64,000 nt of DNA, from contig NC_042997.1 of the NCBI RefSeq assembly GCF_006345805.1, positions 128,712,001 to 128,776,000 on the forward strand, written 5' to 3'. The notes below the pieces were generated by a model that saw nothing but the letters and a program-made list of their open reading frames with translations, ran no database searches and was not told the origin of the DNA. The translations under genes were made by a program, and so were the position numbers. Below, piece by piece: positions 1-64,000 of the stretch. The DNA comes from Octopus sinensis (taxonomy: Eukaryota). Each line of letters begins with the position of its first letter. The first letter of the stretch is position 1.

Positions 1-731
1 CTAAGGTTATAATTTACTCTAATTATTTCTCTTTTACACCTCATGACTAATTTACTTCTCCTTACTCTATTTTCCTCATTTTTATTTTAATATTTATCTG
101 ATTCTACTTTGTAAACAATGGCATTGTCGGTTATAGGTTTCCAATAGTACAATTGCTGCTTCACTGCATTTACAGTAGCAAGAGTGATAAAGTGGTATCT
201 GTGACACTTGGGCAGAACAAACATGTTTTTGCTCAAAAAGCAACAGTTTATCAATTTATTTTACAATGTTTACATCTTTCTCCTGATATACATTAGTGAC
301 ATATATCATTGTGTGTGTGTGTGTACATATTTACTCTACACATGCATACACCTATTTGAAAAATACATATATAAAAATCTGCTTTCCTCCTGCCTCTAGT
401 TTACATATAAAGGTGTATCACTCAAAGATGTATATGCATTATTTACATACTCAAGCTGTCACATTCTGAATGTTTTGCTGGCTTAAGAGTGGAGGGGCCA
501 TACATACACGAAACAGTTTTAATTTGTCCTTATTACTGTAGTTGCACTGGGCTATACAACAGCTAATTTGCATTAAAACCTTGACATGTTTGGGTTCCCT
601 GAAAAAGAATAGAACAAACTGATTCATATTCTCCAGATAAAATCAGCGGAGGAACAATAAAAATTTGTAAACACATTTCAGGGATTCTCCATTCAAGGTC
701 CTGGGTGAAAATATGCACACAGTCACATACA

Positions 732-1610
732 CAAGGTGGTATCAAAAAGTTCCCAGACTAGTTATGTTTAATAAAAAAGATACCTCATTTACCTAAGTCT
801 TAACATGATCTCCTTCAAAACAGACACCTTGTGCAGCCATTCACCAGTCCCAGTGTTCCTGCTACTCTTGGAATCTGGCCTGGAAGTAATTTTTTGTAAG
901 CAAGTTGAGGACCTTCTATGATCCACTCTTGATTTCCACAACATTATGTTAAAATGGTACCCTTTGAGATGCCTTTTCATCTTATAGAAGAGATGGAAGT
1001 CTGCTGTTGCTAAATCTGGTGAATATGGTGGGTGTGGAAACGATACCATGTTGGTTTTGGCAAGAAACACACAAGTGAGGAGAGAGAACTTGGTTACAGT
1101 TTTCATTGTCATCATGAAGAATCTAATTCTTCACACTCCACAGATCCAGTTGTTTGTGCCTAATGTTCTACATAGAATGCCTCAAAATGTTGTTGATTGT
1201 CCTCTGATGATCTTCATCCACAAGCTGATGAATTTTTACCACATCTCCAGGGATGACACTTGTAGCAGGTCTTCTAGATCACTCATCATCTTCCAGGAAC
1301 ATTCTTCCACTTTTGAAATGCCCGTGCCACTTGAAACATTGAATATGATCCATTGCCTCATTGCCATATGCTTGCTGAAGCATGTTCAATGCTTCTGTAG
1401 CAGATTCCCTGAGTTTAATGCAAAATTCCATGTTGGCTCTTTGTTCTAGCATCCTGTCCATAACCAAAATCACAGACTAGAGCATACATGTGATCACAAA
1501 AACACAAATTTCATAACTTGCAAAGTAAACACAGCAATGTCACTCAGCACACAAGCATGTGCTGCCATCTGTTGGCACACTACAGTCCAGGAACTTCTTC
1601 ATACCACCTG
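732..1610 (-). mobile_element. Internally deleted mariner (DD34D-type) transposon
   Basis: Imperfect ~30-bp TIRs (caaggtggtatcaaaaagttcccagact vs RC caggtggtatgaagaagttcctggact), TA at the right end. ORF 1279-1473 has a mariner HTH (EQRANMEFCIKLRESATEALNMLQQAYG); ORF 789-1115 has HPPYSPDLATADFHLF; LHDDN is also present. The WVPH/first-D region is missing. Confidence 0.9.
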
Positions 1611-3524
1611 TACATATACACTATATATATATGCACACATAAACTGTAATGAAACACGCAAACACTTGTGTTCTATTATAATATGCACATCCCTGAATGC
1701 AAGTTTATCCATATGCATACAGCATGCACTTATATATGCACACGTCATCCAATTCAGGTAACTACAAAACCCAAGAGCAGTCTTCACTTCAACAAAAGAA
1801 CTTTACCTCTTTATTAGTGACTGGCTTGAATGCTGCGAAGGAAAAAACTTAAATTACATCCCAAAGAATTATGTGTGTGTGCATGCATGTGTGTCTGTGT
1901 GTGTACATGCAGTGTTTTCATTTACTAAATTCGACTCAAAAGGCAATTACTGTTAGTTAATCCAGATATTGTAGAAAACATTTGCCTAAGCTGCTGCACA
2001 GTTGGACTGAATGTGGTTCACAAGATTGCAAAGTAAACTTCTTAACCATAGAGCCATATGTGTGTTACTATTCTATTTCTCTTTTTCTTTCAAGAATGTC
2101 ACTTTCCATTAAGATGAGATTTTATTTATTTTGTTGGCAGAGTTGCTATGTTATCTTACATTTCACTTGTATTTGTTTATGAACTATATCAGCAGTTAAC
2201 TTTATCAAAAACATTTGACTCTTAAAGTAATCTTTTAATGTGATTTCCAAGCATCAAAAATTCTCATTCTTACTTGAATTGCATATATTTTCAGTTATCT
2301 CTTGTTTGTATTTAGCTTATATCATTTGCTTGTAATTATAATTTATGTAAATAGCTAAATAACAAAATACTCATATCAAAAAATGTTCCAAATTTCATTC
2401 CAAATTTAAACTGCATTTAATGCAATTCTTTCCATCTCCTCACAACTATGCCCTTTCTAAACAGATACCCCTTAAACTTTTGCACCCTACTATCTTAGAA
2501 GAAATGATACACCAGATCATGTTGTTATAGATACACTTTGTCTGAATAAAAGATGGAATGGTCATAGCTAGAATATCTCTAATCTTAAAGTTTGCTCAGA
2601 GTTGATATAGAACTAAACAATAATGATGTATGACTTCTGTAGAAAATATTCTGTCCAGATTTTGAGGATTATCAACTACAATCCCTTTTTGCCAGAAAAC
2701 AGAATTCGTTTTTCAAAGACAGTGTTTTCAGATCTTTTTCCTAATCCATTAATGTAATTCACCTAATATTTTCCATTTTGTCTTTAATTTCAATTTAATT
2801 CAAACAGTGATAAATTGCTAACATTGACATCTGCTCTGAAGAATTCATTTTTGTTTCATTTGAACATTTATGTATATGTTTGACATCTCACATCAATTCA
2901 GTATTTCTGGGGAACATTTTCTTGAATTGTTGCACTCCATGCTAAAATAAGGCATTTTCTTTTTCTGAGGCAATTAAAGAATCTTGCCCATGAATACAAT
3001 AGATAATCAGCACTACAAAACAAATTTGGATTTTACACATAGTTTGCTTTTGTGCAGCAAGCAACCCAAGTTATTTCCTCCTCCAAGTTTTATAGTTTGT
3101 CATATTATCACATCATTCACTAAAACTCCATATATCTTTCATAAATTATGCTTTGCTGATAGAGTCTAATAAGGCTGAAACATGTTTGAAATTGTCACCA
3201 TATTGCTAAAGATCTGACTCTTTTCCCATTGCATTCTATTTTTAATTGTAATTTGAATTCTGAAGTTCTTCCTGCTGCCTTTTTTTTATGCTAAAGTTGT
3301 AAATTCCAACTTTACTAACTGCATTAAAGCTGCCTGTATGATCTTTGTAGGACACTGGTTTAGCTATTACTTTTTCAATTGTTGCACTAAAACTTTCCTT
3401 GCATCTTTTGGAAACACAAACTTTATACACACATTGTGTAGAAATCTACATGTAAAATAACTCCTAATAAATGTTTTGATATTTGCACATAATTTTATCA
3501 ATTAATGTTTCTCTTCTTTTCCAG

Positions 3525-3657
3525 CCTGAAGGGAGAATTGTTGGCTTAGCTTCTGATATACATGATGGTCTTCTTTTCTGGTCTGATGTCAGTGAAAGCA
3601 AGCGTGGTATTTATAGATCTTACTTAAATGGTAGTGATGTACGACTAATCTTGAAAG
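3525..3657 (+). CDS. Internal exon encoding an LDL-receptor class B (YWTD beta-propeller) repeat, LRP/LDLR/vitellogenin-receptor-like protein
   Basis: Polypyrimidine tract plus CAG acceptor (3511-3524) and G|GTGAGT donor (3658). Open frame, phase 0 to 1: PEGRIVGLASDIHDGLLFWSDVSESKRGIYRSYLNGSDVRLILK(G), matching the GLAxD...L(F/Y)W(S/T)D...I.R..L.G pattern. Confidence 0.85.
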
Positions 3658-4369
3658 GTGAGTTAACCATTTCATTTAACTCTTTCTTTAATGGAATTCT
3701 ATCTCATTTCACCAATGTTCTATTGATTCACATAAAAACTAATGACAAGAAACAATTTTTTCTCATGTATATAATATTCTGATGGTACAACTTTTCAGTT
3801 CTGATGCAAATGGAATTCTCTTGAAAAAGAGAAAATGTGAGACAAAGTCATAAGGTCAGATATCAGAATGTCAGGCCTCACAAAGGTAATGGTAAGAATC
3901 ACCACAAATGGAGAGTTGCTGTTAAAATGAACCTATCCAACATGCATGCATGGAAAAGCAGATGTAAAAATGGTATCATTGGTGGTGGTGGTGGTGGTGG
4001 TGGAATTTTTGCAAAGCATATCATCATTATCAGTGTATTCATGCCAACCTCTCCAACCTTGCTTCAGATGAGAATACATTGGGATGGAGTTTCCAAGTGA
4101 GATAATAATCTTCCAGTCTATCAAACAAAAAACAACCCAAATTTGTTTGTGCAGAGAACTAGAAATAAACATCACTGTACGATTGAGCCTTTTGTTTACA
4201 AAGTTCAAGCAGCACATCAGAAACATGTCATGAAATCTAGACTTGATTTTGTGGTAGACTACAAGGAAACATCATCATCAGTGGGGTCATTGTTTATAAC
4301 CAACAAACGCATGTGAAGACAAAGAAAAGATAAACTCACACTCTCTCTCTCACACACACACACACATGA

Positions 4370-4650
4370 CAGTGTAAATGATTTAAGAGAAATATTTGGT
4401 ATAAGAGGTATCAGCTGAATGTGCAAGAGAGAAGATTGTGCTGGTATGGTCATGTGGTGCATATGGATGAGGGTAGCTGCATAAAGAAGTTCCAGTCTCT
4501 AAATGTGGAAGAACCTGTGGAAGATGAAGACTCAAGAAGCTGTCGAACAAAATGGTGAGAAAGGATCTCCAGATGTTGAGCCTTACAGAGGAGATGACAA
4601 AGGACCAAGAAAGTTGGTGATTTGCTGTGCTTGAGAAAACCTGCCCTGCT
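4370..4650 (+). mobile_element. RTE-clade LINE, decayed 3' ORF fragment
   Basis: Translates with frameshifts to ERRLCWYGHVVHMDEGSCIKK...VRKDLQMLSLTEEMTKDQESW, a typical RTE C-terminus. Confidence 0.7.
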
Positions 4651-6016
4651 AAGTTCCTGTCACAGTATCCAATCTATGTCAGCAAATGATGACAATGATG
4701 GTGACAATATATCTTATGAGCTTCTTTCAATTTCTGTTTACCAAATCCTCTCACAAAATTTTGATCAGGCTGAGACTATTGAAGAATATACTTGTCCAAA
4801 TTGCTATATAGTGGGACTGAACCCAAAGCTATATGGATGGAAAGTAAACATAACTGCACAGCCCTCCCTACACCTACAAAAATTGTCCAAGGTGAAGTGC
4901 TTCCTAAAGCAAATTTCTTTAGCAAATTCTTATGTAGCAAACTGAACTTCAAATCAGTCATTAGGATTCTGCATTCTATTAATTATTGTCAAAGTAGGTT
5001 TAGCATCTATACATTGGTTGGAATCTACAGAAGAGCAAAAAGACAACCTAGAACTGTAAATGATTTTCAACAAATATTAATTAGCAAAGCAGCTGCTTGG
5101 GAGGAACATTTCTCTGAATTTTCATCAATAAATTTCTTCTTTCATAAAAACCAAATGAAAAACCAAAGTAAATACTCATCTTGTTGATTAGATTTTGGAA
5201 ACTATTTCAAGTGTCTAAAAAGGTTTATTTTGTCTTTAAGAAGCACTTCACAAGAATTAATTTGTTGTTGATGTATTTTTCTTTTATGAAGAATGCACAT
5301 TGGCACCTAAAATGCTATATGCTGGTGGAGGGCTGTAACTCTACTATTTGAATAATAACATCTTTTGTTTGAATAGTAATAAAAACAACTACATCAACAA
5401 CAACAATAACAATAACAGCAACAATGATAATAATTGAAATTGACTTTCTTAGTTGTCAGAATTGATGGTCATCATTATTCTTGTTTTGCTTACTGTCATT
5501 TTAAATTAAAACTTTCTTCCAATTTCGATTTATTTTTCTGACCTTCTGTCTCATTCAATATGTCTGAAGTTCATTGGAATTGTTTTTTTTTTGTTTGTTT
5601 GCTAATGTTTATTGGGTGTCAGACCATTAATGTTTGTTCTATCAAGTAGATTTCCTTGAGATTTATGAGAATAAGGATGTGCATGCCTATATTAGTTGGT
5701 AGAAACAGTGTATCTGTTTGTATGTATTTGCATAAACATGTGTAATATTTATCCATTATATGAATTCATTTCCTGTCATACAACATTACACTTTTAATAC
5801 TGACCCTTGAATTTTCCTTCATACTGTGACAGAAACACCTTTGCTGTCAGCATAATGAAAACCTTAAATATTTTGTATCCACCTCAGATATTAGCTGCTA
5901 CTGTCAACACCTCTATCTATTGTATTAGCTGTCGTTGTCATTTAGTCCTAAGTCAGTCCTAATCAAACAGATCAATGACATTCATACCACAATCAGGATC
6001 ATGATGATGATGATGA

Positions 6017-6215
6017 TCATCATCATCATCATTTAACGTCCACTCTCTATGCTGGCATGGGTTAGACAGTTTCACTGGTGCTGATGAGTCAGAGAGCTGC
6101 ACCAGACTCCAGTCTGATTTGGCAAGGTTTCTATGGCTGGATGCCCTTCCAAATTTCAACCACTCCAGGAGTTTAATGAGTGTTTTTACGTGTCACTGGC
6201 ACATGTGCCATTTGC
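6017..6215 (-). mobile_element. RTE-associated 3' end with (GAT)n tail (family D)
   Basis: (cat)n-ttaacgtcc...gctggatgcccttcc motif shared with more than 10 other copies in the window. Confidence 0.7.
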
Positions 6216-6552
6216 ATTCCAACTCATTTCAAGCATATCATATCTTGGAATATATCATTCAGTATATCTTACCTTTCTGTTGTTGAGTCAGTTTTGATCT
6301 CACAGACCTATGATCAAGGTATACCATACATGATAATCACAGCTTTATTACATATTGTATATCTAGGCTCACATTCTCAAATCTGCCCTTCCACTTTTTA
6401 AGACTATAGAGGAGTGTGCTTTGACTGTTAATTTTAGAAGGTTCAATGACCATAGAGTGGCTCTCTTTTGATTCAGACTGCAGTACTATATCATCCAGGT
6501 ATTTCCACAAATTATTTATATTCTTCAATCATTCTTATATATGGATAGATGT

Positions 6553-7000
6553 CATTATCATCATCATCAGTTAATGTCCAGCTTCCATGCAAGCATAAGT
6601 TTGATTGTTTGACAGGATTGCAACATGCTTCAGTAGCTGCTTTGGTATGGTTTGTATGCCCTTTCTAATGACAACCAGTTTACAGAGTATATTTTGGCAT
6701 CAGCACTAATGCTACTAGCAAGACTTAAGGGCCTAAAGTAGCTCCTGTAACTGAAAGACAATAGAAGAGAGAAGATATGATGACTCTAGGAAGGGTGATG
6801 TGAGAAGGTGAAGCTTGAGCTGAGTTGTGAGAGGACGGTTGTGGATGAGTGGATAGAGTAAAAGAAGAGGCACTGTTGGAGTAAGGAGTAGAGAAGGGAC
6901 AGGGGGGGAAAAAGTGACTAGAGTTAATGGTTAGTGAGAACATTCCCAGAGTAGAAAGGTGACAATGTGGGCTATGTAGAAGGGGTCCAGGGCTGTATAA
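6553..7000 (-). mobile_element. Family D 3' end with purine-rich upstream segment
   Basis: Same (cat)n tail motif, followed by a GA-rich stretch like that at 35337-36050. Confidence 0.5.
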
Positions 7001-7769
7001 AATCACCAATGTATATGTGTTTATCTGCACGTGTGTATGTGGGGAATTTCATAAGAAATAAAATGATGTATGTTGTTTTAAAGAACAGATCCACTCTGTC
7101 CTTAGCACTGCCTATATTTTACAAAGACTTAGATCAACTGAACTAATTGGAGTAGCTTCTTTTGTTGCTTGTTAAATTTGAAATACACTTAGAGGAAGTT
7201 TATGACTATTAATTGCTTGGATAACATCATTTGATCAAAATTTTTTCAACTCACTATATTTCATTTGTGATATGCTACCATATTCATATTTAATACCCAG
7301 AACACTGTGTATGTGTGTATAGAACATATATACAAAATATTACCACCATACCACCATACTTATTATGTAGAGTAGTTCTTTCCTATTACAATATTTATGT
7401 ATCTTTTAATTAACACACCTACCATTATTTCTCCACTGGAATCATTGGTGTGGAACGACAACATAATAACATCTGTCATTTATACTCTACTCAACACTAC
7501 GCATATTCATTTATTTATTCCTTTATTGCTTTCAGTCACTGGACTGTGGCCGTGCTTAGACACCACCTTCAAGAATTATTTCAGTCTGGTACTTATTTCA
7601 TTGAGGTGTATAGTTGTCAAATTGATAAGTTATGGTACATAAAGGGACATAACTTGAACAGTGCTGGGTTTTAGACTCGTGTAAACATAAACACATATGT
7701 AGTCACAAGCACATTTGTATAGTCATACATATACATGCAGCTGGAGTATGATCACCTGTGTGTATATAA

Positions 7770-7812
<43 letters not shown>

Positions 7813-8139
7813 GAGACAGACAGACAGATAGATATGTCATCGGTGAACCCAAAGCTATAGTAGGAGACACATACCAGAGGTGTTGCATAATGAGATCAAA
7901 GCCAAGAATTGCATACATGTGAAATGAGCATCCTAATCACACAATCATGTCTGAATCTGTGTATAAATTTATCTTCACTATCCACAATGGAGGATACCTT
8001 TGGAACAGTGGTGGGGGTCTTAGATATGGAATATAGTGAGTTGAAAGCTCACTGTATTCCTAATGATTAACTAAGATTATCTTTGCAATTAGTAGATAAA
8101 AACTCCTTCAATATTTTTTAACAGAATAGTTTTCTATAT

Positions 8140-8280
8140 GGCCACAAAACTTGCTAGAAACGGCAGCCAAATCTTTTCCTCTTCGGCCATTGTGCTAAGA
8201 AAAGAATATATCTGAAAACAGAATGCCTTTGACCATAGGTCTGCTTAATCAGGGTTTACCTGGGCTAAACAACAATAAAA
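8140..8280 (+). repeat. (CAA)n-tailed interspersed repeat (family C)
   Basis: gcagccaaatc...cctttgaccataggtctgct...acctgggctaaacaacaa motif; about 15-18 partial copies in the window. Confidence 0.65.
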
Positions 8281-10295
8281 ACTAGTTCACAGAATATGGA
8301 AAGATTTGAACTTGAAATCAAAAAAGCATTAAAATACTGCTTGTCATTTTGTTTAAATGCACTATTATCTTGGCTATTCCTACTGCCCCTTATCTGTATT
8401 ATTAATGGCTTAGATTTATTACGCCTTTATAGATTATTGGCTAAAAATTTATATATTTGTTATATGGATATGGATATTAGAGGTAGCAGTTCTAGAATGA
8501 TGTTACCATTAATGTATGATATTATGATAGTTTTATGTTGCATCAGTGAAATAAGTAACTCTTTGAACTAACAATGCACACCTCTTACAGCTTCCTAATA
8601 GCACCAACAGTTGACATAATTACATTAACTCTAATATTTGCATGATTTTATTGTCTCCACCTCAGCTAGAACGCTCTAGTTACAATTTCTATCTATTATT
8701 GTTAGTAATGTTGGACAAACGTAAAACCGACTGTATTCAGACTTGGATAATATGAGAGTTATGTATTATCCAACATCCAAAGATCAAAATAGTCAACTAA
8801 GAAGTTTACCTCACAACTACTTTGGTTTCAAGTTCAATCTTACCGCAGGGCGCTCTGAGTAAAAAATTTGCAGATAAACTGTGTGGAAGCCTGTCAAAGA
8901 GACCATTCTTGTTTTTTGGTGGTAGACTTACTCTTGTCACCTTGGTTAAATACCATCTCATGGCCCTTGGATGCCTTTAAAAGAGTTTACACAGCTGCAA
9001 GCCCAATACAAGAAGTTGAATGACTGAACCTCCAGACTTTATACATTCTCTGTTCATTTGCCAGCAACTTTATGGTGTATATTAGGTGCATTTTATGGTG
9101 CCAGCACTTGAGAGATTTTCTTTCTCACCAGTCGCTTGTAAGTGATGGGATAATATAAAAAGTAGGTAATGTGTGGCCCTGAGTGGGGTGAGAGTATGTG
9201 ATAATAGCAGAGGAGAAAGAGAGTAGAGGCATGAGGATAGTCCACTACTTTCTTTTATACCTAGGCCTAGTGAAGGGATGAGGACAATCTGATGCAGTCT
9301 CGGATACATAGGGCTGAGAATGGAATCAAATAGGGAGTGATTGCCAGCAGCAGAAGTGGACAAAGTGAGAAAGAGAAGGACAGGAAAAAAGTATATATAT
9401 TTGTAGTGTGTGAATGGGGGGGAAGCAATGATGGAGACAGTTTTTCTGATTTGATACAGGGAGTTTGTTATTGCTTGGGTTCTCCTCCACACTTTCTACA
9501 TAATCACTTCATCTTTCTGCCAGCAAACTCACACCACTCTTAATCTTCATATACATTATTCCACAGAACAAAAGAACACTCTGTCAAAAATACTACTATA
9601 TATAAAATTTGAAAACCAGACTAAACCACAGTAAGAATACCTAATAGGCTAAAGCTTCAAAATAACAGTCAACCTTTTCCTTGTACACACACAAACATCC
9701 ACACACATACACACAAATTCAGAAACTGTAAGAAACCCATTCTGTGTGTGTCTGTATTTGTGTCTCCTTGTCTGGGCATCTGTACTCTGCTTATAAATAG
9801 AATCACCATTCACACAACTGTATCATTTGTCTGCAATTTTTTGTGAAGAAAATGACCAGCCATTGAGATATTTATGTTCAAAGGACTAAGAGAAATATTA
9901 CCTTGCTTGGAAACAGGTGATGGTTGGCAGCTGTAATAGCCTCCAGTTATAGAAAATCTGAATCAATGAGTTTCGTACAAATATGGGAAGGTGGATGGTC
10001 CCCCCCACCACTAACAATTGCAACAATGATATTACATATGTGTATATGTGTATATATCTATATCTATCTATATATAAATTTTTAGGATAAGACCATTATT
10101 TAAAATAATGATCATATCAAGTGGCCAGCATGAGAAGAAAAACCTTATTGGTAATAATTATTATTAAAATTATAATTAAGGGTATCTAAGAGATACTACC
10201 ATGCTCGAAATAGCAGTCAAGACTGCAGTCAAAAAGAGTCAGGTTTTGACTGTTATTTCGAGCATGGTGGCATCTCTTAGATACACTTAATTATA

Positions 10296-10336
<41 letters not shown>

Positions 10337-11169
10337 TGTGTGTGTGTGTGTGTGTATACACACACACATACTTCCACATAATTCAGTGCATAGGGTTTAA
10401 CAAGTGTTTATCACTACTTTTGTAGAAATCAGTCTTTTATGTGAACTGTTGATCACAACAATCTTGATAATATGACTTGAATATTCTTGCCTAGGTGAGC
10501 CAAAATGGTGTAATATGCTGCAGATCAAATCAATCAACTACATAACTTCTGGCAGAAAGTATTCTGTGCATAGTAATTGAAAATCAATATTTTCAAATAG
10601 ATAATGTTCTGATTTGATTTTCTTACTATGACTTAGTAGATCTAGCCTCAGTTTCTTATTTAAGTTCTGTTTTCACTCACTTCTATTTCAGTTGCACTTC
10701 AAAGAGACACTCTCAGTGTTGCTATGATAGCTTCTCATCCAAGCAGTATTTTCAAAAATTGTTTTTGTTTTAGCCATGGGACTTCAGCTTTCAAGGACAT
10801 TTAATAACACAAACCCTAGTACTTCTTTCAGTCTAGTAATTATTTCACTGATCTCTATTTATCAAATGTCTAAGTTACATTTTAGTGTAAAGAAATAGAA
10901 TTTCTTGCACTCTAGCTCCACTGAATGAAAGAGGTTCTTTCTTAGTCTTGCCAGCTGCATGGCAACATCACTAGTGCTGGTGCTACAAAAAACAAAAACA
11001 TATACAAAAAATTCTATGTTGTAAATTGGTTGGCATTATGAAAGGAATGCAGCCATAGAAACCATGCCAAAGTATGCACTGGAGCATGGCAAATTTGTTG
11101 CACTGCTTTACACCAATATAGACATACACGTATGTGCACGTGCGCACACACACACACACACAGTGTGCT

Positions 11170-11480
11170 TCCAGAATTTCAGAGTTGAGTAGATCTTCTT
11201 GTGAAATGTATATTACCAATGATCCTGGTCCTTTATCATTTCCTCCATGGGGCTCAAGGTCCTGAGATCAGCCTTTATTACTTCATTCCATGTTTTTATG
11301 GATTTCCCACTTCCTGTCTTTATACAACTGCCCTCATGTCCATACCAGCACAGTTTTCTTTCTTGCTCTCTACATCTGATTTCTGTAGTGCATAGACAGC
11401 ATTTATTGTATCTGTTTTGAACATAAATCAAACTGCATTTCATCTAGGTCTTCTCTGTTGCTGATGAATTGTGCAACAAC
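11170..11480 (-). mobile_element. RTE LINE 3' ORF fragment
   Basis: ORF 11213-11443: QERKLCWYGH...KTWNEVIKADLRTLSPMEEMIKDQDHW. Confidence 0.75.
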
Positions 11481-12834
11481 TCTCTCTCTGTGGCCTTCAT
11501 AACATACATATATATGTATATGTATGTGTATACATATATAGATACGCACACACACACACACACACACACACAAGGACTTCAACACAGCTTCTGTCAGACA
11601 AGTTTCATACACAGTAGAAAATACTTGCCAAAGTGCCAAACAGTCAGATTAAGCCCAGAACCACAAAGTTACCATTGAACTTGTTAACCACGTAGTTAAT
11701 CTTGCAACTATCAGATAAAATACCTGCAACATTGAGTTACCTCATTTATATTTTATGTTCAAATCTTGTCAAAGTCAACTTTGCCTTTTAGCTTTCTGGG
11801 CTTCATAAAATAAAGGATCTGTGATGGATTGGATTGATCATAATAATCATCTATCCCCTAGCCACAAAAATCTGTGTCTCCTTTCCACAAAAATTTTATG
11901 TTATCTTCCCATTTATATTGAAATTAAGTAAATATTTTCTATTTTTGGCATTTTTCCAAGGGCATCCAACTATAGAAACTATACCAAAAATGGAACATTA
12001 GTAAGATAGTGCCCTCCAACCCATCAATGAGGTGGGGCAGTAACAACAAATAATAACTGATCCCTCTAACCTCAGGTTGGCAGCATGAAATACAGACATA
12101 AAATGATGATGCTGTTCTCACTACATCACGTACACATTTTAGTCCAAGTGCTTTTTCTATCTCATTTTTGGCAAGGGTTAAAGTGAGGAATGAGGGGATG
12201 GTTCAAATTTCAAATTCATAAACTTCAGGTTTACAGAAATGAATATCTGGGTTTAAAATCATTAAATTAAAAGTCAAACTTGAACCAAAATTTAATGAAA
12301 AAAGAATTTAATTTGAGTTTCATTTTTATTTTTTAAATTGGATTTCTATCTCTGGCTGAAGAAGATCAAGGAAGACATAGCAGGAAATAGTATAGCCAGG
12401 TCTTAGGTTTAGGGGCCTCATAGATCTTAAAGCAATGATGATAATGATACTGGTGATAATAATATTGGTAACATTGAATTTTTAATTTAATTTTATGTAA
12501 AACAGGCATGAAAACAATGATTATAATCATGGTGATCATGATGATAAATTTGAATTTTCAATTAATTTTATGGAGAAACAGATATTAAAACAGTAAGGGT
12601 GATGGTGGTGAAGGTGGCAGCTGCTGCTGCTGCTTCAGTTTGCGCTTTTAAAAATTATTTTAATTTTCATCTGTTATCCAATTTCAGTTTATGAAATTTT
12701 ATCAGTTTTATTAATTTGAAAATTAAAATCCAAAACAAAAACAAAAAAAAAACTAGCAAAGGAAAACATTAATCTTCATCCCTATTCCTATAGCCTCTTT
12801 ACTTACAACATACACCATCTGTATATAAATATGG

Positions 12835-13170
12835 AACCTGTTCACCCCAACCACATGGTTTCAGATACCCGACCATGTAGCTCTGGGTTGTCTCAGGTAA
12901 CTGTCTTCTACTATAGCCCTAGACTGATCAAAGCCTTGTGTGAGGATTTTGTAGATGGAAACTAAAAGAAATCCTCCATATATATGGGTGTGCATGCATT
13001 ATATGTCTGTTTGTTTACATCTGCCATCACTCATACAAAATTGTGACATTTGGTGTTGTCAGTTTCTCCTGTCAACAAATTATCTGAGCCATTGAAGCCC
13101 TGTAAGGCAATATCTCAAATAGCACATCTGTCCAATCTATACAAAGATGGAAAATTAACATAAAACAAAT
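12835..13170 (+). mobile_element. Decayed tRNA-derived SINE (family A)
   Basis: ccaaccacatggtttcag...ctactatagccc...aaagccttgtg...gatggaaact; homologous to the 57352-57762 copy. Confidence 0.6.
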
Positions 13171-13279
13171 GTAACAAACAAACATTTTTTAAAACTCTTG
13201 TCAGCCTTGATTGAGCAGACTTATGATCAAATACATTATAGTCTTGACCATCCAGTCTTTTGAAATGAAAATCATGATA

Positions 13280-13920
13280 TTCTGAGTTGTTGTCCCTTTC
13301 CCTGCTCCTCTATGGCTGTGAGGCAAGGATGTATCAATTTGACTTGAAGAAAATCAAATGTTTCCAACAGTACAAACTTCATGCAATCATGAGGATTCAA
13401 TGAAAGGGCTATATTACCAATGAAGAGGTTTTGCTCTGGATCGCACTGCCCAGCATTGAAGCCACCATGGCACAAAACCACCTCCATTGGTTGGGACACA
13501 TCATATGCATGTCTAAATGTGCCTCCCCCATCAATTCCTCTTTGTGAAGTTGGCCTCAGGCACCGGATCATAGGGAACCCCCAAATTCCATTTCTGAGAT
13601 CAGCTCAAGGCCACCCTCCTCCACTGCTCCATTGACCCAAATACCTGGGAGACATTTGCCAAGGACACCCAAAGTGGTGGCATGCTGTCATCAATGGAAC
13701 AGATGTCAAGAGGCAGAGATCAGACATCAAACACACAAAGTGCAAGAGCAACTTGCACTTCCTCATTCCCCACCAACCCTTTTCTGCAATAAATGCCCCC
13801 AGCTCTTCTATACTGTCTTGGCCTGAACAGCCACCTCAGGTACTGGCACCCTTTGCACCCCTCAGGATGAAGAGACTCAATCACTCGCTACCTGTTAACT
13901 ACTCAGATACAAGTTAATGC
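13280..13920 (+). mobile_element. Second RTE lineage (BovB/RTE-1-like) LINE 3' end
   Basis: Frameshifted translation gives LLYGCE...ITNEEVL...LPSIEA...HWLGHIICM...DQLKATL...TWETFAKD...CNKC terminal zinc-finger-like motif. Confidence 0.75.
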
Positions 13921-14134
13921 CAATGATATTATCTATGTAAGGCTTCTATTGATGACTATGTATCTGCACTTGATTCAGCTCCTTGCAAGGTTTGTTTTTC
14001 TTTTACGGAAGACCTGCTATTGCCCATATTGCATCTCTTCTGTCTACATGCCACTGATAATGTCCAAGGGTAAGGTAAGGACTGATACAACTTGACTTCA
14101 GTATCATTGCAGGTGTTGCCATTAGTATGTAGAG

Positions 14135-14277
14135 AACTGCTACTTTATTTTATCAATCCTGAAAAGATAAAAGTCAAATTTGATCTCCAATAGGATTTGA
14201 ACTCAGAACATCAAATGCTGAAACAAATACGCAATGCATTTCATCCAACACTGTAACAATTCTGCCAATTCACCACA
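14135..14277 (-). mobile_element. Decayed tRNA-type SINE (family B)
   Basis: tttgaactcagaac B-box-like segment and ttttatcaatcctgaaaag core shared with 22224-22454. Confidence 0.6.
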
Positions 14278-15365
14278 CTAGATTATATAGTTATAGTGTT
14301 ATAGTATTATATAGTTATAGTTATAGTGTATTATGTTATTTGCACAGTCTTTCTTTTTAAAAGCATTAATGTATTAAAATGCTGAATTGGTAAGGAAATT
14401 TGGCTGCTCTTTCTAGTGGGTTAAACAACTATGTAGAGGCTCCCCATTGACTTATTATTATCATGTAGGTGGGTAGAGTTTCTGTTAGTCAGTGCTAAAG
14501 CTGAATTGAACCAAGCCTACATGATATTCTATCTTAATAGGATTCTGTAACATTAGAAATATCACATATAATACCACTTCTTTATTTTTTTATTATTATT
14601 TCATTTCTTAATTGCCAGCATCCTAATGTCTTTTGCTACTCCGCTATTCTATTATAGAGAAAGATATTCACTAGAAGTGTATCTCAATAAAACACTATAG
14701 CTTCCAAAATCTGAAAGAAAGAAAGAGCTGTTTTAGTACTCATCCATTCTTTATGACTATTGTTAGTGATATCTCTCACTCCCTCTTTACCTCTCTCACA
14801 ACACTTTTACTTCTTCACGTTCTCCGTCTATTCACATACTGCCACTCACTATCTTTTCGAACATTATTATAAAACTTTCTTTCTGCCTCAGTAACCGTAT
14901 TATCAGATTTCTGAACATATTTTTTGATATATTAATATATTCACATCAATTTTCTACTGTAACCCTTACTTTCTGCTGGATCAATATCTGCAGTTGCGTA
15001 TACATACATACGTACACATACAGGCACACATGTATGTATGTATGTATGTATGTAAGTATATATGCATGTATGTACATATGTAATTATGTATGCATATGCA
15101 CTGGGGATATCTGTAGCTATACACTATGGGGTTGTATGAATAATGTTGTATGATTGTATATCTGGGTACACTATAAACTTCTGTATGTATATGTAAGCTA
15201 TATATTCGCTGTAGTCTTTTGTATGAAGACACATATACATATATGTATAACTATTGACTTGCTATTTATACATAGGGTTCTTTTATTTCTCCACTATAGG
15301 ATTGTGTGTATACAATGTAGTGTTGCCTATATAATATTCTATTTATATTTGCATATATATTACTG

Positions 15366-15510
15366 TAAAGCCGGCGGATTGGCAGAATCATTTGAGCAGC
15401 AGACAAATGTGTTGCGATAATTGTTCCAGCTCTTTGTGTTTTGAGTTCAAATCCAACAAAGGTCATCTTTGCCTCTTATTCTTCCAGCTTTGATAAATTA
15501 AGTATCACCA
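15366..15510 (+). mobile_element. SINE family B, partial
   Basis: ggcggattggcagaatc...tgagttcaaatcc...gataaattaagta. Confidence 0.65.
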
Positions 15511-15565
15511 GGTTCATTTTCTCTTTCTCTCACTCTCTCTCTTTCTCCCTCTCTCTTACACCCTC

Positions 15566-15619
<54 letters not shown>

Positions 15620-16130
15620 ATTCAGTTGTGTTGCACTGGAAGAAGTGTCGTAAGAACCATTCCCAGCAGCACCCCTTTCTCCAGAAATAAAGAACAGTTG
15701 AATGATAAGTCTGCAACCTCTTATGGAAAAATTGTATACTTACTAAAAGAGTGGTCTAATGTACAGGACAACACAGACTGAAAATAAAGAGGAATGTGTA
15801 TGTGTGTGTGTGATTTATATATATGTGTATGTAAATAGATAGATTATTGTGTGTGCATTCTGAGTATTAACTATGTACAATTGTCTATATGATACACCAT
15901 GAGTACAATTGTGTATCAATTATGCTAAATGCGTATATCATTATGTAAGTTTGTGCAGATATATATGCAATGTGTTTTTTGTACTACTTGCTATATTTTC
16001 TTTTATATGTAGAATTATGTATACTTTATACTGGAATTATAGCTGTATCTGATATTACATTTTAACTATGTGTATATAATTTGTGTGTGCATGTGTGGAA
16101 TACTCCTTATACAGTTATGTATCTATTATG

Positions 16131-16177
<47 letters not shown>

Positions 16178-17014
16178 TGTATTTTACTAGAGCTGAAATA
16201 TTTTTACTGAAAAATTTGCTACAATATTTAACTGTCAAAATCAAGGCTTTCCTTGTAAATCAAAAATGTCTTGTTTCTATCTTCCCTATAAATCAAAAGC
16301 ATCTTCTTTCTTTCTGTTTTATCAGTTATATAAGCAATTCTATTTCTGTAATTCAACCAATGCACAACTTTATACCTTTAATTACTTATTCTTTCGTCAC
16401 TACTTCAGAAAGTATGGTGAAGAAGTCTATGCTTTGTTGATGATGTCAGAATAAATACCAAAACATGTCCGGAGTTGCTTCCCATAGTTACTGGAAAAAA
16501 TGAAAATAATGTCAGTCATTGACTAATATTTTTTCTTTTTTTCTTTTACAATTTATTTCCAGTTAGGTTTTTAATACTCCATGTATTAAATAACTTATCT
16601 GTCTGATAGAATGAAAATGCTTTTCTGCTCTTCAGTCAATGATCAGTCTATTGTTATATTTAGAAACTGTTTCGTCTCTCCTGCCATATGTTAAACAATG
16701 AATCATTGAAAAGCATCCATCATTACACCTTCACCGGTGGAAATTTGAATGCAAGAACAAAAGACTAAGAGAATAATTTATAGAGGGAGAAGTATCAGTG
16801 TGTCACAGTATTAAAGTGGTTAACAAGTTGGACTGGGGAAGGTAAATGTTGTGTCTTGCTAGTTTGACTATAAGTACTTTGCTGATGCTGACATATCAAC
16901 AGAATGGTAAGAGAGCCATTGTAGTAGAGATAATGGAGGAGCAGTGGTTCTCAAACTTGTACCAGGCACCTATCCTGTAAAAATATTAGTGAAGTTTTTA
17001 CACCATACCACCAC

Positions 17015-17235
17015 TTCTTTATTAATTCTTTCTAATTTTTACACAAGGCCAGCAATTTTGAAGGGAGGGGCAAGTCAGTCAGTTACACCACAGTGCTCAA
17101 CTGGTATTTATTTTATCACTGTTAAAATTATGAAAAGCAAAGTCATCATTGGTGGCATTTGAACTCAGAACATAAAGTGCCAGAAGAAATGCTGCTAAGT
17201 ATTTTGCTGTAACAGAATCTGCCAGCTTGCTGCTT
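17015..17235 (-). mobile_element. SINE family B
   Basis: RC of family B head (gccagcttgctgc), B-box-like tttgaactcag, and core gtgctcaactggtatttattttatc. Confidence 0.65.
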
Positions 17236-17464
17236 CTTTGTCAATGAGAAGACAAAACAGTGTTTGCATGCTTATAATTTTTTCTTTGCCTTGGTTTTAA
17301 ACAAGTTTGAAATGTTGAAAGTGTAATATTGAAAGTACAGAATATAATAACATACTAATTCATCCACCCCTTTTTCACTTCTCACAGCTTTGCTCCTTGT
17401 TAGAAAGAATGATGGTAGATATAGTTGATAGTGGTATGGTTGCGTGACAGTATGTAGTGTACAT

Positions 17465-17650
17465 GTTGCTGTTATTATTTAACCCTAGGTCAGCCCTGAT
17501 ATAGCAGAACTATGGCTGATGGTATTGTAGCCATGACCTTATTTTCTTTTATTTATGTTCAGGAACTTAGGACCACATTTTTGCAATGTGTAACATTTTC
17601 CAGGATGGTGGGTATGGGTATGAGTTGAGGGAGATTTGGTCACTATACTA
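17465..17650 (-). repeat. Family C (CAA)n-tailed repeat
   Basis: tttaaccctaggtcagccctg...ttgagggagatttgg. Confidence 0.6.
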
Positions 17651-20059
17651 CAAGGAAGCCTATACACTAGCCAATGAGGAAATTTTTTATGGTTGCTTGT
17701 CTTCTTAGAAGTTTCCTCATTGCTTTGTGTAGAAATTTCCTGTGTGTTGTTGGCATTTGATGATAATAGACAATAGCTAAGTTAGTCTTGAATCAAGGTA
17801 GCTGAAACCTGAATTGTGGAGGATATTTGGAGAAAATTTAATGAGTAATAAGAACCAGAGTAGGCATAGATGGAGTTAAAATCAGAGGAATGGGAGAACT
17901 AATACATAAAACTGATACACTGTTATATATAATGCAAATACTTACCTGTTCATTACTGCCATACAAATTATGCCAGTAAAAATAATGATATTTGTGTCAT
18001 TCACCATAAAATCAGATGATGTCACTGTGTTTGCTTGACCTGCTAGCAATGGGAGCTATATCTCTCTTAAATAACACTCTGTTAGCTTTAAACAAGGAAG
18101 GGCATTTTAGATAATGTAGTCTGATATAAACTATATTTGCAAAGACTGGATAATCACAGCTAGAAAATCACTACTGCCAAAAACCACAATGACAGCTATG
18201 AAGGGATTATGAAGATTAGGAAAATCTCAGGGAAACTTCAACTGAGAAGCATATCACATAAAAGTTAGATACCATAAAGTATTCAATCTGGTGATGTTAA
18301 CCCAGTTTGTGATTCTCAGTAGAAGATTACTTCAACCAGAATATTTAAGACTGAAAGCTAACATTTTGTCTACATCATAACAAAGTGATGAAACTGATGC
18401 TAGATATTGTACTATAATGACGATGACTTTAATGTGACAGCATTAATCATCAATCAGATTAATCAGCAAATTTTATGGGGCTAGGTTAATGATCAGAAAA
18501 ATTGCACCCCATAGGATTATTACTTTTCTCACTTTCATACAAATAAAATATTCCCTAAATGTATTCAATGACAGCCAGAACTAATTGTAAATTTTGCCTA
18601 AATTATTCTTATGATTGTGCACTTTCTTTTTGAACTCAACTAATGATGCTGGCACAAATCTCTGAAAACTAGATTATTGAGTTTATGTGATGCTTTCATG
18701 AGATTGTAGAACTACAATACTAACCAAGATGAAAAGAATGTAATATATATCAGACAAAATTTTGAAAATAAACTTATATTTGCTAACTAGTACTATAACC
18801 TTAGATCATATGAATAAAACACATTATTTGATCACAAAATACATTTTTGCTATATTTAATTGTACACATGGAAAGCTATCCAGTTGAACTATGTAGCACT
18901 GTAGCTTTGCTTTATAATGAGCTATCAGAAGATAATTTCAGCATGTCTGCTTTGAAGAGATTCTGCTGACTTAAAGAAATTTCATTTAATTCCTGTCATG
19001 TGATCAAAAATTTCAGCTAAGTATGTCCTGTAATAGTTGTTAATTATATGTAAATCTCTTTAATGGGTGCATACACCATACTGTTTAGTTCTTCATGAAA
19101 CTGGAAACTCTATCTAAATGCAATCTCTTGAATGTAAATTTGGTCGTGGGTTTATGGATCTAATTTCATATATCGGTGATGCAAAAGGTTTCTTCGTGGA
19201 AAATACCGCTAATTATCTTTCAAACTGTAATAATTATGAAGTAGGTGGTATTCAAATAGTGATATATGCCCTTTTGAAATTGATCTAATATAGATAGAAT
19301 AAACATTCAGAATATATTAGTTACCAAAAAAAGTATGTTACACTTTATTTATTATTGCTATTTTATACATTTTTTTATGCCCCAAATATTTTTAAAATGT
19401 TTACTTTTATTACTTTAGATGATATATTTTAAATAGAATTTACTAAAAGCATCTGACTGTGACATAATGGTAAGGAGGATCAAAATAGATAAACGATAAC
19501 TGATAGTGGAGTTTATGTAAATGATATATGCTTTACACACACACATAAGCTCACACACACACATAAATATATAAATGGATGTGTGCAAATGAAAGAGCAC
19601 TCAATGCATTATGTAGATATTATATCTGTATGTAGGCACTTAATGATTCAGATAGCACTCAGAGTTTCAAATGCATGAAAGTATAATGTATAATGGATGG
19701 ATCAAATTGATCAGATGTGTAAGTATGGTGTGTGTATGAGAAAGAAAGAGAGATCATTATTTTAACATTAATTTTTCCCATATTTGCGTGGGTCATACAA
19801 AATTCATGACGGCAAATTTTCTAGTTTTATGTCCGTCCAGTCACTAAACCTTACCCGTTCCCAACTCCAGTAGTATTTCCTTTCATCCTTGAAACACAAA
19901 CAGCACTAAGGCTGGACATGATTTCATGAAGGATTGCAAAGAAATGACATCTCTTATATGAATGTCATTCCTTTACAACTAGTACCTAATCTCAAGATAA
20001 GGAGGCATGACTGTGCATGCACACACACACACACGCACTCACTCATATACTCACACATA

Positions 20060-20230
20060 GGTACAATGGCTGTCTTTTAGTTTCCTTCTACCAAATCTAC
20101 TCATAGGGCTTTGGTAGGTTCAAGCCTATAGCAAAAAGTACTTTTCTAAGAAAGTGCACTGTGAGAAAAAAAAAACCCCACAAACTTGTAGTGGGGAAGC
20201 AAACTTCTTAACCATACAGTCATGCTTGCA
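20060..20230 (-). mobile_element. SINE family A, partial
   Basis: ctaccaaatctactcatagggctttggt...gggaagcaaacttcttaaccatacag. Confidence 0.6.
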
Positions 20231-21714
20231 TCTAAATGTGTGCACATGTGTGAATGAAAATTTTTAAAATCTATGTTCAGCAAAAGCTACAAATGTAATT
20301 CTCACTGTCTGTGGCTAGGCTTCAACCTGTGATATTTGTTGACATTTCCTGTCAGTACATCATCCATTAGCTCTGGGCTTTCAAATTCCTCTAGAATAAA
20401 AATATTACGTTACTTGAAAAGCAAATAATTGTTGCCACTGGAAGAGCATCCAGTTGTAAAAATCCTACCTCAAGTATCCTACCCTACATTCATATCATGC
20501 TTGTATGGAAAAACAGAAGTTAAAACAAATGAACAAATTACATGTACATGCATATGTATATGGAGTATATATATATATATATACATACATACTTACATAT
20601 ATATATATATATATATATATCTTAATGTATTTGTGATAGCATAAATGTGTTCATATTTCCTATTTAAACACATCTCTTATCTATTAATGCTATATATGTT
20701 GGTGTATGTATAATGTATTTGTATGGGTGTTTGTCTGTTCATATATGTATGTATGCATGTGGTGTTTGACATTGTGGTTATAAACCTCTTTCTTGCCTGA
20801 ATAATTTCCTGTACGAAAAGAGAAAGTGTTAGCCTTAAAGAAATCTAAACTCTCTTTCAGAGAAATAAATTGTATTAATTTTGTTGAATCTAAAGTTTAT
20901 TGCTGTGTTTTCTAATTAGAAATTATATTTGTGAGACCAGATCAATATATCAGTTTTCTTTGGTTTCAACTCATGTATCTGCAGGCTTCCGTTTCACATT
21001 AACAACAATATAACAGCAACAGATGAGAAGATAGAGAGAGAGTTATAGTTTATTAATTTATTTAAATATGATTTTGTTAATCTCATTATTAGATAATTGA
21101 ATTTAGGAGAGTTCCGTCTGTTTAGGCAGTTCCATCAAGGGGCAACTATTGTTTGAACACAACTAGCCTAGTGTATTCTACATTTCCTTATTGTTCCTAT
21201 TGTTGGTTTCTTCCTCAATCTCACAATCACCGACTCTATTAACTGGCTTTGTCCACTTCCCTCCGTCTTTGTAATCTTACCAGTCTTAAACCCTTTAAGT
21301 ATCAGCTGTGTCTTCCATAAAATACTTTACTGTCAGAAAACTTCAGAAGCCTTATTAGCTGATGTGCTTAACATCTCATCATGTTATATGTTTAACACAT
21401 AAATAGTTTTATTTTACACACATATCAATCTTTCTTCCGTTAAAAACTCATCACCATCTCTCTTTATTTCCCTTTTCTTTCTTATTCTCTCCCTCTCTCT
21501 TTCACACACACACACACACACATACACACACATAAGCATGCATACACTCACACATACACCGTGTTATGTCTCAAGTAATCCACAGACATACCATACTCCA
21601 TGTTCTTCAATTTTGCAACATCTAATACTTTTTATTTACAATATACATCACTGTTGTATTATAAAAAACCACTTGCTATATTAACCAATATATTTTTGTA
21701 ATCCTAAGTAGAAG

Positions 21715-22760
21715 AATTGCTTGTGAGAGCTGTAGAAACTATGTACAAGGGTGCTGTTGGCAAAGTGAGTGTCAGTTCAGTGGCATACTTAGTATGAAGT
21801 TTAGTGCCCACTAAGGTTCAGCCCTCAGCCTACCTCCTATCCATCATAGTTTTGCTGGCCTTTGCAAAGGAGCTTTTGCAGCTGAATCTGTAGCAGAAAT
21901 AGAGAAGAAATTCCAGGCATAGAAATAAAACTAGAGCCAAGGGATTTATGTCAGAATAAGGTGTTATTAAGCAAAATAGAAGATAGGACCCTGGCACTGT
22001 CTAGGAAATAGCCTTGCTCAATATGCACAAAAAGGTGTTGTGGATTCACAAGCAGGCTAACAGAGGAAAACAAGCTTTATGTGTGGAAGATGGACTGAAA
22101 CCATAGTCACTAAAAGCATGCTTGAAATAGCTTCTCTTAAATGTCCAGCTGGCTCACTAGAAGTAATTGATAACTTCTGTTACCTAGGTGACATAATTAG
22201 CAGTAGAGATAGTTGATTTGAAAGGCAGCAAGCTGGCAGAAACATTAGCACGCCGGGCGAAATGCTTAGCAGTATTTCGTCTGTCTTTACGTCCTGAGTT
22301 CAAATTCTGCCAAGGTCAACTTTGTCTTTCATCCTTTCAGGGTCGATAAATTAAGTACCAGTTATGCACTGGGGTCGATGTAATTGACTTAATCCGTTTG
22401 TCTGTCCTTGTTTGTCCCCTCTATGTTTAGCCCTTTGTGGGCAATAAAGAAATAAGATAGTTGATTTGAAAATATAGGAACTTGAGTAGAAACTAGGTGG
22501 CAACATAAGCCTTCTTCCTCTGAGTGACAGGCAGGTTGTATTAATGCTTGTGTTTGAACTGCAATACTGCATGGTAGTGAGACATGGGCTTTGACTGTAG
22601 AAGACTTGTGAAAGCAGAAAGAAATGAAGCAAGCATGTTCCAAAAGATGTGTAATGTCAGAATATAAATGATATGAGAGTATCCAGTATCATATGCAAGA
22701 GAAGTGGCTTCACTGGTGTGGGCATGTGATGCTGCAGAAGACCCGAATATTCATGGCAAA
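21715..22760 (+). mobile_element. Decayed RTE LINE RT region interrupted by a young SINE
   Basis: RAVETMYKGAVGKV, EVIDNFCYLGDIISS and WCGHVM-like motifs; homologous to 30560-31200. Confidence 0.7.
22224..22454 (+). mobile_element. Young full-length tRNA-type SINE (family B) with 17-bp TSD
   Basis: Perfect TSD agatagttgatttgaaa at 22207-22223 and 22455-22471; CpGs retained; B-box-like gagttcaaattc; core ctttcatcctttcagggtcgataaattaagtacc resembles the MetaSINE central domain as I recall it. Confidence 0.9.
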
Positions 22761-22802
22761 ACATTCACTGAGATGATAGTAGTGATAAGTGATTCTGACC
22801 TC

Positions 22803-22843
<41 letters not shown>

Positions 22844-23251
22844 GTGTGTTGGTATGTGGGTGTATGATGCTCTCTCACTTGCCCACTGCTGTCCATCATC
22901 CCTTTTCTGCCACTCTCCTTTGTATACCCACTCCTCATCTCTTTCAATGACTATCTCTGGTTCTTTGTTACTACTATCTATTTTTCACTCATTCATTTTC
23001 CCTTTCTTTCACACTTTTCACCCATACTCTTATAATGTAGAATAGCTCTATAAACCCTCACACAACCCACGTCATCATTCTTACTATTCTGCCCTTCCTT
23101 TCTCACTAAACACTTCCCTTTCTCTTATTCCTTCCATACCTCTCCCCCCAATAGAGACTACTTCGTTACTCTCTTCACTGCCATCCTCTCACAATTTATT
23201 CACCCTCACTTACTACGTTATATTTCACCCTCTCTAACCACCTTGCCTAAA

Positions 23252-23320
<69 letters not shown>

Positions 23321-23384
23321 ATATATATCTTTCCCCAGTTGCCCAGTTATAGGAAGCCTTTTAGACTCTTTATTCCTTTATTCT

Positions 23385-23600
23385 TGCTAGTTGCAAGGCA
23401 ACTTTACTAATGTTGGTGCCACAAAAAAAAATCACCCAGTACATTTTGTAAAGTGGTTGGTGTTGAGAAGGGTATCCAGCCATAGAAGCCATACCAAAAC
23501 AGTATTGAAACACAACATGACCCTCTGACTCATCAAGTCCTATCAAAACATCCAATTCATGTCATTATGAAGAGCAGATGTTACATGATGATGTTGATGA
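23385..23600 (+). mobile_element. Family D 3' end
   Basis: tggttggtgttgagaagggtatccagccatagaa...gatgttacatgatgatg. Confidence 0.55.
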
Positions 23601-24364
23601 CATTGATTCCTAAGTATATAACCCTTATATCACTTGATGTTCCCAATATATCTTTTCATCCATTTTGTCTTTTTTTTCTTTTTCCTTTTTTTTTTTGTTA
23701 TAGTTTTTATAAGAGTTATTGAATTGTAAGAAGAAAATCTGTTTAGTTGTTTTTATAGAAATCTTCAAGTTAGTGAAGAGGTTGCAGAATTCAGCAGATG
23801 TCAGATGTCTGGCCTTAAGAATTTTATTAGAAATAACTTTACATACAAATTTTTTTCTGTCTTCTAAAATACAATAGAACTAATTTATAGCTTTTTAAGA
23901 AGCAAATGACTTTGATGATAATGCCATGTTATAAAAACCATTATTTTCTGTTGATTACTAAAGTTCCTTCCTGCACCTTGTGATAAATATAATGGCAAAA
24001 GGTTTCCTCTTAATAAACAAGGTTACTATATGATAAACGTACTGAGTGGGAAAGTTTGAAAATTGCTATACAGTTTATGAAGTAGCTTCTTCACAGTACA
24101 GTATCTTTGACAAGTGTCTTCTACCAATGCTTTGTAAGTGGATTTTGTAGGTGCAAACTGAAAGACTATTTAAGCATGTATGTGTGTGCATGTGTGTATG
24201 TTTGTTTACATTTGCACTTCTCTATTAGTTGCTGAGCTTCAAGCAGCACTGTTGTTATTTCTCATCCACAAATTATCCACTGATTTTTAAATCTTTTACT
24301 TCAAAAGCAGGTAAGGGCAACAGGAAAGGCATCCAGTTATAAAACAATGGCTAAATAATATATA

Positions 24365-25615
24365 CAGGGGTTGGACAAAATAATGGAAACACCTAAAAAT
24401 TTCAAACAAATTTATTTTAATATGGTGTAGGACAGCCTTTAGCAGTAATTACAGCTTGAATTCTATGAGGTATGAACTCGTACAAAGTTTGAATTGTTTC
24501 CAAGGGAATTTTTGTCCATTCTTCAGCTAAAACAACCTCAAGTTCTTGTAGTGATGATGGTGGAGGATATCGACTCCTTATTTTTCTAAAATGTACCATA
24601 AATGTTCAATAATATTGAGATCTGGGAACTGTGGTAGCCAGATAAGATGCTCAACTTCACTAGAATGTTCCTCATGCCATTCAGTAACAACTTTAGCTGT
24701 GTGAATTGGTGCATTATCATCCTGAAGGATTGCGTTTCCCTCTAGAAACAGTTCTGTAAACATAGGATGAATTTGATCAGATAAAATGCTTAAATAGTCT
24801 TGACTATTATTTCTGCCATGAAGGGAAACCATTGGGCTGATAGATTTCCAAGATATAGCCCCCCAGATCATCCTCTATGTTTAACAGTTGGAAGAAGGCA
24901 CTCTGGATCAAATGTTTCTTTTGGCTGTCTTCACACGTATACTCAGCTGGTGGTCAGAAATAAGGAATAAAGATGACTTCTCCAAGAAAATAACATTCTT
25001 CCACTACTCTAGGGACTAATTCTGAAGGTTTTTACTCCACTCTAAAAGCTTTGCGACATTTTATTTTGAAAGTAGTCGTTTTCTGATTGCAGCCTTCCTA
25101 TGGAATCCGGCTTTGTACAGCTACCGGTGAACGGTTTTTGTGGAAACTGGGTTCTCGAGGTGGTCATTAAGCTCTGCAGTAATTTTGGGAGCTGTACTTT
25201 TGTGATCCTTTCTAACAATTTGCATAAGAGTCTGACAGTCCCTCTCTGAAAGTTTTGGTTTTCTTCCAGAGTTTTGATTCGATGAGGAGGTTTTTCCCTC
25301 TTTATCAAAGCTGTCGTTACTTTCAAGACAGTACTTCTTGATACACCAAACATTTTGGCTGTTTTCGTTATTCTAGCGCCTGCCATACAAGCACCAACAA
25401 TTTGACCTCTTTGAAAGTCCGATAGATCTGTCATTTTAATGATCTTTAATTACCTTTTTCTGATGATAACTGAAAAGAAACAGCAATTTTAGCAAAACAT
25501 ATTAAGCAACACTAATAATAAATAAAAAAACATAAAAATAAACAAGCTTTTGACAGTTTTACAGATATTTCAAAATTATGATGCTAGGTGTTTCCATTAT
25601 TTTGTCCAACCCCTG
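24365..25615 (-). mobile_element. Full-length Tc1 (DD34E-type) transposon with frameshifted transposase
   Basis: Perfect 30-bp TIRs caggggttggacaaaataatggaaacacct, TA TSD on both sides, 1251 bp. ORFs MTDLSDFQRGQIVGA (HTH), MIWGAIS, LQDDNAPIH, PDLNIIEHLW, IQAVITAKG. Confidence 0.95.
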
Positions 25616-25660
<45 letters not shown>

Positions 25661-25993
25661 GTATCTTTATTTCAATGGTACTAAATATTTGACAGTTTGC
25701 AAGCTAGATTGTGTATCACACCACAAAGCATATGAATTAAGCATTCGTATATATTTTTGTTTGTGCAAATATATCTTTTGGTGAAAACTGGTGCTCACAG
25801 GCAAAAATTTCTTGTGCCATATTTATTCCACCTGAGTTGTACAAACAGTTCCTTGTCATTCTCAGCATTAGAAAAGCAATGAGTCAATGATTGGCCCATA
25901 AGAAATCTGTAACTAGTAACACTGTTTCTCACAAAATGTGATGATATAAAATAAATGGTTGTATATTTTACTTCTACCAAATTTTTAAAAATG

Positions 25994-26257
25994 ATATTCT
26001 GTTGTGTCTGGAGAGTCATTTTCTTTTTGTATCTTATAATTTAACACACTCACCGGTAAAATTTCTACTTATTCCTTATTTTCATTTTCCTAAAATTTTC
26101 GTTGCGTCTTGCAACCTTTTCAAGAGAAAAGGTTGCAAGACGCAACGAAAATTTTAGGAAAATAAAAATAAGAAAAAAAAGGGGAAATTTTACCGGTGAG
26201 TATGTTACGTTATAAGGCACAAAAAGAAAATTACTCTCCCCAGACACAACATAATAT
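25994..26257. repeat. 264-bp fold-back inverted repeat
   Basis: Innermost 38 bp are a perfect IR around a 4-nt loop (aaga, 26122-26125); outer arms are homologous but diverged. Confidence 0.9.
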
Positions 26258-26928
26258 GCGTCAAACACACAAACTCACATAAAGAATCTTGCAAACCAAA
26301 TCCAAAAACGAAATTTAAAAATGTTCTATTTTTTTTAATGTAGTGGGTATAATTTGAATAGGATTTTGATGCTATTTCTAGCATATCAATAGGCCATATA
26401 AAAGCTCCTTTTATATTTTGTAAAAGGGGAAAGCGACATTGCACATAATCTTTGTAATCACTCTGCTGCTAAGATTGGTGTGGTAGATGTTTAGCTTGGT
26501 CTCTAGTGTAGGAATTATGTGAGTGGTCTAGGGGCTGCAGTTCTGGATAGAAATGACTGAAAAACGTTTAGAGTGCAGGATTTGTGGAATGAGGACAAAG
26601 TAACTATGATGAATGGGTGAGAAATATGAATATTTAATGGATCCTGGGTGAAAATGATAGAAATGATGCAACAGCTTGTTAATCTAGAGAAGCAAAAGCA
26701 ATTTCACAAGAGAGAGAGAGAGAGAGAGTAGTAAAACAATGTATTTTAAGAATCAGTTTGGTAGTTAACAGGATCAGAGGAGTTATTATTTTTGAGGGTG
26801 GGGCAAACTGATGTCTTTCCAAAATTCATTGTTTGGCTCCAAATTAGCCTTCGTCAAGCAAGATTGGTGATCAAAGGTGTCTATCCACAACCATCTCTTC
26901 CTTTTTTAGACATGTCATTTCTCTTGAA

Positions 26929-27148
26929 CCCTTTCGTTACTGTATTTATTTTGAAATGCTCTGTGTTTCTTTCAATTACTTTAAATATAACAAAGAATTT
27001 AGTAAAATAACTTAGTTATCATTCAGCTAGTGTTAGGAACATAAATTGTGACTAAGGTTTGGTGGAAGATTTTAATTCAAAACTTATTAAAACAAGACAT
27101 TTGTACTCAGAGCCAGAGCCGGTTTCAACCGGATTGGTAATGAAAGGG
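26929..27148. mobile_element. piggyBac-type MITE (220 bp)
   Basis: 12-bp TIRs ccctttcgttac / gtaatgaaaggg (11/12), TTAA on the right and TGAA on the left, no ORF. Confidence 0.8.
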
Positions 27149-28793
27149 TTAAGACAGTTCAGTGTAATATTCGAGAAATTTAGCTTTTAATTTTAGCAGT
27201 TAGCTCATTCTTCTAATCATCCCATCTTTTTATATATCAGGGACATTATCCAGTGTCTCCTTTAATACAGTAGGGTGTGATTTCATAGTGACTTAGCTGT
27301 TATTTCCAGAAGATCAGACAATCACGCAGATATTTCACCTGTAAGTCAGTAGATTCTGATAATGGCCACAGAAGAGATGGACTTTATGGCTGCAAGACAT
27401 TTGTGTGTTGTTAATTTACACTTATCTCTGATAGTGTGTTTCTTTGAACAGGCTTTAAGATTAATGAGATAATTTATGCTGATGCTATTTTTGTATGTGT
27501 GTGTTTGTATTCATCATATACTGATATATTAAGATTTCTGTCTTCATCTTGGTTATCATAATCATAAAGTTTTGACCATTGTTGAGAACAGAGACAAAAC
27601 AAGAGAGAGAGAGGGGGGAGAGAGATAGAGACAGTGGCAAGTATTACAGAATATAGGACAGCAAGTCTACAGTAGAGCTAACATCACTAAAATCAGCTTG
27701 GCTATTGCTGAGAAGTGAGAGACTCAAGTTAAGGAAGAAGTTGAGTGTTTATGACCACTCTCATCACCTTTGAAATTGTGATCTAGGTGACTGTTGTTGT
27801 ATACAGTAATGCTTTCATAATTTCAAAGTGAACCCTTTATTCGATCCATAGGAGTAAATTGTTGTCATTCCATTGTCTGGATTAAATAGGAGATACAGTG
27901 GTTTGTGAAGCGGGTGAGGTAGTTGTGTTTTGAGAGGCTTGTAAATATGTGTGTGGGTGATTTTGTATGCTGTAACAGCAATTGGAAGGCTGGATTTTTC
28001 TCGAATTGTGTGTATGGTGGGGGAGTATTGAGAGAGAGAGAGAGAGAAAGATAACAGAATGATATATAATGTGATAAATATTGTTCATATTTATATGTAA
28101 ATACACACACCCACACAAATAGGAAATGAGAATATAGATCAGGAGGTTTTGTTGAAGGATCATTGTGGAAACAAGGAGGAAGAAGAAAATCAAGAAACAA
28201 GGAAAGAGTGAAAGAGAAATAGCTATAATATTCAAATGTTGAAGTAAAATTTAGCTGACCAAGTGTAAGTATAAAAGGAAAGTGTGTGTAGAAACTACTG
28301 GCATACACAGACGCACACATAGACAAACAAAAACACATTTTTGCACATATACACACACTGGAGTGTGTAAACATGCATTTAGGATAGAAACAAGTCACAT
28401 GATCAAGCAAGTCAAGGAAGATATAAAGGTTGAGTGGTTGGGAAGAGATACAGTGGAGCCACTAATGATGGAACCCCCGTGAAAATGTCAACAAAACCTA
28501 GAGTTAAGTCTATTCCAGTAACAAAATATGAATGTGACTTGTTACAGAAAATTATAAAATTAGTCAGTAGGGCAGACCAACTGTCGGGGAGATGTATTAT
28601 CAGAACTCTATGTTCATCAAAAATGAAACATATGTTCATTTCAAATAGGGTTTGAAAATACCACCAAACTTCTTATCTTTCCTTCTCTAAGTGATTATGC
28701 CTGTCTTTGTAAACTCATTACAGCCTGCCCTATTTCCAAAAAGTGGGACCCTTTCAGATCTACTGGTAACTCTACTCTACGACCTTCTGGTAT

Positions 28794-28832
<39 letters not shown>

Positions 28833-28879
28833 AACTAAGTAGATACATCTATGATCAATAAAGCTGTTCCAGCCATAAC

Positions 28880-29200
28880 AATCACAACCTTCTTTAGGAC
28901 ATTGTGTATCCCAGATTATCTTACCTGACATGTCTGTTTCTTTTTATGATTGTTGGGTATAATATGAGGGAGATTTGGTTGCTATTTCTAGACGTGCAAT
29001 AAATCATATTTGAGGGTCCTCTACTAACTATATTGTTGTTTTTGTTCAACCCAAGCCCCCTTTGATCAAACAGACCAAAAGTATTCCAACCATGACCATC
29101 CCATTTACCTTCAGGTACACTATATCTTAGACTGTATTACCCTATGTGTCCTTCTTATAAGACAGTAGGCTGTAATTTGAGGGAGATTTGGGAGTTATTT
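28880..29200 (-). repeat. Two tandem family C copies
   Basis: tgagggagatttgg occurs at ~28966 and ~29178 with family C upstream motifs. Confidence 0.55.
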
Positions 29201-29700
29201 CAGTAACTGCACCTGTCTCATTGACAGCTGTTGTTTGGTGCTGGGTCCTGATGATTATTGGGTAAAGATTCGATTTAAATGTCGAACAGCTTCCCTTCTG
29301 CTTCTTATCATGAGAAAAACAAGAATGTTACAATATCTTCATAAGAGGAAAATTATTTAACTTTCATTAATGCTGACTTAACCACATAGTGGTCAATCAA
29401 ATAAGGTTGACCTAGATGAGATGCTGTGTTCAAGTCTTCTTGTCTTCAACATTCTGTTCCATTGCTATAAAAGTAGTCCTTGACATTAGCAATGTTGTGC
29501 CCTCAAAACTTGCCATTGCACCTTCCCTATCAATTACCTAACCATGACAAGGTCATCAGTTTCATTAAATCTAATATTGCCTTTGGTTAGTTCCTCATAA
29601 ATGTATGCTAAGTATATCTTTCGTAAAGCTCCTCCAACTTGATATGGCCCTAGAGCAGGATTTGTGTAATTTAAGAGTATATTTGGTCATTTCAATGTTT
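29200..29700 (-). mobile_element. Heavily decayed non-LTR reverse transcriptase fragment
   Basis: Minus-strand translation GPYQVGGAL...YIYEE...TDDLVMV resembles the RT PQG and YADD motifs at the expected spacing; many stops and frameshifts. Confidence 0.4.
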
Positions 29701-30402
29701 GTATGGTCAATTGACATAAGAAATAATTAAAGATAATATGATAGGATTAATGGTGTTACAGATTTATTTAAGTTCTCCACATTACAGAAATATGTTGTTG
29801 TTGTTGTTGTTGTTGTTGTGGTGGTGGTGGTGGTGGTGGTGTCAGCAGTAGCTGCTGCTGCTTCTGTTGTTTAGTTATGAAATCAGGCCTGGTCCACGAT
29901 AAAATACAAATCAACCATGATTTTTCCATTATTTTTCAAATGTAGTGTATCTAATCTGATATGTCCTTCATTTTTCAAAAATCATTAGAATGTGATTTGA
30001 GGAAATTTGGCTGATATTTCAAGCAGGTTGAATGGCTACATAGATGTTTTCTTGTTAGCTTGATGCGTGCTTCTGTATAAAGATATGAAGGCAAATAGTA
30101 ACATTAATATATTTCCTGTGATTATTAACAAAAGAGACAGAAAAGCAGCTGCTCTACATCTGAATTGAAACTTTGGCCTATTATCACAAAGATTCACACC
30201 AAAAAGCAGCTGTCACCAGACTAAACACAGATGCATTAGCAGATTCATCCAAAAGACGAAGTAAGCTGAAAATAAAGGTGTTTATTATAAGGATGATGTG
30301 ACTAATGAAAATGATAATGATGATGACAGCAGCAATGACTATGCTGCTGTTGTTAAAGGGATTATAATGACAACAATGATAGAAATATCATTATATATTT
30401 AT

Positions 30403-30445
<43 letters not shown>

Positions 30446-30559
30446 GACATATAGACATACTGACAAAAATATAGGTAAGAATTATTTGCAAAGTTAAACA
30501 TCTTTTATTGCTGTAAACAATTCTTAACAATGAAGTTATTCAGCAGATGTACAGGAGTA

Positions 30560-31200
30560 GTTCATAGTTGATCATCCATGAAACAAATTCTTTCAAATAT
30601 TTGGAGGGCTTTCTAGAAATAGTTAATAGCTTCTGTTACCTAGGTGACTGTATCAGTAGTAGAAAAAAGGTTTTCTGCAAGCATAGTAGTAACAAGACTA
30701 AGAACAGAGTGCTTACAACAAAAAGATTCTCTCTCCATTTTGTGGAGAAATGTTATACAATATTTCATGGTAGTGAAACATGACCATTAAGTGTGGAGGA
30801 TGTGCAAAGGTTGGACAGATGTGAAGCAAGCATGCTTTGCTAAATGTAAGTATGAATGGACAAAGGATCGCAAACAGGCTGAGAGAAGAACTGGTATGTG
30901 AGTAGTCAAATGTAGTATGCAAGAGAGAAGATTGAGCTAGTATAGATAAGTGATGCATATGCCAAGCAATAGAAATAGAAGGAAGCTGCAGGAGAAGTAG
31001 ATATGAGAAAAACTGGTGAAGGCTGATTGGGGAACCTCATTTTGAATTTGACAAAGAATCATAGCAAATGACAAGACACTTAGATGGAGAAAATCCATCC
31101 AGCTTAGGTAAGCATAGTAAAATGAATATAAAATTATGATGGTAGCAAGACATTGTTCTGGAGATGACCTATCCAGCCCAAACAAGCATGAAAAAAACAA
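30560..31200 (+). mobile_element. RTE LINE 3' ORF fragment
   Basis: ORF 30568-30783 LEIVNSFCYLGDCISS, then HGSETW- and QERRL-like motifs. Confidence 0.75.
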
Positions 31201-31452
31201 GCATAAAATAGTGATGGTGGTAGCAGCAGTGGTGATGGTAGTGACAATGATGATGATGATGATAAGAATGATGAAGTCATGTCAAAATTCCAAAGATTAT
31301 TCTTTTTCTTGAAACTAATATAAATGAATAAATGTTTAAACTATGTACACACACGTATTTCTTTTGTCATCCGTTGAGCTAATTTTTGACATTTCTTCAA
31401 ACTACTTGTAAAACTAAAATTCACTCCTTTTTATTCGTTTTTCTTCATATCT

Positions 31453-31600
31453 ATCATCGTCATCATCATCATTTAACGTCCTCTTTCCATGTTGGTATGG
31501 ATTGGGTGGTTTGACATGGAGCTGGCTAGCAGTGAGCTGTCCAGACTCCAGTTGAGGCATGGTTTCAATGGCTGCATGCATTACCTTACACCAACCACTA
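31453..31600 (-). mobile_element. Family D 3' end
   Basis: (cat)n-ttaacgtcc...ccagactccag motif. Confidence 0.6.
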
Positions 31601-31977
31601 AACAGAGACAGAGAGGAAACATAGCATATCATTAGGCCAGTGTGTTGGTGAGTGACAGTTTACCAGTTAGATTGCAGATACCATGACCTCTAAAGACCAG
31701 ACAATCCTTCCAATTGCTTCATTGCTTATTATGAATTATCTCCCTTACTTTTGGTTTTGTCAGCAGTATATGCCTTACTTTGATACTGGTATGGTCTCAA
31801 TGAATTAGAGTTATGCTGACTAAATTAAATATATTAACACTATACTAATTAGCTAACCTTTAGTTTAGATGTGTTCCAGAATGTCTGCATGTCTAACATC
31901 TGCTCCCTCCCTGTTATGTGTGGTATGCTAATGTGAAACACACTTGAGTTCTGTTGATTGTATGTTCAGTGCCAGAA

Positions 31978-32599
31978 TAGAGTGGAGTAAAAACCTACAG
32001 AATTGGTCCATAGAGCAGTGGAAGAATGTTCTTTTCTTGGACGAGCCATCCTTTACCTTATTTCCAACCACTGGCTGAGTATACGTGTGGAAACAGCCAA
32101 AAGAAGCATTTGATCCAGACTGCCTTCTTCCATCTGTTAAACAGGGAGGAGGATCTGTGATGATCTGGGGGTCTATATCTTGGAAATCCATCAGCCCAAT
32201 GGTTTCTCTTCATGGCAGAATTAATAGTCAAGACTATTTAAGCATTTTATCTGATCAAATTCATCCTATGTTTACAGAACTGTTTCCGGAGGGAAACGCA
32301 ATCCTTCAGGATGATAATGCACCAGTTCACACAGCTAAAGTTGTTACTGAATGACACGAGGAACATTCTTGTGAAGTTGAACATTTTATCTAGCCACCAC
32401 ATTTTAGAAAAACAAGTAAGGAGTCAATATCCTCCACCACCATCACTACAAGAACTGGAGACTGTTTTAGCTGAAGAATGGACAAAAATTCCTTTGGAAA
32501 CAATTCAAGCTGTAATTACCACCAAAAGTTATCCTACCCCATTTTAAAGTAAATTTGTTTGAAATTTTAAGATGTTTCTATTATTTTGTCCAACCCCTG
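31978..32599 (+). mobile_element. 5'-truncated Tc1 copy (same family as 24365-25615)
   Basis: WKNVLFLDE, KQGGGSVMIWG, LQDDNAPVH; one TIR at 32570-32599 followed by TA; ~40-bp deletion removes PDLNIIEHLW; about 95% identical to the full copy by eye. Confidence 0.92.
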
Positions 32600-33344
32600 T
32601 ATGTATATATATTTGTGTGTGAGTGTGTATGTAAGTGTGTGTGTGTTTGTATGTATGTACGTATGTATGTAGCATTCTGGAAATTTGCAATTCCAACTTT
32701 ATAATGAACATGTAGATGCCACATTTCTGCTTTATCTATAAAATGTAGGTGATACTGTCAGTGTTATGAGAGAACTACATTTATAAATCTTTCTGAACTA
32801 CAAAAGACATAAATAAGTTCAAGCGAGAAATTAATTATATTAAAGAATGTGCTGAAGGCTCTAACCTGAAGCTGTTGATATCCTAATTAACTTAAGCAAC
32901 TTAATTAGTAATGTACAGCTGTAGAATGTCTCACTTCAAATAAAATCAGCATTGTGTCATGCAATAGATGACATAGCCAAGGTGCCATGGGTTTAAGTAT
33001 TTGTGTGTGTGAGTGTGTGTCTGCCTGTCTGTCTGAGTGCATGTGTGCATGCATACGTGACTATCACATATGTATTTGTCTGAAAATTTGTCTCTATTTA
33101 TGTGTTTGTTTTATTGCCATGTGTCTGTGTGTGATGGTCTGATTGTGTGTATGTGTATATATCTAAGTGAATGTCCATCTCAGTGCATGTCAGTGTTTGT
33201 GTGTGTGTAATGTATATATTTGTATGTGAAGTAAGTGTTAACTTAATGTGTATCTGCTTGTGTATGTGAGTCTGTGTAGAATGTTTAGGGTTTGTAACTC
33301 TTTGACAGTTCAGTCTTGTGTTTCTTATGTTTTACCTGATCCAG

Positions 33345-33600
33345 TATAAATTGATGTTCAAGTTTGTTTTCCAACCTGTTCATACTACAGTAGGTGAGAT
33401 ACTGAGGCATTTTCTCATGATCAAGCAGACTTATAGATCAAGCCATTCCAACCATGAACATCCCAGTGATAATTTCAGAGATTGTGTATCTTCACCATAT
33501 TATCTAATGTGACGTTTTCCTCCTTTTAAGGCAGCAGGATGTGAGTTGAGGGAATTTGGTTGCTATTTTTAGCAGATGACTGACCCCTATGCATAGGCAT
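33345..33600 (-). repeat. Family C repeat
   Basis: gcagacttatagatcaag...ttgagggaatttggttgctatttttagcag. Confidence 0.55.
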
Positions 33601-33675
33601 TAATTTTTGATAGTTCTTGTAAGATATGATACATAAGGGAGATAAGTTAGTCAAATATTAATATATAGAGCATCT

Positions 33676-33889
33676 AAGGTGGTGAGCTGGCTGATTCGTT
33701 ACCAGACTGGGCAAAATGCTTAGCAGCATTTCATCTGTGCTTACATTCTGAGTTCCAGTTTCACTAAGGTTGACATTTTCCTTCATTTTTTTAGGGTCAA
33801 TAAAGTAAGTACCCGTTGAGCACTGGAGTCAATGTAATTGACACCCCCCCCCCGATATAGCTGGCCTTGTGCCAAAATTTGAAACCAAT
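33676..33889 (+). mobile_element. SINE family B with degenerate TSD
   Basis: Full head, core and tail; flanks atatagagcatct / atacagggcatct match 11/13. Confidence 0.8.
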
Positions 33890-33999
33890 ATACAGGGCAT
33901 CTTTGTTTCAAAATAGTTTCCGCGTCATGCTGATATAAATGCACATGTCAACTCACACGCATATTTTTAGCCAATCTAATCTAAACATGGCTATGTCAA

Positions 34000-34640
34000 A
34001 CTCCAGTATAAGCTGCAACTTCATTAATCTAAATAATTGCCCATTACATCATAAATGTAGGTTTAAAGATGTTGTGTACTAGGCTACTATAGGAAAACAA
34101 ACAACTTATCTACATCATTAATAGTGAAACACTTCAAATTACCATATATTCAGCATTTCTACACTTTGTTATATATAATTCAGAATAGATGGGATAACAC
34201 ATCGCTTTCAGACTTTATCTGGAATCTAGAATTGTAAACAATCAAGTTTAACTTTAATTGGAAAATACTCACCTCTGCGTAATCTTACACTAGCTACATA
34301 AAGCCCACAAAACTTTGTTCAATAGAGACCTTAGAAATTCTCTTTACTAAAATACTTTCTAACTGCCACACAGAACATATTTCATATTGAACACATAAAA
34401 CACTTCAACATTTCAGACCTATGATCTACCTGTGCAAAGTAATTATTCATTTTCCTCTATACATCTTATTCCATTTTACTCTATAAATTGAAACATTGTA
34501 TTTGATATCTGATATAACATCTATATTCTACCTATTAAACTTCCCTTTATTTCTCTCTTATTTGACTATTGTATTAAAGTGACAACTAATTATCAATTTA
34601 AACATTTTATAATTTTACAGCAGATAACCTATATTGTAGC
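34000..34640 (+). mobile_element. Penelope-like element 3' end (GIY-YIG endonuclease plus 3' UTR), decayed
   Basis: CNFINLNNCPLHHKCRFKDVVY*AT...FKLPYIQH...SLSDFIWNL...NWKILTSA*SY matches the PLE Cys motif and GIY-YIG domain pattern. Confidence 0.8.
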
Positions 34641-35336
34641 ATCTTTTTTGAACAGATACGACTGTATCAACATAGATACAATTATATATATTTATAATAT
34701 ATACATAATACTAATCATTTTATTACTATTAGCATTTTGTTAATAGCAATAGCAACACTGAAACAGCTTCAGATATTTATTACTTATACATCATACTAAT
34801 CGTTTTATTATTATTAACTTCATTTGTATCTAATTCATTAATCAGTTTATTAGTTTGTTGTAAGCATTGTTACCCTTTTCCTCTTCCCCAAGCTTACATC
34901 ATCATCATCAACATCCAATCCTGGTTTTACAAAACTATATTAGAATGAGGAATTTTTAAACAAACTTCTACTTAATGATTCTGTGAATGTTATTATTCTG
35001 TGTATTATTTCTTTGTTTCTTTTGCTGGTTTCAGCTATTGGATTGCTGCCAAAACTTTTAGTCAATTATATCGACGCCAGTATGTTTCCTGATATTAAAT
35101 CATTTTTCTCATTCGATAAAATATATAGCAGAGATAAGTCTTTTGGATATGAATACATGGAAATGATATCAGGAATTAAGGGGGTTAAGTAGGAGTTTTA
35201 CAAGTCCAACAGCTGTTTCTGGGGGCTTAGTGGTTCAAAGTAATGCTTGTTCAAATGTAACAGTTTTCACCACATGCTGATATAAACACAAACACACACA
35301 CACGCACACACGCACAACACATGTATGTGTATATAT

Positions 35337-36050
35337 CATCATCATCATCATCATCATCATTTAACATCCATGTTCCATACTAGCATGGGTTGGACAGTTT
35401 AACAGGATCTGTTGGGTTTGAGACTGCATTATGTCCCAGTGTCTTTTTTGACATGGTTTCTATAGCTAGATGCCATTCCTTATACCAGCTACTTTACAGT
35501 TTGTACTGGGTGTTTTTTTTTTCCTGGCACCAGCACATGTGAGGTACTATCCTGCAAGATTAAGATCCCTTTTGACTTAGCTGGACTAAAATAGATAGGG
35601 AGGTGGCTTTATGATATGGGATGTTGGGTTAAAGTAGGAGAGAATAGAACTGGGTTTTTTTCTTCTTTTTTTTTTGTTTGTTGTAAAGGAGCCACACAGT
35701 TATTCACAATATACAAGAAAGGGTGTGAGTAACCAGAGTAGAGCTGGAAAGAGATAAAAATAGTGGTGATATGGTGTCAGGGTTGGCTTTAAAGATTGTA
35801 TGCGAGTAGAAGTGAGTGGGGACAGGAGAACAGGAAGTGTGGATAGAGGTTGCAAGAGAGTATGGGAGAGTAATGGATGATTAGAGATAGGGAATAAGCA
35901 AGAGGATGAATATTATGAAGAACAACTTTTGAGAGATGATAAGTAAGGAAGAGAAGATAACAATTGTAGAAATTGGAAAGGTTGAAGGATTGGGGTGGGT
36001 GGAGGGGACAGTATTAAGAGAATTAAAGATGAATAGTAAATAAAATGGAT
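35337..36050 (-). mobile_element. Family D 3' end with purine-rich segment
   Basis: (cat)n tail, gctagatgccattcc motif, long GA-rich region. Confidence 0.6.
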
Positions 36051-36139
36051 CCAGTTAGTATGTGTGTGTGTTTATATCAGTTAGTAAGAAGGGTAATTGG
36101 TATGTATGTATGCATTTTGAAGTGATTCACATTAAACCT

Positions 36140-36260
36140 TATGTCTGGTTGTTTGTTTCTTGTAGCTTGGTATACAATGTCTCTAAGCTTGTATTCATGA
36201 AGTAATGGGCAATTATTTAGGTTTATCCAGTTGAAAGCCTACTGCGCTGGAGTTTGAAAT
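36140..36260 (-). mobile_element. Penelope-like fragment, inverted
   Basis: RC translates to INLNNCPLLHEYKLRDIVYQAT. Confidence 0.8.
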
Positions 36261-36693
36261 TATATATAAGTATGCATGTGTGTGTGTGCATCAATAAATG
36301 AATATGTGTATGTGTGTATTAAAATTTTGGATAAAATCTATATATGATTTTACCAGGTAGTTTGCATGTAATAAATAAAAATATACTTATATAGATATAT
36401 TGATAGATAGGTAGAGAGAGAGAGGGGGAAAGATATTAGAGACAGGTATTCTCTATAGAATACGCTTTGTAGTGCTCAAGGGATTTGGACTTGACCAGGT
36501 AGAGGAGTTATTGTAAGGACAAGCAAGTTAGGCAAGTTGATATACAAAAAATATTAATTACATTTAATACAAAAAATGTACATATGTATACATATAAAAA
36601 ATAGTTTGACTTACTCAAAATGGAAATGATATCAGGAATTAAGGAGGTTAAGTAGGAGTTTTACAAGTCCAACAGCTGTTTCTGGGGGCTTAG

Positions 36694-36881
36694 TGGTTCA
36701 AAATAATACTTGTACCTTGACTCCATCATCGGATACCACCAGCCTCCATCTTCAGGGAAGTGCATTTGACGTGTTGACAGAATGGAAATAAACTCTATTC
36801 TGTCAACACCTCAAATGTACTAAAGACAGAGGCTGGGGGTATCTAATGATTGAATCAAGTTACAAGCATTATTTTGGACCA
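36694..36881. mobile_element. Fold-back palindromic MITE-like element (Tc1-like ends)
   Basis: Arms pair over ~90 bp (inner 24 bp 22/24) around a 7-nt loop; ends resemble cagtggtccaaaataatgc. Confidence 0.7.
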
Positions 36882-37104
36882 TTGTTTTCCTTGGCTAACC
36901 ATGGAAAATATTACTTTGTTTGGGCAATAGGTGAGGGTTGGCTACAGGAATGCCATCTGTTCATAGAAAGTCTGCCTCAACAAATTCTCTCTGACCCTTG
37001 CAACTTTGGTAAAATGGAAGTTAAATGATGATGATGATGATATACCTATACATAGATACATATGTATGTGTGTGTGTATGCATATGTATTCATATTCTGT
37101 CTGC

Positions 37105-37790
37105 TCTAAACTAAACTTCATTGGCTATAGAAATTGCAGCTATATTAACCTAAATAATTGCACATTGCTTCATAAATATAAGCTTAAAGATATTGTGTAC
37201 CAGGCTACTGTAGAAACAAACACCTTATCAACATCATTAATGGTGAATTGCTCCAAATTACAATATATTCAGCATTTCTACACCTTATTATATATAAATC
37301 AGAATAGATGAGACAACACATCACTTTCAAACTTCATCTAGAATCTGAAATTGAAAACCATCAAGTCTAACTTTAATTGGCAAATACTCACCTCTGCCAA
37401 ATCTTAAACCAGGTACAAAAAAGCCTACTTAACATTGTAGAAGAGAGGGCTTAGAAATACTCTTTACTAAAATGATTCTTTGTAACCATCACTCGGCACA
37501 TATTTTATCTTGTCTGCATAGAAATATATAAAGTATTTTGATATATCAAACCCTTAGTCTACCCAAACACTTAGTACCTACATGTGCTACCTAATCTTCC
37601 ATTTTCCTGTTTATCTTATTCCATCTAACTCTATAAATTTAAACATTGCTTTTGATATATGACATAACATTTATTTCCCACCACCAATTGAACTTCTCTA
37701 TATTTCTCACTTATTTGACTATTGAACTTAAACTGAGAAGTAATTATCAGTTTGAACATGGTATTACTTTACATGACAAATTTACAGTAG
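37105..37790 (+). mobile_element. Penelope-like element 3' end, second long copy
   Basis: ORF 37006-37311 NLNNCTLLHKYKLKDIVYQATV; colinear with 34000-34640 through the 3' UTR. Confidence 0.8.
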
Positions 37791-38190
37791 ATAACTGGGC
37801 ATGCTTGGTGTGTGAAATGTGCTGCTGCATGGTAGCAAGACATGAAGATCAGAAAGAAATGAGGCAAGCATGCTTTGTTAGTGTGCATGAGTGACAAAGT
37901 ATAAATGAACTGAGAGAAAAACAGGTCATTCTAGGAATTAGATGTAGCATGTAAGAGACAAGACTGCAATAGTATGGGCATTTGATACAAATAGAGGACG
38001 ACTGTTGCATTGGCAATACCAAGCATTCAAATGAAATGATACTTGTGGAAGAGGGAAACTAAGGAAGACTTGGGATGAGGTGATAAAAATAATCTCAAGA
38101 TTCTACATCCGATAAAGTAGTTGACATAGGATTGTGTCGACTGGCAATATACTGTGGTTGAAGATTCAACCTCCTTTGCAAATTTGTTGA
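37790..38190 (+). mobile_element. RTE LINE 3' fragment
   Basis: catggtag...gcaagagacaagactg...acttgtggaagagggaaactaaggaagacttgggatgaggtg (TCGRGKLRKTWDEV). Confidence 0.65.
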
Positions 38191-39772
38191 AAGGCCAGCT
38201 AAAATAGTGGAGTAATATACACTTTCCAACTCATAGTTATTGCCAATGCTATAACCTCACATCTCTCCACAATCTCTTCTATTCACTGTACCTATTTTTT
38301 TTACATACCCCCTGTCCTATTCATCATACCTAGACACTCATAATTAGGAAAAAAGTATCTGACCTGCTCATATTGAATACCCTACTTTCTCTATGCCTGT
38401 TATACAGAATATCTTCTCTGTACATATGTCTAGATTTCATCTAAATACAAGCATATTGTACTTAATAATACTCCTAATACTTTTACATCCTTGTATAAAT
38501 CATCTCAATATTACTGAAACATATTTTTTTCATTTTGTAACTATAATTTACTTTATTCTTTCCCCTCCAAATATTTCCACCAACTTTTCAATCTTATACA
38601 ATAAAACACAGAAAAAAACTACTAAAATTTGTTAATTCTCCTATTAGTCCTCACCTTATAACCTGAAAGCTATACTAATTTCAATCTTACATTTTATATT
38701 ATATATCCAAATTTTACATTAAATTGCCAACACAATTTCTCTTTAGCACCACAGCATCTTTTCCCTCACTCATTACCTGTATTAGCAATTTATTTCTTCC
38801 TCCACTTCTCACTTTTCTGACCTTTGTTACATAACATTTAACCTCTAAAACAACCCTATGACAATTAATTTTATGCTTTGAAAACACCAATATCCATTTT
38901 ACATTTTATATTATACATTCAAATGTTACATTAGATAACCATCATAATATCTTTCATACAATAATATAGATGTCCCAAATCTTATATCTTGACCTTTGCC
39001 ACAAAACCAACTTTTCCAAATGTAAAATCCATTGACAAATGTACTAATAACCAACTTGAAATTTTAAATATTAATATAATTACACTAACAATTACCACCC
39101 TCACATCTTCCTCTGGTACATGTTACAATGTATTTCCCTAACTTTATATCTCATGCAGATATCTCTTTACAAAGCTAAGCATTATGCACATTATAACATA
39201 ATATGCCTTTTATTAAACAACCAAATCAGTTTCATTAGGTTACTTCCTTATCATCTTAATAAGTCACTTTGTATCAAATGTAATTTCATTATTACTACCG
39301 ACTGTCAATGAATCTTTTCCTCCATTTTGCATGAGACGATACATATTCAAACAATTCCACATTTTGCCCAAACTTACTAAATTTTCAGAGTTATACCATG
39401 CCTTTGATATAACACCGATCTACAGTTTGCTATATACCTACAGACAAAATAATACATTACAAGGAAATTATTCTCTTCAGTTTGTGTAACACATTTTCTT
39501 AAATTATCTCTTAATTTCCTATAGTAAATTCAATATGTTCTGACTCTTTATAAAACAGATTTCTTTCATTCCACCTATCTAATTACTACCCTGATAAATG
39601 CACATTCCTAAATATACATACATTTATTTTCATTAACTTGAAAGTTTCTTTGACTTGGAGCTTGTTTGTAACACTCTTTCTTTCTCTCTCTCTCTCTCCC
39701 TCCCTCCCTCCCTCCCTCTCCCCCTTGCTCTCCCTCTCTCTTTCCCTCTCTCTCTCTCACACACACACACAT

Positions 39773-40590
39773 ATAATCATCATCATTTAACTTCCATTGC
39801 CCATGCTGCCATGGGCTGAACGGTTTGACCAGGGAGATGGTGAGCTGAGGGCCTGCATTAGACTCCAGTCTGATTTGGTATGGTTTCTACAGCTGAATGC
39901 CCTTCCTAATTCCAACCACTCCGAGGGTGTAATGGATGCTTTTACATGCCACTAGCACAGGTGCCAGTTGCATGACACCAGTATCTGCCACGGCTATGAT
40001 TTCACTTGGCTTGATGAGTTTTCTATTCAAGTACAGCATATTGCCAAAGGTTTCGGTCATTTGTCATTGCTTCCATGAAGCCCAATGCTCAATAGGTGCT
40101 TTTTACATGCCACCACTGGCATGGGTCCTAGTTACATGACACTGGCATCAGCGACATTGCCTCTGTGAAGCCCAATGTTCAAAAGGTGTTTTGCATGTGC
40201 CATCAGCACAGGTGACAGTTACATGACACCAGCATCAGCCATAACTATGACTTCACTTGGCTTGATGGGTTTTCTCAAGCATGGCATATCGTCACTAGTC
40301 ATTGTCTCAGTGATGTCCAATGTTCGAAGATCATGCTTCACCACCACATCCCATGTCTTCTTGGGTCTACTTCTTCCACATGTTCCCTCTACAGTTAAAG
40401 ATCAGCACTTCTTTACTCAGCTGACTCATCCATACACATCACATGACCATACCAGCATAGTTGTCTCTATTGCAGACCACATCTGATGCCTCTTATGCCC
40501 AACTTTTCTCTTAAGACACTCTGTCAAACATGCACACTGACATTACACATCCAGTGAAGCATGCTAGCTTCATTTCTTACAAGCCTTCAC
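39773..40590 (-). mobile_element. RTE LINE 3' end: ORF C-terminus, repeat-containing 3' UTR and (GAT)n tail
   Basis: The family D tail is contiguous with RC of ...GTCGRSRPKKTWDVVVKHDL; this links family D to the RTE ORF fragments. Confidence 0.8.
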
Positions 40591-40750
40591 ATGTCCTATC
40601 ATCAACATCGTTTAACATCCACTTTCCGTGCAGGCATGGGTTGGACAGTTTGACAGGAGCCAGCCAGGCAGAAGACTACACCAGGCTTCTGTGTCTGTTT
40701 TGATATGGTTTTTATGGTTGGATGTTCCTCCTAACACCAACCATCCTGCA
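40590..40750 (-). mobile_element. Family D 3' end
   Basis: tttaacatccactttccgtgcaggcatggg...ggttggatgttcctcctaacaccaacc. Confidence 0.65.
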
Positions 40751-43099
40751 GAGTATATATGTATATAATGCATGTATGTATGGATTCTTTTTATATTATC
40801 AATTCTTTCAGATATACAATACTAACTATCTGTATCCATTAGGCTTCCATTCACTTATGATTTCCTTCTGTATTTTCTTGTGTTTTGCTTCCTTATAAAC
40901 ATCAGCTCTTAAACTTGGACAATAAGAACAATGCATTCAACTATTCTAAATATTTTTCTCTTACCTTGTATTCACCTAAACCTATGTACTTTTTTCTTAT
41001 GATATACAACAATCATTAATCTACTGTAGCTTTCTTGTTACATATGCAGTAAACTATTAAATATTCATATGTATTAGACTCAAAAAAATAAACTCTTACA
41101 AGAAGACTCTTACTAGAATACTCCCTTTACATCTTTACTTGACAACAACATAAAATTTAAAATTTCCCCCATTAAATATTCCTTGGTGTGTTTTCTAGTA
41201 TTTTAATAATTCTAAAGTCCACCTAACAGTTATTTGTTCAAAATACCACTATAATGCAATAATTTTGTGTCTCCTACACTTGTATTTTCCTGCTAAAACA
41301 ATTATCCTACACATTTTTCTGTACCTAACATCTACTTTCAAATACACATATATCTAGTCATTATTTCCTTTTATTAATGTGAACAATTGCAAGAACAAGG
41401 TTTTCAAACAAAGTACAATAGTTATACTACGATTTCAATGAGAGAGTGAAGCCTAAGAATATCTGAACATCTGAAGTCCTACAGTTATTTTTCAAGCTAA
41501 GAATAGAGCATCTTATATAATGCCAAAATATCAACTACATAAAAAAATGTACTAAGGTAAGGGAATAAAATCAATTATAATAAATCTGTACTTTATGGCT
41601 TGCTAAATCCATGTATATACATTCTATAGAATGATCTTGATTCTAAGCTACTGCTTCATATGTCATGGTCTTAAGTCCTACCTCTGTGGCTACTCATCCT
41701 GCTAAAACTAATCGTCAAAACTCTCTCAAATTACAACCTAACATTTTAATACAGTCCTATGATTGAAACACTAGGTTTAAAAAACAAAAGAGAAAAAAAA
41801 AGACAAGGAGTTTACCACTAGAATGTCTTTTGATGACAAGTTTATTTGATCAGAGCTGACCTTCATTATTCTAAGTTTCTTCACACTACAATAATTCTGG
41901 GATAGTCATTTATTATAATTTCTTGAAAGTTCTATTCTATCAATTACTTTAATATAGAAGTAAAGGATTATATGCAGCTAGAACATTTTCTAAAAATTAA
42001 TAAGTGACAAATTCCATCGTCTGATGCTGAATAAATCTTATTTTAAACACTAGCAACAGTTAATTCCCAAGTTTTATCTAGAATATAATTAGCCTAATTA
42101 ATTCTTTATTTCACTTGGGCTTTAAGGAAACGGCATTATTCTGACCTTTTAAACTGTTGTAAATCGTTTATCCACATTTTACCTCTGGAGAATGCTTAAT
42201 TTGATTAGAAAGTAAGGATCAAGTTTCATCTCTTCGCGTAGCAAATGATTGTAACCTTTTTGAAGTAAAAGACAATACATTGTTGCATCCAAACTTCCCA
42301 GGAATGACAGCTTAGACTTTTGACAAATTTTATTCGCATGATGCTAGTTATGGTATGGTATATTCCCAGACAAGGGTTCACGTATAGGTAACTCACTACC
42401 TTTCCAGAATTTACTCTCTCTCTCTCTCTCTCTCTCTCTCTAAGTAGTTCACTCACCTTTCCAGAATTTTCTCTCTCTCTCTCACACACACACACGGTAT
42501 GACTGACTAGAAAGAGAAAGCAAATGCTGGAAAATTTCCATGTCATGCTCGAATGACAATTGATATTTTGAGAATACCTTTGGAAAGAATAAGACAACCA
42601 CTTGGAAAATGTGCCTTGCATCTTTGTGAGGTGGTTGTCATTGTTGTTATTGTTAATGGTTGTAGTGCTAATGGTGTTTAGCTCCAGATCAACTTTGATC
42701 AAACTGACCAATGATCAAAAACATTCTAGCCATAACTGTTCTGTTTTTCAGGAATATCTACTGTGCTTTTCTTTCCTAATTTTAAGACATTGTGATGTAA
42801 TCTGGAGAAGATTTTGCTGTTATTTCCAGCAGGTTGAACCATCATATAGAGGCCCCCTCACTAGATTTCTCTTCTTGCAGTTAAAATAATAGTCAAGTGT
42901 TAAGATTGATATAAACAATTATTCTCTAACTGGCAGTACTCCAGAATGGCTGCAGTCCAGAGGCAGAAACAATAGCCACTAATAACATTATTATCAATGT
43001 CATCATTCTCATGACCATCACCGTCAACACTATCATCGCCACTGTCATCATTAGCATCAAATCAAAAGAGGCTTCTGTGTAAGTATTTGTGTGTGACAT

Positions 43100-43480
43100 A
43101 GCAATCAAATCTCCCTCACTTCATGCTTTGTGCCTGAAAAATAAGATGAGATAGTCACAGTGATGTGTTTCTCAATCAAAGATAAGCTGGAGCTGAAAAA
43201 TTGCACACCGTCATCATCCATACCATCGTCATCAACTTCATCGTGATCACCCTCACCCTTATCCACCACCATCATCATAATCATCCCAATCATCATCTTC
43301 ATCACTGTTATCATCACCATCATTATATTCATCATCATATTCATTATCATCATTTCCTTGTGATGCACCTGAGCACTGTATACAATAATTTCATTATTAT
43401 TATTATTATTGTCATTGTTATTTTCACCACTATCACTACACTCTTTGCCATGATCATCATCACTGCCTTCATTTACTTCT
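43100..43480. repeat. Degenerate (CAT)n low-complexity tract
   Basis: CAT/CAC/TAT triplet-rich; it produces the spurious His-rich and Met-rich ORFs. Confidence 0.8.
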
Positions 43481-44769
43481 TCATTAACCCCCCATACACA
43501 CACTCATGTAGTGTCAGCTATGCCCCAACCAATCTGGTGGTGGTGGTGGTGTGTGTGTGTGTGTGTGTGTGCAACTGGAATGTTGACTGGTGTATTTATT
43601 TTGTAAATCACATGTGAACCAGGTGGCAATTAGCTTCTTTCTCACAGCATGAGTTGTTGTTTATTAACCGTAATGAAGCAAATCTGTAACTAATAGCCTT
43701 ACAGCCATGACTGTCCATTCTGATACCATAATACATGCCAGACTACATTAGTCAATGTATATTTGCATTTTTCTAAGGATGGTTAGTTGTGATTTGAGGG
43801 AAATTTAGCTACTATTTCTAACAAGTAAATAGAGATTTCTTTTATTGACTTGCTGGACAGGTGTTGCTTTGGTGAGTCCACTAATTTCGTCTTACATTCT
43901 GTGCTTGGCAACAAGACATGCATTTAAATATAAGTAGATGTTACTAAAATAAGTCTAGAAGATATTTTTGTCAGCCAGCAGAGTGGCTATCAGGTAAATG
44001 TTAGTCTCCAAGGGAAACAAGATATTCTGACTTCTCTTCCGCTTCATTCTTATTATCATCATCACCTTCATTGTCATCATCATCATCATTGCCCTCATCA
44101 TCATCATTGCCCGCATCATCATCATCATTGTTTAATTTCCGTTATCTGTATTGTTGCTATACACTGTCACTATTTACTCAATGTCTTGTAAATGTTCCCC
44201 ATACAGTGCCAGTGTTGTTATCTCTCAGTGGATTATTGCAGATATAATGGAAACTCTTGTACCTTATTTGTTAACAAATACCATTTATAGAGTTCATCTA
44301 AATACTATTATAGTTATTGTGTGCAGTGTTTGACTTTTTATTTTATTATTCATTTATTATTATTGATAGATGTTCAGAGCATACATTATAGAATATAATA
44401 AAGTCAGCTATTCAATGGCAAACTCCTCTCACTTAATGCCAGTTATTGCTGAAACATAATACATTCACACTCATCCATTGAAGATGACACTAAAAATCTA
44501 TCTACCATTCTTCCGTTGCCTTTGTAAAGCTGTCCTGTCATCCCTGTCTCAGAATAAGGGCAAAAATCTCAACAGAAAGCTACATTAGTATTCAATAAAG
44601 AAAATGTTTCATAAATGTTGCCAAGTCTTGTTTTCAATTATTTTAGATGCTCTACTTTTGGTAAATGTGCTCAGCTTCTGTGACTCTATTAATGTATAAT
44701 ATATTGCAACTCTGTTACATATATGTAGCTATATTGATTTACATATGGAATAGTGTGTAATGTTACATA

Positions 44770-44916
44770 TATGTAATTATATATATATATATCATCATCA
44801 TATATATATATATAATAAATATATATATATATATAATATATATATGATGATTATATATATATATATATATATATATAAATATAATCATCATCATATATAT
44901 TATATAATAAATATAT

Positions 44917-44964
<48 letters not shown>

Positions 44965-45002
44965 CATCATCATATATATTATATATAATAAATATATATA
45001 TA

Positions 45003-45064
<62 letters not shown>

Positions 45065-45150
45065 ATCATCATCATCATATATATTATATATAATAATACA
45101 TATATATATATATATAATATATATATGATGATTATATATATATATGATTT
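44770..45150. repeat. Compound (TA)n/(CAT)n satellite with higher-order units
   Basis: An aatcatcatcatatatatta-type unit recurs four times at ~80-100 bp spacing within a (TA)n matrix; two inverted atgatgatt units. Confidence 0.85.
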
Positions 45151-46563
45151 CTGTCTCCACATTGTGGGTACATATGTTTTCATTGTGGTGAATTCTGTAT
45201 TACATAATAGATTTATATACATCAGTTTTAAGCTGCATCTCTTTGGCTATTAATACATAAGAAACTCTATTACATCTCTGTGATCTTTTAATTTATATAT
45301 ATATTTGTGATAATGTTAATGTATATGTATGTGTGTCTAAGTATGTATATAGATATATATATATACATAGATATGTTTTATAATAGATTAATATACATCA
45401 TTGTGGCTATATAAATTTATATTTAGCATTTCTCAGTCACTTTTTTGTGGGTATGGATATTTACATAAATTAGCTCTGTGTTTCATATCTGTGGCTAGTG
45501 GCTATACAAGTTAACATATGTATATCAGTTCTATGTTACATATCCATAGGTATTTATATTATTGTGGAAAAATAGATTTATATACATATCTTGTCACAAC
45601 TTTATCATATATATATAGTAGTTCTCTCAGTGGACAAGGCTGCAGTCCACCCTAGGCTCTGCTTTTATGGGATTGCACATTTGGCTCTGCTGTATAAACC
45701 TTAATAGTGGGCAGTGAGAAGGACTCAAGTGCTGCCCCAAGTGACACACACTCTAGGTATACCACTGATTTCTCAGTTTCATCTTTGTAGGTGTGGTAGG
45801 GTGTGTAAATAGATAGATAGACAGACAGACAGAGAGGGCAAGAGCTCTTTGTGTGTTACATATCTTTAGCTGTTATAATTTTTTTTTATATATATATTAA
45901 AAGCTCAATGTTATGACTATTTGGTTTATATAGATTAAGTTGCTCTGTTATAAAAGAACATCTTTCAGTCAGCAGAGAATGGAGAAAATATTAGGTTTCT
46001 GAAATATATCATTTGTTTGTCATATTTTGATCTCATGTATAAATATCCGATCACCATCAGTAGATGACCATTCTCTTGATAATGTATTGTGCTTCCTTCC
46101 ATCTCCCTAGCCATTTCAAATTAAGATATCAATTACATAATATTCGTTAATTAATTACAATTATGGGTTAGGTTTCCACAAATAACAGTAATTATTGAAA
46201 AAGTGAGTTTTCTTTTTGGACATTCAGTTTAAATGTTAACTAGCTGATGGTAAGATGAGGTTTATTTTTTTCTCATAGTTTGCATGACAAAATAAAAAAT
46301 AGCTAAATTTCCCTTCATCGACACCAATATATACTTACTACAGAATTATTTTATAAAAGCTCCAGCAATATTAATTTTGAAATACACAACAATCTCAACA
46401 GTTATTTTGTTATTATATCCAAAATGTTCCACCTCTTGAAAAATATGTAAAAAAAATCACAACAGTAAATTTTGTTTGTGGATATAATGGACATTAGCAG
46501 ACAGTTAATGTCAGTATTTACTAAAATATTATTACTTTTAAACTGCTACTACTGTCCTATAAG

Positions 46564-46604
<41 letters not shown>

Positions 46605-46715
46605 CATACATACATACATATTCACACATACATACACACATTTGTATATGTATGCTTGTATGTGCCTATATGTATGTGTGTATTGTGTAAGTATGTAATT
46701 CCTTTTTTCTATATA

Positions 46716-46940
46716 CAGGGTTTCCCATAACAGGAATAAATTGTTGAAACGATTTCAAAAAACAGTAATAAAAATACTTTTTATGTATAAAAGAACAGTT
46801 TTTTTTTATTTTTCGGTTAAATGGTTGGGATTTATGATTTACTATATAAATTGTTCACTTACATTACCGTTTTCTTTACATTCCAATTCCAAGCGTGTTA
46901 CAGCTTTTGTGTCACATAGAATACAATATTCGTGCATTAT
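46716..46940 (-). mobile_element. Terminal fragment of a Tc1/mariner element
   Basis: TA|cagggtttcccataa TIR-like end; RC translates to KAVTRLELECKENGNVSEQFI*, like an ITm C-terminus. Confidence 0.45.
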
Positions 46941-47064
46941 TTCTTTTTTGTATTTTGATGGAATTAGGATAATAATGATGATGTATATAAGAGAAATTGT
47001 TATGAGTTCATAGTGCTAGAATTTTGACCAAAAAACTTGTTTCATTATGTATTATCGTTGTTGC

Positions 47065-47500
47065 TGCTGCTGTTGTTGTTGTTGTTGTTTAACCCCAGGT
47101 CAAACTCGATAGAGCAGGCATATGATCAAAGATATTCCAGCTGTAACCATCCTATTAAATTTACCTCAATTATCCAGTGTCTCCTTCCTTTCTTTTAATG
47201 TGTTACAGTATGTTTTGCAGATTTAGCTGCTTTTTCTACTCGTTCAAGCACCATGTAGAAGATCCTTGTTGACATTTGCTCCATTATGGTTTTGTGGTTG
47301 TTGCTTAGTCCTCACTGAGCACAGATTTAGCAGACCTATGATTAAAAGCATTCCAACCATGCTCATTGTCATTTTTCAGGTATCACTATGTAATTCTTCA
47401 TTAACCAGAATATTTTTAAATATCATTTGTTTGAAAATTGAAGGGAAATTTGGCTACTGTTTCTTGTAAATTGAGTAACTACATAGAGCTTCCCCCATCA
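47065..47500 (-). repeat. Two tandem family C copies behind a (GTT)n tract
   Basis: aaccccaggtca...agacatatgatcaaag-like motif, then cagacctatgattaaaagcattcc...gaagggaaatttggctac. Confidence 0.6.
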
Positions 47501-49889
47501 CCTTGTCTCAGGTTATATTATTGTTTGTGTAGGTAGGTAAGGAAGATTACAGTCTTCAGTAATTTGCAACTTTGTAATTTAGGAGACAATTGTGTGCTGT
47601 TGTTGCAATCACATACTACAGATGCATAGTGCAAAACTACTATATCATGTACAATACTACAAATATCATTATCTTTGTATGTAACTGTGATATATGAATT
47701 CACACACATACACACACACACACATGTACAGAGGGAAAGATTGCATTTATTTTATTGCAGCATTGTGCGAGATTCCCTGACTAAAGTGTCTGTCTGTAAA
47801 GGTTTGCTTTATTATCTAAGATATTTGTTTTCTCTCTCTGTTCATGAAATATCATAAATCATTTCCTGGAATCCAACCTGGTACAATTGAAAATAACTGA
47901 ATTGTTGATACCTTGATGATCTATTGGATGGTTAGGAGTTACAATCAAATGTATTCTTTCATTACATCTGCACTTAGAAATTTTTTTAGGTAAGATGAAA
48001 ACTCTTCTCAATTAGATCTGAAGAAATTTCAGTGACATTTTTCATTTGTTCTGACCACTGGTCAACAATTGAGAAGTGATCTGCTTTCTGAATGTCTTGC
48101 ATGGCTTTGCTGTTTGCTGATATCAGATGTAAGACTGAAGAGATCCTTATGTGGCTAATACTTTAACTGATAGTCATGTGAAGTAGCAGCTACATTGTTA
48201 CTGTTTGTATAATACAATTCATTTCAAGATAAATGTCTAATCAAGTGCCATCCGACATTTATGATTAATAGATTCCTCTTTTTATATGAAATGTATAAAG
48301 AAATATTTACTATCTTAATATAAGTCTGGATGTTTTTATTAACAATTTAAAAGTTACATTTTTATGTATCAGATAATTTTCTGTACATTTTATTATTGTT
48401 GTTATTTTTAGTTTTTATTTATTTATTTTTTCCACATTAGCAGAAACTGTGACACACATCTTGATTTGGATAATCAGTGGTAGAAAACCTTTCTAATTAC
48501 CAAGTGTGTTTTACTTTTATCTTGTCAGATAAAAGCAGCTCAGACACGTTTTTCCTGAAATTAGTGCCATAAATGTGTTGAATGTAGATAAGAATCTAAC
48601 ATTGCTGCCAATTCACTCGACAGAATCAAATTGATGGAGAAATAAGATTAAATGTGTAGTGGGATTATCTAACCAGATCTATAGCTTAGCTAATTTAATG
48701 ATAAAATATGCTCATATAAGTTTCTCTGTAATTACGATACTTTTTTCTTGGTGTCCAGAACCATCTTTTGAAGCTAGTATGTTGACTGAATTCTCTCTAG
48801 TGTCAGTAATACAACATTTATTACAACATAAAATGTACAAAAAATGTGAAACAATACAATCTGGCACAGATACAATGTGGAATCTTTTTAACCATTTCCT
48901 TACAAATTGTTCTTAATAAGTTTAATGTTCTAACCCTAAGACATTTTATTGGTAGTACAGTTTACTATATTCTAACAAGCACAATTAGATATACTCAAAC
49001 ATCCACACACATTACCCCACACATATATACAAATACAGAACATGCAAACAGAAACATACACACACATATACACATGTATGTATTTACTGAAAGACATGTA
49101 AGGAGATATGCTGTGACAGTGAACCACTTTAACAGTTCTGATAATTCAGTTAGTTCAAACTTTACTTTCTTTTGTGTCTATCGGGGATTATTACTTTGTT
49201 TCTTTTTGAGCCAATGAAGAGCTATCTACATAGTTGCCTAATCAGCCAGAAATAGCAGCTAAATTACATTCTAGTGTTTTAATAAAAGGAAAGTCTTGTT
49301 GGATAATACAGTTTTATATACAGAACAGAATGGTTATATTTGGAATGCATTTGAACCATATGTTTGCTCAATCAGAGCTAGCCTAACAATAATCACACCT
49401 GTATTTTCCTTCAAAGACACATTTACAAGCTACAAAAAAATTTTAATATTCACTAACATTTTTTATTGCTTGTTTCCCTTATTGTAGCAATTTCCTGTCA
49501 TTTTACTAAAATTTAATAAAATCCATTTCAAAGTGATTTCTTATTCCCCGAACTATTTGCAACTTCTTTGGTTACAGAACATATTATCTTTAATTCCTCT
49601 ATTCCTTTACCAGTTTGTTCTTTTACCTGTTTCAAGTCTTTGTGACAGTAACTAAACTGTAGCACTACCTTGAAAGGTTTCAGTCCATGACAGCAACCAC
49701 AGTACTTATTTGGTACTTATTTTTCCAATGCTATAAAGTAGACTGACTAAGATGACCTGGATATAAAGAATGCAAATGGAGGTGGAAATAAATACCACAA
49801 GGTATTTTTGCTCAATGGTCTGATTCTGCTTTCCTTTCTCAATATACACATACCTTTCTACTTTGTGTGTGTGTGTGATGTAAATGTTT

Positions 49890-50025
49890 GTATGCTTCCC
49901 AACCAAATGGTTTCAGGTTTCAGTCCCACTGTGCAGTACCATGAGCAAATGTCTTCTACAATAACCAAAAGCTTGTGAGTGGATTTGACCGATGGAAACT
50001 GAACTGAAAGAAACCTGACATATAT
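49890..50025 (+). mobile_element. SINE family A, 5' part
   Basis: cccaaccaaatggtttcaggtttcagtcccactgtg...cttgtgagtggatttg. Confidence 0.65.
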
Positions 50026-51365
50026 ATATGTGTATGTATGTATTTATGTATGTGCATGTATACACACACACAGAGGTGTTCACTCTATCACAGCCTCTGC
50101 AGGTGGTGTTGTGACTTCTATTGCAACTTCTCCACTTACTCTGTACCTTCATAGACGTGTGAATTACAAGATCCCTTACTTAAAAAAATAGGTAAGGGTT
50201 AGCAATAGGAAAGGCATCTAGATGTAAAGCAATGGTTCAATAATATATTCAAGAATGCAAGCATGGAAAAAATGTAGATGTAAAACAAATTAACAACATA
50301 TAGTATGTTAGTCTGTAAAGTAGACAGTATGTTGGTCTGTAATGAAAAGCATGCATTTGTCCAAGATGGTGTCAGGACATGATTATCATTACTGCAGAAC
50401 TTTCTAAACATGGATTGTGATATTAGAGAAAGCTGATCCCTGCAATATTGCCTAAACCCAAAGTTCATCATACATTCCTATGTTAGCTTTTCATCAGATT
50501 TGTTGATCAAGCGCAAACAGAGGATGGCGTAGCATTTTTAGGTTTCCAGTTTTGCTTTCCAGTCTTTTACAACATAAGCAATTACATTTTCTTTTTTTTT
50601 TTTTGCATCTTCTTCATTATTGGAGATAAATACTTGAAAAATTAGGTTAATTATGATTATTGACAAAAAGATTATTCTAACTCACTTTTTCCTTGTTTCT
50701 TACATGTTATTTCTTGCCATAGTATTCTGATTAAAGATGAAATTCATGATTTGTAAATATTTGATTAGTTTTTCTTTACATTTTCATTCAACTTGCTGAA
50801 TCTAATTTATTTTCTAGTCTTATTTCAAATTACAAATCAACAGATTTTTGTTTCAATCCCCAGTTTCTCCTCTAACAGTTAATTTCAGCTGATGACGGAG
50901 TCCATTTATTTTTTACATCTGTTTCTTTTGACTTGCTTCTTTTGTATTTGTTGATTTTTTAATAAGATTTAATGAGATATTACAAAGAAAAAACTTTGCT
51001 TACAATTCTAATAATGTAGGTCACTAAAAGAATCACTAATCAAAGACAAACTTTTGGCTTGTTCTTGTGTTCTAATAAGATTCACCTAGTCATTCCATTA
51101 TATGGTGTAATTATAGGCTTTTTATAGTCTAATTGCTTTGAAACATAGCAGTTATGACCTGACAGAGATTCAAGCTTACAGTATTTCCATAGATAGAAAA
51201 TAGATAAAGGTAGATTAAAGTAGGTTGGCATTACTTTTGGTAACTCATTCTCTGATTTCTAAACTAAATGGAAATAATTAAACATCTTGCAGAGGAGAAT
51301 ATTTCAGCTACGTGGAACATCCTCTCGTTATCTATGTCTTGTTATCACCTAAGATTAGAAATCTG

Positions 51366-51462
51366 TCGGCAATACAGATACTAAAATTGGAATGATACAG
51401 AGAAGATTAGCATGGCCCCTGCACAAGGATGACATGAAAATTCATGAAGTGATCCATATTTT
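51366..51462 (+). pseudogene. U6: U6 snRNA retrocopy (U6 nt 10-106)
   Basis: 87/97 identical to canonical U6 as recalled; ACAGAGA box and AGC triad intact; 5 of 6 CpGs mutated to TG/CA; 5' 9 nt are not U6-like; followed directly by a retroposon tail. Confidence 0.93.
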
Positions 51463-51524
51463 CCAACAGTGGTGTCCCAGCATGGCCACAGCTTTGAGCT
51501 GAAACCGATAAAAGAATATATATA

Positions 51525-52085
51525 TCATCATCATTTAACATCTGGTTTCCTTGCTAACTCTTTTCCTTGGGTTAGATGGTTTGACTGGAACTGGTAAGTC
51601 AGAGAGCTGCACCAGGTTCCAGTCTGACTTTGCATGGTTTCTACAGCTGGATGCCCTTCCTAATGCCAACCACTCCGAAAGTGTAATGGGTGTTTTTTAC
51701 ATGCCACTGGCACAGGTGCTATTTACATGACACCAGCAACGTCCATGACTACAATTTCACTTACATGACACTGACAACAGCCACAACTACAATTTCACTT
51801 GATTTGATGAGTCTTCTCTAGCACAGCATATCACCAAAGGTCTCAGTCACTTGTCATTGGCTCTGTGAGGCCCAACACTCAAAGATCATGCTTCACCACC
51901 TCATCCCTCACCTCCATGAGGCCCAGCATTCAAAGATCATGCTACTGGCAATGGCCACAACTATGATTTCATGGGTGCCATTTACATGATACTGGCAATG
52001 GCCATGACTATGATTTCACTTAGCTTGACAAGTCTTCTCAAGCACAGCATATCGCCAAAGGTCCTGATTACTAGTCATCACCTCT
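51525..52085 (-). mobile_element. Family D 3' end with internal tandem repeats
   Basis: (cat)n tail, ctacagctggatgcccttcctaatgccaacc, repeated gactacaatttcact units. Confidence 0.75.
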
Positions 52086-53104
52086 GTACATTCCTCACTG
52101 TGTCCCTGGGAAGATGCATACATTCCTCTCTGTGTCCTGGGGAAGATCCTCAAGCACTTTCCTCATCTTGCCCATCAGCTCTACATTGTTGTTGCATGCA
52201 GAACAGTTGGTGTCATTCTAAACTACACCACTCTCTTTGAAATCCATGAGATTACAATTGCAGGAATAAGGAGGCCAGAAATTAGGGCTGGTGAAATTGT
52301 AGAATTTCTCTGACATTCACTTCTGACACCTTTCCAAAGTATGGCAAGGAGCCAAATCCTATTGCCACACATATAGCCTTCCAGCAGCAGCCCACTCCAG
52401 CCAGGGATTGGCCACAGTCACCAGCAGCTTCACATAGCCCTATGAAATGAGCTAAGGGTATGTTCAAAGATTGGTGTGACATAATGTCACATTCAATGGA
52501 TATACACTTGAAGACCATCACAATTTGGGGGAACTTAGTTTTCATGATTTATAGGACATCACATGGATTGTAGGCAAGCCATCTGTTCTTCTGGGTGTTG
52601 TGCAACTGATCCCAGCAGTTTTTTCTCATCTTAGAAGAACCAGGTCATTTCCAGCTCAGCAGGATGCCTCAGTTTGTTCCGGAACTTTGTCAAGTGCTCC
52701 TCCTTGTTCTTTGCTGTCAGAATTTGTCCCTGAACACTCTTGTATGTGTGGTAATGAAAGTCCCCATTCAGGGCTAGCTTCATGGTGGTGACCCCAACAC
52801 CCATCTCTTGCCACAGCCCAGATTCTCTTGCTCAGATTTTCCATCACCTTGATAGAATTCTGATGTGCAGACACAGAACGCCTGCTGTGTTCCTTCATAG
52901 TCTCCATTGCAACTATCCTTGTCATGTTTTACAGCCTTTACAATGTATCATAATACAGTTAATTCTTCTATTCTTTAGATGGCTTCACATCAGTTACTTT
53001 TTCTCAACTACAACTATTATCATTATGCTCTTCAATACCAATACATCAAGCTGTTCTTGAAAGAAGGAGACATAAAAACCTTTAAATTTAGCCTGAACAA
53101 CATG
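52085..53104 (-). mobile_element. maT (DD37D) transposon relic
   Basis: RC gives NGDYEGT, WFF*DEK (D1), RWLAYNP, KTKFPQIVMVF, YVWQ*DLAPCH (D2) and FWPPYSCNCNLMD (D3), with 37 residues between D2 and D3; TIR-like end plus TA at 53104-53106. Confidence 0.85.
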
Positions 53105-53675
53105 TATATACGTATGTGTGTGTGTGTTTTTTTGGGGGGGGGGGTCATATGCAGCAGAAGCCATATTAGATTAATATAAACATATGTGCATCATACCTAA
53201 TGCAAATACATTGTCAAAAGGCAAATTGACTGTAGTATTTCTCCAGAGATAATATCTGTTGTGGATATACTGTGTTCAAAAACACAAATATATTAGTAGC
53301 AGACAAAAATAGCCAGCAGCTTTGAGAAGAATGCTAGCTGTGTATTTCTACTTCATTGGTATACGTGTGTGCTCTTAAACACAGTATGTCGATAAGAGAT
53401 ATTATCTCTGGGTGAACACCACAGTTAATTTGCCATTTTGTGACATGATGATACATACATACATACATATATATATTTCACTTAGGCATTGCAAGACTAA
53501 TAACCTAGTATAGAACTCGATATACATATGTTTCAGAACAAAGTGTTAGATGAGTATAGAGCAGTAATAGGAAAGAGATGACACAAGAAAAACAATGGTT
53601 ATGTTATGAACTTCATTAGCTAATGAAGTTTATAACATAACCATTGTTTTTCTTGTATCATCTCTTTTTCTCATA

Positions 53676-54057
53676 TTCTTTCTTTTATTCTTTTACTTAT
53701 TTCAGTCATTTGACTGCAGTGAAGCTGGAGCACCACCTTAAAGGGCTTTAGTCAAAGAAATTGTCCCCAGGACTTATTCTATGTAGGCCTAGCACTTATT
53801 CTATTGGTCTCTTTTGCCAAACTGCTAAGTGACAAGGACATAAACACACCGGCATCAGTTGTCAAGTGATGGTGGGGGGGACAAGCACATGCACGCACTC
53901 AAACATATACGACGGGCTTCTTTCAGTTTCCATCTACCAAATCCACTCACAAGGCTTTGGTCGGCCCAAGGCTATGATAGAAGATACTTGCCCAAGGTAC
54001 CATGTAGTGGAACTGACCCTTGATCCATGTGGTTGGGAAGCAAGCTTCTTACCACAC
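53676..54057 (-). mobile_element. Full-length tRNA-derived SINE (family A)
   Basis: tRNA-like head at the right end, central (CA)-rich part, tail RC ggtgctccagc...cagtcaaatgactgaaataagtaaaagaata. Confidence 0.85.
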
Positions 54058-54839
54058 TATAGTCATTGGAGGCAAAAGAGAGCAACTCTAATGTTGTTTG
54101 TAGAGTGTCACAGACTGTTGAGATTGATGCAGCTGGTATTTAGCTTCAATATCTGCCTGTGGAAGAACCATGGCTAGGAAGAGAATTCCAGGGGAATTGC
54201 AGTTCTGATTAAATATGTGATAGAGTGTTTAGGATAGGACACAGTAAAGATAATGTGAGGAAAAGAAGAGATAGATGTGTTCAGTCACCAGCCTGAGGAA
54301 ATTATGCAGTCACTGGTTTAAATGAGCAAAGACTGTTATAATAGTAGCAGAAGAAAGAGGGAGGAAATAGCATATTAGTGAGCCAATAGTTGAAGTGTGT
54401 TGCTGTGTCTTTAGCAATCTTCAGTGAATGGCTTTCTTGTAGATTGTATTTTGTCATTGTGTCCATTCATAGCCAAGACACTTAACATTTGCTAGCTAAG
54501 CAAATTTAGTTATCATTAGATTCCAAACATAGCTACCATTCATCAATGTAAGCAGCACAAGTATCATGAAATTAATGAATGTTTTGTTAGTTTTCTGTGC
54601 CAGTCTCAAGAGTTCTTATGTCTGGAGAAGGCTGCTGGAAACCATGGAAGTATCACTACCACCACCTTATGAGATCTTGAAATCATCATCTTTAAGACTT
54701 ATATTTTCTCATAAGATTTTCAACAGTATAATGTGGAAGAAGTAAACAGCACCAGAAGAGATTGAATGTTGATGGGTGTATATGCTTCAGAAATAGCAAA
54801 ATGGTCAGGAAGCTGGAAATAGCAGAGAAAGGACAGTAT

Positions 54840-55400
54840 GAAGTAATATCACTGATCACTGAAGTGTGTTCAAATTATAGAAAAGGTAGACAGAAAATAC
54901 AGCATACCGGTTGGCCAGAGAGGCTGAAGTATGTTTGTGACTTTACGCTAATCATCCAGGTGATATTTTTCTGAATGTAGCATAGAGTGTCTGAGTGTGC
55001 TGCAGCAGAACCATCCTAGATGTGAGAGCTATACTCTAATATGGGCCTTACTTGAGTTTTGTAGAGGAGACTGTTTGGTTGGAAGCTGAAGTATCTTTTG
55101 GCTTTGATAGAAAGACCCAATCATTAGTATGTGATCTTAGATATGTTAAGCATGAGCTTTTGTCAGAGAAGATCCTCAGAGGTTGTGGGGTCCAATACTT
55201 GGAGCATTTGTGAAGATTCTGGTTCATTATGCTCCTTATTTAAGGAGATATGGTGTAACGATGAGTAGTGCTTATGTTCTCTTGCTGTTGAAAGAGACAA
55301 TATCGTCATCTCCACTTTGGAGGATGCTTTCAACACCATGTAGAGATTACTGTTGTATCATGACTTATGTGGGCAGAAATGTATGTTGACATCACAATGT
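54840..55400 (-). mobile_element. CR1/L2-type LINE 3' ORF fragment
   Basis: RC translation LYKTQVRPILEYSSHI*DGS...IQKK is a typical CR1/L2 post-RT motif. Confidence 0.7.
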
Positions 55401-55599
55401 AAGTCAAATATGAACAGCTTGAACAATGTGTAATATTTGAAGTTATTCCACACTTTATTCAGTTTTTAATGAAGAAAAATGTTATTCTTAAATCAAATTT
55501 GACTTTATGGTGACAATGAAGGAGGTAAATGTATGAATGTATTTTCTACTGAGTATTGCGACTAGGAAAAATTGTGAAAATAATGTGATCGTCTGACAT

Positions 55600-55785
55600 T
55601 GTGGTTACTCTACCTCTAAGAATTAACAACCAAATCACATTGCTGTCTTAAAAAGAGAAAAACAGTATCCAAGAGAATGTAGTTATGGAATAACTTCACC
55701 TAAAACAAGACAAAATTATCAGAGCTTGGATACATTAGCTAATGAATTTGCTTGATCAGAGCTGACCTGGGGTTAAACAACTACT
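55600..55785 (+). repeat. Family C repeat
   Basis: ccaaatcacattgctgtcttaaaaag...gatcagagctgacctggggttaaacaac. Confidence 0.6.
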
Positions 55786-55959
55786 GCCAGAAATGAAACC
55801 ATGAGTAAACAAGCAGAGAAGAGAGTTCAGAGAATGACTATTTAAACATAGTCCAATGTGTCACCTCTTACAACAGGAACCAGTCTAGAAATCCTCATCC
55901 TCATTATATTATCAGTTATGATTATAACTTTTTAATGTAAGTTTCCCACTATTTGCATC

Positions 55960-57150
55960 AATTTGACTGGTCTATTATATGAATGTATTATCACCATCCT
56001 TTTGTCTTTCATTATTTCATCTTCGAGGTGCAGCATCTTCCTTGGTTTTCTCTTATACCAGCAGTTCTCAAAATTCATTTGTGACATGTCCATACCCATT
56101 CCGCTATTTCTCCTCCATATTTAATATTGATACATTTAATACCCATCCACTCCCTCTGCTCATTTATTCTCAACCTCTCCTGCAAGCTAATACTGTCTAT
56201 GCAATATATCATACCCAAGTGGTTAGTCTCCAGCCTCTACAGATCTTCTATGTTCAGTGACCAATGTTGCACAACCAAGTAGCTTAGACTTTGTATAGAA
56301 GATTATGTCATATCTTCACCAAAGCTTTAAGTACAGAGAACAACTCTTTCTTTTTTGCTGACTTTCTGCTAATAAATCTCGCCCAATTAACTAATCTGTT
56401 AATGGATGTCTCAAAGTATTAATCACAACACAGAATTGGCAGAACCAATGGGACTCTCTGCTACACTATATGTAATTAGCAAACTTTTCTCATAATAATT
56501 TATCAATTGTCATATTTCTCTCTGCTCTCATTCTCTCAGTCTTTCTTCCTCTTTCTCTCTCTCTCTCTCTCTCTCCCTCTCTCTCTTCCCCCCATTCCTT
56601 TCACCTCTGTCAGAATATGTGTAAGTGTTAGTGTGTGTACATATGTGTGTGAGAAGGAAAGAGAGATTGGTGAGTTAGTCATCATTGGATGTCTCTCAGG
56701 ATTGTCAGACAATAGTTTATAACAATCTTCAATCAATATGTCTAAATAATAAGAAGCATTTTCTTGTAACCAAGGAAACTGATGCTGTGCTTGACTCATA
56801 CGGCACTGATATTAGGATCCAGGAAATATGGACACTATCTATTTCATTGGTTCATTCTCTTTTCAGCAAATATATCTAAAATAAGAAAAGCTACACGAGT
56901 TTCCATTGATCCAGACAGACTATGATAATGTCACATTTTGAAACACTGCAGTTATTTATACCTCACCCAGATTTTGTTGCAGCCTTCTTGCAGCTGTGTG
57001 TTACATACAATATTTTTCAGTTATCAATCAATCTCACTTAAACTGGATTCAGTATACTCATAAATTTACTATTTTTTGATCCACCACAAACAAAATGTTC
57101 TAATTTTAGCCTTCAAGTTTATTACAAATTAGCCTTTTGATTTTTTAAGA
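55960..57150 (+). mobile_element. Possible very decayed CR1-like EN/RT segment
   Basis: Weak motif traces only (VH.LFSK, PQ...IN.L spacing). Confidence 0.3.
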
Positions 57151-57351
57151 TAAATATCCATGGTTGATGTATAAATATTTTCATTGGATTAAAATGCAAG
57201 TGTAATGGACAGTACAAAAGATATTTCTTAAAATAGAATATAACAGTTGCTATATGTTTGTTTAAATAACTCATAGCTTTGGCTGACCTATCTAAAGTAA
57301 TAAATACAAATCATATTCATGTTCAGATAGTACCCAGATTTTTTTTGTATG

Positions 57352-57566
57352 CTCTTTACTCTTTTACTTGTTTTAGTCATTTGACTGTGGCCATGCTGGA
57401 GCACCGCCTTTAGTCGAACAAATTGACCCCAGGACTTATTCTTTGTAAGCCTAGTACTTATTCTATCGGTCTTTTTTGCCGAACCAGTAAGTTACGGGGA
57501 CGTAAACACACCAGCATCAGTTGTCAAGCAATGTTGGAGGGACAAACATATACACACACGTACATA

Positions 57567-57601
<35 letters not shown>

Positions 57602-57762
57602 GCATACATATATACAACGGGCTTCTTTCAGTTTCTGTCTACCAAATCCACTCACAAGGCTTTGGTCGGCCTGAGGCTATAGTAGGAGACGCTTGCCCAA
57701 GGTGCCACGCAGTGGGACTGAACCCGGAACCATGTGGTTGGTAAGCAAGCTACTTACCACAC
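57352..57762 (-). mobile_element. Young full-length tRNA-derived SINE (family A)
   Basis: RC head gtgtggtaagtagcttgc...ggttccgggttcagtcc (A/B-box-like), CpGs retained, internal (TA/CA)n, same tail as 53676-54057. Confidence 0.9.
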
Positions 57763-57794
57763 TCCTATAATACTATAGTTTCCTGTAGTATGGC

Positions 57795-58070
57795 ATGACT
57801 GTGAATAAGAATCTTGCTTTGCAATCACATGATTTTTGGTTCAGTCCCACTGGGCAGTACCATGGGCAAGTGTTTTCTACTATAGCCCCACTATATGTTT
57901 TATAAGTGAATTTGGTACATGGAAACTGTGAAGAAGCCCATTATGTAAGTGCATGACTTTGTGCTTATGTTTGTTCGGCCCCTCCCAGTTTGACAACTAG
58001 TTGGTTAGTTTATGTTCCTGTAACAGAGCATTTCAGCAAAAAAAGATCCATAGAATAGGTAACATACTTT
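57795..58070 (+). mobile_element. Old SINE family A copy, head-to-head with the previous one
   Basis: ggttcagtcccactg...gggcaagtgttttctactatagccc...gacaact...atagaata. Confidence 0.7.
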
Positions 58071-58084
58071 GAAAAATATATACA

Positions 58085-58235
58085 GACTCTTGGAGTGGTT
58101 GGTGGTAGGAAGGGCATCCAGCTGTAGAAACATTGCCAGATCAGATTGGAACCTGGTGCAGCTGCTGGCTCTCCAGACCTCAGTCAAACTATCCAACCCA
58201 TGCCAGCATGGAAAACAGACATTAAACGACAATGA
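58085..58235 (+). mobile_element. Family D 3' end
   Basis: ggaagggcatccagctgtagaaac...cccatgccagcatggaaaacagacattaaacgac. Confidence 0.75.
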
Positions 58236-60785
58236 TTTGTTTCAGTGTGCTGCCCCAGCATAGCCACAGTCCAGTGACTGAAACAAGTAATAAAAGATAG
58301 CAGATTTGTTTAAAACTAAATTATTAATTGGAGGGACAATGGCTTGGCAGAATTAGATTGAAATCTTCGCTGTATTTGACTGCATCCTTTTATGTTCTCA
58401 TTCAAATATCAGTCAAGAACCATTCTCTGTTCAATTTTTAAAATTTTACTTTTAACTGTTGTTGCTCTAATTTGGCATAAATGTGTGTGTGTGTGTTTTT
58501 GAGCTTTTCAGTGCTGCAAAACACTGTTTCCTAAATAGCAATCATTAACATACACGATAAAGGTATGTTGAACTCTGTCAAGAAAAGGTAAACTGAGTTT
58601 GTAACCTAGTTTCAATTCTGCCACGGCACCATTCCAACGTAGTTATGCTATTTACTTTCTCTTTGCAATGTATAAATATCAAAACATTTCTTCTTATTTT
58701 CTGTAATCAATAGAACCAGTCACCCTTTGATGGATTCTCTGAACTATTGATTCTGTTCATCACTCTTGTGAGGAATGAATAAGTATTGATTGACATGGCA
58801 TTTAATTCCTGAAGTAGTAAACAATTGGTCAGCTTTGAGGTTTTTTTTAGATAAAAAGAATAGATACTAAAAAGTCAACTGGTTGTATCAGAAGAGGCAA
58901 CAATAAAAATAGTAATAAAAATAAAAACTACAAAAGTAGAGTACAAAGATATAGCTTACATCAAATTTTCCATCAAATTTCTATTTGTTTCATTTTTCTA
59001 ACTGCCCAGCTATCTTGAAACACTTCTTCACGTTATCAAAATGTCAGAGTGTAAAGAACAATGTTAGAAAACAAAAAAAATGAAAAAGAACTACTACCAT
59101 AGAAATAAAACCTCATTTCATTTTAGAAGGGCATAAAAAGTCTATTGTCCTTTATTACCATTATGTATCTTAGTAGAATAATTGTTCCATAGTGCTGGTT
59201 ATTTATTTATTCCTGTCTATCTAGTGTAAGGAAGTCGTTGGATGGCGAGGGTGGTAAGGAGGTTATATGCTGGTTTGTGGGGGCGGGTAAGAGGGATATG
59301 TAATGATGGTGGTGATGATGGGGATTTGGTGATGGTGGTGGGGGTAATGTAATGATTAATTGAACTTCGATCTCAGTTGATGGTATAACATTATTTTTTA
59401 TAGATCAGATATTGTGGTAAGAGGAAGTGGGTTATATTCTATCCTAACGATACACAGACAGATGAACACACACACACACACACTTGTATAATAGTGTAAT
59501 TCTTCAGCTATATTGCTCTAATAATGAGAAAAAGAGGAAAGCTATAGTTGTATATGGCCACCCAGTTCATTTAGCCATACAACACCCCACATTCCCCCAC
59601 TTGACTACACACACAGCCAACATAATAACCAAATCATAAAGACAAATGAAATTTCTTTGAACTTTGACCAACATATTTCATTAAAAGAAAGAAATTCTGC
59701 CACTATTTTATCAGGTTCATTATATATCGTCCCAGCCCTAGTTAGGCCAGCAACTTCTTTGCCACAAACCTTAACACATAAATATACCATAACCAACAAA
59801 AACAATACTCTTCATATCAGAACAGGCAACATACATCCTCTTTTACATTGATAAGCTACACACTGAAGTATAAATACTTACACTCAGACTCTTTTAGTTA
59901 TTTGGCTTGATGCTTTATTTCACTGGTTAAAGATTATTTTCAATAAATTAATATATATAGTGAGAGAGAGAGTGAGACGCTAGAACACATCTGGAGTCTA
60001 TATATTAGATTCTACAGTCTAAAAGTTTACATACATTACCTGTCTGGAGTCAGTGAAGAAGACACTATGTAGCCATTTGATTTGCTAGACTTCTCTCATA
60101 TTACAGCCTCCTCCTTTGTGTCATTAAGCCAACAAATGACCCCTGATGATTTCTTTAACATGTGCTTGCCATGGGAATCAGTTTGGGACTGTTCTCAGCA
60201 AGTGGTGTACATACTGGTTGTCCATCTTGACACATGGATAATGTAGTCTGATATGCAAAAATTCAGAAGGGAATGTCATGGCTAGAATACTTGACTGATG
60301 ATGTGTAGCTATAATGGTCAATATATATGACTGGTCATATGGAACTCTTAACAGTCAAATTGTGGTGAAAAGGTCTGCATAAATAAAAGTCACCTACCTA
60401 CTATAAAACAAGCCAGTAACACTTAATATCCTGCTGATACTGAGGTAGTCCAGAAACATTAATATTGAATTTAGGAATCTTATTGTTGCCTACTGCAAGG
60501 GCTTATACGGAAATATTAAAATAGAGGATAAAAAAAAGATAAAATTGTCACATAATCATTTTGCTTGTTTGTTTTCTGCTTTTATTTTTACATGTTTGCA
60601 TGGGATTGGTGAATATTTTATTTGAAGCATTGTTTTAGTCAGATGCCTTTTCTGATACTAGCCTTTACCTGTTTTTTATGTAAGGGATCACTTATTCCAC
60701 ATAGCTTTCAAGGTACATAGTGCCCAGGTGATTTGTTGACAGGTGAAACTAACAAAGAATCCAGCTGCTACACTTTTGAACAAGC

Positions 60786-60956
60786 AATTGTTGATTAGAC
60801 CAACCCCAGTGCATAACTGGTACTTATTTAATCAACCCTGAAAGGATGAAAGGTAAAGTCGACTTCGGCAGACTTTGAACTCAGAACATTGCGGCAGGCG
60901 AAATACTGCTAAGCATTTCACCCGGTGTGCTAATTATACTGCCAGCTCCCTGCCTT
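60786..60956 (-). mobile_element. SINE family B
   Basis: ccccagtgcataactggtacttatt...aaaggatgaaagg...tttgaactcag...gccagctccctgcc. Confidence 0.8.
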
Positions 60957-60989
60957 AAGTAATAATAATAATATTAATACTAATAATAA

Positions 60990-61500
60990 TAAATGCCCTG
61001 ATGCAGTACCATGTACATTGTTTTGTCTTGGTATAAATGATGGGCTACAGCAAATATTCTGCTAATACCACAGATTTGCTTGTCAATTGTTTGGCCTTAA
61101 CCAGTTGAACATGTCCCTTAGTGGCAGACAATATGTGCATCTCTGATCACGAGCAGAAGTAGTGGGGGAGCATCATAGCCATGTGTTGAGAGGGATTCTT
61201 TGGGGTTTGAATAATTCACCTCTGGAAACATGGGTGTTTCGTTCAACATCCTTAGACAACCCATATTCAGGGACCTTTTGAGCGGGATGGGTTACTCGAC
61301 AAGAAGAAAATTCTAACTGGGCCCCCACCTGCAAGGTCATGTGCTGTTTATTTTGATATGAGGTTACTATGTCGTACACATATGGTTGTGACACATGTGC
61401 CTGGTGTACCCTTCTCAAACGGGTAGTCATGATGGGTATACTGAGCTTCATATATTTTACCCTATTGTCACTTTGATGACAAGCACTGTTCTCTCACTCA
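60990..61500. repeat. Interspersed repeat of unknown class
   Basis: GC-richer island bounded by (TAA)n/A tracts. I recall it as a recurrent octopus repeat, but only one copy is present here. Confidence 0.4.
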
Positions 61501-61570
61501 ATAAAAAAAATAATAATAACAATGTATACATATATATGTATATTTATAAATATATATGTGTGTGTGTGTG

Positions 61571-62060
61571 TATCATCATCATTGTTTTTAACGTCCGCTT
61601 TCCATGCTGTCATGGGTTGGACAGTTTGATTGAGGACTGGCAAACCAAAAGGCTGCACTAGGCTCCAGTGTGATCTGGCAAGGTTTCTACAGCTGGATGC
61701 CCTTCCTAATGCCAACCACTCCAAGACTGTAGTGGGTGCTTTTTACGTGCCACCACCGAGGGTCAGTCAGGCAGTACTGGCATTGACCACACTTGAATAG
61801 TGCTTTTTATGTGCCACCAGAACAGGAGCCAGTCAGGCAGCACTGGCAACTACCACGCTCAAATGGTACTTTTTATGCACCACCGGCATGGGACCAGTCA
61901 GGCAGCACTGGCATCGACCACATTCATATGGTGCATTTTACATGTTACCGGCACAGGAGCCAATCCAGTGAGACTGGCATCAACAATGCTCGAATGGTGC
62001 TTTTTACATGACACCGGCACTGATGTCTGTCAGGCACTACTGGTATCAGCCACACCAATG
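61571..62060 (-). mobile_element. Family D 3' end with a 5 x ~65-bp minisatellite
   Basis: Tail motif plus units starting at 61736, 61800, 61866, 61931 and 61997. Confidence 0.85.
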
Positions 62061-62339
62061 ATTGTAAAATACACACACACTCACACATTACTTGTTTCTA
62101 TCTATCAGGTCCATATATATATGTGTGTGTGTGTGTGTGAACCAGTGATTGGCCTATTAGAAATCTATAACAAATATGACTATTCTTCACAAATGCTTGT
62201 TATAAATAAAGAAAATATGTAAATAACAATGAAAAACCATAAACACTTCAATGATCCTCTCATTTTATCCTCATGCTGGACTGTTGGATCAATAACAAAA
62301 GACGACTGTACTTATTTTATGAACCAGAGTGGTGCCAGT

Positions 62340-62492
62340 CTCCTTGAAATCATACCCTACCATCTTAGAAAAAGGACGCATTAAACTATGTAGTCTAGAT
62401 ATACAAAATGATTATTGAATAGTCATGGGTGGAATGCCTTTGATCATAGATTTGCTCAATTAGTGCTGACCTGGTGCTAAACAACAACAACT
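62340..62492 (+). repeat. Family C repeat
   Basis: tgaaatcataccctac...ggaatgcctttgatcatag...gacctggtgctaaacaacaacaac. Confidence 0.7.
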
Positions 62493-64000
62493 GATGCAGA
62501 GGTGTCAGTATTATCATATAAATATCAGATACCTCCCTTTCTCCCACTTTTCTTAGAGTTGTATAAGCAAGATGTAGACAAGACATCAGTAGTTGAATGA
62601 CAAAGCTAAATCAATAAATTCATTTGGTACAGTTGATTTCTTAAGAAATCTCTATCTTACCATGTTGTCATTTAACTGAATAGGTTTAACAACACAGCTT
62701 GTTCACATATTCTCTTTATAACTATCGCAACCAGTTAATGTTTCAAGAGTAGAATGCAGCTATATTTTAACAGGATTTTTCTCACTTTATGACCAATAAA
62801 ATTCATTAGTTTCTCAGTGAGTTCTATATTTGCATATATGATAGGTCATTATTTCCTCATTTTCTCCTTCTCCAAGCTAATTTAAGCAAGTCTATTGCTT
62901 TGAGCTATTTTTGTTTATTATATACAGTAAACTTCACTCATAATTGTTTCATAGAAGGATGATGGTATCTCTTTACTAAAGAGATCATTTTTTCCGTCTA
63001 TTATTGTGGTTTCAATTTTTATGAGACTTTTTTGTTTCATTCTGCAAATTGTGTCAGTGTTAGATTTTTATTTTAATCTAGGGGTTATTGAGTTGCTGAG
63101 TCATGTGACAATGAAACATCTTTCTCATAATAAAATTTATATTTTGGTACTAGCCTGTATAAGGAGATAGAGATAAAGGACTGCCAAGGTACTGAGTTAC
63201 TGAAGTATCGAGGTACTGCCCTACCAAGGTACTGAGCTACTGAGGTAATTAGTAATGCAAGTAATGAAGTATATGCACATACTTAAAATAATGCATTTGT
63301 AGCAAATCACTTATAATAATATGTATAACTATACTTTTGGTGTATTAACAATACAAACTCACATTCACAAATTTGATCAGCAGCTTATTTAAGGATCAAT
63401 CAATGACATGCCTCTGTGTTCACAACAGCTCTATTTCAGTTAATTTGCTAGTGATTCTGGCAAACTTCAGTGACATTCCTTTACAGTGATATTCTTTTAA
63501 AAGGGTTTGCCACTAAACTGCATTTCATGGAAATGATATGCTGTTCAAACTATCTTCTGTTGAATGAAAATTGTTTGCCAATAACAGATTCAAGCCATAC
63601 GTGTTCCGGATTGAACATTGCTTACTACTGTGATGATGGAAGTCAAAATTATTCGAGAAATAAAGAAAAAAAAAGCAATGAACTATTCTAAGCAAATGAC
63701 ATTATAAAAGAAAGAGTCAATTTACTCCTTTCTCTTCTCGTTTTAAATGAAGTCACTTCACCATACACTGAGTTGTTTATGTGTTACCAAACCATTAGCC
63801 AGGAGCAAGCTGATTCACTTCACCTTCTTTCTTTTTCCTTCAAACTACCACATGAACTAACTGTACCACAAGAGCCATCATAACCTTTAATTCTCTACCA
63901 CAGATCTCTCTTATCAGCTTGTCTAAACTATTGGGCATGTTTTAAGCTGAACGAACAGCCCCCATAAAAAGATTGTTTATTTTCTCTCTCATTTTTAACA

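What the first reader, a model, noticed from the sequence alone, without database searches (positions are those of the whole stretch)
51366..51518. U6 snRNA fused to a retroposon 3' tail: chimeric retrocopy or an undescribed U6-containing SINE
Seen: 97 nt of U6 ending in exactly four T, joined without a gap to ccaacagtggtgtcccagcatggccacagctttgagctgaaaccgataaaagaata, which is homologous to the 3' tail of the family A SINEs (RC of 57352-57410 and 53676-53735; also ~58250-58295). Five of six CpGs have decayed, so this copy is not the functional gene. Established: U6/L1 chimeras occur in mammals, typically with four U at the junction and attributed to RtcB ligation or template switching; snRNA-headed SINEs (U1/U2) are known from crocodilians. 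Inference: a cephalopod LINE (RTE-like tail) has mobilised U6. If the junction is repeated genome-wide, this is a U6-based SINE family rather than a one-off event. I know of no description of this in cephalopods.
Basis: partly seen in the sequence, partly recalled or inferred. Interest (0 to 1): 0.8.

Follow-up and report, generated by a model that had tools for sequence, protein, structure and literature searches.

The report
U6 pseudogene fused to SINE tail
A dead, 5'-shortened copy of the U6 splicing RNA in an octopus genome is joined at its natural four-T end to the last ~56 bases of a retroposon tail; this is the signature of an accidental by-product of LINE reverse transcription that is already known from vertebrates, and nothing here shows it to be a new kind of mobile element.

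Summary
Window 51366-51462 (+) is U6 snRNA nt 10-106 (Rfam RF00026, 98.6 bits, the only Rfam hit in 64 kb). Five of its six CpGs have decayed and it ends in exactly TTTT. The next 56 nt (51463-51518) are a retroposon 3' tail. An HMM built only from the tails of the abundant octopus SINE finds 51469-51521 at E=4.7e-8. The tail is not a copy of that SINE's tail. It is 58-69% identical to those tails, which are 83-94% identical to each other, and it keeps the second of two hairpins through a double compensatory change. It therefore comes from a related but different LINE or SINE lineage. The structure (5'-truncated U6, short stringent-type tail, same orientation, no poly(A), no clear TSD) matches the U6/L2, U6/RTE and U6/SINE chimeras described in platypus and lizard. 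I read it as one old chimeric retropseudogene, made by template switching or RNA ligation. A U6-headed SINE family is disfavoured: the U6 terminator sits between head and tail, animal U6 promoters are external, the 5' stem is missing, and 84 kb of octopus DNA holds no second copy. It is not excluded, because no cephalopod genome could be searched. This is a new member of a known kind, of modest interest.

The parts
51366..51462 (+). U6 snRNA pseudogene, U6 nt 10-106 (5'-truncated by about 9 nt). The ACAGAGA box and AGC triad are intact. Five of six CpGs have decayed.
   Evidence: Rfam RF00026, 98.6 bits; local alignment to canonical U6 and nhmmer E=4.8e-20.
51459..51462 (+). TTTT, the natural 3' end (Pol III terminator) of U6; this is the junction point.
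   Evidence: Read directly; it aligns to the terminal U run of U6.
51463..51468 (+). CCAACA, six junction bases outside the significant tail alignment. They are either donor sequence upstream of the tail module (weakly like SINE 'CTAAAG/CTGAAG') or filler.
   Evidence: The HMM alignment starts at 51469; BLAST matches to other tails also start at 51469.
51469..51518 (+). Retroposon 3' tail module, homologous to the 3' tail of the abundant octopus SINE but from a distinct lineage. It ends in an A-rich GATAAAAGAATA terminus like the SINE ends.
   Evidence: nhmmer E=4.7e-8 with an HMM that excludes this copy; identity matrix; alignment A5.
51469..51486 (+). Predicted tail hairpin 1 (GU.GGUG / CAUG.GC type), shared with the SINE tails.
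   Evidence: RNAalifold consensus and single-sequence folds; 92.9% of cells paired.
51489..51501 (+). Predicted tail hairpin 2, CAGCU-UUG-AGCUG. The SINE tails have CAGUC-AAAU/CAGU-GACUG, so two adjacent pairs changed on both sides with pairing kept.
   Evidence: pairs 31-38 UA>CG and 32-37 CG>UA, in this sequence only. This variant was not found elsewhere in 84 kb.
51517..51525 (.). (TA)4-5 run at the 3' boundary. It is probably the terminal microsatellite or target site. Another SINE copy ends the same way (L003 3959-3976).
51526..52090 (-). Neighbour, not part of the chimera: the 3' end of a LINE-like repeat 'B' in the opposite orientation. Its (GAT)n tail abuts the TA run. The order of insertion is unknown and the right-hand limit is approximate.
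   Evidence: Self-BLAST to six or more other B copies; B termini compared.

Best explanation
This is a single, old chimeric retropseudogene in an Octopus genome. Inferred: the reverse transcriptase of a stringent-type (non-poly(A)) octopus LINE started target-primed reverse transcription on an RNA carrying its two-hairpin 3' tail. That RNA was the LINE itself or one of its SINEs, from a lineage related to but distinct from the abundant SINE in the window. The U6 part became attached in one of two ways. Either the enzyme jumped to the 3' oligo-U end of a mature nuclear U6 snRNA after about 56 nt, or U6 (2',3'-cyclic phosphate end) had already been ligated to a 5'-OH fragment of the tail RNA by RtcB and the chimeric RNA was copied as one template. 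Reverse transcription or 5' joining stopped about 9 nt short of the U6 5' end. Shown: the order, orientation and exact junction of the two parts, the truncation, and the decay. The copy has no promoter and has since decayed neutrally, with five of six CpGs lost. It has no function as U6, and no evidence shows that it propagated further.
For: (1) U6 nt 10-106 in sense orientation ends at its own T4 and runs straight into a 5'-truncated retroposon 3' end that reaches the retroposon terminus. (2) The tail is significantly homologous to the SINE tails (E=4.7e-8 with an independent HMM) and contains the whole two-hairpin module. (3) It is a distinct tail lineage rather than a decayed copy of the local SINE: 58-69% against 83-94% identity, with hairpin 2 kept by a double compensatory change. 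(4) The upstream flank 51000-51365 is unique in 84 kb, so only the U6 and tail parts are retroposed material. (5) The 5' stem is missing, five of six CpGs are decayed, and no TATA-like box was seen by eye about 30 nt upstream. (6) The same architecture, a mostly 5'-truncated U6 plus a short stringent-LINE or SINE 3' sequence with small or no TSD, is documented for L2/Mon-1 in platypus and for L2, RTE and AnolisSINE2 in Anolis (PMC4476161). U6 is the snRNA favoured in such events. RtcB ligation of U6 to 5'-truncated RNAs is documented (PMC6789731). (7) By my rough estimate, about one SINE fragment per 7 kb gives odds of about 2e-4 that an unrelated fragment would start within 3 nt of the U6 end in the same orientation.
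Against: No target-site duplication could be identified around 51366-51525, although some copies of the related SINE do show ~10-nt TSDs. The 3' flank is occupied by another element, so the TSD may be lost or displaced. The donor LINE or SINE with this exact tail variant was not found. Six junction bases (CCAACA) are unexplained. Uniqueness in the genome is not shown, because only 84 kb of octopus DNA could be examined. Template switching and RNA ligation cannot be told apart from one DNA copy.
Confidence: 0.78

Rival explanations
1. It is one member of an undescribed U6-headed SINE family. A master copy with a U6 head and a LINE tail is transcribed and repeatedly retrotransposed by the partner LINE.
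For: The chimera carries everything a stringent LINE should need in cis, namely the complete two-hairpin tail plus terminus. snRNA-headed SINEs (U1/U2, SINEU) exist and probably arose from just such template-switch chimeras (PMC4494074). The tail variant is unlike the common SINE tail, as would be expected if it belonged to a separate family.
Against: The natural U6 terminator TTTT lies between head and tail, so a Pol III transcript started in the head should end before the tail. Animal U6 promoters are upstream and external (established knowledge; also stated in PMC4494074) and are not carried in a retrocopy. The U6 5' stem-loop is missing. There is no second U6 or second copy of this tail variant in the window or in 20 kb of O. 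vulgaris DNA, where the ordinary SINE occurs about 15 times. A six-frame junction-peptide profile found nothing in 5.8 billion proteins, but this is a weak test because that database holds almost no raw octopus ORFs.
Confidence: 0.07
2. Two independent retroposition events produced the structure. A U6 retropseudogene inserted first, and a severely 5'-truncated SINE or LINE copy later landed exactly at its oligo-T end.
For: No TSD brackets the whole unit. Six bases at the junction (51463-51468) are outside the tail alignment. Doucet et al. interpret one U6atac/Alu case without a TSD this way. T-rich or TA-rich sites may be preferred targets of these elements.
Against: The tail has no TSD of its own: ATTTT on the left, TATATA on the right. 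A stand-alone U6 retrocopy without poly(A) or a LINE tail has no known route of insertion with stringent LINEs (PMC4476161). The coincidence of position and orientation has an estimated probability of about 2e-4.
Confidence: 0.08
3. It is a former resident U6 gene that decayed in place. Its 5' end was lost by a small rearrangement and a truncated SINE was inserted just after its terminator.
For: U6 genes are multicopy and some copies die. The sequence ends at the gene's own terminator.
Against: The first 9 nt are absent and replaced by unrelated sequence. No TATA-like box is seen about 30 nt upstream (by eye only). This reading needs two extra events compared with the chimera model.
Confidence: 0.04

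Closest known systems
U6/L2, U6/Mon-1 (platypus) and U6/L2, U6/RTEX-2, U6/AnolisSINE2 (Anolis) chimeric retropseudogenes (Doucet et al. 2015, PMC4476161)
   Same: U6 in sense orientation is joined at its 3' end to a short 5'-truncated 3' piece of a stringent (non-poly(A)) LINE or its SINE. U6 is usually 5'-truncated. TSDs are small or absent. The origin is attributed to template switching.
   Different: The host is a cephalopod mollusc. The donor element is unidentified. The tail is a two-hairpin module related to an octopus SINE. Only one copy has been seen.
Human U6/L1 chimeric pseudogenes (Buzdin 2002; Garcia-Perez 2007; Moldovan 2019, PMC6789731)
   Same: The junction is at the U6 oligo-U end and the LINE part is 5'-truncated. 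The mechanism is template switching or RtcB ligation.
   Different: L1 is a relaxed, poly(A)-dependent LINE. In human the U6 is normally full length and the unit is flanked by 7-20 nt TSDs at an L1 endonuclease site. Here there is no poly(A), U6 is 5'-truncated and no TSD was found.
SINEU: U1/U2 snRNA-headed SINEs of crocodilians (Kojima 2015, PMC4494074)
   Same: An snRNA-derived 5' part lies on a retroposon body, and the heads are thought to be added by template switching.
   Different: SINEU are true multi-copy families with subfamilies and shared internal deletions. Their heads are Pol II snRNAs. Here there is one copy, a U6 head, and a Pol III terminator between head and tail.
Octopus tRNA-derived / CORE-type SINEs (OK, OR1, OR2; Ohshima & Okada 1994, cited in PMC4758252)
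   Same: The comparator repeat in the window (about 410 bp, with a CORE/MIR-like 'ccttgggcaag' segment) supplies the tail homology. A translated piece of it matches an Octopus vulgaris protein model.
   Different: Assignment of the window's SINE to OR2 rests on my memory plus one sentence and was not tested against a reference sequence. The tail fused to U6 belongs to a different lineage from this SINE.

Membership tests
U6 spliceosomal RNA (Rfam RF00026) | Covariance-model score above the gathering threshold | tested here: met
   98.6 bits against 44.
Functional U6 gene | Complete 5' stem-loop (nt 1-20) and intact conserved positions | tested here: not met
   Nt 1-9 are absent, cmscan flags the 5' stem pairs as non-canonical, and there are 10 substitutions of which 5 are CpG decay.
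Functional U6 gene | Upstream type-3 Pol III promoter (TATA about -30, PSE about -55) | tested here: inconclusive
   No TATA-like box was seen by eye in 51287-51356. The octopus PSE consensus is unknown to me and no formal scan was made.
U6/LINE (or SINE) chimeric retropseudogene | The U6 3' oligo-T is joined directly, in the same orientation, to a 5'-truncated retroposon | tested here: met
   T4 at 51459-51462 is followed by tail homology from 51469, with a 6-nt gap of uncertain origin.
U6/LINE (or SINE) chimeric retropseudogene | The retroposon part extends to the retroposon's own 3' terminus | tested here: met
   The alignment reaches HMM position 59 of about 60, and the A-rich GATAAAAGAATA(TA)n end resembles other SINE ends.
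U6/LINE (or SINE) chimeric retropseudogene | One target-site duplication brackets the whole unit | tested here: inconclusive
   No shared k-mer of 7 nt or more between the 5' flank and the 3' boundary. The 3' flank is occupied by another element. Small or absent TSDs are reported for L2 and RTE chimeras.
SINE family (snRNA-headed, SINEU-like) | Many dispersed copies share the same head-tail junction and a family consensus | not testable with these tools
   No cephalopod genome is in any searchable collection. There were zero further copies in 84 kb.
SINE family (snRNA-headed, SINEU-like) | Head and tail can be transcribed as one unit (internal promoter, no terminator between them) | tested here: not met
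   TTTT lies between head and tail and the U6 5' part is truncated. That animal U6 promoters are external is established knowledge, not tested here.
SINE family (snRNA-headed, SINEU-like) | A 3' tail shared with a partner LINE | tested here: inconclusive
   The tail is shared with SINEs, but no LINE with this tail was found in the window or in L003.
Stringent-type LINE/SINE tail | Conserved 3' stem-loop(s) kept by compensatory change, and no poly(A) | tested here: inconclusive
   The two-hairpin consensus has 93.8% of cells paired. Two pairs have changes on both sides, but both occur in one sequence, and 29 of 500 shuffles reach this count. Only 8 sequences were used. No poly(A) is present.

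The most novel reading that the evidence does not exclude
The locus is one copy of a genuine U6-headed retroposon family in octopuses. In that reading, a U6 + two-hairpin-tail RNA is made repeatedly, for example by Pol III read-through of a weak T4, by Pol II co-transcription within introns, or by recurrent RtcB ligation to the same tail fragment. It is then mobilised by a stringent LINE with a fixed junction. This would be the first SINE-like family built on a U6 head, and the first snRNA-headed one in an invertebrate.
Probability: 0.07. Interest if true: 0.65.

Novelty: new member of a known kind. Interest (0 to 1): 0.3.

Why it matters
If the chimera reading is right, it extends the known range of U6 capture by non-L1, tail-specific LINE machineries from vertebrates to a cephalopod. 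That fits the idea that joining U6 to LINE or SINE tails is a general property of non-LTR retrotransposition. It also marks the past activity of a tail lineage different from the dominant octopus SINE. The double compensatory change in hairpin 2 gives a small piece of comparative support for a structured recognition module in octopus LINE/SINE tails. Such chimeras are the presumed raw material for new SINE heads, so a genome-wide census in octopuses, which are rich in SINEs, would be a cheap and informative follow-up. A single decayed copy is an ordinary by-product of retrotransposition.

Tried and rejected
(1) Genome-wide junction count. I scanned metagenome contigs and viral contigs for a U6 core followed 41-71 nt later by the tail core. 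The two metagenome hits (L001, L002) are unrelated: a protist- or fungus-like U6 with a partial duplicate, and a bacterial chance match. Scans of genome contigs and viral contigs for the tail variant were empty. None of these collections is expected to hold cephalopod DNA, so the negatives say little.

(2) Protein-database route. I translated the ORFs spanning the junction and searched 5.8 billion predicted proteins. The U6-frame profile returned 1147 U6-derived 'proteins'. The best 120 carry no octopus tail, and several are human U6/Alu or U6/L1 chimeras. A six-frame, tail-weighted junction profile returned nothing. That profile included hypothetical CpG-restored variants that I wrote myself. 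A control with a peptide from the abundant SINE found only 2 proteins, one of them from Octopus vulgaris. Raw octopus ORFs are therefore essentially absent from the database, and the negative result is uninformative.

(3) Exact look-ups of five window ORFs found nothing on record. The window's own assembly could not be located.

(4) TSD search: nothing convincing.

(5) I considered that 58242-58300 might be a second 'tail-only' chimera fused to the B LINE end. I rejected this. It is the normal tail of a SINE copy (57770-58300) split by a nested 150-nt B insertion.

(6) I did not run the exhaustive representative-protein search, because control (2) shows the library lacks the relevant DNA.

(7) No LINE carrying the tail was found in the window or in L003, so 'RTE-like' remains unverified.

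Full report
**What is there**

cmscan of the whole 64-kb window against Rfam gives a single hit: U6 (RF00026) at 51358-51463 on the + strand, 98.6 bits against a gathering score of 44. Local alignment and nhmmer against a canonical metazoan U6 place real homology at 51366-51462, which is U6 nt 10-106, 97 nt.

The nine bases upstream match the U6 5' end at 0 of 9 positions ungapped. cmscan marks the 5' stem pairs as non-canonical. The copy is therefore 5'-truncated, or at least lacks the 5' stem-loop.

There are ten mismatches to human U6. Five are CpG transitions (nt 37, 67, 79, 88, 94), and one CpG (TCGG) survives. The ACAGAGA box and the AGC triad are intact.

**The tail**

The 56 nt after the T run occur once in the window. 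An HMM built from seven such tails (four from the window, three from an Octopus vulgaris locus), without the U6-linked one, recovers 51469-51521 at E=4.7e-8.

Homology starts at 51469. The six bases CCAACA after the T run are outside the alignment.

The tail is not a copy of the local SINE's tail. It is 58-69% identical to the seven other tails. Tails of the main SINE subfamily are 83-94% identical to each other, and the two divergent copies (7510-7571 and 58240-58298) are 68-81% identical to the other SINE tails.

The tails fold into two short hairpins. Hairpin 2 is CAGUC-(AAAU/CAGU)-GACUG in the SINEs and CAGCU-UUG-AGCUG in the U6-linked tail. Two adjacent pairs have changed on both sides with pairing kept. 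With eight sequences, and both changes in one sequence, the statistics are weak: 29 of 500 shuffles reach the same count. Even so, it argues that the donor was a living relative with a selected structure, either a different SINE subfamily or the partner LINE, rather than a decayed copy of the common SINE. This variant occurs nowhere else in the 84 kb of octopus DNA available.

**Organism and context**

A peptide translated from the SINE matches a 'hypothetical predicted protein' of Octopus vulgaris at 83% identity. The 20-kb locus around that gene (L003, chromosome OX597820.1) contains six tails of the same SINE. The window is therefore from an octopus, though probably not from that annotated assembly, since five window ORFs are not on record.

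The 5' flank 51000-51365 is unique in the 84 kb. The 3' end of the tail runs into (TA)4-5 (51517-51525), an ending also seen on a SINE copy in L003. It then abuts the (GAT)n tail of a LINE-like repeat 'B' lying in the opposite orientation. B copies are regularly followed by TA/CA microsatellites. Both elements may have targeted the same simple repeat, but the order of insertion cannot be told.

**Target-site duplication**

No TSD of 7 nt or more brackets 51366-51525. The tail has no TSD of its own either: ATTTT on its left, TATATA on its right. At least one full-length SINE copy shows a TSD of about 10 nt. The absence here is a real weakness, but the occupied 3' flank may explain it. Doucet et al. 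also report small or absent TSDs for L2- and RTE-type U6 chimeras.

**Mechanism**

The anatomy is that of a U6/retroposon chimeric retropseudogene. Shown: order, orientation, junction at the natural U6 end, 5' truncation of both parts, decay, and lack of a recognisable promoter.

Inferred: a stringent-type LINE reverse transcriptase initiated on an RNA bearing the two-hairpin tail. One possibility is that it switched template to the 3' end of nuclear U6 after about 56 nt. The other is that it copied a U6-tail RNA previously joined by RtcB between the U6 2',3'-cyclic phosphate and a 5'-OH tail fragment (PMC6789731). One DNA copy cannot separate the two routes. The ligation route would explain why the fragment retains the complete recognition module, because only such RNAs could be mobilised in cis by a tail-specific enzyme.

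My rough estimate for two unrelated insertions producing this junction is about 2e-4. This uses a density of about one SINE fragment per 7 kb. A lone U6 retrocopy also has no known route of insertion with stringent LINEs.

**Is it a SINE family?**

Nothing positive supports this. Three things argue against it:
- The U6 terminator lies between head and tail.
- Animal U6 genes use external upstream promoters (established knowledge; also stated in PMC4494074).
- The 5' stem-loop is missing.

There is also no second U6 or second copy of this tail variant in 84 kb, where the ordinary SINE occurs about 15 times.

The decisive test, a genome-wide junction count, could not be run. DNA scans of the metagenome, viral and prokaryote collections were empty or irrelevant. 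A protein-level workaround was negative. A control showed that the protein database holds almost no raw octopus ORFs, so that negative carries no weight. I put the SINE-family reading at about 7%.

**Comparison with what is known**

U6/L1 chimeras are classical in mammals. Doucet et al. 2015 describe U6 chimeras with L2 and the SINE Mon-1 in platypus. Forty such chimeras were found, almost all with 5'-truncated U6 upstream of a short L2 piece, and 72.5% of them have TSDs, all only 1-9 bp long. The same paper describes chimeras with L1-, L2- and RTE-like LINEs and with AnolisSINE2 in Anolis. The present locus matches that description point for point.

snRNA-headed SINEs (SINEU) have U1 or U2 heads and are true families. 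Full-text searches found no report of U6 chimeras or U6-headed SINEs in cephalopods or molluscs. The locus is best filed as a new member, in a new host lineage, of a known kind.

**Verdict**

Interest is modest at 0.3. It would rise to about 0.65 if a genome search showed a fixed junction repeated many times.

Noticed in passing
window 57348-57762 (-), 53684-54058 (-), 57770-58300 (+), 49893-50068, 4707-4847, 12903-13004, 20045-20131 and others; L003 2515-2922, 13375-13816, 14230-14633: An abundant ~410-bp SINE. It starts near aggagtggcTGTGTGGTAAGTAGC, has a CORE/MIR-like 'ccttgggcaag' segment, an internal TA/CA microsatellite and a two-hairpin tail ending in (TAAAAGAG)-like repeats. ARAGORN calls no tRNA in the window. 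It is probably the octopus CORE-type SINE (OR2-like), but this was not checked against a reference.
   Followed up: partly
window 57770-58300 (+), nested piece 58086-58236: A SINE copy is split by a nested 150-nt 3' fragment of the B LINE-like repeat. At first sight its tail (58242-58300) looks like a tail-only piece fused to the B end, but it is the SINE's own tail.
   Followed up: yes
window 51526-~52090 (-), 39771-40480 (-), 61571-61753 (-), 6022-6217 (-), 35350-35518 (-), 31462-31599 (-), 58086-58236 (+): The LINE-like repeat 'B' has a long 3' UTR with internal ~90-nt tandem repeats, a CCATGCCAGCATGG hairpin-like motif and a (GAT)n tail. The tail is almost always followed by a TA/CA microsatellite, which suggests microsatellite targeting or generation. 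The LINE clade was not determined.
   Followed up: partly
window 3480-3779 (+): An open frame contains a YWTD / LDL-receptor class B-like motif (GLLFWSDVSESKRGIYRSYLNGSD). The Pfam PF00058 score is 18.1 bits, below the cut-off of 21. It may be an exon of a host gene, in which case the rest of the window could be intronic.
   Followed up: partly
window 24581-25449 (-), 32079-32544 (+), 792-1130 (-): Decayed Tc1/mariner transposase fragments: DDE_3 at 36.4 bits, an HTH N-terminus, and a mariner-like 'PHPPYSPDLATADFHLF' piece.
   Followed up: partly
proteins P0003, P0060, P0090: The public protein collection holds 'proteins' that are translations of U6 genes and of human U6/Alu and U6/L1 chimeras, from ENA metagenome assemblies. 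About 1147 U6-derived ORFs were hit. This is host contamination annotated as protein.
   Followed up: no
L001 1150-1330 (-), metagenome contig Ga0307978_1058176: A U6-like gene of an unrelated (protist- or fungus-like) organism is followed about 60 nt downstream by a second, partial copy of its 3' half with its own T run.
   Followed up: no
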